In this document: positions 1-64,000 of the stretch, in pieces
Layout: each line of letters starts with the position of its first letter
Numbering within the stretch: position 1 is the first letter of the stretch
Source of the DNA: an uncultured delta proteobacterium
Lineage (GTDB): Bacteria; Myxococcota; UBA727; VGSZ01
Assembly: GCA_963775425.1 (NCBI GenBank)
Contig: CAVZJB010000018.1
Location: 96,001 to 160,000, forward strand
Direction of reading: 5' to 3'
DNA length: 64,000 nt
Made by a program: the position numbers and the translations under genes
Notes under the pieces: generated by a model
What the model saw: the letters and a program-made list of their open reading frames with translations, nothing else
Told to the model about the DNA's origin: nothing
The model's database searches: none

Positions 1-886
1 AGACGTACCTGCGCTGCCACCACCCCGTGCTCGGGCCGCAGGAGCCGCAGGCGCGGCAGCTCGGCTTGTCGCCGCAACTGTCGCGCGACGCGTTCACCCT
101 CGAGCGGCTGTGGCCGGCGCTGTTCGACCCGCGCGAAGACGTGCGCCGCTTCGCCGCCTCGGTGGCGCGCCTCGAGCTGCGCCGCTGGGGCGCGCAGCGG
201 CGGCTCGCGGAGCTGTGCGAGAGCGATGACAGGCAGGTGCGCAACGTCGCGCTCGACGCCATGCTCAGGGCCGGCGACCCCGCCGCCGACCCCGACACCA
301 CGCTCACCCTCGACGAGCTCGACGCCGAGGTCATCTTCCCGCTCACCGAGTCGAGCAAGAAGAGCGTGCGCGAGACGGGGATGGAGCTCATCCGGCGGCA
401 CTACGCGCGCCTCGGCGGCGTCGACAGGCTCGCGTGGCTGATGCAGTCGGCGGAGCGGGACGTGCGCTCGTTCGCGGTGCGCCTGCTGTGGGAGAAGCAC
501 CGGCCGCGGTCGACGCCCAAGGGGTGGCAGCCGCGCGCGGGCGTGATCTTCGACGACGCCGGGCGCTTCGCCGACGGCGTCGCCATGCGCGGCTTCCTGC
601 GCCGCGTGCTGCTCGCGCTGCCGCCGGGGGCCTCGCCCGGCGGTGACGACGACAAGGTGCGCAAGCACGTGCCCGCGAGCGTGGCCAAGCGGCGGCTCGT
701 CGAGGTCGTGCGCGACATCGCGGTGGCCGACGCCGCGTTCGCCGCCGTCGTGACGCCCGTGCTGGCGGAGATGACCGGCTCCTTGGCCAAGGGCGAGTGG
801 CAGGCGTGCCTGGCCGCCGTGCGGGCCATCGAGAGCGCGCACAAGAGCGGCGGCGCGCTCGCCCTGCCGCGCTCCGGGGGGCAGGC

Positions 887-890
<4 letters not shown>
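1..890 (+). CDS. HEAT/ARM-repeat-like protein, 5' end outside window; retron-associated gene
   Basis: Frame is open from the window start (TYLRCHHPVLGPQ...); HEAT-like motifs DPREDVRRFA, DDRQVRNVAL, AERDVRSFAV; stop overlaps next GTG (GTGA 887-890). Confidence 0.75.
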
Positions 891-7945
<7,055 letters not shown>

Positions 7946-8027
7946 AGACGCGGCCCGCTGACGCCGTGCCGGGGGCAGGCACGTGGCCGCGCCGCGTCGT
8001 CACCGGCGTCACCGGAGGGGGCGCACG

Positions 8028-9848
8028 ATGATCGCCGTGGCGCACAGCCGGGCCGTGCAGGTCCGTTACGCGCGCGCGAGCGCCGTCGAGGCCGGCGGCG
8101 ACGGCGCCACGCTCGGGCTCGCGCTCGACACGGGCCGCGGCACCGTCGGCGTGCGCGGCGTCGTCAAGGACGCGGCCCTCGTGCGCGACGCGCTCGTCAC
8201 CCTCGCGGCCGTCCGCGACAGCGATCTCCGCTACAAGGGCAGGGACCGCGCCGCCTACCTCGCGTTCCTGATGAAGAAGGGCAAGAAGGCCAACGCCCAG
8301 ATCTGGCAGGCGCAAAAGGCGTTCCTCGAGGGGCAATTCGAGGCCCCCGCCGTCGACGCCGGCTTCCTCGACCCCGTCCTCACGGTCCACCCCGACGAGG
8401 TCAGCATCGAGGTCTTCAGCAAGGACGAGTCCGCCTACGCCCGCCTCGCCTTCGACAACGCGCTCTTCCTCGAGCGCGCCGCCGCCCACGGCACCGCCTG
8501 CGTCGACCTCTCCCCCGCCGTCGTCGGCCAGCTCGCGCGGCTCCCCGGCTACCGCCCGCTCGCCCTCGACGCGCAGACCGCCGCCGCCGGCCGCCCCCAC
8601 GAGCGCGCCTGGGACCTCTCGCTGCCCTGGCTGCGCGGCTTTCTGCAGGTGCAGTCGGCCGCCGTCTTGCCCGCGGCCACCGCGGTCCTCGAGCCCGTCG
8701 ACCTCTACAACATCCTGTACGCCCTCCGCATGCGCCGGGCGAAGGTCCCGCCGCGCGGCCTCCGCTTCGAGCTCATCCCGGGCGAGCGCCCGCGCGTCGT
8801 CGTCGAGCCCTGGGAGATCGTGCTCGAGGGCCACGGGCCGCGCGTCGAGGCCCGGGAGGCGCGCATCGTGCGCATGTACGGCCGCCGACGCCTGATGCTG
8901 CTGCAGCGCGTGCTGCCCTACGCCCGCAAGCTCGACGTCCACCTCGTCGGCGCCGGCCTGCCCTCGTTCTTCTGCCTCGACCTCGGGCTCGCCTCCCTGA
9001 CGCTCGCCTTGTCGGGGTGGACGGAGTCGTCGTGGTCGAGCGCGGCCGCGTTCGACGCCCTCATGCCGTCGTCGTCGCAGGCGCACGCGCTCGCCGACCG
9101 CGTCCACGGGGTGCTCGCCGCGCGGGGCCCCACGCCGTTTTCCGCGCTCGTCGACGAGACCGGCGCCGCCCCCGAGGACCTCCGCGCGGCCACGCAGCTC
9201 TTGTCGTTGCGCGGGCGCGCGCTCTTTGACGTGGCCCGGCAGGTCTACCGGCCGCGCGACCTCTTCGTGAGCCCGCTCGACGACGCGGCGCTGCGCTACG
9301 GCAGCGCGCGCGAGGCGCAGGCGCACCGGCTGTTGTCCCAGGGCGACGCCGGCGTGCGCCTGAGCAAGGTCCACGAGCGCCCCGACGGCGTCGAGATCTC
9401 CGGGGAGGTCGCGGACGCGGAGAGCCGGCGCACGCTCCTGCCGCGATTTGTCATGGACGCCGAGGGCCGGGTGCGCGAGGCCGCCTGCACCTGCCCCGCG
9501 GTCAGGCGCGCGGGTATGCGCGAGGGCCCCTGCGAGCACATGATCGCCCTGCGCCTCGCCTACGGCAGGAAGCGCGCCGCCGACGCCGCCTTGCGCGACA
9601 CGCCCGAGGGGCGGCGGCTCATCCGCGCCGAGACCCGCACCTATCTGCGGCGGGACGAGGCGGGCCGGGCCGTCACCTGGCGGGTCTCCCTCGACGACAA
9701 GGTCGTCGCGGTGCAGTGGCAGGAGCACGCCGGCGCGCCGCGGTCACAGCGCTTGTGGTTCGATACAGATCAGGCCGCTCGCGATGCATATTTCGATAGA
9801 CTCAACGCGCTGGAAGCGCAAGGTTTTGTGAACTCCGATTCAGTCTGA
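8028..9848 (+). CDS. SWIM zinc-finger protein with C-terminal WGR-like domain; retron type XIII accessory protein
   Basis: GGAGGG RBS before ATG 8028; SWIM motif CTCP...GPCEH; C-terminal VTWRVSLDDKVVAVQW...QRLWFDTDQAARDAYF...AQGF resembles a WGR domain. Confidence 0.85.
   Translation: MIAVAHSRAVQVRYARASAVEAGGDGATLGLALDTGRGTVGVRGVVKDAALVRDALVTLAAVRDSDLRYKGRDRAAYLAFLMKKGKKANAQIWQAQKAFLEGQFEAPAVDAGFLDPVLTVHPDEVSIEVFSKDESAYARLAFDNALFLERAAAHGTACVDLSPAVVGQLARLPGYRPLALDAQTAAAGRPHERAWDLSLPWLRGFLQVQSAAVLPAATAVLEPVDLYNILYALRMRRAKVPPRGLRFELIPGERPRVVVEPWEIVLEGHGPRVEAREARIVRMYGRRRLMLLQRVLPYARKLDVHLVGAGLPSFFCLDLGLASLTLALSGWTESSWSSAAAFDALMPSSSQAHALADRVHGVLAARGPTPFSALVDETGAAPEDLRAATQLLSLRGRALFDVARQVYRPRDLFVSPLDDAALRYGSAREAQAHRLLSQGDAGVRLSKVHERPDGVEISGEVADAESRRTLLPRFVMDAEGRVREAACTCPAVRRAGMREGPCEHMIALRLAYGRKRAADAALRDTPEGRRLIRAETRTYLRRDEAGRAVTWRVSLDDKVVAVQWQEHAGAPRSQRLWFDTDQAARDAYFDRLNALEAQGFVNSDSV
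9797..9825 (+). promoter_or_regulatory. Candidate sigma-A-type promoter TAGACT-N17-AAGGTT inside the 3' end of the SWIM/WGR gene
   Basis: The last ~90 bp of the gene are unusually AT-rich; hexamers resemble the M. xanthus vegA promoter (TAGACA/AAGGGT, from memory) with a 17-nt spacer. Confidence 0.4.
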
Positions 9849-9964
9849 AGGGAGCGTCCGGTAGATGGTGGAAGAGCACGGCACCCCATGGATTGACGTC
9901 GTCGCGCAAGCGGCGCGCGTCGATCCTTGTGCGTTTCCACCCGGCAGCCATCGACTCCGTTCAG
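9845..9964 (+). ncRNA. Putative rod-shaped structured RNA/leader upstream of msr
   Basis: Nested pairings 9845-9854/9955-9964, GGTGGAA 9867-9873/TTCCACC 9935-9941, GCAC 9876-9879/GTGC 9929-9932, GGATTGACG 9890-9898/CGTCGATCC 9918-9926, CGTCGC-GCAA-GCGGCG apex (GNRA loop 9906-9909). Confidence 0.6.
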
Positions 9965-10010
9965 GCGCCGGGAAGGGGACTGTTCAAGTCCCCTTCCCGG
10001 TGTTTTTCTT
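9965..10010 (+). terminator. Intrinsic terminator
   Basis: Perfect 14-bp stem CCGGGAAGGGGACT (9968-9981)/AGTCCCCTTCCCGG (9987-10000), 5-nt loop, G-U extension, followed by TTTTTCTT. Confidence 0.8.
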
Positions 10011-10016
10011 GGATTC

Positions 10017-10284
10017 TGCTGGAGAGGGGATCGGTCGGATCAGCCTCCGTGCCTCGAGCACAGGAGCGGCGTTGCGCCGCTCTGGAGGATTCGCCCGACA
10101 TTCGCCGCAGGGTCGCTTGGTCTTGGCCCGCTTCGGGGGAGCTGCCCATCGGCAGTGCCCTGAGCGGAGCCAACGACGCGAACCGCCGTTTCAGGGCACT
10201 GCCGATGGGCAGCTCCCCCGGCGGGCCGGTGAAGCGACCAATGCCCCATGGAAGAAGGTGGCCCCTCCGGTCCCCTCTCCAGCA
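10017..10284 (+). ncRNA. msr-msd: Retron msr-msd non-coding RNA (Mx162/Sa163-like)
   Basis: a1/a2 inverted repeats TGCTGGAGAGGGGATCGG (10017-10034)/CCGGTCCCCTCTCCAGCA (10267-10284); msr hairpins GTGC-CTCGA-GCAC and GAGCGGCG-TTG-CGCCGCTC; msd perfect 30-bp stem 10134-10163/10191-10220; directly upstream of a retron RT. Confidence 0.93.
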
Positions 10285-10330
10285 CCTTTTGGACCGCGGC
10301 CGCTCCCTGCGGTCGCCACGCGGGCCGCCC

Positions 10331-11674
10331 GTGTCTGAGCTCGAGCGCTTCGTCTCCGCCGACGCGCCCGTGCTCCTCCCCGAGGAGCCGCCGCCGTCGC
10401 GCCGCGAGCGGCCGCGCCCCGACAGCGACGTGGAGGAGCGGGTGCGGCGCTGGCAGCAGATCGAGGCCGCCGGCGGCGTCGAGGCGTGGATCGAGGTGGA
10501 GCTCAAGAAGAAGGGCTTCGTCGACGAGACGCAAAAGGAGCGCAAGAAGGCTGAGGCCGTCGAGCGCCGCGCGCTCAAGAAGCTCGCGTGGCGCGCCTAC
10601 ACGGCCACGCACATCAACCACGTCGGCGCCGTGCACTGGTCCGACCACGTCGACGCCGACCGCTTCGACGTCGAGGAGCGCGAGGCCCGCGCGCAGTCGC
10701 TCGGCATCCCCGCCATCGAGACGCCGCAGGCGCTGGCGGCGCTCCTCGGCCTCACCATCCCGCAGCTGCGCTGGTTGTGTACGCACAGGGACGTCGACGA
10801 CGGCAGCCACTACCGCCGCTTCACCATCGACAAGCGCGACGGCAGCCCCCGCACCATCGCTGCGCCCCTGCCGATGCTCAAGGACGCCCAGCGCTGGGTG
10901 CTGCAAAACATCGTCGACAAGCTCGAGGTGCACGCCGCCGCCCACGGCTTCCTCGCCGGCCGCAGCATCGTCACCAACGCGCGGGCGCACGCCGGCGCCG
11001 ACGTCATCGTGAAGATCGACGTCCGCGATTTCTTCCCCACGCTCGACTACCGGCGGGTGAAGGGGCTGTTGCGCAAGGCCGGCCTCGTCGAGCAGACGGC
11101 CACGCTGTGCGCGCTTTTGGCCACCGAGGCGCCGCGCGACGTCGTCAGGTTCCGCGGCAAGACGCTGTACGTCGCCACCGGGCGACGGGCGCTGCCGCAG
11201 GGCGCGCCGACCTCGCCGATGATCACGAACGCCGTGTGCCTGCGGCTCGACAAGCGCCTGAGCGGCCTCGCCCGCAAGCTCGGGGTCGTCTACACGCGCT
11301 ACGCCGACGACCTGACCTTCTCGTATCGGGGCGATCCGCGGAAGGCGCCCACGGGCATCCTCGTGGCGAGCGCGCGCAAGATCCTGGCCGAGGAGGGCTT
11401 CACCCTCCACGACAAAAAGACCGCGGTGTTGAAGAAGGGCATGCGGCAGAAGGTCACCGGCCTCGTCGTCAACGAGGCCCCCGGCCGCCCGCCCGCGCGG
11501 GTGCCGCGCGCGGTGCGCCGCCGCCTGCGGGCCGCCATCCACAACCGCAAGCAGGGCAAGCCCGGGAAGCCCGGCGAGAGCCTCGCGGCCCTCCAGGGGA
11601 TGGCGGCCTTCGTGTACATGACGGACCCGGTCGCGGGGCGCCGCTTGCTCGACGACGTCCGCGCCCTCTCCTAG
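10331..11674 (+). CDS. ret: Retron-type reverse transcriptase (~447 aa)
   Basis: YADD catalytic motif, retron region X NARAH, region Y VTGLVVN, LPQGAPTSP; N-terminal extension (WQQIEAAGGVEAWI) like myxobacterial retron RTs; GTG start 46 bp after a1. Confidence 0.95.
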   Translation: MSELERFVSADAPVLLPEEPPPSRRERPRPDSDVEERVRRWQQIEAAGGVEAWIEVELKKKGFVDETQKERKKAEAVERRALKKLAWRAYTATHINHVGAVHWSDHVDADRFDVEEREARAQSLGIPAIETPQALAALLGLTIPQLRWLCTHRDVDDGSHYRRFTIDKRDGSPRTIAAPLPMLKDAQRWVLQNIVDKLEVHAAAHGFLAGRSIVTNARAHAGADVIVKIDVRDFFPTLDYRRVKGLLRKAGLVEQTATLCALLATEAPRDVVRFRGKTLYVATGRRALPQGAPTSPMITNAVCLRLDKRLSGLARKLGVVYTRYADDLTFSYRGDPRKAPTGILVASARKILAEEGFTLHDKKTAVLKKGMRQKVTGLVVNEAPGRPPARVPRAVRRRLRAAIHNRKQGKPGKPGESLAALQGMAAFVYMTDPVAGRRLLDDVRALS

Positions 11675-11685
11675 ACTGCCTCGCA

Positions 11686-12894
11686 ATGCGACTCGGTCCC
11701 CTCGTTTTCATGACCTATGGGGCCGTCGCCTCGGTCGCGGCGGCTCCCGCGCTCGGCTTCGACGGCGCGTTCAAAACCATCCCCGGCGGCGACTGGGACG
11801 TCTCGAAGGGGCCCATCCCCTTCGTGCTCGAGCCCAACGGCTCCGCCGACATCGACGACGGCTCCGATCTGCAGGCGGTGCGCGACGCCTTTCGGGCCTG
11901 GCAGTGCATCGACGGCGTGAGCCTCCGCTTCGAGGAGCAGGACGGCCCCGGCCCGGCCGACGCCAACCTCGAGGACGGCCAGAACAGCATCTTCTGGGAC
12001 GAGACCGGCGAATTCGGCCTCGGGCCGGGCACCCTTGGCGTCACCCTCGGCGACGCCACCCCCGGCCAGAAGCGCAACGCCGCCGACATCATCTTCAACG
12101 GCTTCGACTCCTCCTGGTCCACCGACGACAGGCCCAGCGCCGTCGACGTCGGCAGCATCGCGCTCCACGAGAGCGGCCACTTCCTCGGCCTCGATCACCC
12201 CTGCGACGGCAACGCCCCCAACGAGACCAACTGCAACGGCGCCGACCGCTCCATCATGACCCCGGTGTGGAGCGGCGCGGTGCAGCGCTTCCCCTTGCCC
12301 GACGACGAGGCGGGCGTGCGCTCGCTCTACCCCGCCGAGGCCGGCGACACGTCCACGTGCGACGGCCCCTTCCGCAAAGGCGAGAAGTGCTCGTGCGACG
12401 GCGACTGCGTGAAGGGCCTCGTGTGCGCCGCCGTCGACGGCGAGGACAAGAAGGTCTGCGCGGGCACCTGCGCGTCCGACGCCGCCGACTGCGGCCCCGG
12501 CTTCGTGTGCGCGCTCGCCGCGCCCGAGGGAGACGAGGCCGCGCCCGGCGTCTGCGTCAAGGACAACGAGGACGGCACCAAGCCCGCCGGCGCCATCTGC
12601 TCGCGCGGCCCCGAGTGCGCGTCGGGGACGTGCACGCTCATCTTCGAGCTCGCCCGCGACGTCTGCCAGGTGCCCTGCGGCGACAACGGCGACTGCGGCG
12701 GCGGCTCCTGCTTCAAGGGCTTCTGCCTCGGCGCCGCGTCGCACGAGGCGTGCGCGGAGCCGCCGGGTCCGCAGGGGTGCGGCTGCGCGTCGTCGTCGTC
12801 CCCCCTGGACGCCGGGCTCGCCGGCGCGGCCGCGGCGCTGCTCGCGGGCGTCGTCCGACGGCGGCGTGGGCACCGGCCCAGGGGAGCTCGATGA
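11686..12894 (+). CDS. Matrixin-like zinc metalloprotease with Cys-rich repeats and MYXO-CTERM-like anchor
   Basis: Signal peptide; HESGHFLGLDH metzincin motif; SIM Met-turn; C-terminal GCGC + hydrophobic helix + RRRR. Confidence 0.85.
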   Translation: MRLGPLVFMTYGAVASVAAAPALGFDGAFKTIPGGDWDVSKGPIPFVLEPNGSADIDDGSDLQAVRDAFRAWQCIDGVSLRFEEQDGPGPADANLEDGQNSIFWDETGEFGLGPGTLGVTLGDATPGQKRNAADIIFNGFDSSWSTDDRPSAVDVGSIALHESGHFLGLDHPCDGNAPNETNCNGADRSIMTPVWSGAVQRFPLPDDEAGVRSLYPAEAGDTSTCDGPFRKGEKCSCDGDCVKGLVCAAVDGEDKKVCAGTCASDAADCGPGFVCALAAPEGDEAAPGVCVKDNEDGTKPAGAICSRGPECASGTCTLIFELARDVCQVPCGDNGDCGGGSCFKGFCLGAASHEACAEPPGPQGCGCASSSSPLDAGLAGAAAALLAGVVRRRRGHRPRGAR

Positions 12895-14849
12895 CGGAGA
12901 CGCTCGCCGGCGGCCGCTACACCATCGTCCGCCGCATCGCCCAGGGCGGCATGGGCGACGTGCTGTTGGCGGAGTTCCCCGGCGACACCGCGCTCGGCGT
13001 CAGCCCGGGCCTCGTCGTCATCAAGCGGGTCCTCACCGATCACCCGAACCACGACCACCAGGCGGCCATGCTGCGCGAAGAGGGCCGCGTGGCCCTGCGC
13101 CTGCTGCACGACAACCTCGTGGAGACGTTCTTCGTCGACGACGACGACGGCGACCCGCTCCTGGTCATGGAGTTCCTCTCGGGCCGGGCCGCGTCGCATG
13201 TGCTCGGCAAGGCCAAGAAGCGCAAGGAGCTCGTGCCCGTCGAGGTGGCCCTGTCGCTGTTGCGCGCGGCGGCCTGCGGGCTCCACTTCGCGCACACGCT
13301 CACGGACCGGGGGCGCCCGCTCGGGCTCATCCACCGGGACGTGAGCCCCGCCAACCTGTTCGTCACCTTCGACGGCCGCGTGAAGGTCATCGACTTCGGC
13401 GTGGCCAAGGCCGACGACAGCGAGATCCGCACGAGCACCGGCATCTTGAAGGGCAAGCTCGGCTATATGTCCCCCGAGCACGCCCTCGGCGAGAAGCTCA
13501 CCCCCGCCGCCGACATGTGGTCGCTCGGCGTGCTCTTCTGGGAGACGCTCTGCGCCGAGCGGCTGTTCTCGCACGCGGCGCCGTCGGCGACGCTGGCCGC
13601 GATCTCCGACCGGCCCATCCCGCTGCCGAGCGTGCACCGGCCCGACCTCCCGCCGCACATCATCGAGCTCACCATGCGCCTGCTCGAGCGCCGCCTCGAC
13701 AAGCGCATCGGCGGCGGCGCCGCCCTCGTCGCCGCCATCGACGCGCTCCCCGAAGCCACCGGCCTCGCCCGCGTCGACCTCGGCTCGTGGCTGTCGGGGC
13801 GCTTCCCCGACGAGGCGGCGCAGGGACAGCTCGAGGCGTCCCGCTGCGCGCGCATGCGGCGGCGCACGCCGGTGCCCATCGGGCTGGTCGAAGGCACCGC
13901 CTCCCCCGCCCCCGTCGACGATGACGCGCCCACGGTGGTCATCGCGTCGGCGGCGTCGCTCATCCCCAAGGACATGCTCGAGGGCGAGGACGAGCTCGCC
14001 ACGTTGCGCCTCAGCCTCGACGAGCTGAGCGGCCCCGGCGCGGAGGCCCTCACCAAGAAGCTGCGCGGCGGCACCGGCGGCGGCAGCCTGCTCGCCGACG
14101 TCGACTCCCAAAGCGGCCCCTCGCCCCCCTCGCCCGCCGGAGACGACGTCGACGTCGACGTCGACGAGGGCGAGGACGTCGATCTGCGCACCGCCCAGCT
14201 CCCCGACGCCCAGGCCGCCGAGGCCCCGCGCGCCCCGCTTGTCTCGACGTCGGCGCGCACGCGCTCCCCGTCGGGGCTGTCGACGACCCTGCGCGCGCTC
14301 GACCGTGGCTCGTCGTGGGTGGCGGTGGCGTTTTTGACCTTCGGTGCGCTCGCGGTGGCGATGGGCGTGGCCTTTTCGTTCCTCGCGCCGCACCCGTCGG
14401 TGCGGGCGCTGGTGGCCTACGACGCCGCGGGGGGCGCCGACGAGATCGTGGTGGCGCTGCGCGACGCGCCGCCGGAGGGCGGCCGCACCATCGACGTCGC
14501 GGACCCGCACATCAAGATCGGCGGCGCGCTCAAGAGGCTCGACCCGGCGTCCTTCGACGAGCAGCTCGAGGCGTCGGGGGTGAAGGCGCGCGCGACGTTG
14601 CCGCAGACGGGGCGCGGGATCCTGGCGGTGCTCTTGCCGGTGTTGATCGCGGGCCTCGGCGTCCTCGCGCTGGCGGGCGCGCTGCCGGCGTTGGCGGTGG
14701 GCGCGGGGCGGCTGCGGGTGCTCTCGCAGGTCTTGCTCGTCGCGGTCTGCGCGCTGGCGTTGGCGGGGGTGGTGAAGCGCGGCGCGCTGTCGTGGCCCGG
14801 CCTCGACACCATCGAGACGCCGGCGCAGCTCCAGCCGCGGGCGCCGTGA
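12891..14849 (+). CDS. Hanks-type Ser/Thr protein kinase with C-terminal membrane segments
   Basis: IAQGGMGDV, VIKR, HRDVSPAN, IDFG, YMSPE motifs; ATGA overlap with upstream gene. Confidence 0.9.
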   Translation: MTETLAGGRYTIVRRIAQGGMGDVLLAEFPGDTALGVSPGLVVIKRVLTDHPNHDHQAAMLREEGRVALRLLHDNLVETFFVDDDDGDPLLVMEFLSGRAASHVLGKAKKRKELVPVEVALSLLRAAACGLHFAHTLTDRGRPLGLIHRDVSPANLFVTFDGRVKVIDFGVAKADDSEIRTSTGILKGKLGYMSPEHALGEKLTPAADMWSLGVLFWETLCAERLFSHAAPSATLAAISDRPIPLPSVHRPDLPPHIIELTMRLLERRLDKRIGGGAALVAAIDALPEATGLARVDLGSWLSGRFPDEAAQGQLEASRCARMRRRTPVPIGLVEGTASPAPVDDDAPTVVIASAASLIPKDMLEGEDELATLRLSLDELSGPGAEALTKKLRGGTGGGSLLADVDSQSGPSPPSPAGDDVDVDVDEGEDVDLRTAQLPDAQAAEAPRAPLVSTSARTRSPSGLSTTLRALDRGSSWVAVAFLTFGALAVAMGVAFSFLAPHPSVRALVAYDAAGGADEIVVALRDAPPEGGRTIDVADPHIKIGGALKRLDPASFDEQLEASGVKARATLPQTGRGILAVLLPVLIAGLGVLALAGALPALAVGAGRLRVLSQVLLVAVCALALAGVVKRGALSWPGLDTIETPAQLQPRAP

Positions 14850-14873
14850 CCCTGTTGCCGACGGCTCCGGAGC

Positions 14874-15038
14874 TCAGCGGCGCCGGTCGCGCCAGACCTG
14901 GTAGACGCCGTAGGCGGCGATGAGGGCGCCACCGCCGACGAGCGCCTCCGTCGAATGCGTGAACATGAGGACGTGCCCGGAGAGGCCCATGGCTACGCCG
15001 AAGACGCCCACGCCGATGTTGATGAGGCCGCTCGTCAT
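14874..15038 (-). CDS. 54-aa two-helix membrane protein (not in the ORF track)
   Basis: Hand translation MTSGLINIGVGVFGVAMGLSGHVLMFTHSTEALVGGGALIAAYGVYQVWRDRRR*; GC3-biased codons; basic C-terminus. Confidence 0.65.
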   Translation of the reverse strand: MTSGLINIGVGVFGVAMGLSGHVLMFTHSTEALVGGGALIAAYGVYQVWRDRRR

Positions 15039-15105
15039 GCAAGCACGATAGCAAAGGGCCGCGGCGCCGGCACGGGCTCCGCGGCCGCTCGCGGGGACGT
15101 CGACG

Positions 15106-15834
15106 TCAGCCGGCCTTGATGTGGCGGATGGCGTTCTTCGCGAGGTCGTCCATCGAGTTCAGGATGTTCGACATGGCCTGCTGCATCTGGCTGAGCTTCT
15201 GCATGTCGTACTTGATCTTCTCGAACTCGATGTTGCGGCTCTCCGCGCCGGTGTCCTGGCCGCCCTGGCCGCCCTGGCCGCCCTGCGCCGCCGCGGCCTG
15301 CGCCTGCTGCTGGAGCTTCTCGAGGCGCTGCTCGATCTGCTTTTGGAAGTCCTCGACGACCTTCACCATGATCGCGAAGACCTTGTCCTCGAAGAAGCCG
15401 CCGCCGCCGCCGAGCTGCGCGAGCTGGCCGAGCTGCGCGTCGGCGCCGCCGTCGGCGCCGATGGCGCCGATGCGCGAGGGCGTGCCGATGGTGTTCGCGG
15501 CGAGGGGGTTGAACGCCTGCGCGCTCTGGTTGGCGGCGAGGGTGCCCTGCATCCCGCTGTTGCCGAGGCCGAAGCGCTGCGCGAGCGCGCCGAGCTGCCC
15601 CTGGTCCGTGCTCGCCTTGCGCGCGGTCTGCATCATGAGCTGCTGCAGCTTCGCCTGGTTCGCCGGGTTGTTCTGCAGCGCGCGCTGCATCTGGCCGCTG
15701 TTGATGTACTTGAGGAAGTCGTCGGCGCTGACCTGGCCGTGCTCTTCCTGCTTCTGGAGATCCTCGAGGGCCTGCAGCCCGGCGGGGTCGAGCTGTTTGC
15801 CGAGCTTTTGGGGGACGATTCCTGTGATGGCCAT
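15106..15834 (-). CDS. Gln/Gly-rich helical protein with C-terminus resembling T3SS needle/filament/translocon subunits
   Basis: AGGAG RBS before MAITGIVPQ; C-terminal amphipathic helix MQKLSQMQQAMSNILNSMDDLAKNAIRHIKAG; no signal peptide. Confidence 0.6.
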   Translation of the reverse strand: MAITGIVPQKLGKQLDPAGLQALEDLQKQEEHGQVSADDFLKYINSGQMQRALQNNPANQAKLQQLMMQTARKASTDQGQLGALAQRFGLGNSGMQGTLAANQSAQAFNPLAANTIGTPSRIGAIGADGGADAQLGQLAQLGGGGGFFEDKVFAIMVKVVEDFQKQIEQRLEKLQQQAQAAAAQGGQGGQGGQDTGAESRNIEFEKIKYDMQKLSQMQQAMSNILNSMDDLAKNAIRHIKAG

Positions 15835-15910
15835 GGCGAGGCTCCTGCGGAGTTGAGTTACGGGTCGTGTATCGCCGCGCGGCCGGCGTGCGTTTCCGTG
15901 CGAAATCGGG

Positions 15911-15925
15911 GCATTGCCGTCGCCA
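15911..15925 (-). promoter_or_regulatory. Candidate sigma-54 -24/-12 promoter (TGGCGACGGCAATGC)
   Basis: GG-N10-GC spacing ~75 bp upstream of the ATG at 15834; inverted GATGACGGAC/GTCCGTCATC (15976-15985/16045-16054) upstream could be activator sites. Confidence 0.35.
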
Positions 15926-16132
15926 AAGGTGCGCACGCTGGCGGGGGATCCTCCCAGGATCGGAGGCCGGCGCCGGATGACGGACAAAAACATCCACCGC
16001 CTGACGGTGGGAGTGACCGCGGGCGCGCCTCGGCGCCGGCGGAGGTCCGTCATCGGGCGGAGCCGGCGTTTGGCGGTGCGCCGGATCTGCGGCGTCGTCA
16101 TCACCCTGCGCGCGCCCGCCGCGGGGTGACGC

Positions 16133-17555
16133 TCAAGCGCGCAGCTTGTCCGCGAGCAGCCGGTTGACGGAGGCGGGGTCCGCCTTGCCCCCCGTCTTGT
16201 TCATCACCTGGCCGACGAAGAAGCCGGCGACCTTCCGCTTGCCGTCCTTGAGCTTCTTCCACTCGGCCGGGTTTTCGCGCACCGCCTCGTCGAGGGCGGC
16301 GGCGATGGCGCCCTCGTCCTTCACCACGCGCCAGCCCTTGTCCTCGACGATGCGCGCCGGGTCGGTGCCGCGCCCGCCCGCGATCTCGGCGAAGACGTCC
16401 TTCGCGATCTTGCCGCTGATGACGCCGTCGTCGACGAGCTTCACGAGCCCCGCCAACGCCGCCCCCGTGATCAGGGGCGCCCGCTCGCCGAGCCCGCCGA
16501 TCACGCGCTCCGGCGCCTCCAGCGCCAGCACCTCGTTCACGATCCAGTTCGCGATGGCCTTGGCGTTGTCGTGTGCCACCAGCGCCTCGTCGAAGAGCGC
16601 CGCCGCCTCCGCCGACACCAGGGCCGCGTCCTGCGCCGACAGTCCGAGCGCCTCGTAGCGCGCCTGCCGCGCCGCCGGCAGCTCCGGCATCTCGCCCTTG
16701 ATGCGCTCGATCTCGGCGTCGTCGATGACGAGGGGCGGCAGGTCGGGGTCGGGGAAGTAGCGGTAGTCGTGCGCCTCTTCCTTGCTGCGCATCGCGCGCG
16801 ACTCGCGCTTGTCCGCGTCCCACAGGCGCGTCTCGAGGACGACGGCGCGGCCGGCCTCGCGCTCGCGCACCTGCCGGATGAATTCGTGCTCGACGGCGGC
16901 GGCGACGAAGCGCGGCGAGTTGATGTTCTTGAGCTCCACGCGCTGGCCGAGCGCGGCGTCGCCCCTCTTGCGCACGCTGACGTTGGCGTCGGCGCGCATG
17001 GAGCCCTCCTGCAGGTTGCCGTCGCAGATGCCGAGGGCCATCACGAGGGTGCGCAGCGTGCGAAACAGCGCCGCGGCCTCGTCGCCCGAGCGCAGGTCGG
17101 GCTCGGTGACCACCTCGAGCAGCGGGGTGCCGGCGCGGTTGTAGTCGATGTAGCTGTGGTCGGTGCCCTCGACGTGCAGCGACTTGCCAGCGTCCTCCTC
17201 GAGGTGCGCGCGGGTGATGCGCACGCCGGCGAGGCTGCCGCCCTCGACGACGGGCTCCTCGTACTGCGAGATTCTGATAGCCCTTGGGCAGGTCCGGATA
17301 GAAGTAGTGCTTGCGGGCGAACGTGCTCCTTTTGCGGATGCGCGCGCCGAGCGCGAGCCCGAGGCGCACCGCGAATTCCACGGCGCGCGCGTTCACCACC
17401 GGCAGCGTCCCGGGCAGCCCGACGTCGACGATGTCCACGTCTTCGTTGGGCGGCTGGCCGAAGCGCACGGGCGCCGGCGAAAACAGCTTGGTCTTCGTGG
17501 CGAGCTGCACGTGGCACTCGAGGCCGACGACGACCTCCCACTCCTCGAGGCTCAT
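16133..17555 (-). CDS. gatB: Asp/Glu-tRNA amidotransferase subunit B with a 1-bp frameshift near 17272
   Basis: [11 protein letters not shown]...[14 protein letters not shown] in one frame, then [43 protein letters not shown] in another; total length 3n+1. Confidence 0.93.
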
Positions 17556-18367
17556 CAGTGAAAGCCCTGGGCCACGAGCGCGTCGAGCAGCGCGCGCTCG
17601 GTGACGCCGCAGGGGACGCCGTGGTTGTTGCAGGCGACGACCTGGATGTCGCGGCCGAGGCGGCCCTTGAGGTCGGCGACGAAGGCGTCGACGTCGGCGT
17701 CGTCGAGCTGGGGGTTGCCCGCGATGATGACGTCGAAGCTGGTGTTCTCGCTCTCGCGGGGCGTGAGGTCGACGAGGTTTGCGAGCGCGCTGATGTCGGT
17801 GAGGGCGGTGTTGTCGACGATGGCGAGGCCCTTTTGCACGCTGGTGACGCTCTGGAGGCCGTCGAGGCTCGTGACGTTCTCGGTGTCGCCGATGCCGAGG
17901 CCGTCGCCGGTGCGCTGCAGATCGCGGAAGTCGCAGAGGTCGGGGATGTCGACGTTGTCGGGGCCCTGCTTGAAGGTGCGCACCTGGCCCGTGGTGGAGC
18001 GGACGTCCTGGATGAAGGCGAGGTCCTCGGTGCCGCCGATCTCGATCTCGGGCTTGTCCTCGTCCTTGCCCTTGCGCCCGGGCGGGTGCGTGACGGGCGT
18101 GGCGGCGTCGCAGGCGCCGAAGGACGCGAGCGGCGCGCACTTGCCCTTGGCGGCGCCGACGGAGTCGGGCACGCAGACGTGCTCGACGTCGCAGTGCCCG
18201 TCGGCGACGGCGCACACCGCCCCGATGCCGGGCAGGGGGTCCGTGGGCGCGATGCCGCAGCCCCCGGCGAAGACGATGACGACGGCGGCGATCGCGACGG
18301 CGGCGCCGACGACGGGTGCGACGCCGTCGACGGCGCCCGCCCCCTTCGAAGCCGGAGCGCGGCTCAC
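17555..18367 (-). CDS. Putative lipoprotein with Cys-rich N-terminus and receptor-L-domain-like repeats
   Basis: Hydrophobic stretch + FAGGC lipobox; [34 protein letters not shown] repeats; coupled to neighbours. Confidence 0.7.
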
Positions 18368-19215
18368 TCCGCCTCCGGGAGCAAGAAGCCCGCGGCGAGC
18401 GCGCCGCCGCCGAGGACGGCGACGAGGACGCCGCCGGCGACCGCGAAGCGGCCGATGTTGTTGTAGGCGTCGCGCGCGTCGAGCGCGTCCTTGTGCACCT
18501 GGGCCGCCTTCGCGAGCGCGGCGTCGGTGCCGTCGAACGCGGTGGTGAGGTCGCGCAGCTCGTCCTTCTTGGAACCGTAGACGAGGGCGGGCAGCACGCC
18601 GAGCGCGGCGCCGGCGACGCCGACGGCCGCGCCCACGCCGCCGCCGACCTCGAGGCCGAAGCGCAGGGTGTCGTTGACGGCGAGCGCGGGCTTGTCCGGC
18701 GCGGCCTTCTTCGGCGCCTTGACCTCGACGGGTTTTCCGCCCGTGGCCTTCTCGAGGATGTCGTCGAGGGCGGGGCCGATCTTGTCCGGGAGCTCAGCGA
18801 GGCTCCAGCCCTGCACGCTCGCGCGTCCCTCGCCGCTCGCCACGCGGGCGTCGAAGAGCTGGAGCGCGACGACGATGACGCCGTCGAGCTTCCCCGCGTG
18901 CGTGGACAGGACGAAGTCGGCGCCCATCGCGCCCGCGATCTCCGCGAGGCACGAGGTGCTCCCCTGGTCGCAGCCCATCTGCTGCTTGTCCGCTTCGAGC
19001 GCGGCCATGTCCCGGATGTCCGTCGCCGACGTCACGTCGAGCGTCGGGAAGCGCGCCGCCCGCGCCGCGATGAACGTCGTCAGCGTCTCGGCCTGGCTCT
19101 CTTCGAGGTCCGGCGCGTTGACGTCGAGCACCAGCAGCTTCCAGCGTGCGACGGGGGCGTCGGCGCGCGCTGCCGGGGCGAGCGCGAGGACGACGAGGAG
19201 GGCGAGGGAGCGCAC
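18364..19215 (-). CDS. Exported protein with TolB-N/CsgG-like domain and C-terminal membrane helices
   Basis: Signal peptide; [22 protein letters not shown] motif similar to that of the PEGA protein at 49-50 kb; two hydrophobic C-terminal segments. Confidence 0.75.
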
Positions 19216-19422
19216 GCCCCGTTCCTAGCGGCACCGGTGCCGGCTGCCAACGGACCCCCAAAGGACTGGTCCGCGCCGCCTGGTCCGGCGGCGAGGCCCT
19301 TCCCTGCGGGCGCCCCTGGTCTTCTTCGCGCCGAGAGTGGGCGCAAGAACGCCGGAAAGGTGCCGGTGGCGGGCGCCCTGCGGGAAGGACCTCGCCGCCG
19401 TCCCGGCCGGCGGCGCTCCTTC
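18550..19422. repeat. ~870-bp direct repeat copy 1 (copy 2 at 32874-33744)
   Basis: Near-identical coding sequence and similar upstream region, with scattered substitutions and small indels. Confidence 0.9.
19287..19399. repeat. Hairpin repeat family A, copy 1 (others at 33613-33721 and inverted partial 38900-38988)
   Basis: 29-nt imperfect inverted arms GGCGGCGAGGCCCTTCCCTGCGGGCGCCC (19287-19315)/GGGCGCCCTGCGGGAAGGACCTCGCCGCC (19371-19399). Confidence 0.75.
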
Positions 19423-19641
19423 ACGAAGCACGAACGAGCTCGTCGTCGTCCCCGACTGTACGGACCGCGCGCGCCTTGGCCTGCGACTCCGCCTCTCCTC
19501 GCGCCACGCGTACAAGGGGCACCTCACGGAAATCCTCGACCAGACCACAGCGCGTGGCGCTGCGGGAGCCTCCGCCGCCGGCCTGCGGCGCGCGCTCCCC
19601 CGGCCAAGGTGGGGGACGCTGCGACGACCGCTGACCGAAAT

Positions 19642-22600
19642 TGCCTGTCATCGAGCTCGCATGTCTGCAAGCTCGCGTACTTCAACTACGCGTCGACGCC
19701 CTGGGAGCTCACGTACGTCCAACGGCCGTTGGTGACCACGAGCGGGAGCGTGCAAATCCGCCCGATCGCGAGCTACACCTGGGATACGTCCGGAAACGTG
19801 GCGACCCACTCGTGGGACCGGCACACGGTCTCCTCGTCGAGCACGCCCTGGTCTTCGTCGATGACTTTCACCGTGAACGGCACGAGCCGGGACTTCGACC
19901 TGGATGCCGCCGGCAACGTGACCGGATGCGCCACGGGCTCATGCGGCATCGACGGCGCGTACGACACGACCTCGGACGGCTACACCCTCGGAAGAACGGC
20001 GAGGCTCGACGTTGACGGCGTCTGGCACTCCGCGGACTACGCAGATGCGTCGGTGGTCACGCGCGGCCCCGTCCTCGTGTGCGAGCTCGTGCCCGACCAG
20101 ACCATGGTGGACCCGCCGACCTGCTCGCTGAGCGGCGACGTGGCGACTTGGGACACGCACACGACGCTGCGCAGCATCGAGCGCAGGTACTACGACTCGC
20201 TGGGCCGCCTCCGGGCGAGCGCGAAATACGACGTCGACGATCCGCTCACCACAACCGGCTCGGTCACGTTTCCCCACCAAGACGACCTCGACGCCGACGC
20301 CAACCCGTTCGCGGCCGGAGAGGCGCCCGAGGACGGCTGCGACACACTGACGACGAGCTTCACGGGCGGCTACTTCGACGTCACCTCGTACGACTACGAC
20401 AGCGACGGGGACGGCCTCACCGGAAACACCAACGAGGGCTCGAGCTCGACGAGCCTCTTCACGGCCCTCCCCGACATGCTCGTCACCCGTGTCACGCGCG
20501 CGGCGCAGTCGTCCGACGACACGACCCAGCGCACCTCCTGCATCGTCTACGAGCGCGCCGAAGACTCGAACAGCAACACCGGTCGAGGTGCGATCACCGG
20601 CATTCGCCGCTACGGCGACGATGGCGCGCTCGTGGCGTACACCGATCTGTCGCATGTGTTCCCGGTGACCTCGGGGGAGACGTACGAGAACGACCGCCTC
20701 TCGGAGATCGTGGCGTATCGCGACACCACGACCAGTCCGGCCAGCGAGTCGCGCGTCGACTGGCAAGCCTGCTCGAGCGATGCCTACGACGAGGTCGACG
20801 GCCACGCGATCTGTTGGGAGGTGCCGCAAGACACCGGGGATCCGATCTCGTTCAGCGAGACCATCACGGCAACGTCGGACACGGAGCCCTACGAGCTTCG
20901 CCGCGTGATGACGGTGAGCGGTGGTGGCACGACGTCCACGAGCTATGCGAACGAGCTCGCGTGGGGCCCGGCCTACGAGCGCGGCGTCGGCGACGGCGTG
21001 TCCGACTCGATCCCCGAGGGGAATTTCGTGCGCTACCCGCGGGACGGCACTTCTTGGGACGCCACCAAGGCGCTCGCCGTCGTGGGCGAGGAGCACTACG
21101 ACTCGACGGGGACACTGCTGTGGAAGACCGTGAGCACACGGAACAGCGGCAAGGATCCCTACGGCCGTGTGACGAACCGGCAGGTGCTGAACGGCACGGG
21201 CCTGGTCTTGCGCTCGAGCCGCGACCGAAACCTCGACACCGGCGCCGCTGGACAAGACCGCGTGAGCTCGGTGGACGACGAAGTCCGGTCGAGCCCTTTC
21301 AGCGAGGTGACGACCAGCTACGCGTACGTGGCCGACAACGATGACCGCCTCGACTACGTCACGGAGGCGGACGGCGACGTCGAGGTGAACACGTATGGCG
21401 AGACTGGCAACGAGACCGGCCGCCTCATCGAGGTGGCGCGTGGCACGAGCGTCTCGGGCGCGGACCCCGTGCAGGACTTCACACACACGCAAGACGGCCT
21501 CCTCTCCGAGAACTACAACTCGCAGCATTCGCAGACCACGCCCGCGTCGACCTACACCTATGACGCGCTGCGAAGACTGATCGCCGAGGACCGCTCGTCG
21601 GCGGGGCAGAGCGTGGAGTACGCGTACCTCGACGCCGGCCACGTCTCCGAGCGGATCGTCAAGGACAACAGCGGCACGATCCGCGCGGACATCTTGACCG
21701 GCTACGACGGGCTGGGCAGGCCCGTCATCGTGGAGGACGGGCTGACCGCGGCGACGCTGCGGGTCTACAAGTGGGACGAGAAGGACAACTCGACCTACGA
21801 GAGCGCGTCGCCTCCCGGCAAGTCGTACACCCTCGATAGCGAGTTCAACCGCGGCCGGCTGGCATACGTGGAGGACGTGCAAGACGGCAACGCGACGTTC
21901 TACCGGTATGACGCTCTTGGCCGGGTGATCAGCGTCGTCCAACACGACGGCCCGCTGTCGTCGTTCAGCGCGTCGAACCTCGTGCCGATCGACTTCTCCT
22001 ACAACGACTCCGGAACGCAGGAGCTCGCCTCGATCACGTATCCTTCGGGCATGGTCGCGACGTACAGCTACGGGAACGACAAGGAGCGGCCGACCGGGGT
22101 CTCCACGTCGCAGGGGGGCTTCAGCCTGACGAACGCCACGTACGAGCCCTCGGGCGCGGTCTCTGGCTGGTATTGGCAGGGGTACTCGTCGAACGCGCGA
22201 ACCATCACGCGGGACCTCCTCGGCCGCACGGCGGAGATCCTGGACAAGTACGCGGGCTCGACGTGGTCAGACGTGAAGTACTACACGACCTACGTCGGCG
22301 ACGGCTATGATGGCGACGGAGACTTGGTCAAGGAGCGCGACGTGTCGTCATCGGACACCTGGCTCAGCCACACGACGAGCGGCAATATGACCCGCAGCTA
22401 CGTCTACAAGGACGTCAGGGATCTGCTGAGCTCCTGGGTCGACGATGGGACGACAGAGACAATCAGCTACGCGGCAGACGGGACGAAGGCGAGCGACTCA
22501 CATGGGTCCTACAGCTACGACTCGACCGACTGGGAGCGCGTGGCGGGCCGCACCGGCGGAAGCATCTCTGCTTCGCTCGACTACACGTGGGACGGGTCCA

Positions 22601-23336
22601 CGGGCGACGTCGCCGGGCTCTTGCGCAGCATCACGTGGTCCGGCGGAATGAGCGGAACGACGACCTTCGGCTATGGCCCGGAGCTCGAGACGACGACGGT
22701 GACGACGTCTGCGGGGACGTATACATCCTCGTACGACGCCGTGAAGAGGCGCGTGGAGCTCCTTGGGCCAACCGGCGCCGTCCAACGCTTCCGATATGGC
22801 GCCGGCAGGCTCCCGCTCGAGGAGACGCTTGCGTCGGGCACCCTGCTGTGGACGCTCGACAACGTCATGTTGGGCAGCGCGCCCGTGGCCCAAGTCGCGA
22901 AGCTGGTCTACGGGACGACGTATGGCCCGACCGCGTACCACCTGCACACGGATAGGATGGGGCTCGTCCGGAAGATCTCGTCGACGAGCGGCGCGCACAT
23001 GCAGCGCTTCATCTCCGACGCTTGGGGCAGCTCTAACTACTCCGGTGCCGACAAGATCACCGATGCCAGCGCGACGCCGAACCCCCTGTGGAACTGGCGA
23101 TACCCTGGGCAGTACGTCGACGCCGGCGGCGTCTACAACGAAGGCTGGCGCGACTACATCCCCGAACTCGGACAGTTCACCGGACCCGACCCGAGCGCGA
23201 TGGGCACCGCGTACCAGCACTTCGGCGCGCAAGCGTTCAGCTACGGGGCGGGCAGGCCGTTCGAAAACGTCGACCCGGATGGGCGTCTTCTGAATAGCGT
23301 CATCGTCGAAGTCGCCGATTCAACCTATAACGAGCC
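19642..23336 (+). pseudogene. Rhs/YD-repeat protein; N-terminus decayed, C-terminal toxin interrupted by IS
   Basis: YYDSLGRL, YTYDALRRL, YDGLGRP, YRYDALGRV repeats; core end HLHTDRMG...RYPGQY...RDYIPELGQFTGPDP...RPFENVDPDG; no clean start codon (start approximate). Confidence 0.85.
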
Positions 23337-24940
23337 CGAGGCGGATCCGATCCTGAGCTTGTCGATCGGGCGGCGTGAGGACGCCGGGCCGGCGGTTTCA
23401 GCTTGAGGCAGTTGGTCGCGAGGATCACGCTTATCGGCGAGGTGATCATGCCGCAGTCGAAGAAGCCAAGGAAGGCGCCCCCCACGAAGAAGCCGGTGCG
23501 TGGAAGGCCAGCGATGAGCCCGGAGCGCGCGAAGCTCGTCGACGACATGGTGGAGAAACTGCGGCGCGCCCGCCAGGAGCGCGTGGGGCCGAACGCGACG
23601 TTCGAGCAGCGACGCGACGCTGACTACGAAATCATGAGGGACGCCTTGTGGAAGGCGGAGGACGACGACCTGCGCGAGTTGGTGACGAACGGAGAGGAAG
23701 TCGACGTCGATGGCAAGAAGTTCCGCCGACTTGAGCAGGCCTCGTCGGCGACGTACTTCGGCCGCTTCGGCGCGCATCACATCGAGGAGGCGCTCTATCG
23801 CGCGGTCGGCGTGCACAACGGTCCGACGATCAAGCCGATCGAGCTCCGCGTCGGTATCGTCGAGCAGATGACGCCGGACATGGCGCGCGTCGTCGGTCGC
23901 TTGACCGCGGATCACAACAGCCGCGCGTTGGACCGGACCCTCGTCGCCGTCGGCTACGTTCCACCGAGTCGCGCGTTCCTCCAAGACCACGTGACCCGCA
24001 TCGGCGTCGAGGTCGCAGATGCCGCCGCGGAGCTCGAACAGGCCTCGCGCGACGACGAGGGACCGCCGCGCGGCGTCGCGTCGGTGAGCTGCGGCCTGGA
24101 CCGAATGGCGGTGCGCATGAACGAGATCGTCGACGGCGCGGCGCGCACTCGCGCTGAGCCCTACGAGCGAGCGCCTCCACCGCCGAGCGAGCAGCACTAC
24201 CGCATGGCGTGGGTGGGCAGCACGACGGCCTACGACACGAAGGGCGACGAGCTGGGCACGTGGAGGTGCGCAGTCGAGGCCGACGCCGATCCTGCGCAAC
24301 TCGCCGACCGCGTCGCCGCCGACGTTGTGTGGCTCCTCGATGCCAACCCCCACGCGCGGGTGCACTGTGTTCAAGACGCGGCGCCGGAGCTGAGCGCGCT
24401 GCCCGAAGCCCTCAGCCGCGCGTTGCCGGTAGACGTCGAGGTCGTCGAGCTCGTCGACTTCGAGCACGTCGCCAGGTACCTCGACAACGTCGTCAACGCC
24501 TGCGACCCGGAGGACATTTACGACATGAAGTCGTGGTACCGGAGCGTGTTGCTCGACGACGACAAGGGCATCGACCGCATCCAACACAACCTCCGCCGCC
24601 AGGGCCGGCGGCTCCCCGACGACGATGACAGCGCCACCGCGCGCAAGGCCGTCGCGGCCGCGCTCAGCTACATGCGCGAGCGGAAGAACAAGATGCGATA
24701 CGCCTCGTACTACCGGCAGAACCTGCCGATCGGCAGCGGCGCGACGGAAAGCACGTGCTGGCAGATGCAGCAGCGCGTAAAGCTGCCGGGGCAGTCCTGG
24801 GTGCCCACGGGCCTGCGAGGCGTCCTCGCGATCCGCGCCCTCGTGCTCTCCGAGCGCTGGGATTCGGCGTGGAATCATTACGCGGCATTCCATCGTGCGG
24901 AGGTCAGCATTGCGCCATGATCAGGATCGCATCCGCCTTG
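23337..24940 (+). mobile_element. Complete 1604-bp IS (ISKra4/ISLre2-like, Mutator-related) with 20-bp terminal IRs and 9-bp target duplication
   Basis: Left end CGAGGCGGATCCGATCCTGA, right end (reverse complement) CAAGGCGGATGCGATCCTGA, 18/20; TAACGAGCC at 23328-23336 and 24941-24949. Confidence 0.92.
23448..24920 (+). CDS. ISKra4/ISLre2-like DDE transposase
   Basis: Motifs VQDAAPEL, LVDFEH, RYASYYRQNLPIGSGATES, RVKLPGQSW. Confidence 0.9.
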   Translation: MPQSKKPRKAPPTKKPVRGRPAMSPERAKLVDDMVEKLRRARQERVGPNATFEQRRDADYEIMRDALWKAEDDDLRELVTNGEEVDVDGKKFRRLEQASSATYFGRFGAHHIEEALYRAVGVHNGPTIKPIELRVGIVEQMTPDMARVVGRLTADHNSRALDRTLVAVGYVPPSRAFLQDHVTRIGVEVADAAAELEQASRDDEGPPRGVASVSCGLDRMAVRMNEIVDGAARTRAEPYERAPPPPSEQHYRMAWVGSTTAYDTKGDELGTWRCAVEADADPAQLADRVAADVVWLLDANPHARVHCVQDAAPELSALPEALSRALPVDVEVVELVDFEHVARYLDNVVNACDPEDIYDMKSWYRSVLLDDDKGIDRIQHNLRRQGRRLPDDDDSATARKAVAAALSYMRERKNKMRYASYYRQNLPIGSGATESTCWQMQQRVKLPGQSWVPTGLRGVLAIRALVLSERWDSAWNHYAAFHRAEVSIAP

Positions 24941-25046
24941 TAACGAGCCAGCGGGTTCATGGTGAGACGAGGTTTGGCACCCCAATCTGCTGGCAAGTAT
25001 GCACTAATGAGACCATCGGGTTTACCGGGACAGCGCGGAGGATCCG

Positions 25047-25841
25047 ATGATACTTCCGTTCCTAGTGATAGCTGTTGGTGCCGCCGCACCCGCGGGGTCG
25101 TACGACTGCCCGTGTTACCGGGCAGAGGTGGGAGTCTACTGCGCTACTAATGTCTATGATTTCTTCCTCAAAGGTAACGGGGACATCATTCCAGGCCATC
25201 TGGATGCGGAACGGCAACTGCGAACCATGTTTCACTCGTTTCCCGGCATCAGATACAGTGTGGATATCACTTTTCCAACGGAAGATACGACGTTCAGTGC
25301 TTCCTCAGAAGGATACTTCCGCTCACTTGGCATTGACACTGGCCTGGCAAGAAGATCAGTTGACCGATCTAGGCGCGAAATACTTGTTGCGGTGCGCGTG
25401 TTAGGCGACGTCTCAGAAGTCCTCGGCACTTCCAAGCAACACTTGGGGCGGCCACGTCCAATTGATGACGTGCCGAAGTGCACAACGTTGGCGGGACTTC
25501 TTGGCTACGAGCCAGACGCAATTTTAATCCCACTTGATAATTGTGCAAATGCCGACAAGGAATGCATTGTTGCGGCGCTCGACGGACGGGAGAATGACAT
25601 CGTTGCAAAAGCGGATCTCGGCCAAGTCGGCGTCCTGTTACGGGGGCCTGATGATCCTGACCTTGCAGACGTCGCTTACTCTGCGATAGAGGAGCGACTC
25701 GGCAATCACAAGAACGTGGTAGTATTGCCAAAAATGAGCGGCGATGCGAAATACATTGTTGTGGTGAAGCTCAAAACACGAACGACATCAGTGAAGCCCA
25801 GAAAGGCCTTCACCGAGACACCTAAGCCACCCTCACGATGA
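25047..25841 (+). CDS. Low-GC exported protein, candidate Rhs immunity protein
   Basis: Marked GC drop; signal-peptide-like MILPFLVIAVGAAAPA; directly follows the Rhs C-terminal remnant with ATGA overlap. Confidence 0.6.
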   Translation: MILPFLVIAVGAAAPAGSYDCPCYRAEVGVYCATNVYDFFLKGNGDIIPGHLDAERQLRTMFHSFPGIRYSVDITFPTEDTTFSASSEGYFRSLGIDTGLARRSVDRSRREILVAVRVLGDVSEVLGTSKQHLGRPRPIDDVPKCTTLAGLLGYEPDAILIPLDNCANADKECIVAALDGRENDIVAKADLGQVGVLLRGPDDPDLADVAYSAIEERLGNHKNVVVLPKMSGDAKYIVVVKLKTRTTSVKPRKAFTETPKPPSR

Positions 25842-25938
25842 ACATCGTGGGTACATGTTTACCGTCCGCGGCGGCGGATCAACGAGCGCCATCGATCGTC
25901 CGCCCGACCCGATCCCGGCTGTGATCGGCACGTCCTCT

Positions 25939-25974
25939 ACCCTCAAAAGCTCGCACGGCTCTTGCCGCAGCCTA
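25939..25974. repeat. 36-bp island repeat copy 1 (copy 2 at 28156-28191)
   Basis: ACCCTCAAAAGCTCGCACGGCTCTTGCCGCAGCCTA vs ACCCTCAGAAACTCGCACGGCTCGCGCCGCGGCCTA, 5 mismatches. Confidence 0.7.
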
Positions 25975-26119
25975 GTGTCCTGAGCGAGAAGTTCGTTCGC
26001 AATGGCGCCGCACACGATCGAGGATGAGATCGGCTGACGCGGTCCACACGAAGGGCTTTGGGTGTTCATCGCGCGCGGCGAGATATGCCTCGACCGCGCC
26101 TTCCAGCGCGTCGACGAAT
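25972..26119 (-). pseudogene. IS630-family transposase C-terminal remnant
   Basis: EAYLAARDEHPKPFVWTASADLILDRVRRHCERTSRSGH* typical IS630 C-terminus ending at a TA. Confidence 0.8.
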
Positions 26120-26415
26120 GGGTGTGGATCCCATCCTGAGCGGCGGCAAGCTTTCTGGGCGTAGAACGGGTTGAGCGAACACGGGGCAGAGCCCACCCTT
26201 CGGGTGCTTGAAGTCCAACTGGAGGGATGCCCCGTGAAGATGATCGTCGTGGAACTGCCCGCACACCACAAGGGCCTCGCCGACGCTGTTCGCGCCGCGT
26301 CGGCCGAACTGCTCAAGGCCGAGGAGCGCGTCGCGCTTGGCCGCTCGGTCGACCTCGTTCCCATCGAAGAGGCAGCGGCGGAGGCTGCGGCTCGCCTTGA
26401 ACGAGAGCTGCTCGC
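26120..26415 (+). mobile_element. Left-end remnant of a second ISKra4-like element
   Basis: GTGGATCCCATCCTGAG (26124-26140) matches the IR of the complete IS at 15/17; followed by truncated ORF MIVVELPAHHKGLADAV...EEAAAEAAARLERELL. Confidence 0.6.
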
Positions 26416-26421
26416 GTCGTC

Positions 26422-27300
26422 TCCGTCCACGACGTCACCCGCGCCGTGCTCGTCCGCCACCAGCGCTTCCTCTTCTACTTCCGAAAGAAGAACGGCAAGC
26501 CCATGAGCTTCTCGGCGCAGAAGGCGTCGCTGTTGGCCATCCGCAACTTCTTTCGCTGGCTCACCCGCGAAAACGTCATCCCCGCGAACCCCGCCGCCGA
26601 CCTGGAGCTGCCGCGGACCGGGCACAAGCTCCCCAGGCACGTGCTGTCCGTCGAGGAGGTGGAGGCCGTGATGCGCACCGTCGACCTCGAGCACGAGCAC
26701 GGCCTGCGCGACCGCGCCATCCTCGAGGTGCTCTACTCCACCGGCGTCCGCCGGCTCGAGCTGTGCGGGCTCAAGGTGTTCGACGTCGACGAGGACCGGG
26801 GCGTCCTCGCCGTGCGCCAGGGCAAGGGCAAGAAGGACCGCACAGTCCCCATCGGCGCCCGCGCCCTCGCCTGGGTGCGCAAGTACCTCGACGAGGCCCG
26901 GCCCCGCGTGGCCGTCGAGCCCGACGACGGCTGGCTGTTCCTGAACGAGCACGGCGAGGCCATCGGGCCCACCTGGCTGTCGCAGACCGTGAGCCAGCAC
27001 GTCGACGCCGCGAACCTCGACAAGCGCGGGAGCTGCCACCTCTTCCGCCACACCATGGCCACGCTGCTCCTCGAAGGCGGCGCCGACATCCGCTTCATCC
27101 AGGAGATGCTCGGCCACGCCTCGCTCGAGACGACGCAGATCTACACCCACGTCTCCATCGACAAGCTCAAGGCCGTCCACGCCATGGCCCACCCCGCCCA
27201 CCTCGACAGGCCCGCGAAGCCGCCGCCGCCGCCGGATGACGAACCCGCGGCGCGCGCCGATCTGCTCGCCGGCCTCGATGACGACGACGACGACAAGTGA
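26422..27300 (+). CDS. XerC/D-like tyrosine recombinase, probably 5'-truncated
   Basis: RDRAILEVLYSTGVRRLE, GKGKKDR, HLFRH, QEMLGH, TTQIYTHV: complete catalytic R-K-H-R-H-Y set. Confidence 0.88.
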   Translation, partial: SVHDVTRAVLVRHQRFLFYFRKKNGKPMSFSAQKASLLAIRNFFRWLTRENVIPANPAADLELPRTGHKLPRHVLSVEEVEAVMRTVDLEHEHGLRDRAILEVLYSTGVRRLELCGLKVFDVDEDRGVLAVRQGKGKKDRTVPIGARALAWVRKYLDEARPRVAVEPDDGWLFLNEHGEAIGPTWLSQTVSQHVDAANLDKRGSCHLFRHTMATLLLEGGADIRFIQEMLGHASLETTQIYTHVSIDKLKAVHAMAHPAHLDRPAKPPPPPDDEPAARADLLAGLDDDDDDK

Positions 27301-27313
27301 CGAAGAGGACGTT

Positions 27314-27568
27314 ATGCTTGAGCCCATGGTGACGATGAACATCTCGCTCGACGAAGACTTGGCGAAGGCCATCGAGGACCTCGCGAAGCGGACGAACCGG
27401 CCGGTGGACAGCATCGTCGCTGACGCCACTCGTGCGCACGTCGAGTACACACAGAGGCTCCTCGCTTCGATCGAAGCGGGCCTCGCGGACGCCGATGCCG
27501 GGCGCCTGCACACGATCGAGGAAGTCGAAGCCGAGCTCGCTCGTCGACGCGCTGCTCGAGCGCGCTGA
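27314..27568 (+). CDS. RHH/CopG-type antitoxin 1
   Basis: MNISLDEDLAKAIEDLA...SIEAGLADADAGRL; TGATG coupling to toxin. Confidence 0.85.
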   Translation: MLEPMVTMNISLDEDLAKAIEDLAKRTNRPVDSIVADATRAHVEYTQRLLASIEAGLADADAGRLHTIEEVEAELARRRAARAR

Positions 27569-27882
27569 TGCGCGTCGCGTTGACGACGCAGGCGCTCGAG
27601 CGGCTCGCCGACATCGAAGCCTTCGTGGGCGTGAAGAACCCCGAGGCCGCGGCGAAGATCTCCGCGAAGATCACGGCGAAGGCCCGCAAGCTCGAAGACC
27701 TCGGCTTCGCCCGCCTCGGGCGCAAGGTGCCCGAGCTCGACGTGGACGACATCCGCGAGGTGCTCGAAGGCAACTACAGGATCCTCTACCGCATCCACAG
27801 CGACGACTTCCTCGAAGTGATCACCATCTTCGACGGAAGGCAGGAGGAGTTCCCCTTCGACGACGTCCTCGACGGAGAGTGA
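27568..27882 (+). CDS. RelE/ParE-family toxin 1
   Basis: MRVALTTQALERLADI...LGRKVPEL...IREVLEGNYRILYRI...VITIFDGRQ. Confidence 0.88.
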   Translation: MRVALTTQALERLADIEAFVGVKNPEAAAKISAKITAKARKLEDLGFARLGRKVPELDVDDIREVLEGNYRILYRIHSDDFLEVITIFDGRQEEFPFDDVLDGE

Positions 27883-27889
27883 GCCCAGC

Positions 27890-27966
27890 CGAACGCCCGC
27901 CGCGCTCCCCCTCGACCACAGCCGAAATCGCCCCGGCCCCCAAACAGCTCCGGAGTACGCCCGCCG
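27890..27966. repeat. 77-bp identical repeat after TA pair 1 (copy 2 at 32798-32874)
   Basis: CGAACGCCCGCCGCGCTCCCCCTCGACC...CCGGAGTACGCCCGCCG identical in both copies. Confidence 0.92.
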
Positions 27967-27970
27967 CGGC

Positions 27971-28000
27971 GTGCGACGATAATGGCCCATTATCGCGCAC
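27971..28000. other. Palindrome, candidate recombinase site 1
   Basis: GTGCGA-CGATAATGG-C-CCATTATCG-CGCAC; perfect 9-bp arms, TAA-N7-TTA core. Confidence 0.55.
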
Positions 28001-28203
28001 GGCCCGCGTCACGAGCCGTGCAAGCAGACCGTCGACGAGAGTCTCATCGTCAAGGCAGCACGCGCCGCGCCCGGCTTCGCGTGCGTCGTCGCCGCCGGCT
28101 CGCTGCGCTCGCCGTCGTCGACGACACACGCTCTCGCCGGGCACGTCGACGTGCAACCCTCAGAAACTCGCACGGCTCGCGCCGCGGCCTACCCGCGGCG
28201 GGC

Positions 28204-28231
28204 TTGACGTAACGCCAGGGCGTTACGTCAA
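28204..28231. other. 28-bp palindrome, candidate recombinase site 2
   Basis: TTGACGTAACGCC-AG-GGCGTTACGTCAA, perfect 13-bp arms; TTACGTCAA resembles the XerD arm TTATGTTAA. Confidence 0.6.
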
Positions 28232-28695
28232 CTCCGGAGCGCCCGTGTCCGTCGACGAGAGATGCCGGGGCGCCGAGACCGCCCACCCACCCCGCGCGGC
28301 GGGCTCCGCGACCACAGCCGCGCGCGCAGCCGCCGCGAGCACAGCCCGACGTGCGCGTCACGGGTCGTGCAGCCCGCGCGTCGCGTCGCTCACCTCGAGA
28401 CGCACGGCCCGCGCCGCGCCGCACGCCGCTCGAGTCTGCCGGCCCGAGGCCCGCGCTGCGCGCGCGGGCTCGCGTTCACCGCAGGGCCTCCGAGCGCGCC
28501 GGCCACGAGGCCGGCCCCGCGCTCGTCGGCGAAGCCAGCGCCCCGCTGTTGCACGATCCCCACGGCGCCGCTGACGGCGCTACCCTTGACCTCGTGGAGG
28601 CCGCAGAGCTCGCCTCAGGCGCTCTTGTCGCACGACGCCCACCCGCGCCGGGCGACCTCGTCGCGCTACGGTACGACGCGTCTGAACGAACCTTC

Positions 28696-30266
28696 CCCGA
28701 GCTCGGACAGTTCACCGGACCCGACCCACTCGCGATGGGCACGGCGTACGGGCACTTCGGTGCCCAGGCCTACGGCTATGCCGCAGGGCGGCCGTTCGCG
28801 TTCGTCGATCCCGATGGTTTGCAGGACCAGAACAAGGTCGTCATGGAGCCCGCTGGCGGGTCTCCCGTCGAGCTCGCTAACGGCGGGTCTGCGGGCGAAG
28901 CAGCCGCTGGAGAAGAAGTCGCTGAAGCTGCTGCCAGCACAAGCCTCCGAAGGATGGGCACAAGACTCGTGTGCTTCAGCACTCCGCTCTGTGCTGCTTT
29001 GTTGCTTACCGCGATGATCGATAACGACGACGACGTTTCGGGCGCGAACCGCCCGCGCGCAACAACGTCCACAAAAGGGCCGCGTCTTGTTTTCGAACAA
29101 CCACCAACGAATATGGCGACGTGCTCGAAGTCGACGAGCTCGACGACCTCGACGTCTACCGGCAACGCGCGGCTGAGGGCTTCGGGCAGCGCGCTCAGCT
29201 CCGGCGCCGCGTCTTGAACACAGTGCACCCGCGCGTGGGGGTTGGCATCGAGGAGCCACACAACGTCGGCGGCGACGCGGTCGGCGAGTTGCGCAGGATC
29301 GGCGTCGGCCTCGACTGCGCACCTCCACGTGCCCAGCTCGTCGCCCTTCGTGTCGTAGGCCGTCGTGCTGCCCACCCACGCCATGCGGTAGTGCTGCTCG
29401 CTCGGCGGTGGAGGCGCTCGCTCGTAGGGCTCAGCGCGAGTGCGCGCCGCGCCGTCGACGATCTCGTTCATGCGCACCGCCATTCGGTCCAGGCCGCAGC
29501 TCACCGACGCGACGCCGCGCGGCGGTCCCTCGTCGTCGCGCGAGGCCTGTTCGAGCTCCGCGGCGGCATCTGCGACCTCGACGCCGATGCGGGTCACGTG
29601 GTCTTGGAGGAACGCGCGACTCGGTGGAACGTAGCCGACGGCGACGAGGGTCCGGTCCAACGCGCGGCTGTTGTGATCCGCGGTCAAGCGACCGACGACG
29701 CGCGCCATGTCCGGCGTCATCTGCTCGACGATACCGACGCGGAGCTCGATCGGCTTGATCGTCGGACCGTTGTGCACGCCGACCGCGCGATAGAGCGCCT
29801 CCTCGATGTGATGCGCGCCGAAGCGGCCGAAGTACGTCGCCGACGAGGCCTGCTCAAGTCGGCGGAACTTCTTGCCATCGACGTCGACTTCCTCTCCGTT
29901 CGTCACCAACTCGCGCAGGTCGTCGTCCTCCGCCTTCCACAAGGCGTCCCTCATGATTTCGTAGTCAGCGTCGCGTCGCTGCTCGAACGTCGCGTTCGGC
30001 CCCACGCGCTCCTGGCGGGCGCGCCGCAGTTTCTCCACCATGTCGTCGACGAGCTTCGCGCGCTCCGGGCTCATCGCTGGCCTTCCACGCACCGGCTTCT
30101 TCGTGGGGGGCGCCTTCGGTGTGAAGAAGCTCTGCATGCGCTTGAAGAACTGCAAGGGCAGACCGGCGCGATCGCGTACCTCAAGCGCAAGTATTGGCTG
30201 CTTTCCGTCGATTCCAATTGTCCCGAGGGCACGGCTCAAGCGGCTCATGAACAATATGGTGGGTAA
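28696..30266 (+). pseudogene. Orphan Rhs core tip plus C-terminal toxin, split by an IS fragment
   Basis: PELGQFTGPDPLAMGTAYGHFGAQAYGYAAGRPFAFVDPDG nearly duplicates the main Rhs core end; unrelated low-GC extension follows; frame rejoins if 29114-30117 is removed. Confidence 0.8.
29114..30117 (-). mobile_element. Inverted 1004-bp internal fragment of the IS transposase (23471-24474), no IRs
   Basis: Reverse complement matches at both ends with equal length; ORF-track translations are identical. Confidence 0.92.
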
Positions 30267-30293
30267 AGCCACCCGCAAGAAACGACCATTTAC

Positions 30294-30899
30294 GTGCAAC
30301 CCCTCCCGCCCATTTCAGATGACTTAGAAGTCAAGCTCTTTCTCGAGACGCTCGCCGAGACATTCAGCGATAGGCAAATTACAGAGGTAACTTGTGCGAC
30401 GTCCATGTTTCGGCCGAACCCCATCAGCCGACTGCGCTCACGGGTACAGTTCTCCTTCCACGATCCTGTGGCAAAATTTGGAGCTGATCTCGACGTGCGA
30501 ATCCGCGACGAGGAAAGTAACACGGAAATTGGCGACATAGAGTGTTGCCGCGGGCGGACCGTGCTGCGTGCGAACGGAAGGAGCACAGAATTTCCATCAT
30601 TAAGAGGGGCACTTCAGTCGTTTGAAAACGCAACGGCTTCGGGGAGTGTTCACCTTGCTTGGTTCATATTTCCGTTGGATGACGAATGGTGGCGTAGCCA
30701 ACTGATATCTGGGAAATTCTTGCCCCCATCGCCTTCGGGTGTGGTCCGAATTCAACTAAGATGCGATGTTCCTGGCCTAGAATCAGAAGGGCATGATGTT
30801 GAAATATTAAACGGGTTAATCACAAAAGTGGTTGATGTTTCAAGAACTGGCGCGAGAAGTATTGACGAGATAGAATATACGTTCGCCGACCGTAATTGA
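30294..30899 (+). CDS. Low-GC hypothetical protein, candidate immunity protein for the orphan toxin
   Basis: AT-rich ORF 27 bp after the reconstructed toxin stop. Confidence 0.6.
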   Translation: MQPLPPISDDLEVKLFLETLAETFSDRQITEVTCATSMFRPNPISRLRSRVQFSFHDPVAKFGADLDVRIRDEESNTEIGDIECCRGRTVLRANGRSTEFPSLRGALQSFENATASGSVHLAWFIFPLDDEWWRSQLISGKFLPPSPSGVVRIQLRCDVPGLESEGHDVEILNGLITKVVDVSRTGARSIDEIEYTFADRN

Positions 30900-31314
30900 A
30901 CAACCTGAGGCGGCGGCATCGACGAATGCGCATAATGAAAAACGTCCGACATACGAAGTTTGAGGTTCGATCTCGCCATTCAGCAAGCGGCGTCTGGCGT
31001 CGACGCCGCTGTCTGCCGCGAGACAGCACGCCGCGCCTTGCTCTGCGCGCGAAGCCGGAAGGAGCGTGGTTTCGCGATCGAGTTCTTGGCACGTTCAGAG
31101 CGTTCCAGCTTTGTGGCCTACAGGTTGACCCGCCAACTCGTTCAACTGTTGCCAGAACTCCCACATGTATGGCGACTCCACTATTCGCAATGCAGTCGCT
31201 TGCGGATACCGCCGGGCCGCCGCGACTGCGAAGCGACAATACGCCGAGCGAAGAAGAGCGCGCGTTGCGGACAAAGCGTCGAAGTCTTTTCCGCCGGAGT
31301 AGCTCTGACGCCCA

Positions 31315-31620
31315 CTACGCGGCCGCCCAACGCTTCGCCTCTGCGTTGAGGATGAGGGCTTCGAGGACGGCCTTGATGTCCTCGCGGTCGAGCTTCTTGA
31401 TGGCCTCGAACTGGAGCTGAAGCTCCTCGTCGGGCTGCCCGCGCTCGTGGGAGACGCGGAGTGAGCTGGCGAGGGCGCGGATGACCTCGAGGGAGGGCTC
31501 TGCGTTACCCGCCTCGTAGCGCTTGATCTGGATGACGTGGACGCCGGCCCTCTTGGCGAGAGCGGCCTGGGTGATGCCCTTTTGCTCCCTGAGGGCGACG
31601 AGCCTCTTCGAAAACGCGTG
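31315..31620 (-). pseudogene. Xre-family HTH repressor lacking its start (not in the ORF track)
   Basis: Hand translation AFSKRLVALREQKGITQAALAKRAGVHVIQIKRYEAGNAEPSLEVIRALASSLRVS...LQFEAIKKLDREDIKAVLEALILNAEAKRWAAA*. Confidence 0.8.
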
Positions 31621-32235
31621 CGCGACCGCGCCATCCTCAAGGTGCTCTACTCCACCGGCGTCCGCAGGCTCGAGCTATGCGGGCTCAAGGTGTTCGACCT
31701 CGACGAGGACCGGGGCGTCCTCGCCGTGCGCCAGGGCAAGGGCAAGAAGGACCGCATCGTTCCGATCGGCGCCCGCGCCCTCGCCTGGGTGCGCAAGTAC
31801 CTCGACGAGGCCCGGCCCCGCGCGGCCATCGAGCCCGACGACGGCTGGCTGTTCTTGAACGAGCACGGAGAGGCCATCGGGCCCACCTGGCTCTCGCAGA
31901 CCGTGAGCCAGCACGTCGACGCCGCCAACCTGAAAAAGCGCGGGAGCTGCCACCTCTTCCGCCACACCATGGCCACGCTGCTCCTCGAGGGAGGCGCCGA
32001 CATCCGCTCCATCCAGGAGACGCTCGGGCACGCCTCGCTTGAGACCACGCAGGTCTACACCCATGTCTCCATCGACAAGCTCAAGGCCGTCCACGCCATG
32101 GCCCACCCCGCCCACCTCGACAGGCCCGCGAAGCCGCCGCCGCCGCCGCCGGACGACGAACCCACGGCGCGCGCGGATTTGCTGGCCGCCCTCGACGAGG
32201 AGCACGACGACGACAACGCGAAGGGAAGACGATAA
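31619..32235 (+). pseudogene. Second XerC/D-like recombinase copy, catalytic domain only
   Basis: Near-identical to 26705-27300 from RDRAIL onward; fused to the HTH remnant. Confidence 0.85.
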
Positions 32236-32236
32236 G

Positions 32237-32497
32237 ATGAACACCATGGTGACGACGACGGTGCCGGTGGCGATCGATGAAGACGTGCGGGAGCGCCTGG
32301 AGCGCCTCGCGGCCGAGAACGAGGAGAACGCGAACCGCCTCGTGAACGCCGCGCTGCGCGAGCTCCTCGACTACAACGAGCAGCTCAACGCCTCGATCGC
32401 CCGCGGCCTCGCCGACGCCGAGGCCGGTCGCCTGATGACGACGGAAGAGCTCCTGCGTCGCCTCGAGGAACGCCGCAAGCAGCGCGCCTCACGATGA
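32237..32497 (+). CDS. RHH/CopG-type antitoxin 2
   Basis: VPVAIDEDVRERLERLA...SIARGLADAEAGRL; ATGA coupling to toxin. Confidence 0.85.
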   Translation: MNTMVTTTVPVAIDEDVRERLERLAAENEENANRLVNAALRELLDYNEQLNASIARGLADAEAGRLMTTEELLRRLEERRKQRASR

Positions 32498-32790
32498 AGG
32501 TGCGCTTCACCGACGAAGCGTACGAGTGCCTGGGGCGCATCGAGGATAGCTTCCCCAAGAACGGGAAGAAGATCGTCCTGCGCATCGTCGAGAAGACCGA
32601 TCTCCTCGTCGACAACCCGCAGCTCGGGCGCATGGTGCCCGAGCGTGGACGCCCCGATCTTCGCGAGCTCATCGAGCACGGCCACCGCGTCTTCTACGTG
32701 ATCGACGTCGACGAGATTCGCATCCTCACGATCTTCCACGGGAGCGCGCTCCCGCCTGACGTGAAGCTCGACCCCGTCGACGACGACTGA
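32494..32790 (+). CDS. RelE/ParE-family toxin 2
   Basis: MKVRFTDEAYECL...NPQLGRMVPE...LRELIEHGHRVFYVI...ILTIFHG. Confidence 0.88.
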   Translation: MKVRFTDEAYECLGRIEDSFPKNGKKIVLRIVEKTDLLVDNPQLGRMVPERGRPDLRELIEHGHRVFYVIDVDEIRILTIFHGSALPPDVKLDPVDDD

Positions 32791-32797
32791 GCCAGAG

Positions 32798-32874
32798 CGA
32801 ACGCCCGCCGCGCTCCCCCTCGACCACAGCCGAAATCGCCCCGGCCCCCAAACAGCTCCGGAGTACGCCCGCCG
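32798..32874. repeat. 77-bp repeat copy 2, at the island right boundary
   Basis: Identical to 27890-27966; abuts the duplicated host gene. Confidence 0.92.
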
Positions 32875-33539
32875 TCGCGCAGCTCGTTCTTCTTGGACCC
32901 GTAGACGAGCGCGGGCACCGCGCCGAGCGCGGCGCCGGCGACGCCGACGGCCGCGCCCACGCCGCCGCCGACCTCGAGGCCGAAGCGCAGGGTGTCGTTG
33001 ACGGCGAGCGCGGGCTTGTCCGGCGCGGCCTTCTTCGGCGCCTTGACCTCGACGGGTTTTCCGCCCGTGGCCTTCTCGAGGATGTCGTCGAGGGCGGGGC
33101 CGATCTTGTCCGGGAGCTCAGCGAGGCTCCAGCCCTGCACGCTCGCGCGCCCCTCGCCGCTCGCCACGCGAGCGTCGAAGAGCTGGAGCGCGACGACGAT
33201 GACGCCGTCGAGCTTCCCCGCGTGCGTGGACAGGACGAAGTCCGCGCCCATCGCGCCCGCGATCTCCGCGAGGCACGAGGTGCTCCCCTGGTCGCAGCCC
33301 ATCTGCTGCTTGTCCGCTTCGAGCGCGGCCATGTCCCGGATGTCCGTCGCCGACGTCACGTCGAGCGCCGGGAAGCGCGCCGCCCGCGCCGCGATGAACG
33401 TCGTCAGCGTCTCCGCCTGGCTCTTTTCGAGGTCCGGCGCGTTCACGTCGAGCACCAGCAGCTTCCAGCGCGCGACGGGGGCGTCGGCGCGCGCCGCAGG
33501 TGCGAGCGCGAGGACGACGAGCACGGCGAGAGAGCGCAC
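32874..33539 (-). pseudogene. 3'-truncated paralogue of 18364-19215
   Basis: Near-identical protein up to YGSKKNELRD, then reads into island sequence. Confidence 0.88.
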
Positions 33540-33943
33540 GCCCCGTTCCTAGCCGCAACGGTGCTGGCTGCCAACGTACCCCCGCCCAAAGGGACGGCCG
33601 CGCCGCCTGCCCGGCGGCGAGGCCCTTCCCTGCGGGCGCCCAGGTTCTCTTCGCGCCGAGAGCGGGCGCAAGGCCCCCAAGGTGCCGGTGGCGGGCGCCC
33701 TGCGGGAAGGACCTCGCCGCCGTCCCGGACGGCGGCGGTCCTTCCCCCTTTCGCCCCGGCGCCGGTGCCCCGCGCACAACCCGGCGCCACACGATCCGCG
33801 CCGCCGCTGCGTCCTTTGACGGAGTCGCGCCCACCCCGAGCGCGTCCGTGCGGCCTCTGCGTCGCATGTTCGATGGCCGCACACGCCGCCCGGGACCACG
33901 TTCCTCACGCCGGCCGTTGTCCCCCGGTCACGAGGAAACACAC

Positions 33944-34384
33944 ATGACCCCCCAGCTCCCGCGCTCCCTCGCAGTTCTGCTGTCGACACTCACCGCCGCC
34001 GGCGCCATGGTCGCGTTCGGCGTCGTGCTCTTGCGGCTCCCCGATCGCCCTGTGCCGGAGCGCCCAGCGCCGTTCGTCGACGCACAGACCCCACAGTCGC
34101 TCCCTTCACCCTCCGAGGCGGGCAGCGCTTCAGGCCGCGAGGCGGCGTCGGAGGCGAAGGCGCCGCCCGCCGACGCCGCGCGGAACGCCGACGACGCCGA
34201 GGACTCCGACGACTCCGATGACTCCGACCCCGGGGCGGCGCGCGTCGCCTGGGCCGACCCGGCGCGAGCCCACGATGACGACGACGAAGAAGACGCAGTT
34301 GAACGCAGCCATCGCGACCGCCGGCACGAGCGGCGCGCGCGCGAAGACGATCACGACGAGCACGAACGTGGAGAGCGCGAGTGA
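33944..34384 (+). CDS. Membrane-anchored protein with acidic/His-rich disordered tail
   Basis: GAGGA RBS; N-terminal hydrophobic helix; GTGA coupling to next gene. Confidence 0.65.
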   Translation: MTPQLPRSLAVLLSTLTAAGAMVAFGVVLLRLPDRPVPERPAPFVDAQTPQSLPSPSEAGSASGREAASEAKAPPADAARNADDAEDSDDSDDSDPGAARVAWADPARAHDDDDEEDAVERSHRDRRHERRAREDDHDEHERGERE

Positions 34385-34671
34385 CCGTCACAGGCCACAC
34401 CTCCTCCGAGCGCGTCTTCCTGCGCGCCGGCCTGCTCGTGGCGTCGACGCTCGGAACGATCGCGCTCGCCCTTGGGCTCGCCGCGAGTGATCGGCGCGAG
34501 GCGCGCGCCAACCCTGCGCCGACACCGTCGCAGCAGGCGTCGTCGTCGTCACCGCCGCTCGCGCGCGCGCCGGCGCCGGGGACGGAGGTCGCTTCCGCCG
34601 CCGCGAGCAAGCCGCGGCCCCGCGCTCGTCATCGGCCGCGCCCCATCGCCGTCTCTCGCTCTTCGAGGTGA
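34381..34671 (+). CDS. Small membrane-anchored protein ending IAVSRSSR
   Basis: Hydrophobic helix, Pro/Ser linker; in operon with apbE. Confidence 0.65.
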   Translation: MTVTGHTSSERVFLRAGLLVASTLGTIALALGLAASDRREARANPAPTPSQQASSSSPPLARAPAPGTEVASAAASKPRPRARHRPRPIAVSRSSR

Positions 34672-34674
34672 ATC

Positions 34675-35604
34675 ATGCGCGAGCTCTCGGTCCACGCCCT
34701 CGGCTCGTCCATCAACGCGTTCATCGACAACGATGCGCCGGGCGCGGTGCAAGCGCTCGCCACCCTGCCGCGCTGGCTCGCGCGCATCGACGCGACGCTG
34801 AGCCGCTTCCGCAAAGACAGCGAGCTCTCCCGGCTCAATGAACGGCGCAGCACCGTCGACGCGAGCGACGGGCTCATCGCTGCCGTCAGCGTCGCGCTGG
34901 CGGCCGCCAGGGAGACGGACGGCCTCGTGACGCCGACCGTCCTGCCGGCGCTCCTCGACGCGGGTTATGCGTGCACGTTCGAACCGAACGACGCGGGTGT
35001 GCACGCGGCCGAGGATCGGGCCGTCGGCGCCGTCCCTGACTGGCGCGACGTGGAGCTCGACCGCGAGGCGCACGCCATCCGGTTGCCGCCCGGCGTCTCT
35101 CTCGACGTCGGCGGGACCGCAAAGGGCGCATGGGCCGACGCCGCCGCGCGAACGCTCGAGCGCGCCGGCCCCGCGCTCGTCGACGCCGGCGGTGACGTCG
35201 CTGTCAGCGGACCCCGCCGCGACGGCACGCCATGGCCGGTGGGGATCGCCGACCCGCGCGAGCCCGAAGAGCTGCTCGAGGTCATCGCCGTCGTGTCGGG
35301 CGGCGTCGCGACCTCGGGGCGCGACTATCGAACGTGGCGCGTGCGCGGCGGACGCTCCGCACATCACGTCATCGATCCGCGCACCGGCGCGCCGGCGCAG
35401 AGCGACGTGCTCGCCGCCACCATCGTCGGCCCGAGCGCGCTCGACGCCGAGATCGCCGCGAAGGTGGTGTGCATCCTCGGCACCGCCGACGGGCTCGCGT
35501 ACATCGATGCCCGCGCGGCGCTCGCGGCGCTCGTTGTTCGCGATGACGGTCGCGTCGTTGCCAGCCGGCGCTTCGGCGCGCACGTGTGGATGGAGGCAGC
35601 ATGA
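34675..35604 (+). CDS. apbE: FAD:protein FMN transferase
   Basis: LSRFRKDSELSRLN, LDVGGTAKG, VDAGGD, VATSG, HHVIDPRTG motifs. Confidence 0.92.
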   Translation: MRELSVHALGSSINAFIDNDAPGAVQALATLPRWLARIDATLSRFRKDSELSRLNERRSTVDASDGLIAAVSVALAAARETDGLVTPTVLPALLDAGYACTFEPNDAGVHAAEDRAVGAVPDWRDVELDREAHAIRLPPGVSLDVGGTAKGAWADAAARTLERAGPALVDAGGDVAVSGPRRDGTPWPVGIADPREPEELLEVIAVVSGGVATSGRDYRTWRVRGGRSAHHVIDPRTGAPAQSDVLAATIVGPSALDAEIAAKVVCILGTADGLAYIDARAALAALVVRDDGRVVASRRFGAHVWMEAA

Positions 35605-36134
35605 GCGCCCTTCCGAGCGATCTCGCCGCCGTCGACGTAGACGTCTTCGTGCGTGCCACCGGCTTCGCCACCTTCGCGCTCTCGTGGCTCGCCGTGTTCG
35701 CCGGCGCCACCATCACGAGCCGCGCCGGTCGTTCGCTGTCACCCGCGCGAATCTCCATCGAGCTTCACCGGCAAGCGAGCGCGCTCGCGCTTGCCTTCGG
35801 CGCCCTGCACGGCGTCGTGCTGCTCGCGCTGAAGGGGCGCGTGCCTTGGCCCGGGGTCGCGCCGGAGCTCGACGCGGGCTGGCTGGCCCTCGCGATCTTC
35901 GCCGCCGGCGCAGCGAGCTACGCCGCCCGCGCGCTGCTTGGCCCGCGCGCGTGGCGCCGCGTTCATGCGCTGGCGTACATCGGATTTGTCTCCGGCCTCG
36001 TGCACGCACTCAGCGCGGGCGGCGACGCCGGCTCGATCTGGGCCCAAGGACTCTGGCTTGCGGCGGTCACGAGCGTCGTCTTCGTCTCGGTGTGGCGCTT
36101 GCTCGCCGTCAGGCCCGCGTTGCCCGCCGCCTGA
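35601..36134 (+). CDS. Ferric-reductase-like (MsrQ-like) heme-b membrane protein
   Basis: About 5 TM helices; His motifs ELHR, ALHG, WRRVHALAY, LVHAL. Confidence 0.75.
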   Translation: MSALPSDLAAVDVDVFVRATGFATFALSWLAVFAGATITSRAGRSLSPARISIELHRQASALALAFGALHGVVLLALKGRVPWPGVAPELDAGWLALAIFAAGAASYAARALLGPRAWRRVHALAYIGFVSGLVHALSAGGDAGSIWAQGLWLAAVTSVVFVSVWRLLAVRPALPAA

Positions 36135-36270
36135 GCTCCGGCGCGGTATGTGCGTTGCCTCCGCTGGAGGTGCAGGGCAGGTGCAGCCGTACCTCGGCGG
36201 ACGCAAGAGCGCGGCGAGCTTTGCGTCGTCGTCCGCGGAGTCCGCGTCGACGAGGGCGGCGGCGCGCGCG

Positions 36271-36336
36271 ATGTTCATGCAAGGTGCAGTGACTCTATGT
36301 TCATGCAAGGTGCAGTGACTCTATGTTCATGCAAGG
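36271..36336 (+). repeat. 26-bp tandem repeat x2.5 upstream of LuxR gene
   Basis: ATGTTCATGCAAGGTGCAGTGACTCT at 36271, 36297 and partial at 36323. Confidence 0.92.
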
Positions 36337-36343
36337 AGCTGAC

Positions 36344-36865
36344 GTGGCTGAACCGACGGGTCGACTCGATCGCAGCTTGCTCGCGCTCTTCATCGCGTGC
36401 GCGCTGCTTGTCGTGGTCGACGTCGCCACCGACTTCACCGGCGCGCTCCGCGCCCTGCACATCGGCCTCGAGCTCGCGGCCTCCGCGCTCGCCGCCACGG
36501 GTGCGGCGGTCGTCTGGTCCCGCTCTGTGCGCGAGCGCCGCGACTTGCGCGCCGCGCTCGACAAGGCATCGCTCGACGTCGTCCGCTCGCGCGCCGAGGT
36601 CGATCGCTGGCGGGCCGAGTCGCGCACCGCCGTGGAAGGGCTCTCCGCGGCCATCGATCTTCAGTTCGATCGCTGGGCCTTGAGCGCCGCCGAGCGCGCG
36701 GTGGGATCGCTGCTGTTGAAAGGGCTGAGTCACAAGGAGATCGCGGCCGTCCTCGGCAAGAGCGAGCGCACCACACGCCAACAAGCGCTCGCGATCTACA
36801 AGAAGGGCTCGCTCGCGGGCCGCGCGGAGCTGTCCGCGTTCTTCCTCGAAGACCTCTTGAAGTGA
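36344..36865 (+). CDS. Membrane-anchored LuxR-family regulator
   Basis: Two TM helices; LSAAERAVGSLLLKGLSHKEIAAVLGKSERTTRQQ HTH; AAGGAG RBS. Confidence 0.88.
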   Translation: MAEPTGRLDRSLLALFIACALLVVVDVATDFTGALRALHIGLELAASALAATGAAVVWSRSVRERRDLRAALDKASLDVVRSRAEVDRWRAESRTAVEGLSAAIDLQFDRWALSAAERAVGSLLLKGLSHKEIAAVLGKSERTTRQQALAIYKKGSLAGRAELSAFFLEDLLK

Positions 36866-37069
36866 AAGGCTGACGAAAGATAAGGCTCGTAGCAGCGCTC
36901 GGCGAAGCCGCCCACAAGGTGGCTCGCCGCGCGGAGTACGTGGCGAGGCACGTCGGCGCGCAAGAACCGCTGCAGGTTGTGAGGAAACGGCGGGTCCGAG
37001 CGGTGTTGTGATCCCGCTATCAGCGGTGTGCGCGCCGACGTGCCTCGATGCGACGTCGGCGCGGACTTC

Positions 37070-37334
37070 AGCACGGCGTTGGCGTGCTCGGCGAGGGCAA
37101 ATCTCGGTGAGTTGCGAGTGCTTGGGCGCTCGGAATCAGCGAAGGCTAGACAACGTCGCCACCGCCGGAGCGGAAAGGAGCGGAGAGCTCGGCGCCCCGG
37201 CGCTCAACTCGGCGCGCGTCTTCGTCTTCGTCGCCGAGCTCGGAGCTCCTTTCCGCTCCGCCGTGTGGCCGTAGCACCGTCCCCTTCCGGGTGGCTCGGA
37301 TCAACGGTCCATCGGGCCAGCCCTCGTCGCCACT
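37070..37334. repeat. Hairpin repeat family B, copy 1 (copy 2 at 54483-54648)
   Basis: Shared blocks; perfect 16-bp IR CGGAGCGGAAAGGAGC (37166-37181)/GCTCCTTTCCGCTCCG (37245-37260). Confidence 0.85.
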
Positions 37335-37372
37335 CGCGGCGATGGATCGCTGTCCCCGGGAGCGCGGCTCGC

Positions 37373-37657
37373 TCAAGTCTGGATCAACACGAAGTCGAGC
37401 GTCTCGTCGGCGTAGATGCCGTGCGGCGCGTCGCGCGGAACCTCGACGACGGAGCCAGGGCCGGCGGCGAACGTGGTGTCGCCGACGATGATGCGTCCCT
37501 CCCCGGAGACGACGACGATCGCCGTGTCCGTCGCAGCGGGGTGGACCGGGAGCTCTTCACCTCCCGGCACCGTCATCTTGATGATCTTGACCGCGCCCTG
37601 GTCGGAGACGACCTCGCTCGTGACGTGGGTCTTGATGGCTTCGGTGACATGGCTCAT
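37373..37657 (-). CDS. Cupin domain protein
   Basis: ELPVHP...VVSGEG...GPGSVVEVPRDAPHGI; GGAGG RBS. Confidence 0.85.
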   Translation of the reverse strand: MSHVTEAIKTHVTSEVVSDQGAVKIIKMTVPGGEELPVHPAATDTAIVVVSGEGRIIVGDTTFAAGPGSVVEVPRDAPHGIYADETLDFVLIQT

Positions 37658-37885
37658 GGCGAACCTCCTCTGCTCCATCTGCGGGAGCTTCAACGACCAT
37701 GCCGATGGCGCTCCCCGTCAGGACACGGCCGCGCAGCATGCCGTGTGTCGGGTGCAACAACACGTTCACACAGATGCGCGATTCGACACCCGGCGACGAG
37801 GGCAGCGAACGCAGCCGGAACCGCCGCGCGGTGATGGTTCGAGGGTTGCAGCCGGATCCTCCGCCTGCGACGAAGAGGAGGCGCC

Positions 37886-38491
37886 ATGTCGACATCCGGC
37901 GCGCGACTGACCGAACGGAGCCGCCCGAAGCGAGCACGGTCCCACGACGTGCTCGGAGCGATTGACGCGGACCACGCCGCGCTGCTCGCGCTCTTCCGCG
38001 ACCTGGGGCGTGCCGCCGAGGCGCGGGACGGCGGCAGCAGGCGGCACATCGCCCGCCGTCTGCGCTCGGGGCTGCTCTCGTTGCGCGCGGCCGAGGATCG
38101 CGTCGTCTACGATCGGCTCACGCCCGGAGAGGACACGGAGATCGAAGCCGCCGTCGCGGAGGCGCGCGAGCACCACGCGCAGATCGAGCAGACGCTCGGC
38201 GAGATCGACGCCGCCGAGCACGATGGCGTGGACGCGGCTCGCGAGATCGCGGTCCTCGAGGCGCTCTTTCGGCGCCACGTCGATCACACCCGACACGGTG
38301 TCCGCGCCGCCGTGAGCAAGGCGTTCGACCCCGAGACCCGACGAAGGCTCGGCGACGAGTACATGGCGCAGCGGCGGTCGCCGACGAGAGCCAGATCGCG
38401 GGCCGGCGCGCGCTCCAGTCGCGCTCCGAGTCGGTTGAGCAGCACGCTCGACATGACGACCTCCGCTGAGCTCAGCCACGGCCTGTGGTGA
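37886..38491 (+). CDS. Hemerythrin/HHE-domain protein, possibly degenerate
   Basis: IDADH, AEDRVVY, AREHHAQI, RRHVD pattern; GGAGG RBS. Confidence 0.65.
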   Translation: MSTSGARLTERSRPKRARSHDVLGAIDADHAALLALFRDLGRAAEARDGGSRRHIARRLRSGLLSLRAAEDRVVYDRLTPGEDTEIEAAVAEAREHHAQIEQTLGEIDAAEHDGVDAAREIAVLEALFRRHVDHTRHGVRAAVSKAFDPETRRRLGDEYMAQRRSPTRARSRAGARSSRAPSRLSSTLDMTTSAELSHGLW

Positions 38492-38529
38492 TCGCGCCCG
38501 GAGTGTCTCCGCGCGAGCACGGCATCGAC

Positions 38530-38860
38530 GCTCGAGTACGCGAACTTCGCCGTCGAGCAGATTGACACGGTGGCGTCGCTCATCGGGTTGCCGGCCATCG
38601 CATGGACCGCCGTCGCATTGCCGGTAGGGATTTCGTTCCTCGTGTCCCACTCGATCTCGTACACGATCGACGTCTATCGCGGTGGGTGCGCCCCGCGCAG
38701 AAACATCCTCGACGTCGCGCTCTATCTCTCGCTCTTCCCGCAACTCATCGCCGGCCCGATTGTTCGCTACCACGAGGTCGCTTCCCAGATCGACGACCGG
38801 CACGCCACGCTCGACGATGTCGCCGCGGGCGCCGCTCGATTTACGTACGGCTTGTGTCGC
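38530..38860 (+). pseudogene. MBOAT (AlgI/DltB-like) O-acyltransferase internal fragment
   Basis: LPVGISF...[10 protein letters not shown]...[12 protein letters not shown]...RFTYGL; both ends missing. Confidence 0.85.
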
Positions 38861-38899
38861 CGAGGGCGCGCGCGACCGCGAGCGCGCGGGCGCGGTCGA

Positions 38900-38988
38900 C
38901 GGCACCGTTCGGGCGTTCATGCGCGCACCCTCGGCGCGAAGAAAAAACCAGGGGCGCCCGAGGGGACGGGCCTCGTCGCCGTCCTTTG
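38900..38988 (-). repeat. Hairpin repeat family A, inverted partial copy 3
   Basis: CGGCACCGTTCGGGCGTTCATGCGCGCACCCTCGGCGCGAAGAAAAAACCAGGGGCGCCC matches the reverse complement of 19308-19365. Confidence 0.75.
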
Positions 38989-39060
38989 AGGAGCACATCT
39001 GACTGCAAAAGCACCGGCCGGTTGTGACGGCTGTTACCGACGCTCGAGGTCGCGGACGGC

Positions 39061-41112
39061 ATGATCCGCGCGCTTTCGAGGACCCACATGCACCAGAGCT
39101 CCACTTCGCAGGGAACACGCTGGCTCGTCGCGCTCGGCGTGCTCGCGTTCGCCGGCGCGTGCCCCGCCCCGCAGACCACCGACGACGGCGACGGCCCGCG
39201 GCGCGTGCCGCAGCTCCCCACGTGCGACGTCGACGGCGACTGTCGCGACAACGAGCAGTGCGTCGACGGCCGCTGCCACGTCCAGTGCACCGACGCCTCC
39301 GGCTGCGGCGGCGACCGCGCGATCTGCGACTCCGATCGCGGCATCTGCGTGCGCTGCCTCAAGGACGCGGACTGCCCGACAGCCCAGGTCTGCGACGACG
39401 CCACCAGCGAGTGCATCGACGACACCTCCGCCGGCGAAGGGGAAGGCGAAGGTGAGGGCGACACCGGCACCTGCACCCCCGACGCCGCCGGCTGCGTCGA
39501 CGAGCACACCGCCTTCGTCTGCGCCCACGACGGCAACAGCCGCACCACCGCCGCCTGCCGCGACGACCAGCTCTGCATCGACGGCGCCTGCCACGCCCTC
39601 GTGTGCACGCCCGGCGCCGCCGTGTGCTCCGGCAGCTCCCGCGTGGTCTGCAACGCAAACGGCACCGCCACCACGGTGACGTCGTGCAACCAGGGCTGCA
39701 CCGAGCCCCTCGGCTGCTCCTGCGTCGAGGGACAGTGCGCGCCGCGCTCGTGCGAGCCCAACGCCGCCCGCTGCGTCGGCAACAGCGCCCAGGAGTGCGA
39801 CGCCCTCGGCCTCGGCTTCTCCGACCTCGTCGACTGCGGCGCCGACACCTGCACCGGCGGCCGCTGTCTCGCCGACGTCTGCACCCCCGGCGACACCCTC
39901 TGCTCCGGCCGCACGCTCCTCACGTGCAACACCGGCGGCACGGGCTTCGACGAGTCCACCTGCGCCGAGGCCTGCACCGGCGCCGACGGCTCCGCCGCCT
40001 GCACCGCGCGCGTGTGCGACCCGCTGAGCACGACGTGCAAGGACGCCGGCACCCGCCGCGTGTGCAACGCCGACGGCACCGCCAGCGCCGACGTCCCCTG
40101 CGGCGACGGCGAGACCTGCACCGACGGCGTGTGCCAGACGAGCGAGTGCGTCCCCCAGTGCGGCGGCCGCACCTGCGGCCCCGACCCGATCTGCGGCGCC
40201 TCGTGCGGCACCTGCGCCGGCACCTGCAGCGCCGGCGGCGTCTGCCAGGCGCCGAGCGGCCCGGTCCTCGGCGTGTCGCTGTCGTGGACGCCGGCGACGG
40301 AGGACATGGACCTCTACCTGTCGCGCGATCCCGCCGAGGCCACCATGTGCACCACCGACACGTGCTTCTTCGGCACCTGCCAGGCGAGCGACGCGCGCCC
40401 GGACTGGGACGGCACCGGGACCGTGAGCGCGGGCGACCCGCTCCTCGACGTCGCCGACGTCGTCCACGACAACCCCGAGGCGCTGCACCTCACGCTCCCC
40501 GACGGCGCCCCCGCCCACTTCCGCGTCGGCGCCGACAACTTCGGCGGCGTCGACGGCGCCACCGCGGTGAACGCCACCGCCACCGTGCGCATCTCCCTCG
40601 ACGGCACCGTCGTCGCCACGCACAGCCACGCCGTCGCCATCGGCGCGCAGTGGCGCGGCGTCGTCATCGACTGGGACGGCGCGAGCCTGACGAGCGCCGA
40701 CCAGGGAACGCTCCAGGCGGACTTCACCTGCACGTCGCCCACCGGCGGCGGCGGCAACACCTGCGCCGTCGACGGCGACTGCCCCGCCGGCCAGGGTTGC
40801 ATCAGCGACTTCCTCGGCCTCACGAGCTCGTGTCAGACGGTGCAGTGCACCGCGGACAACCAGTGCGGCGGCGGCGGCCAGCAGTGCAGCGGCAGCCACA
40901 CCTGCGTCGTCGGCCCGCTCAAGGGCTGGAAGCAGCCGTGCTCGAGCGCCACCGAGTGCCACGAGGGCTTCCACTGCGACGCCATCACCAACGTCTGCGA
41001 GGAGGCGTGCCTCCCGCAGTTCTGCGCCGCCGCGGGGTGCTGCCCGCTGACGGGCGGCACCACGTGCACGCCCGACCCGCTGTTCGGCATCACCGGCAAC
41101 TGCGACCCGTGA
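39061..41112 (+). CDS. Cys-rich repeat lipoprotein
   Basis: FAGAC lipobox; GEGEGEGEG linker; many CxPxxxxC repeats; LSW...DMDLYL...NPE beta-domain; start could be 39088. Confidence 0.85.
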   Translation: MIRALSRTHMHQSSTSQGTRWLVALGVLAFAGACPAPQTTDDGDGPRRVPQLPTCDVDGDCRDNEQCVDGRCHVQCTDASGCGGDRAICDSDRGICVRCLKDADCPTAQVCDDATSECIDDTSAGEGEGEGEGDTGTCTPDAAGCVDEHTAFVCAHDGNSRTTAACRDDQLCIDGACHALVCTPGAAVCSGSSRVVCNANGTATTVTSCNQGCTEPLGCSCVEGQCAPRSCEPNAARCVGNSAQECDALGLGFSDLVDCGADTCTGGRCLADVCTPGDTLCSGRTLLTCNTGGTGFDESTCAEACTGADGSAACTARVCDPLSTTCKDAGTRRVCNADGTASADVPCGDGETCTDGVCQTSECVPQCGGRTCGPDPICGASCGTCAGTCSAGGVCQAPSGPVLGVSLSWTPATEDMDLYLSRDPAEATMCTTDTCFFGTCQASDARPDWDGTGTVSAGDPLLDVADVVHDNPEALHLTLPDGAPAHFRVGADNFGGVDGATAVNATATVRISLDGTVVATHSHAVAIGAQWRGVVIDWDGASLTSADQGTLQADFTCTSPTGGGGNTCAVDGDCPAGQGCISDFLGLTSSCQTVQCTADNQCGGGGQQCSGSHTCVVGPLKGWKQPCSSATECHEGFHCDAITNVCEEACLPQFCAAAGCCPLTGGTTCTPDPLFGITGNCDP

Positions 41113-41160
41113 CGACGGCTCACGCAGGCGGGCGAGCGGCCCGCCCGCGCGAGCGAGGCG

Positions 41161-44100
41161 TCAGGGGCCGACGGGGAGGTCGATGACGCTGCCGTCGCCG
41201 CCGTCGCCGCCGTTGCCCGCCGGGCCGTTGCCAAAGCCGCCAGGCGCGCCCGGGGCGAAGATGCCGCCGGCGCCGCCGAGGTTGACGCGCTCGATGACGG
41301 CCATGCCGCCAGCGCCGCCGCCGCCGCCGCCGGACTGGTCGGAGCCGCCGCTGTCGCCGCCCGGCAGCCCTCCGAGCGAGATGCTGCCGTCGAGCTGGAC
41401 CAGGTTGGCGATCATGATCAGGATGCCGCCCCCCGCGCCGCCGCCGCCGCCGGGCGGGTTGGCCACGAGGTCGTTGGCCGCGCCGCCGGCGCCGCCGCCC
41501 GCGCCGAGCGTGACGGGGCCGACCGAGCCCGGGGGATCGACGCGGTAGGAGACGCCGCCCTGGCCGTTGCACGTGCTGAACGCGCTGGTGGCGTCGAGGC
41601 CGTTGGTGGTGTGCGCGCCGCCGCCGCCGCCGACGCCGCCTGTGCCGGTGCAGGCGGAGGCGTCGCCGCCGCCGCCGCCGCCGTTGTTCTCGGTGATGCC
41701 GATGTTGGCGAGCCCCGCGATGCTCTCGCCCGCCTGTCCGGCGGAGCCGGGGATGTCGTTGCTGGCGCCGCCGGCGAAGCCTGTGCCGGACAGCTCGATG
41801 AGGCCGGTGGGCTCGACGAGGGCCTGGTTGCGCGCGAAGAACGCGATGACGCCTCCCCGCAGGCCGTCCCACGGCCCGGTCGTGAGCGTGTCGAGGATGT
41901 CGACGTTGGCGTACTGCGGCACGCGCTGGAGGATCACGCGCTGCTGTCCCGGGCCGACGCCGATGTTGGAGTCGTCGCCGGGGTTGTCGCCGTAGCTCGC
42001 GGTCTTCGGCTGCTGGAACACCACGGTGTCGCCGGTGGGGCCGACGCCGTCGGCCACGAGCGTCTCGAAGGAGCCGACGTTGGCGGTGAAGCCGGGGCGG
42101 CCCTGCAGGTTGATGAGCAGGACGATGTCACCGGGGAAGAAGCACGAGGGATCGAGCGTGGTGTCGATGCTCGCCTCCTGCGGGCTCAGAAAGCCCGTGA
42201 CGTTCACCGACACCGCGTCCGGACAGCTGCGCCCGGGGCTCTGGATGGTGTCGAAGCTCGTGACGCCGGTGACGGTGAGGTCGCCGTCGACGCCGCTGCC
42301 GAACGTGCCCCCGCCCTGCACGGCGCCGCCCGTGCACGCCGGCGAATTCGGGTCGGGGTTGCACGGGTCGAGGAAGCCGGGTTGGTCGTCGAGGTTCGGG
42401 ACCCCGTCGCCGTCGAAGTCGCCCGAGGTGCAGGCGCTGTTGGTGTTGTCGGGGATGCACGGGTCGCGGAAGTCGGGGATGCCGTCGCCGTTTTGGTCCG
42501 CCGGGCCCTCCTGGCCGGTGGGGATCCCGTCGTTGTCGTCGTCGAAGTCGAGGGCGTCGATGGTGCCGTCGACGTCGGTGTCGAGCGGCCGCCCCAAATC
42601 GGGCCCGACCTCGGGGCCGTCCGGGATCCCGTCGCCGTCGGTGTCGCCGCTGTTCGGGTTGGTGCCGATGGACAGCTCGAGGTCGTCGGGGAGCCCGTCG
42701 CCGTCGGTGTCGTTGGTCCCGCCGCCCGAGGGGTGGCAGAAGTTGTCCGGGCCGCAGACGTCGCCGCTGGCGCACTCCCCCTGCGCGCAGGAGCCGAAGC
42801 CGCAGTCCTGCGTGCAGATGTCGGGGTTTTCGAAGGCGAGGTCGCAGAAGTTGTCGCCGCAGAAGCCGGCGGCGCCGCCGCAGTCGGACGGACAGGTCTG
42901 CGGCTCGTTGCCCTCGCAGATGCGATCGCCGCACACGCCGCCGACGCTGCCTTTGGCCTGGCAGTCCAGCGGACAGGTGACGTCGTCCTCGACGCTGTTG
43001 TCACAGACGCCGTCACCGCAGACGGCGGCGCAATCCTCGGGGCAGCCCTGGAAGGTCTCGCCGGTGTCGCACGCGCTGTCGCCGCAGGTGCCGGTGGGGC
43101 AGAAGCCGAAGGTCTCGGCGGTGCCGCCGAACTGGCCGATCCCTTCGTAGTGGAAGTACCAGCGGTTGAGCGACGGCAGGACCGTGAGGCTGCACATGTC
43201 GCTCAGGTCCTGGAACGGGATCTGGCGAATGATCGTCTGCGTGTCGACGTCGAGCTGCGACAAGGAGCCGAACGACGCGTAGGTGACGACGCGGTCGCCG
43301 TTGATGATGTCGAGGACGCCCCACGACGCCCAGTTCTCACAGCTCTGCATGTTCGGCGGCGCGATGGCGGCCGGCAGCGTGTTGGTCGCGCCCGTGGCGG
43401 TGTCGATGAGCGTCCATGTCGACGGCGCCGAGAAGATCAGGATCTGGCCGGCGCCGGCGAAGACGCCGTTGGCGAAGTTGCCGGTGTCGACGGTCACCGG
43501 CGGGGACACCGGGATGCTCGACCCCGTCGGCGCGAGCGTGAGCGGGTCGAGCCCCTCGAGCTGATCGATGACGAAGGTGCCGACCCCGTTGGCCAGCTCG
43601 CCGTTGGCGGCGTTGGCGAGGGAGAAGAGCTGCCCGCTGCCGGTGTCCGCGACGATGCCGTCGATGATGCGGCCGGCGGGCTGCACCGACGACAGGTCGA
43701 GCGAGATGATCGCGGTCTGGGAGTCGCCCGTGTAGTAGGCGGCCGACGGCGTGACGGCGATGCCGCCGCGGTCGTCGCCGGCGACGGCCTCCTCGTCGGT
43801 GATCTGGCAGCCCTGATCGAGGAATTCGAAGCGCGTCGCGAAGGCGGCGTCGACGCTGACGACCGCCGTCGAGCTCGGGCACGCCGGCGGCTGCCCCGGG
43901 CCCACGGCGCACAGCCGGTAGTCGCCCGGGGGCAGCCCGGGGGTGCTCGGCAGCTCGAAGGCGCCCACGAAGGAGCAGCCGCGCGACGCCAGATCGCACG
44001 CGCCCGCGCCGATGGTGTCGACGACGACGTCGGTGCCGTTGTTGACGTCCTCGGCGACGATGGTGTCGCCCGCGAACACGGTGCCGACGCCGCCGAGCGG

Positions 44101-47100
44101 GCCGCCGGCGGGGATCACCGACGGGAAGCTGGCGTCGATGCTGCGCGGCGCGAACGACAGCGTGGTGCTCGAGCTGACCGCGAGCGCGTCGGAGGCGTCG
44201 GTCTTGAGGACCGCGTGATACTCGCCGGGCGGGACCGGGCTCGTCGACGTGAACGCCAAAAGCGCTACCGTCCCGGCGGCGCCGTTCGGCGGCGTGGCGC
44301 TGCTCCAGGTGCCGGAGGCGACGACGGTGCCGGTGTCGTCGCTGACGTCGAACGTGGTCGGCTGGCCGAAGAGCGGGTCGAGCGGCGCCAGGAAGCCCGC
44401 GGCGAGGACGAGGCCCGACGGGTCCTGGTCGGCGGGCATCACGTCGCCGAAGGGAGAGGCGATGAGGTCGAGCGGCGGCGCGCTGGCCGCGGGCGCGCCC
44501 TTGGAGACGAACGGCGGGAGCGCGCCCCCGTTCACCGGGTCGTCGTACAGGAGCGCGATGTTGTAGTCGTTGCCGGGGACGAGCGTGGGCGGCGCGCCGG
44601 TCTGGATGAACGTGTCCGACGCGCCGAGGAGCGCGATGGGCAGCTCGGAGGTCGGGCTCTTCAAGGACACGCCGCTGAGCGCCGCGCCCGCCAGCCGATC
44701 CCCGAACAGCACCAGCCCCGCGCCGCTCGGGACGGAGGCGGCGATGCTCGGCGTGAGCGCCTGGAACGAGGGCGTGTCGAGCGTGCCGCCGCCGGCGAGG
44801 GCGAGCTGCAGGTGCAGCGGCCCCGCCGAGGCGCTGTCGGGGAGCTGCGCGCTGATCTGCACCGCCGCCGACACCGACGACGTCGACAGCAGCGTGGCCG
44901 CGCCCGCGATCGGCGCGCCGCCGCCGTCGACGACGGTGGCGCCGGTGACGGCGTCGAGCGCGCCGCCGAGGACGGTGATGACGTCGCCGGGGACCACGGC
45001 GTTCACCACGCTCGGGTCCACGAGCGCGGCCGAGGGCGTGCCCCCGCCGCCGTTGCCGCCGTCGTTGTAGTCGAGCGCGATGGTGGCGGCGGACGCGTTG
45101 GGGTTCTGGAACGACACCGCGACGATGCCGGCCTGCTGGCGCGCGGGCGCCGTGAACGTCACGCTCGTCGCCGTCACCGTCCGGCTCGACACCGTGGCGC
45201 CGCCGACCTTGAGGACGCCGGCGTTGTCGAAGTCCGCGCCGGTGAGCGTGATGCCCCCGCCGGCGAGGGGCAGTTGGTCGGGCTCGATGGCGTCGATGCG
45301 CGCCGTGGTGCCCGTGGGCGGCGGCGGCGGGACGTCGGTGTAGCCGAGCAAGGTGCTCGCGCTCTGGCCGTCCGGGTTCCTGATGACGACGGCGGCGGAG
45401 CCCGCGGCGTGCGCGGGCGCGGCGAAGGACGCGCTCGTCGACGTGAGCGTCACGGCCCCGGCGGCGAGCGCCGTGCCGGCGACGCTGACGGTGGCCTGCG
45501 TCGAAAAGCCGCTGCCGCTCACGAGGACGGCGTCGCCGCCGCTCGACTGCACCGTCTGCGGGCTGACGGCGGTGATGACGGGGGCCGCGGCGGCGACGGT
45601 GTCGATGCCGAGGCTGGCGGTGGCGGTCTTTCCGTCGAGGTTGACGACGCTGAGCACCACCACGGCGGGCAGCGTGACGCCCGGGTCCGGCACGGTGAAG
45701 GTGATGGAGGTGCTGCTCCTGGCCGTGACCGCGGCGCTGTTTCCGTCGACGACGGCGTTGCCCACGCGCAGGCTCGCGAGGTTGAAGCCGCCGCCGGCGA
45801 TGGTGGCGCTGTCGCCGATGTGGGCGATGGCCGGCGACACCGACTGCACCACGGGGTTGGGCGTGCCGCTCGGCTTCACGTACGAGAACGTGGCGCTGGT
45901 GCTCTGCCCGTCGACGTTGGTGAATTCCACGGCCACGGCCGCGCCGCTTTGGCCCACGATGGCGTCGAGGTTGGGCACGCGGAAGCTCAAGGACGTCGCC
46001 GAGGCGGTGGTCGGCGTCACGAGCTGGCCGCCGACGATCAGGTGCGCGCCCGTGAGGAGCGCGCCGCCTTGCACGTCGAAGCTGCGGCCCGACAGCGTCA
46101 TCAGCGTGTTGGCCTGCGCCGTCGACGGCGACAGCGTGTCGATGACGGGCGGGACGCCGAGCACGGTGAAGTAGGTGTAGACGGTGGTGTCGCTCTGGCC
46201 GTCGTCGTCGATGACCCGCACCACCACGGGCCCGTCCGTGCCGGACGTGGGCGCCACGAAGGTGATGCTGGTGTCGGAGAAGTCGGTGACGTCGGCGGCG
46301 GCGCTGCCCACGATGACCGCGGGGTTCCTGAAGTTGGCGCCGGTCATGTTGATGATGACGGGCGTGTCCTTGTTGCCCGCGCTCGGCGAGAGGGCGTCGA
46401 TGCGCGGCGCGGGGCCGGTGGGCTCGAGGAAGTGGAAGGCGCCCGTGAGATCGGCGCTGTGGCCGTCGAGGTTCTGCACGTGCAGCGTGTAGTCGCCGCC
46501 GGCGGGGACCTGCGGCGTGGCCGCGAGGAGAGTGGTGGTGGAGACGCGGTTCACGTTGGGCGAAGTGAAGCTCCCGCCGGCGCCGTCGACGAAGGACACG
46601 TTGACGCCCGCGCGGAAGCCGGAGCCGCTGATGACGATGAAGGTGCCGCCGTCGACGCTGGAGCTGTCGGGGAAGGCGGTCTGCACGGCGGGGTCGGGGA
46701 TGAAGTAGCTGAAGCCGCCGACGAGCGTGGCGCGCTGACCGTCGACGTTGATGACCTCGACGTCGACGGCGCCGGCGTTGTTGTGCGCGGGCGTGGTGCA
46801 GGTGAGGCTGGTGCCGCCGTTGACGGTGACGTCGCCCGCCTTATCGCCGTCGAAGAGCACGGTGGCCCCGTCGAGGAGGTTCTGGCCCACGAGGGTGACG
46901 ACGTCGCCGCCGTCGATGCTGCCGGTGGCGGGGCTCAGGCTGGTGAGCGCGGGCGCCGGCTGATCGGGCGTGATGTAGGTGAAGTTGCGCGCGTTGGAGG
47001 GCAGGGACAGCCGCACGAAGCCCGCGGGATCGTCGGGCTGCGCGTCCAGGATGTTCTGCACGGTGACGACGACGATGCCGGCGGCGTGCGGCGGCGCCGT

Positions 47101-49056
47101 CACCTCGAGGCGCGTGGAGTCCACGAAGGTGACGCCGGTGACCTCGGTGCCGCCGAAGAACACCTTGGGCGGCCCGTTTCGCTGGGAGAAGAACGCGCCC
47201 TTGATGGCGATGACGCCGTTGCCGCCGGTGGTGGGCGCGGCCGCGGGCAGGAGCTGGTCCACGCGCGGCGCGGGCGGCTCGTAGGTGTAGCCCTCGGGGA
47301 GCGTGGCGGCCTGGCCGTCGCCGCCCTCGTCCTGCGCGGGGTTGGCGACGACGATGGTGGCGGGGTTCTTCCCGACGATGAGCGAGCCCGGCGGCGTGGT
47401 GCAGTCAAAGACGGTCTCGTCGACGCCGCTCGAGCTGTCGAGGCGGAAGGTGCAGTCGAGGGCGACGGCGTCGGCGAAGGTGACCCGGGCGTTCGCGTTG
47501 AAGCGCTTGCCGCGCAGGGTGACGCGCGTGCCGCCCTCGAGCGGGCCGCCGAGCGGCGCGATGGGGGCGGTGAACTCGGGGGCCGACGTCACGTGCGTCG
47601 ACAGCGAAAACGGCGCCGGATCCGACGCCGACAGCCCGCCTGGCACCGCCGGCGGCTCGTCCTGCTCCACGCGGCCGATGACGACGAGCGCGTGCTCGGC
47701 GCTGCCGGTGTCGTTGGTGTGCTCGAAGGCCTCGGCGGAGGTCCCGGGCTTGCCGATGCGGAAGTTCCGCGTGGGGTCGCTGGTGACGTTGTCGCCGTCG
47801 TCGAGGAGGAACACCGACAGGTCGATGTCGGTCTCGAGGCCGGAGAGGCTGACGGCGAGCTTGCTGTCCTTGGGGACCTCGACGAGGTAGGCGTGGTCGG
47901 CGGGGACGTCGAACGGGCCGTCGGCGAAGGTGGCGTTGATGGTGTCGCCGGTGAAGGTGAGGCCGGCGACGGCGCCCTCGGGCGAGGCCACCTGCGACAC
48001 GGGCAGGCCGTTGAACAGCGACGTCGACGGGAAGGTCTCGACGGTGCCGGAGAAGCCGCCGAGGTCGGCGCCGTCGGGGAGCGTGGGCGGCACGAACGAC
48101 AGCGGCGGCGGCTGCAGCTCGCCGTCGACGTTGGCGAGCAGGCGCACGCGGGTGGCCTGCCGCACGTTGCTGGCGGGATCGCGCGCCTCGACGAAGACGT
48201 CGCCGACGGTGAGGAAGGGGTTCACGGGCGCGAAGCTGACGGCGAGCAGGACCTCCTGGAACGGGTCGAGCGTGCCGAGGTCGAGGGAGCGGGTGGCGCC
48301 GTTTCCGGGCGTGGGCTCGGTCTCGAACGGCGAGAGCGTGGCGCCGGGGGCGTCGATGAGGGTGGCGGTGACCTCGACGGGGTGCGCGGAGCTGTTCTCG
48401 ACGACGATGACCTGGCGCGAGAAGGTGCCGAGCCGGATGCCCGAGGGGAAGGCGAGGTCCGAGGGCGCGACGTCGACGAAGGGCGGCGGCGGCCGCGGGT
48501 CGAAGCCGGCGATGAGGTCGGTGAGGTTGTCGGCGCCGTTTCGGTTGAGGTCGAACACGAGCGCGCAGGGGCCGCCGGCGACGGCGGCGCCGCAGGTGTC
48601 GAAGTCGCCGGACGGCTTGAGGGCGTTGTCCTTGGCGGGCTCGATCTTGACGGTGCCCTCGAGGCGCGCGAGCAGCACGTCGGTGCCCTCGTCGGGGCGG
48701 TAGCGCAGGCGGAGGATGAAGGGCGCGTCGGTCTTCTTGTCGACGGTGACGTTGAAGCTGCCCTGCGCTTCGCTGAGGTCGCTCGAGATCTGCAGCGCCG
48801 TCTCGGCGAGGATGCCGGGGATCTCGACGGTGGCCGCGAGCGCGGCGGCGTCCTTTACCGAGAGCGCCTGCACCCGCTGCGGCAAGCGCACGGCGACCCC
48901 GCCGGCGTCGCCGCGGGGCACGCAGGAGCCGGCAACGACGACGACCGCGAGCGCTCCGAGGACGCGCGCGGGGGCGCGGCGGCGGGGCCCGTCCCCCGCA
49001 CGGCGCGTGCGCCCCTGGACCCTGCAAGACGGCTGCGAATCGGTGTGGATGCTCAT
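41161..49056 (-). CDS. Giant (~2630 aa) surface lipoprotein with IPT/TIG repeats, Cys-rich and DxDxDG repeats, Gly-rich C-terminus
   Basis: VAGSC lipobox; repeated P..G...GG..V.L.G.NF ... V.N.DGQ units; CGDGVC repeats; DTDGDG motifs. Confidence 0.88.
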   Translation of the reverse strand: MSIHTDSQPSCRVQGRTRRAGDGPRRRAPARVLGALAVVVVAGSCVPRGDAGGVAVRLPQRVQALSVKDAAALAATVEIPGILAETALQISSDLSEAQGSFNVTVDKKTDAPFILRLRYRPDEGTDVLLARLEGTVKIEPAKDNALKPSGDFDTCGAAVAGGPCALVFDLNRNGADNLTDLIAGFDPRPPPPFVDVAPSDLAFPSGIRLGTFSRQVIVVENSSAHPVEVTATLIDAPGATLSPFETEPTPGNGATRSLDLGTLDPFQEVLLAVSFAPVNPFLTVGDVFVEARDPASNVRQATRVRLLANVDGELQPPPLSFVPPTLPDGADLGGFSGTVETFPSTSLFNGLPVSQVASPEGAVAGLTFTGDTINATFADGPFDVPADHAYLVEVPKDSKLAVSLSGLETDIDLSVFLLDDGDNVTSDPTRNFRIGKPGTSAEAFEHTNDTGSAEHALVVIGRVEQDEPPAVPGGLSASDPAPFSLSTHVTSAPEFTAPIAPLGGPLEGGTRVTLRGKRFNANARVTFADAVALDCTFRLDSSSGVDETVFDCTTPPGSLIVGKNPATIVVANPAQDEGGDGQAATLPEGYTYEPPAPRVDQLLPAAAPTTGGNGVIAIKGAFFSQRNGPPKVFFGGTEVTGVTFVDSTRLEVTAPPHAAGIVVVTVQNILDAQPDDPAGFVRLSLPSNARNFTYITPDQPAPALTSLSPATGSIDGGDVVTLVGQNLLDGATVLFDGDKAGDVTVNGGTSLTCTTPAHNNAGAVDVEVINVDGQRATLVGGFSYFIPDPAVQTAFPDSSSVDGGTFIVISGSGFRAGVNVSFVDGAGGSFTSPNVNRVSTTTLLAATPQVPAGGDYTLHVQNLDGHSADLTGAFHFLEPTGPAPRIDALSPSAGNKDTPVIINMTGANFRNPAVIVGSAAADVTDFSDTSITFVAPTSGTDGPVVVRVIDDDGQSDTTVYTYFTVLGVPPVIDTLSPSTAQANTLMTLSGRSFDVQGGALLTGAHLIVGGQLVTPTTASATSLSFRVPNLDAIVGQSGAAVAVEFTNVDGQSTSATFSYVKPSGTPNPVVQSVSPAIAHIGDSATIAGGGFNLASLRVGNAVVDGNSAAVTARSSTSITFTVPDPGVTLPAVVVLSVVNLDGKTATASLGIDTVAAAAPVITAVSPQTVQSSGGDAVLVSGSGFSTQATVSVAGTALAAGAVTLTSTSASFAAPAHAAGSAAVVIRNPDGQSASTLLGYTDVPPPPPTGTTARIDAIEPDQLPLAGGGITLTGADFDNAGVLKVGGATVSSRTVTATSVTFTAPARQQAGIVAVSFQNPNASAATIALDYNDGGNGGGGTPSAALVDPSVVNAVVPGDVITVLGGALDAVTGATVVDGGGAPIAGAATLLSTSSVSAAVQISAQLPDSASAGPLHLQLALAGGGTLDTPSFQALTPSIAASVPSGAGLVLFGDRLAGAALSGVSLKSPTSELPIALLGASDTFIQTGAPPTLVPGNDYNIALLYDDPVNGGALPPFVSKGAPAASAPPLDLIASPFGDVMPADQDPSGLVLAAGFLAPLDPLFGQPTTFDVSDDTGTVVASGTWSSATPPNGAAGTVALLAFTSTSPVPPGEYHAVLKTDASDALAVSSSTTLSFAPRSIDASFPSVIPAGGPLGGVGTVFAGDTIVAEDVNNGTDVVVDTIGAGACDLASRGCSFVGAFELPSTPGLPPGDYRLCAVGPGQPPACPSSTAVVSVDAAFATRFEFLDQGCQITDEEAVAGDDRGGIAVTPSAAYYTGDSQTAIISLDLSSVQPAGRIIDGIVADTGSGQLFSLANAANGELANGVGTFVIDQLEGLDPLTLAPTGSSIPVSPPVTVDTGNFANGVFAGAGQILIFSAPSTWTLIDTATGATNTLPAAIAPPNMQSCENWASWGVLDIINGDRVVTYASFGSLSQLDVDTQTIIRQIPFQDLSDMCSLTVLPSLNRWYFHYEGIGQFGGTAETFGFCPTGTCGDSACDTGETFQGCPEDCAAVCGDGVCDNSVEDDVTCPLDCQAKGSVGGVCGDRICEGNEPQTCPSDCGGAAGFCGDNFCDLAFENPDICTQDCGFGSCAQGECASGDVCGPDNFCHPSGGGTNDTDGDGLPDDLELSIGTNPNSGDTDGDGIPDGPEVGPDLGRPLDTDVDGTIDALDFDDDNDGIPTGQEGPADQNGDGIPDFRDPCIPDNTNSACTSGDFDGDGVPNLDDQPGFLDPCNPDPNSPACTGGAVQGGGTFGSGVDGDLTVTGVTSFDTIQSPGRSCPDAVSVNVTGFLSPQEASIDTTLDPSCFFPGDIVLLINLQGRPGFTANVGSFETLVADGVGPTGDTVVFQQPKTASYGDNPGDDSNIGVGPGQQRVILQRVPQYANVDILDTLTTGPWDGLRGGVIAFFARNQALVEPTGLIELSGTGFAGGASNDIPGSAGQAGESIAGLANIGITENNGGGGGGDASACTGTGGVGGGGGAHTTNGLDATSAFSTCNGQGGVSYRVDPPGSVGPVTLGAGGGAGGAANDLVANPPGGGGGAGGGILIMIANLVQLDGSISLGGLPGGDSGGSDQSGGGGGGAGGMAVIERVNLGGAGGIFAPGAPGGFGNGPAGNGGDGGDGSVIDLPVGP

Positions 49057-49061
49057 AGGGG

Positions 49062-50153
49062 TCACTCCGCTCCCGTGGTCGAGGGCAGGGGGGTCTTCAC
49101 GAGGATGCGCGTGGCGGGCACCGGCTGCTGCAGCGTGGCGATGGCGATGGTGGTGCCCGCGGCGACGGCGACGGCCGCGCCGCCGCCCACGGCGGTCCAG
49201 AACCACCACTGCGTGTAGTACGGCTCCTCCTCGAGGACGACGCGCGCGACGCTGGTCTCGCCGCGGGAGACGACGACGTCCTTGCGCCCGGGCACGGCGC
49301 CGGCCTGGGTGACGTCGAGGACGTGCACGCCGATGGCGAGGCCGTCGATCTTCTGCTTGAGCGGCGCGGTGCCGACGTCCTTGCCGTCGACGGCGACGGT
49401 GGCGCCCTCGGGCGCGAACACCTCGACGGCGCCGGTGTAGGTGGCGGCCTTGGGGCCGTCGAAGAGCCGATCCAGGGTGGGCGCCGTGACGGTGACCATC
49501 TCCTCGGGGTCGCCGCGCCAGGTGACGTCGACGCGCTGGACCACCGCGGGCCCCGACGGGTCGATGAGCGAGAGCGTGAGCAACAGCGCCTTGCCGCCGG
49601 GCCCGGCCTCGCCGCCGACGACCTGGCCGAGGGTGCCGGCGACGACGAGGTCGGCGTCGACGAGCTTGGCGACGTCGGTGGCGCAGTTGGCGGAGTCGCA
49701 GCCGAGCAGGCGCGCGTCGGCGCTGTGCGCGAGCAGGCTCTTGAGCTCGTTGCGCGACACCGCGCGATAGCCCGGCCGGCCGCTGATCTCGCTCGCCATC
49801 ACCGTCGACAGCGCGTTCGCGAGCGCCTTGGCGTCGCCCTCGACCTTCAGATCGAGCACCGCCACCAGCTTCCCGGGTCCGGCCTTCGCCCCCGGCGCCG
49901 CAGCGTCCCCCGCAGCGTCCCCCGAGGCGTCCGTCGACGCGTCCCCGGCAGCGTCCGCAGAAGCGTCCCCCGAAGCGTCTCTCGGGGCGTCCGTCGAGGC
50001 GTCCGTCGACGAAGCCGCGTCCGTCGTCGCCGTGGACGGGGCGGTGGCCGGCGCGGCCGCCGTCGGGGCGGGGGCGCCCTTGAGGGCCGCAGACACCGGG
50101 GGAGCGGCGGCCTGCGTGGGCGACAAGAGCGCGACGAACAAGAGCGGATGCAT
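49062..50153 (-). CDS. PEGA-domain protein with C-terminal anchor
   Basis: Signal peptide; PEGATVAVDGKDVGTAPL; PYYTQWWFWTAVG; GGAGG RBS. Confidence 0.88.
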   Translation of the reverse strand: MHPLLFVALLSPTQAAAPPVSAALKGAPAPTAAAPATAPSTATTDAASSTDASTDAPRDASGDASADAAGDASTDASGDAAGDAAAPGAKAGPGKLVAVLDLKVEGDAKALANALSTVMASEISGRPGYRAVSRNELKSLLAHSADARLLGCDSANCATDVAKLVDADLVVAGTLGQVVGGEAGPGGKALLLTLSLIDPSGPAVVQRVDVTWRGDPEEMVTVTAPTLDRLFDGPKAATYTGAVEVFAPEGATVAVDGKDVGTAPLKQKIDGLAIGVHVLDVTQAGAVPGRKDVVVSRGETSVARVVLEEEPYYTQWWFWTAVGGGAAVAVAAGTTIAIATLQQPVPATRILVKTPLPSTTGAE

Positions 50154-50311
50154 GGTGCCTCCCGAAGAGCACCGCATCTTTTCGACGCTCGCATGTACGC
50201 ATCAAGCCGCGTGGACGGACTGTCCCGCCTTATCGCCGCGCGCGAACCGGAGCGTCCGTTTTCTCCGGCGGCCGCGGGGAGTCTTGACTCCGTCCGCGCG
50301 GTCCGGCCCCC

Positions 50312-53300
50312 TCAGGCGGCGGGGCGCCTGACGACGCCGCGCTCGAGCTTGGCGAGCGTCTCCACGCGCGACAGCTCCAGCATCCGTCCCTCGGAGAGCG
50401 CGACGACGGCGCGGCGGATGATCTCCGTCGCCTCCCGCGCCTGCTGCACCGGCGGCAGGTGCGCGGTGAGGCGCGCGAGCTGCCTGGCCTCGAGCGGCGG
50501 GCCGATGTGCGCCTCGAGCTCCCGGTGGCGCAGATCGGGGAGGAGCGCGTCGCGCGGCAGGGCCTGGTGGTTGCCCTTCATCCAGATGGGCAACACGTCG
50601 ACGCCGGTGAGGAGCGACAGCCGCGCCACCAGGGGCTTGAAGCCGCCGAGCGTGCCGTCCTCGCGGCGCGTGCCCTCCGGGAAGATGAGCACGACGTGGC
50701 CGCCCTCGACGACGGCCCGGGCCTGCTCGAAGGCGAGCCCGCTGCCCGTCTCGCGGTCGATGGGCACGAGGTTCGTGAAGTGCTGGAAGAACGCGACCTT
50801 GGGCGCCGCGCCCTCGAAGAAGTAGTCCTTGGCCGCCAGCGGCCGCAGGTCCTTGCCGTACGCCCCGAGCGCGTATTTCACGAGCCCGGTGTCGAGGTGG
50901 CTCGTGTGGTTGGCGATGACGATGCTGTTGCGGTTGCTGGGGACGAACGCGCGCCCCGTGACCGCGGCGTGGAACACCGAGTCGTACAGCTCGCGCTGCC
51001 CGAACGCGATCGCCCTGCGCCCCGCGGGCTTCAGCGCCGCGAGGGCCACGTCCCTCCACCCGACGCGCGCGCCGGGCTTGTCCACGGCGGCGCGCCCCTC
51101 CTCGAGCGCCTCGCCCTCCGCCGTCGCGCCGCTCGTCCCCCGCCGCGGCGCGCGCACCAGCGCCTCGACGTCGGCGACCGTCTCGCACGCGACCAGCGCC
51201 TCCGGGTCGAGCGCGCCGCCCGCGATCTTTTCGAGCGACGCGCCGAGCTCCGTCCACATCAGCGAGTCGAAGCCCAGGTCCGCCGCCGGCCGCGTGCCGC
51301 CCGCGATCTTCTTCGCGTCCACGCCCGCCACCACCGCCACCGCCGCGCGCACCGCCTGAAGAGGCGCCGCGCCGTCGCCGCCGCCGGCCTCGGCGCGCCT
51401 GGCGAGCGTCTCCTCGAGGACCCCGCGCACCTCCTTGCGCTTCACCTTGCGCGTGGCCGTGAGCGGCAGCGGCCCGTCGACGCGCTCGATGACGCTCGGC
51501 CGCGCGTACGCCGGCAGCTTCAACACGCCCTGCTGCACCCGCTTGAGCGCGTCCGCCGCCCCCGTCGACGACGCGAGCGCCGCCTCCGTCAACACGTACG
51601 CCAGGGCGAGGCGCTCCCCGCCGCGCGGGTCGGCGACGCCGAGGAGCGTGAGCTCGGCGACCTGCGTGCCGTCGTCCTTGCTGAGCGGCTCGAGCTTCTT
51701 TTCGATGTCGTCGAGGTAGACGTTTTCGCCCGTGGCCGTGACGACGACGTCCTTGCTGCGGCCCACCAGGTGCAGCCGGCCCGCGCCGTCGATGAAGCCG
51801 AGGTCGCCGGTCTTGAGCCAGCCGTCCACGAGGGTGACGGCGGTGGCGTCGTCGTTTTCGAAGTAGCCCTTCATCACGTTCTGCGCGCGGGCCCACACCT
51901 CGCCGACGCCCGTGTGCGCGTCGGCGTCGACGATCTTCAGCTCCACCCCGGGGATGGCCCGCCCCACCGTCCCCGCCGGCGCCCCCAGCGCGCCCTCGGC
52001 CACCGTGAGCACCGGCGCCGCCTCGGTGAGGCCGTAGCCCTCGGCGAGCGGCAGCCCGAGCCCCTGGAACATGTCGTGGACCGCCGGCGGCAGCGCCGAC
52101 CCGCCCGAGATGAGCGTCTTGAGGTGACCGCCGAGCTGATCGTGGATGGGCTTGAGCGCGATCCTCCCGAACGACAGCCCGGTGCGCTTGCCGAAGGCGC
52201 GGTTGGCCGCGAGCAGCGCGTCGACGACGCCCTTGACGACCTCGCCGCGCTCGGCCGCCTGCTTGGTGATGCGCCGCTCGAGGAGCTGCCACAAAGCGGG
52301 GATGCCCACGAGCGCCGTGATCTTCCCCTTCTTGAGCGCGAACAGCACGCGCTCGCCGGTGAGCGCGTCGGGCGTGTAGATGCGCGCCCCCGACGCCAGC
52401 GGCATCAAGAGCCCGCACGAAAACTCGAACGTGTGGTGCAGCGGCAGCACGCTCAACATGCGGTCGCCGCGGCCGACGGGGAAGATGGCCTGCAAAGACG
52501 CGAGCAGCGCGCAGAAGTTCCTGTGCGTGAGCTGCACGCCCTTGGGCTCGCCCGTGGTCCCCGACGTGAACAAGATGCTCGCGACGTCGTCGCCGCGGAT
52601 GCCCATGAGCGCGGCGTCGGGCGGGGGCTCGTCCCCGCCGGGGGCGACGCCGGGCCCCTCGGCGGTGGTGAGCGCCAGGTCGAGCACCGGCTGCGGCAGC
52701 ACGCCCTCGAGCCTCTTGCGCACGCCGACGTCGACGACGGCGCACACGGGGCGCGCCTTGTTGACGATGAGCGCGACGGCGTCGGCGTCGAGGTTCTGCG
52801 GGTCGAGCGGCACGAGCACGGCGCGCGCGAGGAACACGCCGAACGCGGCGACGCCCCACGACGGGTGGTTCGCGCCCGAGAGCACCACGCGGTCCCCGGG
52901 CTTCACGCCGGCCCTGTCGAGCCGCAGCGCCACGGCGCGGGCGCGATCGAGGAGCTCCTGGTAGGTGACGTCGAGGACGTCGTCGCCGTCGAGGTACGAC
53001 AGCGCCGGCCGGTTCTTGTAGCGGGCGGCCGCCTCGACGAGCAGGTGCGCCAGGCTGTCCCACGCCGGGCGCGGCAGCGTCTCCCTGGCGCGCTCGCGCT
53101 CGAGGCGCGCCTGGTCGAAGCGCGGCAGGAGCTCGTCGAGCAAGAGCGCGCGCCACTCGACGTCGAGCGCCGGCGCCTCGACGCCGGCCCGCGCCGCGAA
53201 CATGCGCAGCCCGCGCGTGGACAAGCGGGTCTCGTCGCGGAACCACGGCGGACTCGCGCACCGCGCGCGATCCGCGGGCGCGACCTCGACCACCGACCGC

Positions 53301-54307
53301 GCCGCGTCGAGCGCGCCGGCGAGCCCCTCGAGCGGGCCGTCCTCGAGGGCCCGCCGCGCGCTCTCCGCGAGGCGCGCGAGCCCGCGCGCGGCGACGTCGG
53401 CGCCCGGCGGCAGCGCCCGCGCGACGTCGACGGACAGCACCCGCTCGACGGACTGTTGCGAGCCCTCGTCGTGGCGCGAAGGTGTGTCCCCCGCCGTGCT
53501 CCGCGCGCGGCGCAGGTGCAAATCCAACAGGTCCGCCAGGCGCGCCGGCGGCAGCGGCGCGCGCGGCACCACGTGCACCACGCCTCCGCTCCCCGACGCC
53601 TCGAGCCCCTGCGTCACCACCGACACCGCGCGCTCGACGACGTCGCGGGGCAACGCATCCAAACGCCCGACCAGCGGCAGCCGCAGGACGCCCGCGCGCA
53701 CGCGCTCGAGGAGCCACGCGAGCGGTCCATGCTCGTCGTCGAGGAAGGCCGGCGCGCGCACGATGGCCCACGGCAGCTCGGACCGCGCCACGAGGAGCTC
53801 GGCGAGCGCGCACGTGTACCCGCGCGCGGCCCACGTCGACCCCGTCGCGAAGCGCCAACCCGCGGCGCGCTCGAAGAGCGCCCGCTCCTGGGCCTGCGCG
53901 GCGTCCTTGTGCCTGGCGGCCCTACAGGCGCTATCGAAGGCGCTGCCCGTCGTGGCGCCGCCGAGCTCGAGGAGCTCCTTGCGGGTCCTTTCGGCGATCT
54001 TCGAGAGCTTGTCCGCGAACGAAGACGACGCCTGCGCGTGGGCGACGGCGGCGCGGCAGGCCTCGACTTCGCCGTCGACGTCGAGGTCGCGGCCGCGGAC
54101 GGTGCCGCCGCCAAAGAGCGCGTCCTGCGGGTTGTCCTCGGGGACGAGGCCCTTCTTGCCGCCGACGGCGGCGAGCGTCGACACGAGGACGAGCGGTTGC
54201 CCCTGGGCGCGCGCTTTGTCGATGGCGTCGCGGGTGCCGTCGACGTCGAGGGCCAGGGCCTCATCGAGCCGCGCGCTGCCTTGGCCGCAGGTGTGGACGA
54301 CGGTCAT
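50312..54307 (-). CDS. ElbD-like multidomain lipid enzyme: degenerate acyl reductase, AMP-binding, ACP, PlsC acyltransferase
   Basis: FTSGTTGEPKG, EGYGLTE, WLKTGDLG; DLGFDSL; NHTSHLD and FPEGTR; start uncertain. Confidence 0.85.
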   Translation of the reverse strand: MTVVHTCGQGSARLDEALALDVDGTRDAIDKARAQGQPLVLVSTLAAVGGKKGLVPEDNPQDALFGGGTVRGRDLDVDGEVEACRAAVAHAQASSSFADKLSKIAERTRKELLELGGATTGSAFDSACRAARHKDAAQAQERALFERAAGWRFATGSTWAARGYTCALAELLVARSELPWAIVRAPAFLDDEHGPLAWLLERVRAGVLRLPLVGRLDALPRDVVERAVSVVTQGLEASGSGGVVHVVPRAPLPPARLADLLDLHLRRARSTAGDTPSRHDEGSQQSVERVLSVDVARALPPGADVAARGLARLAESARRALEDGPLEGLAGALDAARSVVEVAPADRARCASPPWFRDETRLSTRGLRMFAARAGVEAPALDVEWRALLLDELLPRFDQARLERERARETLPRPAWDSLAHLLVEAAARYKNRPALSYLDGDDVLDVTYQELLDRARAVALRLDRAGVKPGDRVVLSGANHPSWGVAAFGVFLARAVLVPLDPQNLDADAVALIVNKARPVCAVVDVGVRKRLEGVLPQPVLDLALTTAEGPGVAPGGDEPPPDAALMGIRGDDVASILFTSGTTGEPKGVQLTHRNFCALLASLQAIFPVGRGDRMLSVLPLHHTFEFSCGLLMPLASGARIYTPDALTGERVLFALKKGKITALVGIPALWQLLERRITKQAAERGEVVKGVVDALLAANRAFGKRTGLSFGRIALKPIHDQLGGHLKTLISGGSALPPAVHDMFQGLGLPLAEGYGLTEAAPVLTVAEGALGAPAGTVGRAIPGVELKIVDADAHTGVGEVWARAQNVMKGYFENDDATAVTLVDGWLKTGDLGFIDGAGRLHLVGRSKDVVVTATGENVYLDDIEKKLEPLSKDDGTQVAELTLLGVADPRGGERLALAYVLTEAALASSTGAADALKRVQQGVLKLPAYARPSVIERVDGPLPLTATRKVKRKEVRGVLEETLARRAEAGGGDGAAPLQAVRAAVAVVAGVDAKKIAGGTRPAADLGFDSLMWTELGASLEKIAGGALDPEALVACETVADVEALVRAPRRGTSGATAEGEALEEGRAAVDKPGARVGWRDVALAALKPAGRRAIAFGQRELYDSVFHAAVTGRAFVPSNRNSIVIANHTSHLDTGLVKYALGAYGKDLRPLAAKDYFFEGAAPKVAFFQHFTNLVPIDRETGSGLAFEQARAVVEGGHVVLIFPEGTRREDGTLGGFKPLVARLSLLTGVDVLPIWMKGNHQALPRDALLPDLRHRELEAHIGPPLEARQLARLTAHLPPVQQAREATEIIRRAVVALSEGRMLELSRVETLAKLERGVVRRPAA

Positions 54308-54482
54308 TTCCGCGGGATGCTCGATGGGACGAATGGTTTCAAGGGGTCTTTGCCCTTGAGGAACGACCCGCGCCGCCTGGTCCGGCGGCGCTCTTTCACG
54401 AACCACGGCTGCCATCAGGGCGACCGTCGTCACCTTCGCTCGCCCCCGTACGTAGAGCGTGTCGACGCCAAGCTGGGCCTTG

Positions 54483-54648
54483 AGCACGGCGTTGGCGTGC
54501 GCGGCGAGACCAGGGCGCGTGCGGTAGGCTGGACAACGTCGCCACCGCCGGAGCGGAAAGGAGCGGGCGCTCAACTCGGCGCGCGTCTTCGTCGCCGAGC
54601 TCGGAGCTCCTTTCCGCTCCGCCCATCGGGCCAGCCCTCGTCGCCACT
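54483..54648. repeat. Hairpin repeat family B, copy 2
   Basis: IR 54549-54564/54606-54621; same blocks as 37070-37334 with internal deletions. Confidence 0.85.
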
Positions 54649-54802
54649 GAGTCGCGGGGGCAAGCAGAACACGACAGAGCCGCCGTCGCGTTGTGCTCCG
54701 TCAAGAAGCCGCGCAAAATGAACGTCATCCTTGCGGCTGTCAGTGACCACCATCCCCTCCTCCAGTCCTGCTGCGATTTCTGCTGCTCCGCGTGGGCAGT
54801 AC

Positions 54803-55180
54803 ATGCGCGCAGAAATCGGATACGGCCTGAGTAAGTGGGAGCTCATCGACCCGACGCAGGGGACGAAGACGCTTCTCCGTGCGGGTGTCGGAAGCCAGAA
54901 GCCGTTCGTCGCGCCGCGCGACGTCGTCGACGACGCGCTAGCGTCTGCGAGCGGCCTGGTCTGCTGCTGGGTGACGACAGGGCTTCCGCGCCACCAACTC
55001 GGCTTCTTCCGAGACACGCGCGTCTCATTTCGTCGGGTCGCCGTCGTCGTCAATTCCTTCTGGAGCGTCCCGTTCATGGCTCGGGATGCAAGGCGTGCGT
55101 TCGAAGTGTCGTCAGCGCGAACCTTCATCAGGGACGAGCGCGCCGCAGTGGAATGGCTTCAGGCACTTTCTCCACAGTGA
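54803..55180 (+). CDS. Hypothetical protein, possibly STAS/SpoIIAA-like
   Basis: RRVAVVV...ARTF..DERAAVEWL C-terminal pattern; start uncertain. Confidence 0.4.
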   Translation: MRAEIGYGLSKWELIDPTQGTKTLLRAGVGSQKPFVAPRDVVDDALASASGLVCCWVTTGLPRHQLGFFRDTRVSFRRVAVVVNSFWSVPFMARDARRAFEVSSARTFIRDERAAVEWLQALSPQ

Positions 55181-55276
55181 TCGTCGGCACGCGCGGCACA
55201 GCCCCGCGTGGAAGTGCTTGAAGACAATCGGCTTTCGTGCGACCGCCGCCGGCGTCGAAAAAAGATCGCCCGGCTT

Positions 55277-55303
55277 TGTCGATCCCGCCCGGTCTCGTTC
55301 GTC
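55277..55303 (+). promoter_or_regulatory. ECF42-type promoter TGTCGA-N17-CGTC
   Basis: Resembles the ECF42 consensus (TGTCGA / CGWC, from memory), directly upstream of the DGPF operon. Confidence 0.65.
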
Positions 55304-55331
55304 GCTCGATCAAAGGCCACACGGAGGAGCC

Positions 55332-55703
55332 ATGCAGTACCTGACGTTCATTCGCCACAGCGAGAAGTACCGGGAGACGCCGCCGCCGGCCGCGCTCATG
55401 GAAGCCATGGGCGCGTTCGTGGAGCGCTCGAAGAAGGAGGGTGTCCTCGTAGACACCGGCGGCCTGTTGCCGAGCAAGGAGGGCGTTCGCCTGCGCCTGT
55501 CGAAGGGCAAGCTCACGGTCACGGACGGCCCGTTCACCGAGAGCAAAGAGGTCATCGGTGGCTGGGCGATCTTCAAGACCGACTCGAAGGACGAGGCCGT
55601 CCGCGTCGCCACCGAGTTCATGGAGATGCACCGGAAGCACTGGCCCGAGTTCGAGGGGGAGTCCGAGGTGCGGCCGATGTTCGACCCCGGCTTCGGGCCG
55701 TAG
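55332..55703 (+). CDS. YciI/DGPF-domain protein
   Basis: VTDGPFTESKEVIGG; GGAGGAG RBS. Confidence 0.92.
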   Translation: MQYLTFIRHSEKYRETPPPAALMEAMGAFVERSKKEGVLVDTGGLLPSKEGVRLRLSKGKLTVTDGPFTESKEVIGGWAIFKTDSKDEAVRVATEFMEMHRKHWPEFEGESEVRPMFDPGFGP

Positions 55704-55761
55704 CGCACGACGCCGCGGCGAGCAGAGACGTCTCTATGATCAAGCAACGAAGGAGTGACCC

Positions 55762-56187
55762 ATGCGAGTGATGGTGTTCGTCCCCGGAGACAAGAGCTCC
55801 GAGGCGGGAGCGATGCCGACCGAAGACCTCATCGGCAAGATGATGAAGTTCAACGAGGACCTGGTGAAAGCCGGCGTGATGCTCGACGGCCAAGGGCTCA
55901 CGCCGACGTCGAAGGCGAAGCGCGTGAAGTTCTCGGGCACGCAGCGCACCGTCATCGACGGTCCGTTCGCCGAGACCAAGGAGCTCGTCGCCGGCTATTG
56001 GATCTGGCAGGTGAAGTCGATGGAAGAAGCCGTGGAGTGGCTCAAGCGCGCGCCGTTCGACGGCGGCGTCGAGGTCACCATCCGTCCGATCTTCGAGCAG
56101 GAAGACTTTGGCGCGGAGCTCACCCCCGAGCTCCGCGCCAAGGAAGATCGGTGGCGCGCCGAGGTCGATCGGCTGCGGCAGTCCTGA
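55762..56187 (+). CDS. YciI/DGPF-domain protein
   Basis: VIDGPFAETKELVAGYW. Confidence 0.92.
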   Translation: MRVMVFVPGDKSSEAGAMPTEDLIGKMMKFNEDLVKAGVMLDGQGLTPTSKAKRVKFSGTQRTVIDGPFAETKELVAGYWIWQVKSMEEAVEWLKRAPFDGGVEVTIRPIFEQEDFGAELTPELRAKEDRWRAEVDRLRQS

Positions 56188-56189
56188 GC

Positions 56190-57467
56190 ATGACGGTCGG
56201 CGCTACGCGCGAGGCCATCGAGACAGTCTGGCGGATCGAGTCCGCCCGGCTGATCGGTGGCCTCGCGCGCATGACGCGCGACCTCACCCTCGCCGAGGAT
56301 CTGGCGCAGGACGCCCTCCTCGCAGCGCTCGAGCGTTGGCCTGCGTCGGGCATCCCGAACAACCCGGGCGCGTGGCTGATGGCCACCGCGAAGAACAGGG
56401 CCATCGACCAGCTCCGTCGTCGTCAGATGCTCGACCGGAAACACGAGGCCCTCGAGCGCGACGCCGCCGGCTCGCGCACGCCCGACGTCGAGACCGCGCT
56501 GGATGAAGACGTCGGCGACGACCTCCTGCGCCTCGTGCTCGTCGCCTGCCACCCGGTGCTCTCGACGGAGGCGCGGGTGGCGCTCACGCTCCGGCTCATC
56601 GGCGGGCTCACCACCGCGGAGATCGCGCGCGCGTTCCTGGTGACCGAGCCGACCATCGCGCAGCGCATCGTGCGCGCCAAGCGAACGCTGGCCGAGGCGC
56701 GCGTCCCCTTCGAGGTTCCGCGCGGCGAAGACCTCTCCGCGCGCCTCCCGTCGGTGCTCGAGGTCATCTATCTGGTGTTCAACGAGGGCTACGCCGCCAC
56801 GCGCGGCGACGACTGGATGCGCACCGAGCTGTGCGACGAGGCGCTGCGGCTCGGGCGCATCCTCGCGCAGCTCGTCCCGGGCGAAGCGGAGGTGCACGGC
56901 CTCGTGGCGTTGATGGAGCTTCAAGCGTCACGCGCGCGCGCGCGGATCAGCCCGTCCGGCGAGCCGATCCTCCTGCTCGATCAGGACCGCGGCCGCTGGG
57001 ACCATCTCCTCATCCGTCGAGGCCTGGCCGCGCTCGCGCGCGCCGAGGAGCTGGTGCGCCCGCTCGGGCCCTACGCGCTGCAGGGGGCGATCGCCGCGTG
57101 CCACGCGCGCGCGCGGGTGGCGGACGAGACGGACTGGAAGAGGATCGTCGCGCTCTACGACGCCCTCGCGGAGCTCACGCGCTCACCCGTGGTGGAGCTC
57201 AACCGCACCGTCGCCGTGGCGATGGCGTTTGGCCCCGCCGCCGGGCTCGAGCTGGTCGACGCCCTCGGTGAGGAGCCGGCGTTGCGCAGCTACCACCTGC
57301 TGCCCGCCATACGCGGCGACCTCCTCCTCAAGCTCTCTCGCGCCGACGAAGCCCGCGCCGAATTCGAGCGCGCGGCGTCCCTGGCGCAGAACGTGCGCGA
57401 GCGAGACCTGCTGCTCGCCCGGGCGAAGGCCGCGCACGCCGCACACGCGCGCACGCCGCTGTCGTGA
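56190..57467 (+). CDS. ECF sigma factor with TPR-like C-terminal extension (ECF42-like)
   Basis: AEDLAQDA, DDLLRLVLVACHP, AQRIVRAKRTL, YLVFNEGY; follows DGPF genes. Confidence 0.92.
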   Translation: MTVGATREAIETVWRIESARLIGGLARMTRDLTLAEDLAQDALLAALERWPASGIPNNPGAWLMATAKNRAIDQLRRRQMLDRKHEALERDAAGSRTPDVETALDEDVGDDLLRLVLVACHPVLSTEARVALTLRLIGGLTTAEIARAFLVTEPTIAQRIVRAKRTLAEARVPFEVPRGEDLSARLPSVLEVIYLVFNEGYAATRGDDWMRTELCDEALRLGRILAQLVPGEAEVHGLVALMELQASRARARISPSGEPILLLDQDRGRWDHLLIRRGLAALARAEELVRPLGPYALQGAIAACHARARVADETDWKRIVALYDALAELTRSPVVELNRTVAVAMAFGPAAGLELVDALGEEPALRSYHLLPAIRGDLLLKLSRADEARAEFERAASLAQNVRERDLLLARAKAAHAAHARTPLS

Positions 57468-57519
57468 TCTGCTCGCCGATCGGACACGCGAGGAGATTGC
57501 AGCGGGCGAGTCCGCGGCC

Positions 57520-57632
57520 GTCCTCCCCGCGACGATGACCTCGTCGGCGATCGCTCGGCCCGCAGCGACCGCGGCGCCGATCTCGACAGCCTCGCACCAC
57601 GTCGGAATGACGAGTGACAGCGACAGCGACAC
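57520..57632 (-). pseudogene. GT2 glycosyltransferase N-terminal remnant
   Basis: LSLVIPTWCEA...ADEVIV, then similarity is lost where the ECF operon ends. Confidence 0.55.
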
Positions 57633-57637
57633 CGCGT

Positions 57638-59011
57638 CTATCCCGCCGGGGCGACCGTGACCACGACGTCGGCGCCGGCGCGCGCGCTCACCTCGACGCG
57701 GTTGCCGTCGACGGAGGTGTCACGTGCGATGTCGCAGGCGACGTCGCACGTGACGTCGAAGCCGTCGGGGTAGGCGCGCGCGGGGACCGCCAACACCGAC
57801 GCCGCGCCGGTCGCGCCCTCGATCTTCACCGTGAGCGTGCGCGCGACGTCGTCGTACGCCCACGACGACAGCGTCCCCGCGACGCGCTCCGGCGCCGGCC
57901 GCACCACCGCGTCCCACAGCGCGGGCTTCTCGGCGCCGTCGGCGGTGAACAGGCCGTAGCCGTCGCTCTTGCTGTCGTCCCAATACGCGGAGCCCGCGCC
58001 GACGCCGGCGAAGGCGTCGTACTCGGCGTCCATGTACGGGGCGATCCCGCCGCTGTCCGCCACGCCCCCGTACTCGCCGACCCACAACGCCGCGCCCAGG
58101 CCGCGCGCTTCGCCGGCCAGGCGCGTGAGCTTCGCGAAGACCGCGTCGCGGCTTTGCGGGTCGAAGGCGTCGCCGCTCTCCGCCGAGCTGTCGTAGGAGT
58201 GCGGCGCGTACACGACGCCGTCGAAGGAAAACGGCTCGAGCGTCGAGGGGCGGTCGACGTTGGCCATGCTCGACGGCTCGAGGAACGCCAGCCAGTGCGG
58301 GGCCGCCTTGCGCACCTCGGGGACCACGCGCTCGTAGAACGGCTGCAGCCTTTGTGGCTCGAAGCCGTCGATGGTCGACGAGCCGAGCCACGGCTCGTTC
58401 ATCACGTCGAAGCCGATCACCGCCGGCGCGTCCTGCAAGCGCTCGGCGACGTGGCGGAACGCGCGCGCGTAGTGGTCCTGCAGGTCCGCGCTGTCCCAGA
58501 AGGCGTCGAAGCAGGCGACGACGTTCGGATCGAGGTAGCTCAGGTACCACTGGTCGCTCGGGTGGAACGCCGCGTAGCGCGACTCGTCGCAGGCCCAGCG
58601 CGGGGCGCCGTCGCCGCCGGGGAAGCCCTCGCCGAACACGTCCTGGTGCATGTCGATGACGACGAGGAGCCCCGCGTCCTTTGCCCATTGCATCCGCTTG
58701 GCCACCTCGTCGAGGTACGCGTCGTCGTACTCGTCGGGCTGCGGCTCCACCGCCGCCCACACGATCAGGAAGCGCAGCGTGTTCATGCCGAGCTCGTCGC
58801 GCACGGCGCGGAAGTCCTCTTCCTGGTGGTCGTCGAAGTACGGCGCGGTCTTGTGCTTCCCCGAGAGGTTCACGCCGCGCAGGATGACCTGCCGATCCTG
58901 CGCGTCGCGGATGACCCCGCCCCGCACCGAAAACGGCGCCGGCTCCGGCGGCGGCGACGCCGGCGCACACGCAGCCGCGGCGACGAGCAGCGAGACCAGC
59001 GATGCGCGCAA
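57638..59011 (-). CDS. GH5 endoglycoceramidase-like lipoprotein
   Basis: AAAC lipobox; LRGVN, DMHQD, MNEP (acid/base), YAPHSY, VGEYG (nucleophile); TTG start uncertain. Confidence 0.88.
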   Translation of the reverse strand: MRASLVSLLVAAAACAPASPPPEPAPFSVRGGVIRDAQDRQVILRGVNLSGKHKTAPYFDDHQEEDFRAVRDELGMNTLRFLIVWAAVEPQPDEYDDAYLDEVAKRMQWAKDAGLLVVIDMHQDVFGEGFPGGDGAPRWACDESRYAAFHPSDQWYLSYLDPNVVACFDAFWDSADLQDHYARAFRHVAERLQDAPAVIGFDVMNEPWLGSSTIDGFEPQRLQPFYERVVPEVRKAAPHWLAFLEPSSMANVDRPSTLEPFSFDGVVYAPHSYDSSAESGDAFDPQSRDAVFAKLTRLAGEARGLGAALWVGEYGGVADSGGIAPYMDAEYDAFAGVGAGSAYWDDSKSDGYGLFTADGAEKPALWDAVVRPAPERVAGTLSSWAYDDVARTLTVKIEGATGAASVLAVPARAYPDGFDVTCDVACDIARDTSVDGNRVEVSARAGADVVVTVAPAG

Positions 59012-59143
59012 TGAAATCGAGGCCACCCCGTCTGCTAGCAGCGCGATCCCGGCCGGCAAACGCCCGATCCCCGCGCGCGACGCCCACGCGTCACACCCCT
59101 CGTCGCCGCGCGCGCTTGTGTCGCGGCGAGCGTCGCCGCCACA

Positions 59144-59809
59144 ATGAGCGCCGTGACAGCGATGCTTCGTCCTTTGCCCCGCGCCCTCCATGTCGTCGTC
59201 GCCGTCGTCGCCGTCGGCGTCGCCCTCGCCACGGGGGCCGTCGTCTTCGCGCCGGCGGCGGGGCGCGCGCAGCCGCCGCCCGCGGACCCCGCGGCGGGGC
59301 TCGCGGAGGAGATCGGCAAGGTCGCGCTCCCGGGCTGGAGCGTCCGGCGCGACGGCGACGTGCTCCGCGTCTCGGGGGCGGTCGTCACGCACCCCGCGGG
59401 CGCCGCCACCGCCGCCGACGTCGAGCGGAACGTGTACGCGGTGACGGTGACGGTGGCGCCGTACGTCGACGACGCGACCCAGGGCGAACGCCTCGCGAGC
59501 GCGCAGAGGGCCGAGCGAGCGCTGTGGGCCACCGTCGCGCGCCTTCAGTGTCGCGGCAAGGACTTCAGCGACCACTACGTCGACGGCTTGTGTTTCCACA
59601 CGAGGACCGCGGGCCAGGAGCGCCGCGTGGACGCGTATCGCCGCGCGCGCGAGGCGCTGCTCGACGTGCCCCGGCATCACCTCGGCGCCGCGCTCTCCGT
59701 GAGCGTGCGCGCGCGCGGACCGGAGCCGACGGACGGGGCCTGCGACGCGTGCGGCGAGATGGAGAGCCGGATTCTGAAGCTCCTCACCCCGTACCCCACG
59801 AAGCCCTGA
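59144..59809 (+). CDS. Hypothetical exported protein
   Basis: Signal-peptide-like N-terminus; GC3 bias. Confidence 0.55.
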   Translation: MSAVTAMLRPLPRALHVVVAVVAVGVALATGAVVFAPAAGRAQPPPADPAAGLAEEIGKVALPGWSVRRDGDVLRVSGAVVTHPAGAATAADVERNVYAVTVTVAPYVDDATQGERLASAQRAERALWATVARLQCRGKDFSDHYVDGLCFHTRTAGQERRVDAYRRAREALLDVPRHHLGAALSVSVRARGPEPTDGACDACGEMESRILKLLTPYPTKP

Positions 59810-59867
59810 CGCGCGCGTCGTCGCGCTCGGTTGACGGCGGTGCGTCCCGCGGCGACAAGCGGCGACC

Positions 59868-61670
59868 ATGAGGGGACGCATCTCGGTCCACCCGCGCGGC
59901 TTCGGCTTCGTCTTGTTCGACGGCGACGGCGGCTCCGCGTTCGTGCCGCCGCCGGAGCTCAACCGCTTCCTCGCCGACGACGTCGTCGACTGCGAAGTCG
60001 TCCCCGGCGGGCGCGAGGGCCGGCTCGAGGCGCGCGCGCTGGCGCTCGTCGAGCGGCCGCGCCGCCACCTGTTCGGCGCCGTCGTCGAGCACGGCGGGCG
60101 CGCGTTCCTCCAGGTCGACCGCCTCGTCGCCAACACCGACTGGCCGCTCGAGGGTGCCGCCGCCGCCGGCGCCGACGTCGTCGCGCGCATCGACGGCGCG
60201 CGCGCCGTGGTCGAGCGGGTGGTCGCGGGCGAGGAGGCCGAGATCGAGCGCCTGCTCGCGCGCCACGACCTCGCCGGCGCCCACGCCCCCGCCGTCGCCG
60301 CCGCCGCCGCCGGCGCCCCCGGGCTCGCGCTCGAGGGCAGGCGCGATCTGCGCGGCGCGGTGACCGTCACCATCGACGGCCCCTCCACCAAGGACATCGA
60401 CGACGCCCTGCTCGCCTTCCCGCCCGACGACGACGGCGGCCTGCGCGTCGTCGTCGCCATCGCCGACGTCGGCGCCGCCGTCGCCGAGGGCTCGCCGCTC
60501 GACCTCGACGCCCGCGCTCGCGCCACCAGCATCTATCTGCCCGGCCACGTGTTCCCCATGCTGCCGCGCGCGCTCTCGGAGGACCGGCTGTCGCTCCTGC
60601 CCGGCGTCGACCGCGCCGCGCTCACCGCCGAATTGCGCATCGACCCCGAGGGCGCCGTCACCGCCGTCGACGTGCACGAGGCCGTCATCCGCTCCACCGC
60701 GCGGCTCACCTACGACGACGTCGCCCGCTTCCTCGACGCCGGGGACGCCGGGGCCGTCCCCGCCGAGACCCACGAGGCGCTGCACCTGCTGCGCGCGGCG
60801 GCGGCGCGGCTGTCGCAGGCCCGCAGCGCGCGCGGCGGCAACGACGTCGAGCGCGAGGAGATCTCCGTTCGTCTCGACGAGCAAGGCGCGCCCACCGGCA
60901 TCGAGCGGCGCACCACCGACGTCGCGCACGTGATGGTCGAGCGCCTGATGGTCGCCGCCAACGAGGCCGTCGCGCGCTTCCTCGTCGAGCGCGGCCTGCC
61001 CGGCGTCTTCCGCGTCCACGACGCGCCCACCGCCGAGCGGACGGCCGCCCTCGCCGACGGCGCGCGCGCGCTCGGGCTGGTCGCCGGCTTCTCGTCGTCG
61101 AAGCCGCTGACGCCGCAGGCGCTCACGGCGTTCGAGCGGCAATTCCGCGGGACGCGCGACGAGCGCGCGGTGGAGGCCATGCTGCGCCGGCTGTTGGGCC
61201 CGGCGCGCTACACGTCGACGCCGGCGCCGCACTTCGGCCTCGCGGCGCCCCTGTATCTGCACTTCACCTCGCCCATCCGGCGCTACGCCGACCTCGTCGT
61301 GCACCGCATCCTCCGCCGCTACCTGCGCGGCGAGCGCCCCGGCGCGTCGACGGCGGCGGGCGACGAGCCCGCGTCGACGGCGGCGCTCGACGCGCTCTGC
61401 GCCACGCTCAACGACAAGGCGCGGCGCGCGGCGCGCGCGGAGAGCGAGCGCGAGCGCGTGCTCGTGGCGCGCTTGCTGAAGAAGAGCATCGGAGAGACCC
61501 GCCGCGTCGTCGTCGTCGGCAACAAGCCGCAGGGCGCGCTCGTCCAGGTCGACGGGGCGCTCGCGCTCCTGCCCGGACCAGCGCGCCCGCTCGGCCAGGC
61601 GCTCGACGTCGTCATCGCCGCCGTCGACGAAGAGCTCGGACGCATCGACGTGTCCCTCCCTACGTCTTGA
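59868..61670 (+). CDS. RNase II/R (RNB domain) exoribonuclease
   Basis: HPRGFGFV, TIDGPSTKDIDDA, HFGLA, HFTSPIRRYADL. Confidence 0.92.
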   Translation: MRGRISVHPRGFGFVLFDGDGGSAFVPPPELNRFLADDVVDCEVVPGGREGRLEARALALVERPRRHLFGAVVEHGGRAFLQVDRLVANTDWPLEGAAAAGADVVARIDGARAVVERVVAGEEAEIERLLARHDLAGAHAPAVAAAAAGAPGLALEGRRDLRGAVTVTIDGPSTKDIDDALLAFPPDDDGGLRVVVAIADVGAAVAEGSPLDLDARARATSIYLPGHVFPMLPRALSEDRLSLLPGVDRAALTAELRIDPEGAVTAVDVHEAVIRSTARLTYDDVARFLDAGDAGAVPAETHEALHLLRAAAARLSQARSARGGNDVEREEISVRLDEQGAPTGIERRTTDVAHVMVERLMVAANEAVARFLVERGLPGVFRVHDAPTAERTAALADGARALGLVAGFSSSKPLTPQALTAFERQFRGTRDERAVEAMLRRLLGPARYTSTPAPHFGLAAPLYLHFTSPIRRYADLVVHRILRRYLRGERPGASTAAGDEPASTAALDALCATLNDKARRAARAESERERVLVARLLKKSIGETRRVVVVGNKPQGALVQVDGALALLPGPARPLGQALDVVIAAVDEELGRIDVSLPTS

Positions 61671-61691
61671 GGAGGCCTCCGTCCTGACGGC

Positions 61692-62423
61692 CTACGTCTT
61701 GAAGGCGAAGCAGAGGTCGTCGGCGCCCGACTGCGGGTGCGCCTGGCCGGCGAGGCCGGCGCGGCGGGCGCGGCGCTTGTGGCTGTCGACGTCGACGCGG
61801 CGATCGCGGTCCTCGACGAGGCCCCGGCGGGCCTCGCCGTCGCGGTTGAAGGACCACGCGAGCAGCGGGTCGCCGAGCGGCACCGCCTGCGAGAGCGCGC
61901 CGCGCAGCCCGGGGACCCACGTGTGAAACGCCTTGCCGTAGCTGTTCAGCAGCAGCTTCATGAGCTGGCGCTCCGCGATCTCCGGCAGCCCCGGCGCCAC
62001 CCAGTGCCCCGACAGGATCTCGTAGTTGTGCGGGTGCCACAGCGGGCGCTCATCCTCGGGGAGCCGCTCGAACAGCGACTCCGAGATCACGTATTCGACG
62101 CCCACGAGCCGCGCGTCCTTGCCGTTGCCGTCGAAGAGCACGCACTGCATCAGGTCCTCGTCGAGTTGAAAGCAGTAGCGGTGCGTCTCCACCTGCACCC
62201 GCGGCTCCTCCTTCATCGTGTGGAAGCCCACGATGTACGCGTCGAACTGCTTCACGGGCCGGAAGCTCTGAAACAGCGCCGAGCCGCTCTCGAGCGCGCT
62301 CATGCGCCACGGCTTGCGCGGCCCCGGCCGCAGCCGCCGCCGGCGCCGCCCGAGCGCGAGCGCAGCGGCGAGCCCGGCGGCGACGAGTGCAATGATCGGC
62401 GCTCTGCGCATCGCGTCCTCCAC
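61692..62423 (-). CDS. DUF1264/OBAP-family protein
   Basis: VGFH, ETHRYC, QCVLFDG, GVEYVISE, LWHPHNYE, YGKAFHTW. Confidence 0.85.
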   Translation of the reverse strand: MEDAMRRAPIIALVAAGLAAALALGRRRRRLRPGPRKPWRMSALESGSALFQSFRPVKQFDAYIVGFHTMKEEPRVQVETHRYCFQLDEDLMQCVLFDGNGKDARLVGVEYVISESLFERLPEDERPLWHPHNYEILSGHWVAPGLPEIAERQLMKLLLNSYGKAFHTWVPGLRGALSQAVPLGDPLLAWSFNRDGEARRGLVEDRDRRVDVDSHKRRARRAGLAGQAHPQSGADDLCFAFKT

Positions 62424-62567
62424 GAGGGTCCTCGACAGACGCTACCGTCGACGTGCGCGGCGCGCCGCGGGATCGCAGAGGCGCCGCTTCGCTCATGGCG
62501 AGACGCCACGGTGCCGCCGCGCGCATGGCGAAACGGCGCAGGTGGAGTGTCCACGAGCGCGCGCGCT

Positions 62568-63116
62568 ATGGTCGGCGGGATGGACGCCTTCGGCTTCCTG
62601 CGCAGGCGCACGCTCTTGAAGCTCGGCGTGGCGGGGCTCGGCGTCGTCGCCGGCGGCGGCGCGGCCGGCCTGCTCGCGCTGCGCGGCACCGCGCCCGCCG
62701 TCGACGGGCTGCGCGTGTTGTCGGCACAGCAATACCGCACGCTCGTGAACGTCGCGCGCGCGCAATTCCCCGAGGGCGGCCCCTTCGCCGCCGGCGCCGA
62801 CGACCTCGGTGTCGCGCGCCGCTTCGACGCGTTCCTCGCCGGCGAGGGCCCGGACAACCAGGGCGACCTGAAGACCGCGCTCGGGCTCGTCGAGCTCGGG
62901 CCCGTGATCTTCGAGCGCCGCCCGCACACCTTCTCCAACCTCGACGACGCCGCGCGCGTCGAGCACTGGCGCGGGTGGTGTCAGAGCGAGCTGCTCCTGC
63001 GCCGGCAGGTGGCCACGGCGTTTCGCAAGTTCGTGCTGCTCGTGTCGTTCGACGACGCGCGCGTGTGGCCCGCCATCAAATACCCGGGCCCGTCGTTCTG
63101 GGGCATGCCGACGTGA
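62568..63116 (+). CDS. Tat-signal protein, gluconate 2-dehydrogenase subunit 3-like
   Basis: LRRRTLLK twin-Arg signal; WPAIKYPGP C-terminus; coupled to GMC gene. Confidence 0.75.
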   Translation: MVGGMDAFGFLRRRTLLKLGVAGLGVVAGGGAAGLLALRGTAPAVDGLRVLSAQQYRTLVNVARAQFPEGGPFAAGADDLGVARRFDAFLAGEGPDNQGDLKTALGLVELGPVIFERRPHTFSNLDDAARVEHWRGWCQSELLLRRQVATAFRKFVLLVSFDDARVWPAIKYPGPSFWGMPT

Positions 63117-64000
63117 GCGCGAACGAGCCCGGCGCCATCGTCGATCTGTCGGCGTCGAGCGCGGCGCCGAAGGACGTCACGGTCGACTTTCTCGTCATCG
63201 GCTCCGGGCCCGCGGGCGCGAGCGCGGCGCGCGTGCTCGCCGAGCACGGCAAGGACGTGGTGGTGCTGGAGGAGGGACCGGATCGCACCGGCGATACGGT
63301 GCCGTCGCGCGGGCTCACGCAGCGCGACGGCGAGATGTACGACCAGCTCTACATGGACCGCGGCGGCCGCTCCACGAGCGACCTGTCCGTCGCCGTGCTG
63401 CAGGGCCGCGTCCTCGGCGGCGGCGGCATCATCAACGCCAGCGACGTCGTCCCGATGCGCCCCGAGACGCTCTTGTACTGGAAGAAGCGGTTCGGGCTCG
63501 AGTGGAAGCCCCACGAGGACGAGGCGCTCGCCGACCTGCACGCCAACCGCATCCAGCCCGAGCAGCTCAACGCCGCCAACAAGCTCCTGCGCATCGGCGC
63601 CGAGAAGATCGGCGCGCGCGGCGAAGCGATGATGCACAACCGCGAGGGCTGCCTGGGGATGGGCACGTGCCTCATCGGCTGTCCCGTGGGCGCCAAGAAG
63701 AACCCGCGCCTGGTCTCGATCCCGAAGGCCGTCGCCGCCGGCGCCCGCTTCTTCGTGCGCGCGCGGGCGGTGCGCATCGACGACGCCGACAAGGAGATCA
63801 AGCGCGTCGAGGTGCACACCCTCGACCCGCTGGGCTACCGCGAGCAGGCCGCGTTCACGGTGCGGGCGCGCACGGTGATCCTCGCGGCCAACGCCGTCGG
63901 CTCCGCGCACCTCGCCGTGCGCAGCGGCATCGGCAACGAGCACGTCGGGCGGCACCTCTCGCTGCAGCCGCAGTTGCCGGTGGTGGCGCACTTTCGCGAC
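63113..64000 (+). CDS. GMC-family oxidoreductase (runs off window end)
   Basis: DFLVIGSGPAG FAD motif, QGRVLGGGGIIN, CLGMGTCLIGCP, VGRHLSLQP. Confidence 0.9.
   Translation, partial: MSANEPGAIVDLSASSAAPKDVTVDFLVIGSGPAGASAARVLAEHGKDVVVLEEGPDRTGDTVPSRGLTQRDGEMYDQLYMDRGGRSTSDLSVAVLQGRVLGGGGIINASDVVPMRPETLLYWKKRFGLEWKPHEDEALADLHANRIQPEQLNAANKLLRIGAEKIGARGEAMMHNREGCLGMGTCLIGCPVGAKKNPRLVSIPKAVAAGARFFVRARAVRIDDADKEIKRVEVHTLDPLGYREQAAFTVRARTVILAANAVGSAHLAVRSGIGNEHVGRHLSLQPQLPVVAHFRD

What the first reader, a model, noticed from the sequence alone, without database searches (positions are those of the whole stretch)
9845..10010. Second structured RNA with its own terminator inserted between SWIM/WGR and the retron msr
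Seen: a ~120-nt rod of five nested helices closed by a GCAA tetraloop, then a 14-bp terminator stem and U-tract ending 6 nt before a2, with a candidate promoter at 9797-9825. Retron ncRNAs are normally described as msr-msd only, and from memory the M. xanthus Mx162 spacer here is shorter and lacks such a terminator. Inference: an additional ~165-175-nt ncRNA component of the retron, or a regulatory leader.
Basis: partly seen in the sequence, partly recalled or inferred. Interest (0 to 1): 0.85.

Follow-up and report, generated by a model that had tools for sequence, protein, structure and literature searches.

The report
Orphan hairpin and terminator before retron RNA
A long RNA hairpin followed by a textbook transcription terminator really does sit between the effector genes and the non-coding RNA of this retron, but no related retron has it, so it is most likely local transcriptional punctuation and not a new retron component.

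Summary
Bases 9845-9964 fold into a 120-nt imperfect hairpin ("rod": 44 pairs, 7 of them G.U, GCAA loop; -63.5 kcal/mol; z -5.5). Bases 9965-10010 are a canonical intrinsic terminator (14 perfect + 3 pairs, -36 kcal/mol, z -9.2, U-tract). The U-tract ends 6 nt before a2 (10017-10034) of the msr-msd.

The locus is a type XIII retron: HEAT-ARM, SWIM, msr-msd, RT (PADLOC).

The element is an orphan:
- It is single copy in its own genome and has no Rfam match.
- BLAST and a covariance model found it in none of 18 related type XIII SWIM-msr spacers.
- It is missing from the second type XIII-like retron of the same genome and from 10 genomes of the same family.
- Two exact patterns found nothing in 185,579 species genomes.
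- Soil-metagenome contigs with an identical msr differ from the window immediately upstream of a2.

No covariation test is therefore possible, and no expression data could be obtained.

Best reading (about 0.55): a lineage-specific terminator/attenuator plus a structured 3'UTR or leader that separates effector transcription from msr-msd-RT. A by-product RNA of about 165-210 nt is plausible.

A regulated leader is not excluded, because codon GC3 collapses in the tail of SWIM, which hints at an embedded signal. A third retron RNA is unsupported. Interest is low to moderate.

The parts
797..7945 (+). HEAT/ARM-repeat accessory gene of the type XIII retron
   Evidence: PADLOC HEAT-ARM_XIII, E = 0, 1147 bits, profile positions 5-1968 of 1972.
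7983..9848 (+). SWIM effector gene of the type XIII retron; its stop codon TGA is at 9846-9848.
   Evidence: PADLOC SWIM_XIII, E = 2.4e-144. tblastn to relatives runs to residue 619-620 of 621.
9750..9848 (+). AT-rich, GC3-poor tail of the SWIM gene. It may hold an embedded promoter or a processing site (inference).
   Evidence: GC is 0.50-0.53 here against 0.68-0.82 upstream. GC3 is 0.55 in the last 33 codons against 0.98 in the rest of the gene, while the protein stays conserved. This is the lowest value among the high-GC3 ORFs of the window.
9845..9964 (+). The 'rod': a 120-nt imperfect hairpin whose base contains the SWIM stop codon.
   Evidence: It has 44 pairs, 7 of them G.U, and a GCAA loop. 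Energy is -63.5 kcal/mol on + and -50.0 on -; z is -5.5. It is single copy in the genome.
9867..9942 (+). Upper rod, the part that stays folded in every context tested.
   Evidence: -45.8 kcal/mol on its own. It is kept in the folds of 9780-10300 and 9840-10335, whereas the basal helices can re-pair with 10285-10308.
9965..10003 (+). Terminator hairpin: 14 perfect pairs plus 3 more, with a 5-nt loop.
   Evidence: -36.0 kcal/mol for 9965-10003; z -9.2 for 9965-10010. Its 14-bp core (-30.1) is among the 61 strongest of 1394 hairpin-plus-T-rich sites in the 8.26-Mb genome.
10001..10010 (+). U-tract of the terminator (8 U in 10 nt); the 6-nt linker 10011-10016 follows.
   Evidence: Read directly from the sequence.
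10017..10284 (+). msr-msd unit of the retron: a2 at 10017-10034, branching G at 10043 within CAGCC, msd stem at about 10111-10240, a1 at 10267-10284.
   Evidence: Folds. BLAST to the msr-msd of relatives gives 72-75% identity. The CAGC priming context of Mx162 comes from a passage of PMC6868368. Metagenome contigs match exactly from 10017/10018 to 10136.
10331..11674 (+). Retron reverse transcriptase. The start at GTG 10331 is inferred; an in-frame ATG lies at 10241.
   Evidence: PADLOC RT_XIII, E = 3.3e-148; Pfam RVT_1; YADD is intact. The N-terminus lines up with the start of the Myxococcus RT (comparison by eye).

Best explanation
The 166 nt are a lineage-specific piece of transcriptional punctuation inside a type XIII retron operon.

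The parts are a strong Rho-independent terminator (hairpin 9965-10003 plus U-tract to 10010) and, before it, a long hairpin (9845-9964) that begins at the SWIM stop codon.

Proposed working:
1. RNA polymerase arrives from the HEAT-ARM/SWIM genes, or from a start site inside the AT-rich tail of SWIM.
2. It transcribes the rod and mostly stops at the terminator.
3. The effector mRNA therefore gets a doubly hairpinned, exonuclease-resistant 3' end.
4. Only read-through transcripts carry msr-msd-RT.

The element thus sets the ratio of effector mRNA to ncRNA/RT. It would leave an RNA of about 165-210 nt as a by-product.

It is not a conserved component of the retron machinery.

Shown: the structure, its strand bias, its single-copy state, its absence from relatives, and the type XIII context. 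Inferred: termination, read-through, and the dosage role.
For: Structure and strand
- The structure is real and favours the + strand: z -9.5 for the whole element and -5.5 / -9.2 for its two parts.
- The rod is -63.5 kcal/mol on + and -50.0 on -.
- It has 7 G.U pairs and no A.C mismatch; the two 1x1 mismatches are G.G and A.G.

Terminator
- The anatomy is canonical: a 14+3 bp GC-rich stem, a 5-nt loop, and 8 U in 10 nt, lying 117 nt downstream of a same-strand stop codon.
- The genome holds 616 hairpin-plus-TTTT sites. The core of this one (-30.1 kcal/mol) is among the 31 of them at or below -30.

Context
- PADLOC calls HEAT-ARM_XIII, SWIM_XIII and RT_XIII.
- This matches the type XIII layout described in passages of PMC7736814.

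Not conserved
- 0 of 16 measured SWIM-msr spacers of relatives has a comparable local fold. They are 49-143 nt long and fold at -7 to -53.5 kcal/mol, against 192 nt and -101.8 here. None has a strong hairpin with a U-tract.
- L002 and L049, where my anchor failed, showed no match either.
- The covariance model's best hit outside the element itself is 21.5 bits, E 0.015, on the opposite strand inside another gene.
- 0 of the 10 other family genomes has a real hit.
- The paralogous retron on contig C4 lacks the element.
- Exact patterns gave 0 hits in genome contigs.

Outside the retron unit
- Contigs from 3 DNA runs match 10017/18/37-10136/40 with 0 differences but not the upstream flank.

Recurring theme in relatives
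- Many relatives have a small, unrelated hairpin shortly after the SWIM stop, so a hairpin at this junction recurs in simpler form.
Against: - No transcript data: the runs I could lay hold only the msr part, as contigs.
- A terminator this strong placed 6 nt before a2 would starve the retron of ncRNA and RT unless it is read through. I found no promoter between it and a2, and no convincing promoter anywhere in 9650-10030.
- The GC3 collapse in the SWIM tail suggests a start or processing site upstream of the rod. That would make the element a 5' leader rather than, or as well as, a 3'UTR.
- A purely passive terminator does not explain the rod's 7:0 excess of G.U over A.C, which hints at selection on the RNA.
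- The base of the rod can re-pair with 10285-10308 at nearly equal energy (-320.4 against -316.8 kcal/mol). The modular picture is therefore not the only fold.
Confidence: 0.55

Rival explanations
1. Regulated cis-acting leader. Transcription of msr-msd-RT starts in the AT-rich tail of SWIM. The rod acts as a sensor or protein-binding domain, or as a processive-antitermination RNA, that decides whether polymerase passes the terminator. Retron ncRNA/RT output would then be conditional.
For: - GC3 falls from 0.98 to 0.55 in the last 33 SWIM codons while the protein stays conserved. It is also lower in the last 33 codons in 15 of 17 relatives, which fits a signal embedded there.
- There is no room for a promoter between the terminator and a2.
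- The system looks intact: the RT has YADD and the accessory genes are full length. Some way past the terminator is therefore needed.
- The 7:0 excess of G.U over A.C favours selection on the + strand RNA.
Against: - The only candidate antiterminator pairing is 6 bp (9941-9946 with 9967-9972), against a -36 kcal/mol terminator. This is my reading.
- No consensus promoter was found.
- The element has no homologue, so no conserved sensor fold.
- Relatives manage without it.
- The GC3 drop can have other causes; other genes in the window drop to 0.67-0.76.
Confidence: 0.15
2. Evolutionary relic. The rod, and perhaps the terminator hairpin, is what is left after the long a2/a1 arm seen in relatives was remodelled, or after an upstream msr-msd unit of a former tandem array decayed. 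It would have no role of its own beyond whatever termination the hairpin gives.
For: - Relatives carry 60-80-nt a2/a1 arms that start 0-55 nt after the SWIM stop with a purine-rich GGAGC-type motif. The window has only an 18-bp a2/a1, and the rod starts with a similar purine-rich motif right at the stop codon (comparison by eye).
- The base of the rod can still pair with 10285-10308 just after a1, as an outer a2/a1 arm would.
- Tandem or multiple msr-msd units occur in relatives: L002, L049, L053, L044 and L047. They also occur in a metagenome contig, so units are gained and lost.
- A soft-scored alignment of 9822-9867 with 10002-10040 is borderline (p about 0.05).
Against: - Profiles of the relatives' a2 and a1 arms find nothing in 9700-10500, even at E <= 100.
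- Similarity of the terminator arm to a1 is not significant: p = 0.047 by shuffling, and 118 of 6396 window segments score as well.
- The direct-repeat test with strict scoring gives p = 0.70.
- The covariance-model hit to the msd is a generic long hairpin at 20.4 bits.
- A decaying relic should show A.C as often as G.U, but the count is 0 against 7.
Confidence: 0.2
3. Stand-alone third RNA of the retron. A terminated ncRNA of about 170 nt acts in trans with RT, msDNA, SWIM or HEAT-ARM as a true component of the defence system.
For: - It is a stable, strand-biased structure with its own terminator, placed between the effector and ncRNA genes.
- No known RNA family matches it.
Against: - It is absent from every related type XIII retron examined: 18 loci with a spacer, the paralogue on C4, and 10 family genomes.
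- An identical msr exists elsewhere without it.
- No promoter was found.
- The 9-nt identity to the msd 3' flank (rod 9884-9892, msd flank 10244-10252; read) is expected by chance about once in five such comparisons, by my own estimate from the two lengths.
Confidence: 0.06

Closest known systems
Rho-independent (intrinsic) terminators and operon-internal attenuators
   Same: A GC-rich hairpin of 14+3 bp with a 5-nt loop, directly followed by a U-tract, downstream of a same-strand gene and upstream of further same-strand genes.
   Different: A 120-nt rod precedes it, and it sits 6 nt from a retron's a2 arm. No alternative antiterminator fold was found. Termination itself has not been measured.
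3'UTR-derived small RNAs that share the terminator of the upstream mRNA
   Same: A structured RNA between a stop codon and the gene's terminator, with an AT-rich stretch just upstream that could hold an internal promoter or an RNase E site.
   Different: There is no evidence for a discrete RNA, for a single-stranded seed region, or for targets. The rod is almost entirely double-stranded.
Type XIII retron ncRNA (Mx162-like) with its extended a2/a1 arms
   Same: The same position between SWIM and msr. The 5' arm is purine-rich and begins near the SWIM stop. The base of the rod can pair with sequence just after a1. The type XIII layout is as described in passages of PMC7736814.
   Different: In relatives the spacer pairs across the msr-msd. 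Here it pairs with itself and is followed by a terminator. No sequence homology is detectable.
Processive-antitermination RNAs
   Same: A structured RNA of about 70-120 nt inside an operon, next to intrinsic terminators that must be passed.
   Different: No sequence or structural match to any Rfam family. No functional evidence. This is an analogy only.
REP or MITE-type repeated palindromic elements
   Same: A long imperfect palindrome in an intergenic spacer.
   Different: It is single copy. The only other matches in the 8.26-Mb genome are 16-38-nt GC-rich chance hits to the apex.

Membership tests
Rho-independent terminator | Stable GC-rich hairpin | tested here: met
   9965-10003 has 17 pairs (14 perfect Watson-Crick) and folds at -36.0 kcal/mol; the stretch 9965-10010 has z -9.2.
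Rho-independent terminator | U-tract directly 3' of the stem | tested here: met
   8 U in the 10 nt at 10001-10010.
Rho-independent terminator | Transcripts actually end there | not testable with these tools
   No run holds this stretch. The runs that were laid are contigs and cover only the msr.
Retron ncRNA (msr-msd) component | Lies within the a2/a1-bounded unit that the RT uses | tested here: not met
   a2 starts at 10017 and the element ends at 10010. Exact metagenome matches to the unit begin at 10017/10018 and have different upstream letters.
Retron ncRNA (msr-msd) component | Conserved among retrons of the same type | tested here: not met
   No match in 18 type XIII loci with a SWIM-msr spacer, in the paralogue on C4, or in the 10 other family genomes.
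Riboswitch or attenuator leader | Promoter upstream and inside the same transcript | tested here: inconclusive
   No consensus promoter was found, but GC3 and GC collapse at 9750-9848.
Riboswitch or attenuator leader | Mutually exclusive antiterminator fold | tested here: not met
   Only a 6-bp alternative (9941-9946 with 9967-9972) was found by reading. The 3' arm of the terminator can pair with a2 (-19.6 kcal/mol), but that is far weaker than the terminator.
Riboswitch or attenuator leader | Conserved sensor domain with covariation | tested here: not met
   There are no homologues to align and no Rfam match.
REP/MITE repeat | Many copies in the genome | tested here: not met
   One full-length copy in 8.26 Mb.
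Any Rfam family | Covariance-model score at or above the gathering threshold | tested here: not met
   0 matches in the whole window at gathering thresholds. At E <= 10 there are only sub-threshold, miRNA-like hairpin hits to the msd and to the terminator hairpin, and none on the rod.
Type XIII retron (the surrounding system) | RT of clade XIII with a SWIM protein and a HEAT/ARM protein | tested here: met
   RT_XIII E = 3.3e-148, SWIM_XIII E = 2.4e-144, HEAT-ARM_XIII E = 0. YADD is present.

The most novel reading that the evidence does not exclude
The rod plus terminator is a conditional gate on a retron. Transcription starts in the AT-rich tail of SWIM, and the rod decides whether polymerase passes a near-perfect terminator into msr-msd-RT, either by binding a protein such as SWIM, HEAT-ARM or RT, or by acting on polymerase as an antitermination RNA. 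That would be the first known case in which production of retron ncRNA and msDNA is switched at the level of transcription attenuation.
Probability: 0.12. Interest if true: 0.7.

Novelty: new member of a known kind. Interest (0 to 1): 0.3.

Why it matters
If this is only a terminator with a structured 3'UTR, it matters little. It would show that type XIII retrons can be split into two transcription units, or tuned by attenuation, and that the long a2/a1 arm typical of Myxococcus-type retrons is dispensable.

It would matter more if the element were a regulated gate on ncRNA/RT output. How retron activity is kept in check before infection is an open question, and a cis-acting switch would be directly testable. 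At present nothing beyond anatomy supports that reading.

The comparison also produced practical information for retron annotation and engineering:
- the exact boundary of the conserved msr unit, at the first base of a2;
- the short 18-bp a2/a1;
- the frequent occurrence of several msr-msd units with different msd stems around one RT.

Tried and rejected
1. Known RNA family. Rfam at gathering thresholds on the whole window gave 0 matches. At E <= 10 on 9700-10400 there were only sub-threshold, miRNA-like hairpin hits on the msd and the terminator hairpin.

2. Repeat element. The own genome holds one copy. The remaining hits are 16-38-nt GC-rich matches to the apex. A 32-nt, 91% match to the apex lies on another contig of G009, not at its retron; I read it as the same kind of chance hit.

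3. Homologues by sequence.
- blastn against the 5 family-relative loci and 7 metagenome loci gave no rod or terminator hit.
- A search of 41 genomes (G000 and 40 relatives) with 9600-10450 matched only the SWIM tail and the msr-msd.
- Two exact patterns in genome contigs gave 0 hits.

4. Homologues by structure. I built a single-sequence covariance model, R1, from the same window stretch entered twice. No credible hit appeared in 22 loci or in the 10 other family genomes. A single-sequence model has little power for distant relatives.

5. Rod as a relocated a2/a1 extension. nhmmer profiles of the a2 arms (4 loci) and a1 arms (3 loci) of family relatives found nothing in 9700-10500 at E <= 100. 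Only a shared 7-mer and a purine-rich motif remain, seen by eye.

6. Terminator hairpin as a collapsed a2/a1. The 3' arm against a1 gives p = 0.047, and 118 of 6396 segments score as well. The 5' arm against a2 gives p = 0.15. Not significant.

7. Flanking direct repeats, as an insertion would leave. Strict scoring gives p = 0.70 and soft scoring p = 0.049. Not convincing.

8. Coding. The ORF 9865-10338 (157 aa) runs through the terminator and the msr-msd. I rejected it as a gene.

9. Expression and habitat. All 24 listed runs hold only 0.05-0.08 of the sampled words. In the 4 runs that were laid, only short matches of 35-45 nt at low identity fall on the rod, and no contig covers it. This says nothing about transcription. 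The missing cover is reported here only.

10. Absolute folding energy as a criterion. I rejected it, because 130-nt windows at -80 to -112 kcal/mol are common in this DNA.

11. Window position 52321 (z -7.6) looked like ordinary GC-rich sequence when folded. I did not pursue it.

12. Literature. Three full-text searches and passages of PMC7736814, PMC6868368 and PMC13712802 turned up no description of a terminator, attenuator or extra RNA upstream of msr in retrons. Supplementary files were not requested. The supplementary ncRNA structure figures of PMC7736814 could bear on the type XIII consensus.

Full report
WHAT IS THERE

The window around the finding encodes a type XIII retron, all on the + strand:
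- A 2382-aa HEAT/ARM protein at 797-7945 (PADLOC HEAT-ARM_XIII, E = 0).
- A 621-aa SWIM protein at 7983-9848 (SWIM_XIII, E = 2.4e-144).
- An msr-msd unit.
- A reverse transcriptase ending at 11674 (RT_XIII, E = 3.3e-148; Pfam RVT_1; YADD intact).

This is the layout that Mestre et al. describe for type XIII, the Mx162/Mx65 group (passages of PMC7736814).

The msr-msd unit is bounded by a2 (10017-10034) and a1 (10267-10284), which form 18 pairs including one G.U. The priming G is at 10043 in a CAGCC context. The CAGC context of Mx162 comes from a passage of PMC6868368.

The RT most likely starts at GTG 10331. From there its N-terminus lines up with the start of the Myxococcus RTs (comparison by eye). 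An in-frame ATG at 10241 would overlap a1.

THE OBSERVATION

Bases 9845-10010 fold on the + strand to -101.5 kcal/mol, with z -9.53, and 0 of 200 shuffles fold as well. There are two modules.

The rod, 9845-9964:
- It has 44 pairs in six helices and a GCAA tetraloop.
- Its first helix contains the SWIM stop codon.
- Alone it folds at -63.5 kcal/mol with z -5.5.
- Of 267 background 120-nt windows from the same 64 kb, one was more extreme.

The hairpin, 9965-10003:
- It has 14 perfect pairs plus 3 more and a 5-nt loop, and folds at -36 kcal/mol.
- With its tail (9965-10010) the z-score is -9.2.
- Eight U in ten nt follow it.
- The tract ends 6 nt before a2.

The + strand is favoured:
- The rod folds at -63.5 kcal/mol on + and -50.0 on -.
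- Seven of its pairs are G.U, while no A.C mismatch occurs. The two 1x1 mismatches are G.G and A.G.

Two cautions apply:
- In absolute energy the rod is ordinary for DNA this GC-rich. The 25 best 130-nt windows run from -80 to -112 kcal/mol.
- The proposed promoter at 9797-9825 is weak: 6 of 12 consensus positions by my reading, and nothing in the tool's scan. The best I found anywhere in 9650-10030 was 7 of 12.

IS IT A KNOWN OR REPEATED THING?

No.
- Rfam gives nothing at gathering thresholds in the whole window. Permissive thresholds give only generic hairpin noise, and none of it on the rod.
- The own 8.26-Mb genome has one copy of the rod, of the terminator and of the msr-msd unit.

IS IT SHARED BY RELATED RETRONS?

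No.

I collected type XIII loci from three sources:
- Species genomes: 15 loci, of which 11 have 50-58% RT identity.
- Metagenome contigs: 9 loci, of which 7 are type XIII.
- Four genomes of the window's own family.

Eighteen of these loci have a SWIM-msr spacer.

Spacer measurements:
- In the 16 spacers I could measure, the distance from the SWIM stop to the CAGC anchor is 49-143 nt. Taken alone they fold at -7 to -53.5 kcal/mol.
- In the window the same stretch is 192 nt and folds at -101.8 kcal/mol.

In the relatives the spacer is mainly the 5' half of a long a2/a1 arm of 60-80 nt, which pairs across the msr-msd. Often a small, unrelated hairpin without a U-tract precedes it, shortly after the stop codon. 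None has a strong hairpin with a U-tract.

Searches for the element itself:
- blastn found no rod or terminator match.
- A covariance model built from the window's structure found nothing credible in 22 loci. The best foreign hit scores 21.5 bits, E 0.015, on the opposite strand of another gene.
- The same model found nothing in the 10 other family genomes.
- Two exact patterns found nothing among 185,579 species genomes.
- The same genome holds a second, divergent type XIII-like retron on contig C4 (RT 45% and SWIM 34% identical). Its a2 arm starts about 35 nt after the stop, with no rod and no terminator.

Soil-metagenome contigs from three DNA runs match the window exactly from 10017, 10018 or 10037 to 10136 or 10140, with 0 differences. 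Their upstream letters do not match the window. So the conserved unit begins at the first base of a2, and the rod and terminator lie outside it.

Because no homologue exists, no covariation test can be done.

WHAT IT MOST LIKELY DOES

The hairpin with its U-tract is a textbook intrinsic terminator. In my genome-wide scan, 1394 hairpins are followed by a T-rich stretch, and 616 of those have a TTTT run. The 14-bp core of this one (-30.1 kcal/mol) is among the 61 and the 31 strongest, respectively.

The simplest reading is that the element punctuates the operon:
1. Transcripts from HEAT-ARM/SWIM mostly end at about 10005-10010.
2. Those transcripts carry a doubly hairpinned 3' end.
3. Only read-through RNA carries msr-msd-RT.

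I give this reading about 0.55.

The difficulty is that a terminator this good, 6 nt before a2, leaves no room for a separate msr promoter. The retron must therefore live on read-through, or on something that helps polymerase across.

One observation bears on this. GC3 of SWIM is 0.98 over most of the gene but 0.55 in the last 33 codons, although the protein stays conserved to its end. GC falls to 0.50-0.53 at 9750-9840.

In 15 of 17 relatives GC3 is also lower in the last 33 codons, mostly by less. Other genes of the window drop at most to 0.67-0.76.

This pattern fits a signal embedded in the tail of SWIM, either a start site or a processing site for the ncRNA precursor. If so, the rod and terminator lie in a 5' leader and act as an attenuator.

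I found no alternative fold that would make the attenuator switchable:
- The only antiterminator pairing is 6 bp.
- The 3' arm of the terminator can pair with a2, but only at -19.6 kcal/mol against -36 for the terminator.

I rate a regulated leader at about 0.15 and a trans-acting third RNA at about 0.06.

WHERE IT MAY COME FROM

Three observations bear on the origin:
- The window's a2/a1 is short (18 bp), while relatives have long arms.
- The 5' arm of the rod is purine-rich. It starts at the stop codon with a GGAGC-type motif like the one that opens the a2 arm in several relatives (by eye).
- In a fold of 9840-10335 the base of the rod re-pairs with sequence just after a1 at almost the same energy as the modular fold. 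The MFE is -320.4 kcal/mol, and a second long-range helix to 10301-10308 costs only 3.6 kcal/mol more. The upper rod, 9867-9942, is constant in all folds.

This suggests that the rod grew out of the old a2 arm, or out of a decayed upstream unit of a tandem array. Every statistical test of that idea failed or was borderline. I keep it as a rival at about 0.2. It concerns origin and is compatible with a terminator function.

COMPARISON WITH WHAT IS KNOWN, AND VERDICT

The terminator is a member of a known kind.

The rod has no family. It works most like a structured 3'UTR or leader next to an operon-internal terminator.

I found no report of a terminator, an attenuator or an extra RNA upstream of msr in retrons. 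This rests on three full-text searches and passages of three papers. Supplements were not seen.

The finding is real but lineage-specific and has no support from conservation or expression. It is worth a Northern blot and a Term-seq look if the organism or a clone is at hand, but it is not evidence for a new retron component. Interest is 0.3.

Noticed in passing
L053 2535-2785, 4477-4698, 4752-4993; L044 (G005) 5799-6039, 3962-4173, 3576-3787 (- strand); L002 3479-3901; L049 295-716; L047 (G008) 30-130: Several related type XIII retrons carry two or three msr-msd units around one RT. The units lie in tandem before the RT or after it, with near-identical msr but different msd stems. A passage of PMC6868368 cites repeated msr-msd copies in Nannocystis (Ne160), but I did not find arrays with varied msd stems described for type XIII.
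   Followed up: partly
window 10017-10140: The a2-msr part of the unit occurs with 0 differences in contigs of three soil or rhizosphere DNA runs from different studies. Both flanks differ from the window, including the upper msd stem. One contig joins the a1 end of one unit to the next a2 through a T-rich linker, which is a tandem array. The msr looks like a conserved cassette with a variable msd.
   Followed up: partly
L001 3964-4136; L003 4064-4220; L048 1305-1467: In three Polyangiales-type loci only 156-172 nt separate the end of SWIM from RT core residue 74, and BLAST detects no msr within the fetched DNA. Their ncRNA must lie elsewhere or be very different.
   Followed up: no
window 9750-9848 and the SWIM 3' ends of 17 related loci: GC3 drops in the last 33 codons of SWIM: 0.98 to 0.55 here, and lower than the rest of the gene in 15 of 17 relatives. 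This could mark a conserved promoter or processing site for the retron ncRNA inside the coding sequence.
   Followed up: partly
G000 contig C4, about 17130-20576 (- strand): The same genome holds a second, divergent type XIII-like retron (RT 45% and SWIM 34% identical). It has a conventional long a2 arm that starts about 35 nt after the stop, and its SWIM protein lacks the C-terminal tail.
   Followed up: partly
window about 11686-12894 and about 12900-14849: Directly after the RT, with no terminator between, come an M10-type metallopeptidase-like gene and a Ser/Thr kinase. The kinase matches the defence-associated PADLOC families mad6 and PD-T4-6 (E = 1.5e-47). This may be a defence island or a longer operon.
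   Followed up: no
L010 and L011 (one MAG): tblastn matches SWIM and, in L011, the RT in several pieces in different frames. These may be decayed copies or assembly errors.
   Followed up: no
window 9965-10010: scan_promoters_terminators did not list this hairpin and U-tract, although it seems to meet the tool's stated criteria. My own scan found it.
   Followed up: yes

What the first reader, a model, noticed from the sequence alone, without database searches (positions are those of the whole stretch)
9867..10010. Terminator/antiterminator switch could gate msDNA and RT expression
Seen: GTTTCCACCCGGC (9933-9945) can pair either with GGTGGAA (9867-9873) in the rod, or with the terminator 5' arm GCCGGGAAGGGGAC (9967-9980; 6 bp + 6 bp with two G-U). 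The two folds are mutually exclusive, as in riboswitches and attenuators. Only 6 nt separate the terminator from a2, so msr-msd-ret probably needs read-through. Inference: an attenuator-controlled retron, possibly coupled to the ribosome at the WGR stop (9846-9848, inside the closing helix) or to a protein or ligand.
Basis: partly seen in the sequence, partly recalled or inferred. Interest (0 to 1): 0.8.

Follow-up and report, generated by a model that had tools for sequence, protein, structure and literature searches.

The report
Terminator hairpin inside a retron leader
Between the effector genes and the non-coding RNA of a known kind of bacterial retron (type XIII, like Mx162 of Myxococcus) lie a long RNA hairpin and a textbook transcription terminator; the proposed on/off switch between them can be drawn, but nothing shows it is more than a coincidence.

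Summary
The structures are real. The rod 9843-9966 (-67.5 kcal/mol, z -5.4) is followed by a perfect hairpin 9967-10001 (-32.1, z -7.4) and a U-tract. By hairpin energy this site ranks 13th of 3027 T-tract sites in the genome. a2 starts at 10017.

The locus is a type XIII retron: HEAT/WD40 protein, SWIM_XIII protein, msr-msd, RT_XIII.

The alternative pairing 9933-9945 with 9967-9980 exists. Its complementarity is close to chance (p 0.06-0.09). Forcing it costs 20 kcal/mol. Its probability in the nascent RNA is 0.001 unless the rod's 5' side is blocked. No relative carries the leader, so conservation cannot be tested. Public-run contigs with an identical msr keep the U-rich tract but show no terminator 3' arm in the 30 upstream bases displayed.

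Two things suggest that retron transcripts start upstream of the terminator. No sigma-70-like promoter lies at 9800-10017. The rod's 5' strand and the U-tract show borderline similarity to the extended a2 arm of a same-family retron.

Best reading (0.45): a lineage-specific, unregulated leaky terminator inside the retron leader. A regulated attenuator is possible (about 0.15).

The parts
797..7945 (+). Large HEAT-repeat protein with an N-terminal WD40 propeller; the accessory gene of type XIII retrons
   Evidence: ORF. Pfam HEAT_2 E 4e-53 and WD40 E 1.9e-15. HEAT/ARM proteins precede the SWIM gene in type XIII systems (PMC7736814, passages read).
7983..9848 (+). SWIM-type retron effector gene with a WGR-like C-terminal end; stop TGA 9846-9848
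Evidence: PADLOC SWIM_XIII E 2.4e-144, residues 25-530. No Pfam hit at E 0.001.
9843..9966 (+). 124-nt imperfect rod hairpin, apex loop AAGC at 9906-9909
   Evidence: Minimum-energy fold: -67.5 kcal/mol, z -5.4. Single copy in the genome.
9862..9904 (+). Rod 5' strand, possibly a remnant of the family's extended a2 arm (borderline similarity)
   Evidence: Local alignment to positions 1-45 of the a2-side arm of G005 ncRNA copy 3, p 0.002 among 30 tests, so about 0.06 after correction.
9933..9945 (+). Strand that pairs either in the rod or with the terminator's 5' arm (the proposed antiterminator)
9967..10001 (+). Perfect 14-15 bp G+C-rich hairpin with a 5-7 nt loop
   Evidence: -32.1 kcal/mol, z -7.4. 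No U-run on the minus strand (read).
10001..10016 (+). U-rich tract TGTTTTTCTT plus GGATTC; serves as the terminator tail and may be an ancestral part of the a2-side arm
   Evidence: Aligns to G005 copy 2 arm positions 49-78, p 0.008 among 30 tests. A T-rich tract stands at the same distance from a2 in run contigs.
10017..10034 (+). a2 inverted repeat
   Evidence: Pairs with 10267-10284 in folds.
10043..10043 (+). Probable branching (priming) G within TCAGCC
   Evidence: TCAGCC is conserved in L003, L004 and L005. CAGC is the context in Mx162 (PMC6868368, passage). Inference only.
10133..10221 (+). Long near-perfect msd stem
10267..10284 (+). a1 inverted repeat
10292..10311 (+). Strand beyond a1 that can pair with 9845-9862 (outer closing helix of the precursor)
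   Evidence: Duplex -27.4 kcal/mol, p 0.04. Forcing the core 8 bp gives -316.8 against the minimum of -320.4.
10331..11674 (+). Retron reverse transcriptase; start codon uncertain (GTG 10331 or ATG 10241)
   Evidence: PADLOC RT_XIII E 1.3e-148 and Pfam RVT_1 E 1.8e-19. YADD box present.

Best explanation
The stretch 9843-10016 is the leader of a type XIII (Mx162-like) retron. It lies between the stop codon of the SWIM/WGR effector gene and the a2 repeat.

It has two parts. The first is a lineage-specific rod. Its 5' strand looks like a remnant of the long a2-side arm seen in same-family retrons, and its 3' strand has no detectable relative. The second is a perfect G+C hairpin placed directly in front of a U-rich tract that may itself be ancestral. 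Together the hairpin and the tract make a canonical Rho-independent terminator.

Most likely it acts as a plain, unregulated and leaky terminator. RNA polymerase arrives from the HEAT and SWIM/WGR genes, or from a promoter in the 3' end of the SWIM/WGR gene. It mostly stops at about 10005-10010. Only the read-through fraction carries msr-msd and the RT gene. This sets a low, fixed ratio of retron RNA and RT to effector mRNA.

Shown: the structures, their strength, their uniqueness, and the retron type. Inferred: that transcripts start upstream, that termination occurs in vivo, and that it is unregulated.
For: Terminator quality:
- 14-15 perfect pairs, -32.1 kcal/mol, then TGTTTTTCTT.
- 13th of 3027 T-tract sites in the 8.26-Mb genome by upstream hairpin energy. 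The sites ranked near it are classic hairpin-plus-T-run terminators.
- It is the strongest such site in the first 20 kb of the window, and no comparable site follows the RT gene.

Default fold is rod plus terminator at every nascent length. Terminator pair probability is above 0.997 in all six full-length (to 10015) settings tried, masked and 5'-truncated ones included.

Retron type: RT_XIII 1.3e-148 and SWIM_XIII 2.4e-144, HEAT repeats, a1/a2 and msd stem.

Transcripts probably start upstream:
- 0 promoter-like sites in 9300-10700.
- A relaxed scan finds only two overlapping 7-of-12 sites at 9762-9792 and none in 9800-10017.
- Of 35 related loci with a confident a1/a2, 14 have a2 within 40 nt of the SWIM stop.
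- In G005 and L003 the arm begins at an AAAGGAG motif just after the stop.
- Collinear similarity of 9862-9904 and 10003-10033 to that arm.
- An outer helix 9845-9862 with 10292-10311 is possible.

Lineage-specific and probably recent:
- No other copy in the genome.
- No match in 119 metagenome loci and no significant similarity to relatives' leaders.
- The second retron of the same genome (L012) has a short leader, about 50 nt by my reading, with no terminator.
- Contigs of runs X1 and X2 are identical to 10018-10136. The one-contig consensus shown for X2, X15 and X16 carries a different 30 bases upstream, without the hairpin's 3' arm.
Against: - No transcript data exist for this organism. 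The only RNA-library contigs (X15/X16, probably one data set filed twice) come from a relative, are short, and may be DNA.
- msDNA is normally abundant, which fits poorly with a strong terminator directly upstream.
- A 124-nt, highly stable rod abutting a terminator is more elaborate than a plain gene-end terminator needs.
- The similarity of the rod's 5' strand and of the U-tract to the G005 arm rests on p 0.002 and 0.008 among 30 comparisons. Neither survives a strict correction.
- The near-chance p values of the alternative pairing (0.035-0.093) do not exclude selection.
- Promoters of other sigma factors were not scanned.
Confidence: 0.45

Rival explanations
1. Regulated attenuator. The rod is the anti-antiterminator. 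When its 5' side is held open, 9933-9945 pairs with 9967-9980 and blocks the terminator, so msr-msd-RT is made. The opening agent could be a ribosome finishing the SWIM/WGR gene, a protein such as the RT or an effector, or a ligand.
For: - The three-way exclusive geometry is real.
- The isolated segment 9933-9980 folds into exactly this helix at -23.0 kcal/mol.
- With 9840-9863 masked (ribosome at the stop), mean antiterminator pair probability is 0.68 in RNA ending at 9987. With 9840-9875 masked it is 0.98.
- The terminator seems to sit inside the retron's own precursor, which is where attenuators sit.
- From general knowledge, recalled: in the E. coli trp leader the antiterminator is also weaker than the terminator.
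Against: - Complementarity is close to chance (5.9% of shuffles, 9.3% of genomic pieces).
- Forcing the helix costs 20.4 kcal/mol (-81.4 against -101.8).
- Its probability is 0.0009 with an intact rod, and 0.0001 or less once the 3' arm is present, in every setting.
- A ribosome at the stop would have to stay while the polymerase moves about 120-160 nt further (inference).
- No Rfam family matches.
- The AAAGGAG motif of relatives is not followed by a conserved start codon, by my reading.
- ORF 9865-10338 runs through the whole ncRNA. By my hand count of its first 34 codons, about 65% end in G or C, which I take to be low for a gene in a genome of 72% G+C.
- There are no homologues for a covariation test. 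Near relatives show no hairpin arm in the 30 bases displayed.
Confidence: 0.15
2. Insulator plus separate promoter. The hairpin simply ends the HEAT-SWIM/WGR transcript. msr-msd-RT is transcribed from its own promoter, which overlaps the hairpin or U-tract or uses a sigma factor my scans do not model.
For: - Some type XIII retrons do have a sigma-70-like promoter just upstream of a2. TTGACA-N18-TAnnnT occurs in 3 of 35 surveyed loci (L162, L163, L164).
- By eye, TTGACA-N17-TAGCGT occurs in L159, L166 and L179.
- In L166 a hairpin and a T-run precede that promoter.
- msDNA is usually abundant.
- Homology with run contigs starts exactly at 10018.
Against: - Only 16 nt lie between hairpin and a2.
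- No -10 of form TAnnnT lies in 9800-10017, and the tool found 0 sites.
- The T-rich element 9-17 nt before a2 lacks the A at position 2 of a -10 hexamer, both in the window and in the run contigs.
- The RNA-library contig of a relative extends 48 nt upstream of a2. This is weak, because it may be DNA.
Confidence: 0.2
3. Structural or neutral insertion. The rod and hairpin are extra branches of the retron precursor, or a recent neutral insertion. They do not terminate appreciably in this organism.
For: - G005 copy 1 also carries an 11-bp hairpin inserted just before the a2 core, without a U-run after it.
- 16 of 25 Mx162-type leaders have a G+C hairpin between the WGR stop and the a2 arm, followed by purines and not by U.
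- In the global fold the rod core and the hairpin are branches of one multiloop closed by long-range pairs.
Against: A perfect 15-bp G+C stem followed at once by five consecutive U matches the genome's own best terminators. The RT and the ncRNA look intact, so selection would be expected to notice a strong stop.
Confidence: 0.1

Closest known systems
Type XIII retrons (Retron-Mxa1/Mx162, Mxa2/Mx65, Sau1/Sa163, Nex2/Ne144; Mestre et al. 2020, PMC7736814)
   Same: - RT of the RT_XIII family and a SWIM_XIII protein, preceded by a HEAT-repeat protein.
- The ncRNA has a1/a2, a TCAGCC branching context and a long msd stem.
- The msr is 76-83% identical to that of 94 of 172 sampled genomes of one family. 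I take that family to be the Mx162-type Myxococcaceae, judging from named records.
   Different: - The leader between the SWIM/WGR stop and a2 is 168 nt, against a median of 63 nt in 35 loci.
- It holds a -32 kcal/mol hairpin plus U-tract. The strongest such element elsewhere in the survey is -20.7 (L163, L164).
- The long-range outer a2/a1 duplex of relatives is largely replaced by a local rod.
Rho-independent (intrinsic) terminators
   Same: G+C-rich perfect stem, short loop, U-run directly after, one strand only. It ranks among the genome's best.
   Different: It sits 16 nt before the functional start of a non-coding RNA that has no recognisable promoter of its own. Part of its U-tail may be ancestral ncRNA sequence (borderline).
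Transcription attenuators (trp-type leader, T-box, riboswitch expression platforms)
   Same: There are three mutually exclusive helices: anti-antiterminator, antiterminator and terminator. They lie upstream of the regulated unit.
   Different: - No sensor was identified: no Rfam family, no conserved leader peptide, no aptamer-like junction.
- The antiterminator complementarity is near chance.
- There is no conservation.

Membership tests
Type XIII retron | Reverse transcriptase of clade 10 / RT_XIII | tested here: met
   PADLOC RT_XIII E 1.3e-148, residues 41-446; Pfam RVT_1
Type XIII retron | Linked SWIM Zn-finger protein (cluster 114 / SWIM_XIII) | tested here: met
   PADLOC SWIM_XIII E 2.4e-144; gene ends 168 nt before a2
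Type XIII retron | HEAT/ARM-repeat accessory protein upstream | tested here: met
   Pfam HEAT_2 E 4e-53 in ORF 797-7945
Type XIII retron | msr-msd ncRNA with a1/a2 repeats and a priming G | tested here: met
   18-bp a2/a1, long msd stem, TCAGCC motif. The priming G itself is inferred.
Type XIII retron | Production of msDNA | not testable with these tools
   Needs nucleic-acid extraction from the organism or a host
Intrinsic terminator | Stable G+C-rich hairpin directly followed by a U-run on the transcribed strand | tested here: met
   Not listed by the simple scan.
Intrinsic terminator | RNA 3' ends at the U-run in vivo or in vitro | not testable with these tools
   No run of this organism with raw RNA reads was found
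Transcription attenuator / riboswitch | Mutually exclusive terminator and antiterminator folds | tested here: met
Transcription attenuator / riboswitch | Antiterminator complementarity beyond chance | tested here: inconclusive
   p 0.059 (shuffles), 0.093 (genomic pieces), 0.035 (last 60 nt)
Transcription attenuator / riboswitch | Conservation or covariation of both folds in relatives | tested here: not met
   No homologous leader in 61 + 401 genomes, 119 metagenome loci or 80 RT loci. Run contigs with an identical msr show no hairpin arm in the 30 bases displayed.
Transcription attenuator / riboswitch | A sensor: known aptamer, T-box, leader peptide or protein site | tested here: not met
   Rfam: 12 matches at E up to 10, none near its gathering score, and most of them microRNA or other RNA-gene models laid on the two long hairpins. 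No conserved leader ORF in relatives, by my reading.
Transcription attenuator / riboswitch | Transcription start upstream of the terminator | not testable with these tools
   Only inferred

The most novel reading that the evidence does not exclude
Synthesis of the retron's ncRNA and RT is gated in cis by a leader terminator built into the a2-side arm. Read-through happens only when the rod's 5' side is held open, for instance by the ribosome that has just finished the SWIM/WGR effector gene. Production of msDNA and RT would then be coupled to effector translation. Otherwise transcription ends at about 10005-10010 and leaves a roughly 160-nt rod-plus-terminator RNA, which could itself be a small regulatory RNA.
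Probability: 0.15. Interest if true: 0.7.

Novelty: new variant of a known kind. Interest (0 to 1): 0.35.

Why it matters
It is not known how retrons balance effector, RT and msDNA, and type XIII retrons have no established function. A strong terminator placed between effector genes and the ncRNA would be a simple way to fix or gate that balance. If it proved to be regulated, it would, as far as my four literature searches show, be the first retron attenuator described.

As it stands the evidence supports an ordinary terminator in an unusual place, in one lineage only. The comparison also gave a useful by-product. In this retron family the ncRNA arm often starts right at the effector gene's stop codon. 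The ncRNA is therefore probably co-transcribed with, or started from inside, the effector gene.

Tried and rejected
- Repeat or mobile-element origin: rejected. The 170-nt leader has one full copy in the genome. Of the other 40 matches, the 9 I can see (those stored as loci) are 22-34 nt with E of 0.004 or more; the best of them is the hairpin's own opposite strand.
- Known RNA family: none. There are 12 Rfam matches at E up to 10, all far below their gathering scores.
- Hairpin as a duplicate of part of the rod, which would explain the shared complementarity: rejected. Local alignments give p 0.57-0.93.
- Leader as a duplicate of the locus's own ncRNA or of relatives' leaders taken whole: not significant. 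The best is L005 at p 0.025, the others are 0.15 or more. Strand-wise tests gave two nominal hits of 30.
- Leader peptide from ATG 9865: rejected. The ORF of 157 codons runs through the whole ncRNA and is not conserved; by my hand count its third codon positions are poor in G+C.
- Closer relatives for covariation:
  - An exact 43-mer in metagenome contigs gave 0 hits.
  - A degenerate msr motif gave 119 loci, of which only L063 has an RT homologue; none matches the leader.
  - The msr DNA against 401 genomes of the phylum gave nothing above 83% identity.
- Sequencing runs: no run holds half of the words or more. The best share is 0.12, so I name no habitat or strain. The one laying call (4 runs, contigs only) cannot show RNA ends. 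Parts without cover are not evidence.
- Promoter by eye in the Mx162-type WGR 3' end (GTGACG-N17-TAGAAA): left as a lead, not counted.
- Old Mx162 papers on the precursor's 5' end could not be read (not held).

Full report
WHAT IS THERE

The window is G000:C18:96001-160000 of an 8.26-Mb genome with 72% G+C. On the + strand the locus runs as follows:
- a 2382-codon ORF 797-7945 with WD40 and HEAT repeats;
- ORF 7983-9848, which matches PADLOC SWIM_XIII (E 2.4e-144);
- a 168-nt non-coding stretch;
- a retron ncRNA with a2 10017-10034, msr hairpins, a long msd stem 10133-10221 and a1 10267-10284;
- an ORF ending at 11674, which matches RT_XIII (E 1.3e-148) and Pfam RVT_1.

This is the gene set that Mestre et al. 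2020 call a type XIII retron, the group that holds Mx162, Mx65, Sa163 and Ne144 (PMC7736814; passages read).

THE OBSERVATION

RNA 9840-10015 folds at -101.8 kcal/mol into two adjacent hairpins. Dinucleotide shuffles give -65.8 +/- 4.2 (z -8.6, 0 of 200).
- The first hairpin is an imperfect rod, 9843-9966. Alone it gives -67.5 kcal/mol and z -5.4. The stop codon 9846-9848 lies in its closing helix.
- The second is a perfect hairpin, 9967-10001. Alone it gives -32.1 kcal/mol and z -7.4. It is followed by TGTTTTTCTT.

I scanned the whole genome for T-tracts with at least 6 T in 8 bases and folded the sequence upstream of each. This site ranks 13th of 3027, among hairpins of classic terminator form. 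It is also the strongest such site in the first 20 kb of the window. The tool's own simple scan did not list it, and I cannot explain that.

The alternative helix can be drawn exactly as described: 9933-9938 with 9975-9980, and 9940-9945 with 9967-9972. It is the minimum-energy fold of the isolated segment 9933-9980, at -23.0 kcal/mol.

IS THE ALTERNATIVE HELIX MORE THAN CHANCE?

Barely. The best duplex between the terminator's 5' arm and the 118 upstream bases is -19.9 kcal/mol. Of 2000 dinucleotide shuffles, 5.9% do as well. So do 9.3% of 2166 same-length pieces of the window. For the last 60 bases alone the figure is 3.5%.

Forcing the helix in the full leader costs 20.4 kcal/mol. At each of the eight nascent lengths folded, the minimum-energy fold keeps the rod. 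In RNA ending at 9987 the mean pair probability of the antiterminator is 0.0009.

The picture changes if the rod's 5' side is blocked. With 9840-9863 unavailable the probability rises to 0.68, and with 9840-9875 unavailable to 0.98. Once the 3' arm is present, the terminator has probability above 0.997 in each of the six full-length settings tried. Weaker antiterminators can work kinetically, so thermodynamics does not exclude a switch. It does show that the default state is termination.

RELATIVES

The leader is single-copy in the genome and matches no Rfam family.

Of 61 related genomes, 11 have an RT match at E 1e-30 or better, and the best is 60% identical. In every locus with enough upstream DNA, the retron follows a SWIM or SWIM/WGR gene. 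None of them has the rod. The genome's own second retron (L012) has a short leader, about 50 nt by my reading, without a terminator.

Two metagenome scans gave no close relative.

A scan of species genomes with an RT alignment gave 80 loci. Of these, 64 show a SWIM/WGR-like match upstream on the same strand. Thirty-five have a gap of 330-1500 nt and a confident a1/a2. In those 35:
- the leader has a median length of 63 nt; it is 40 nt or less in 14 and over 120 nt in 6;
- three carry TTGACA-N18-TAnnnT;
- two (L163, L164) have a hairpin plus T-run, at -20.7 kcal/mol at best, overlapping that promoter.

A terminator of this strength in the leader is therefore seen only in the window among the loci examined.

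THE LEADER MAY BELONG TO THE RETRON PRECURSOR

In G005, a genome of the same family, the retron has three ncRNA copies, one before and two after the RT gene. Each begins with an AAAGGAG motif and has a long a2-side arm that pairs with sequence beyond a1. L003 is built the same way.

Strand-wise local alignments gave two nominal hits among 30 comparisons. Window 9862-9904 aligns to arm positions 1-45 of copy 3 (p 0.002). Window 10003-10033 aligns to arm positions 49-78 of copy 2 (p 0.008). The two hits are collinear, but neither survives strict correction for the 30 tests. They suggest that the rod's 5' strand and the U-rich tract with GGATTC are ancestral arm sequence. On that reading, about 98 nt in between were added in this lineage: the rod apex, the rod's 3' strand, a linker and the hairpin.

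The leader's start, 9845-9862, can also pair with 10292-10311 beyond a1. The duplex is -27.4 kcal/mol (p 0.04). Forcing its 8-bp core gives -316.8 against a minimum of -320.4.

No sigma-70-like promoter is found in 9800-10017.

Together these points make it likely, though not shown, that retron transcripts begin upstream of the rod and must pass the terminator.

NEAR RELATIVES IN PUBLIC RUNS

No run holds the organism convincingly; the best share of sampled words is 0.12. Four runs were laid.
- Short contigs of X1 and X2 are identical to 10018-10136 and 10018-10140.
- A contig of an RNA library covers 10018-10190 with 8 differences and 4 gaps. It appears in both X15 and X16, which look like one data set filed twice.
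- X2, X15 and X16 share the same upstream sequence, which differs from the window; each consensus comes from a single contig. The loose end of the X1 contig was not displayed.

By eye, that upstream sequence keeps a T-rich tract at the same distance from a2. Directly before the tract it has a motif that the window carries at 9949-9956, on the rod's 3' strand. It has nothing like the hairpin's 3' arm in the 30 bases shown. This suggests that the 35-nt hairpin is a recent gain in the window's lineage. It rests on 30 bases of one-contig consensus. The RNA-library contig reaches 48 nt upstream of a2, which is a weak hint of an upstream start, but the contig may be DNA.

HOW IT MOST LIKELY WORKS

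I commit to an unregulated, leaky Rho-independent terminator inside the retron leader (confidence 0.45). Most polymerases coming from the effector genes stop at about 10005-10010, and the rest make msr-msd-RT.

The rivals are:
- a separate promoter that my scans do not see, with the hairpin acting only as an insulator (0.2);
- a structural or neutral insertion that does not terminate (0.1).

The remainder is unassigned.

COMPARISON AND NOVELTY

The locus is a member of the type XIII retrons; all sequence-testable features are met. The hairpin meets the sequence definition of an intrinsic terminator.

It does not qualify as an attenuator or riboswitch. It has the exclusive folds, but it lacks above-chance complementarity, conservation and a sensor.

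I found no paper describing a terminator or attenuator upstream of a retron msr. Four searches cover this; for papers other than the two named I saw only listings. I read passages only of PMC7736814 and PMC6868368. The supplements of PMC7736814 could not be seen and may show the 5' limit of the type XIII ncRNA.

VERDICT

The structure is real, well described and lineage-specific. The switch is an unproven and currently unnecessary hypothesis. Interest 0.35.

Noticed in passing
L005 (G005:C11), reverse-complement coordinates 983-3625: One retron RT is flanked by three ncRNA copies, one before and two after the RT gene. Their msr parts are nearly the same and their msd stems differ.
   Followed up: partly
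genomes G260, G304, G305, G317, G302, G227, G252; loci L230, L235, L238: Several Mx162-type genomes have two msr matches. Some pairs lie about 380-630 nt apart on one contig (tandem ncRNA units); others lie further apart or on different contigs. The second unit follows the a1 of the first.
   Followed up: no
L039, L050, L117, L145 (metagenome contigs): msr-msd-like units with no RT homologue anywhere in the fetched locus. This recalls the orphan copies reported for Nannocystis (Ne160; mentioned in PMC6868368).
   Followed up: no
Window 9847-9856; L003, L005, L007-L010, L013, L015, L063: A Shine-Dalgarno-like motif, AAAGGAG(G/C) (AAGGGAG in the window), stands directly after the SWIM/WGR stop codon at the 5' end of the a2-side arm. 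No conserved start codon follows it. In L003 and G005 it pairs with CUCCUUU beyond a1.
   Followed up: partly
Mx162-type leaders, e.g. L004, L146, L172, L173, L183, L227-L240: In 16 of 25 leaders a G+C hairpin of 6 bp or more lies between the WGR stop and the a2 arm. A purine-rich GGAAGG-like motif follows it directly, never a U-run. The arm sequences differ between genera while the pairing is kept.
   Followed up: partly
L154, L156, L157, L161, L167, L169, L174-L178, L180, L182: In these RT_XIII-like loci the SWIM/WGR-like gene ends only 39-99 nt before the RT match, so the ncRNA cannot lie between them.
   Followed up: no
Window 797-7945, especially about 7600-7800: The HEAT protein has an N-terminal WD40 propeller and ends in a long Asp/Asn-rich tail encoded by short tandem repeats.
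   Followed up: no
Window 9780-9805: An A+T-rich patch with codons that I would expect to be rare at this G+C content (AGA, TAT, GAT, GCA) lies in the last 60 nt of the SWIM/WGR gene, in a genome of 72% G+C. G005 uses AGA at the same Arg. It could hide a DNA- or RNA-level signal such as a promoter.
   Followed up: partly
Window 11672-11690: The RT stop codon is followed 12 nt later by the ATG of a gene whose product carries a zinc-protease-like HExxH motif. No terminator lies between them.
   Followed up: no
L162, L163, L164, L170; L159, L166, L179: Some type XIII retrons carry a clear TTGACA-N17/18-TAnnnT promoter just upstream of a2. In L166 it follows two hairpins and a T-run after the WGR stop.
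   Followed up: partly
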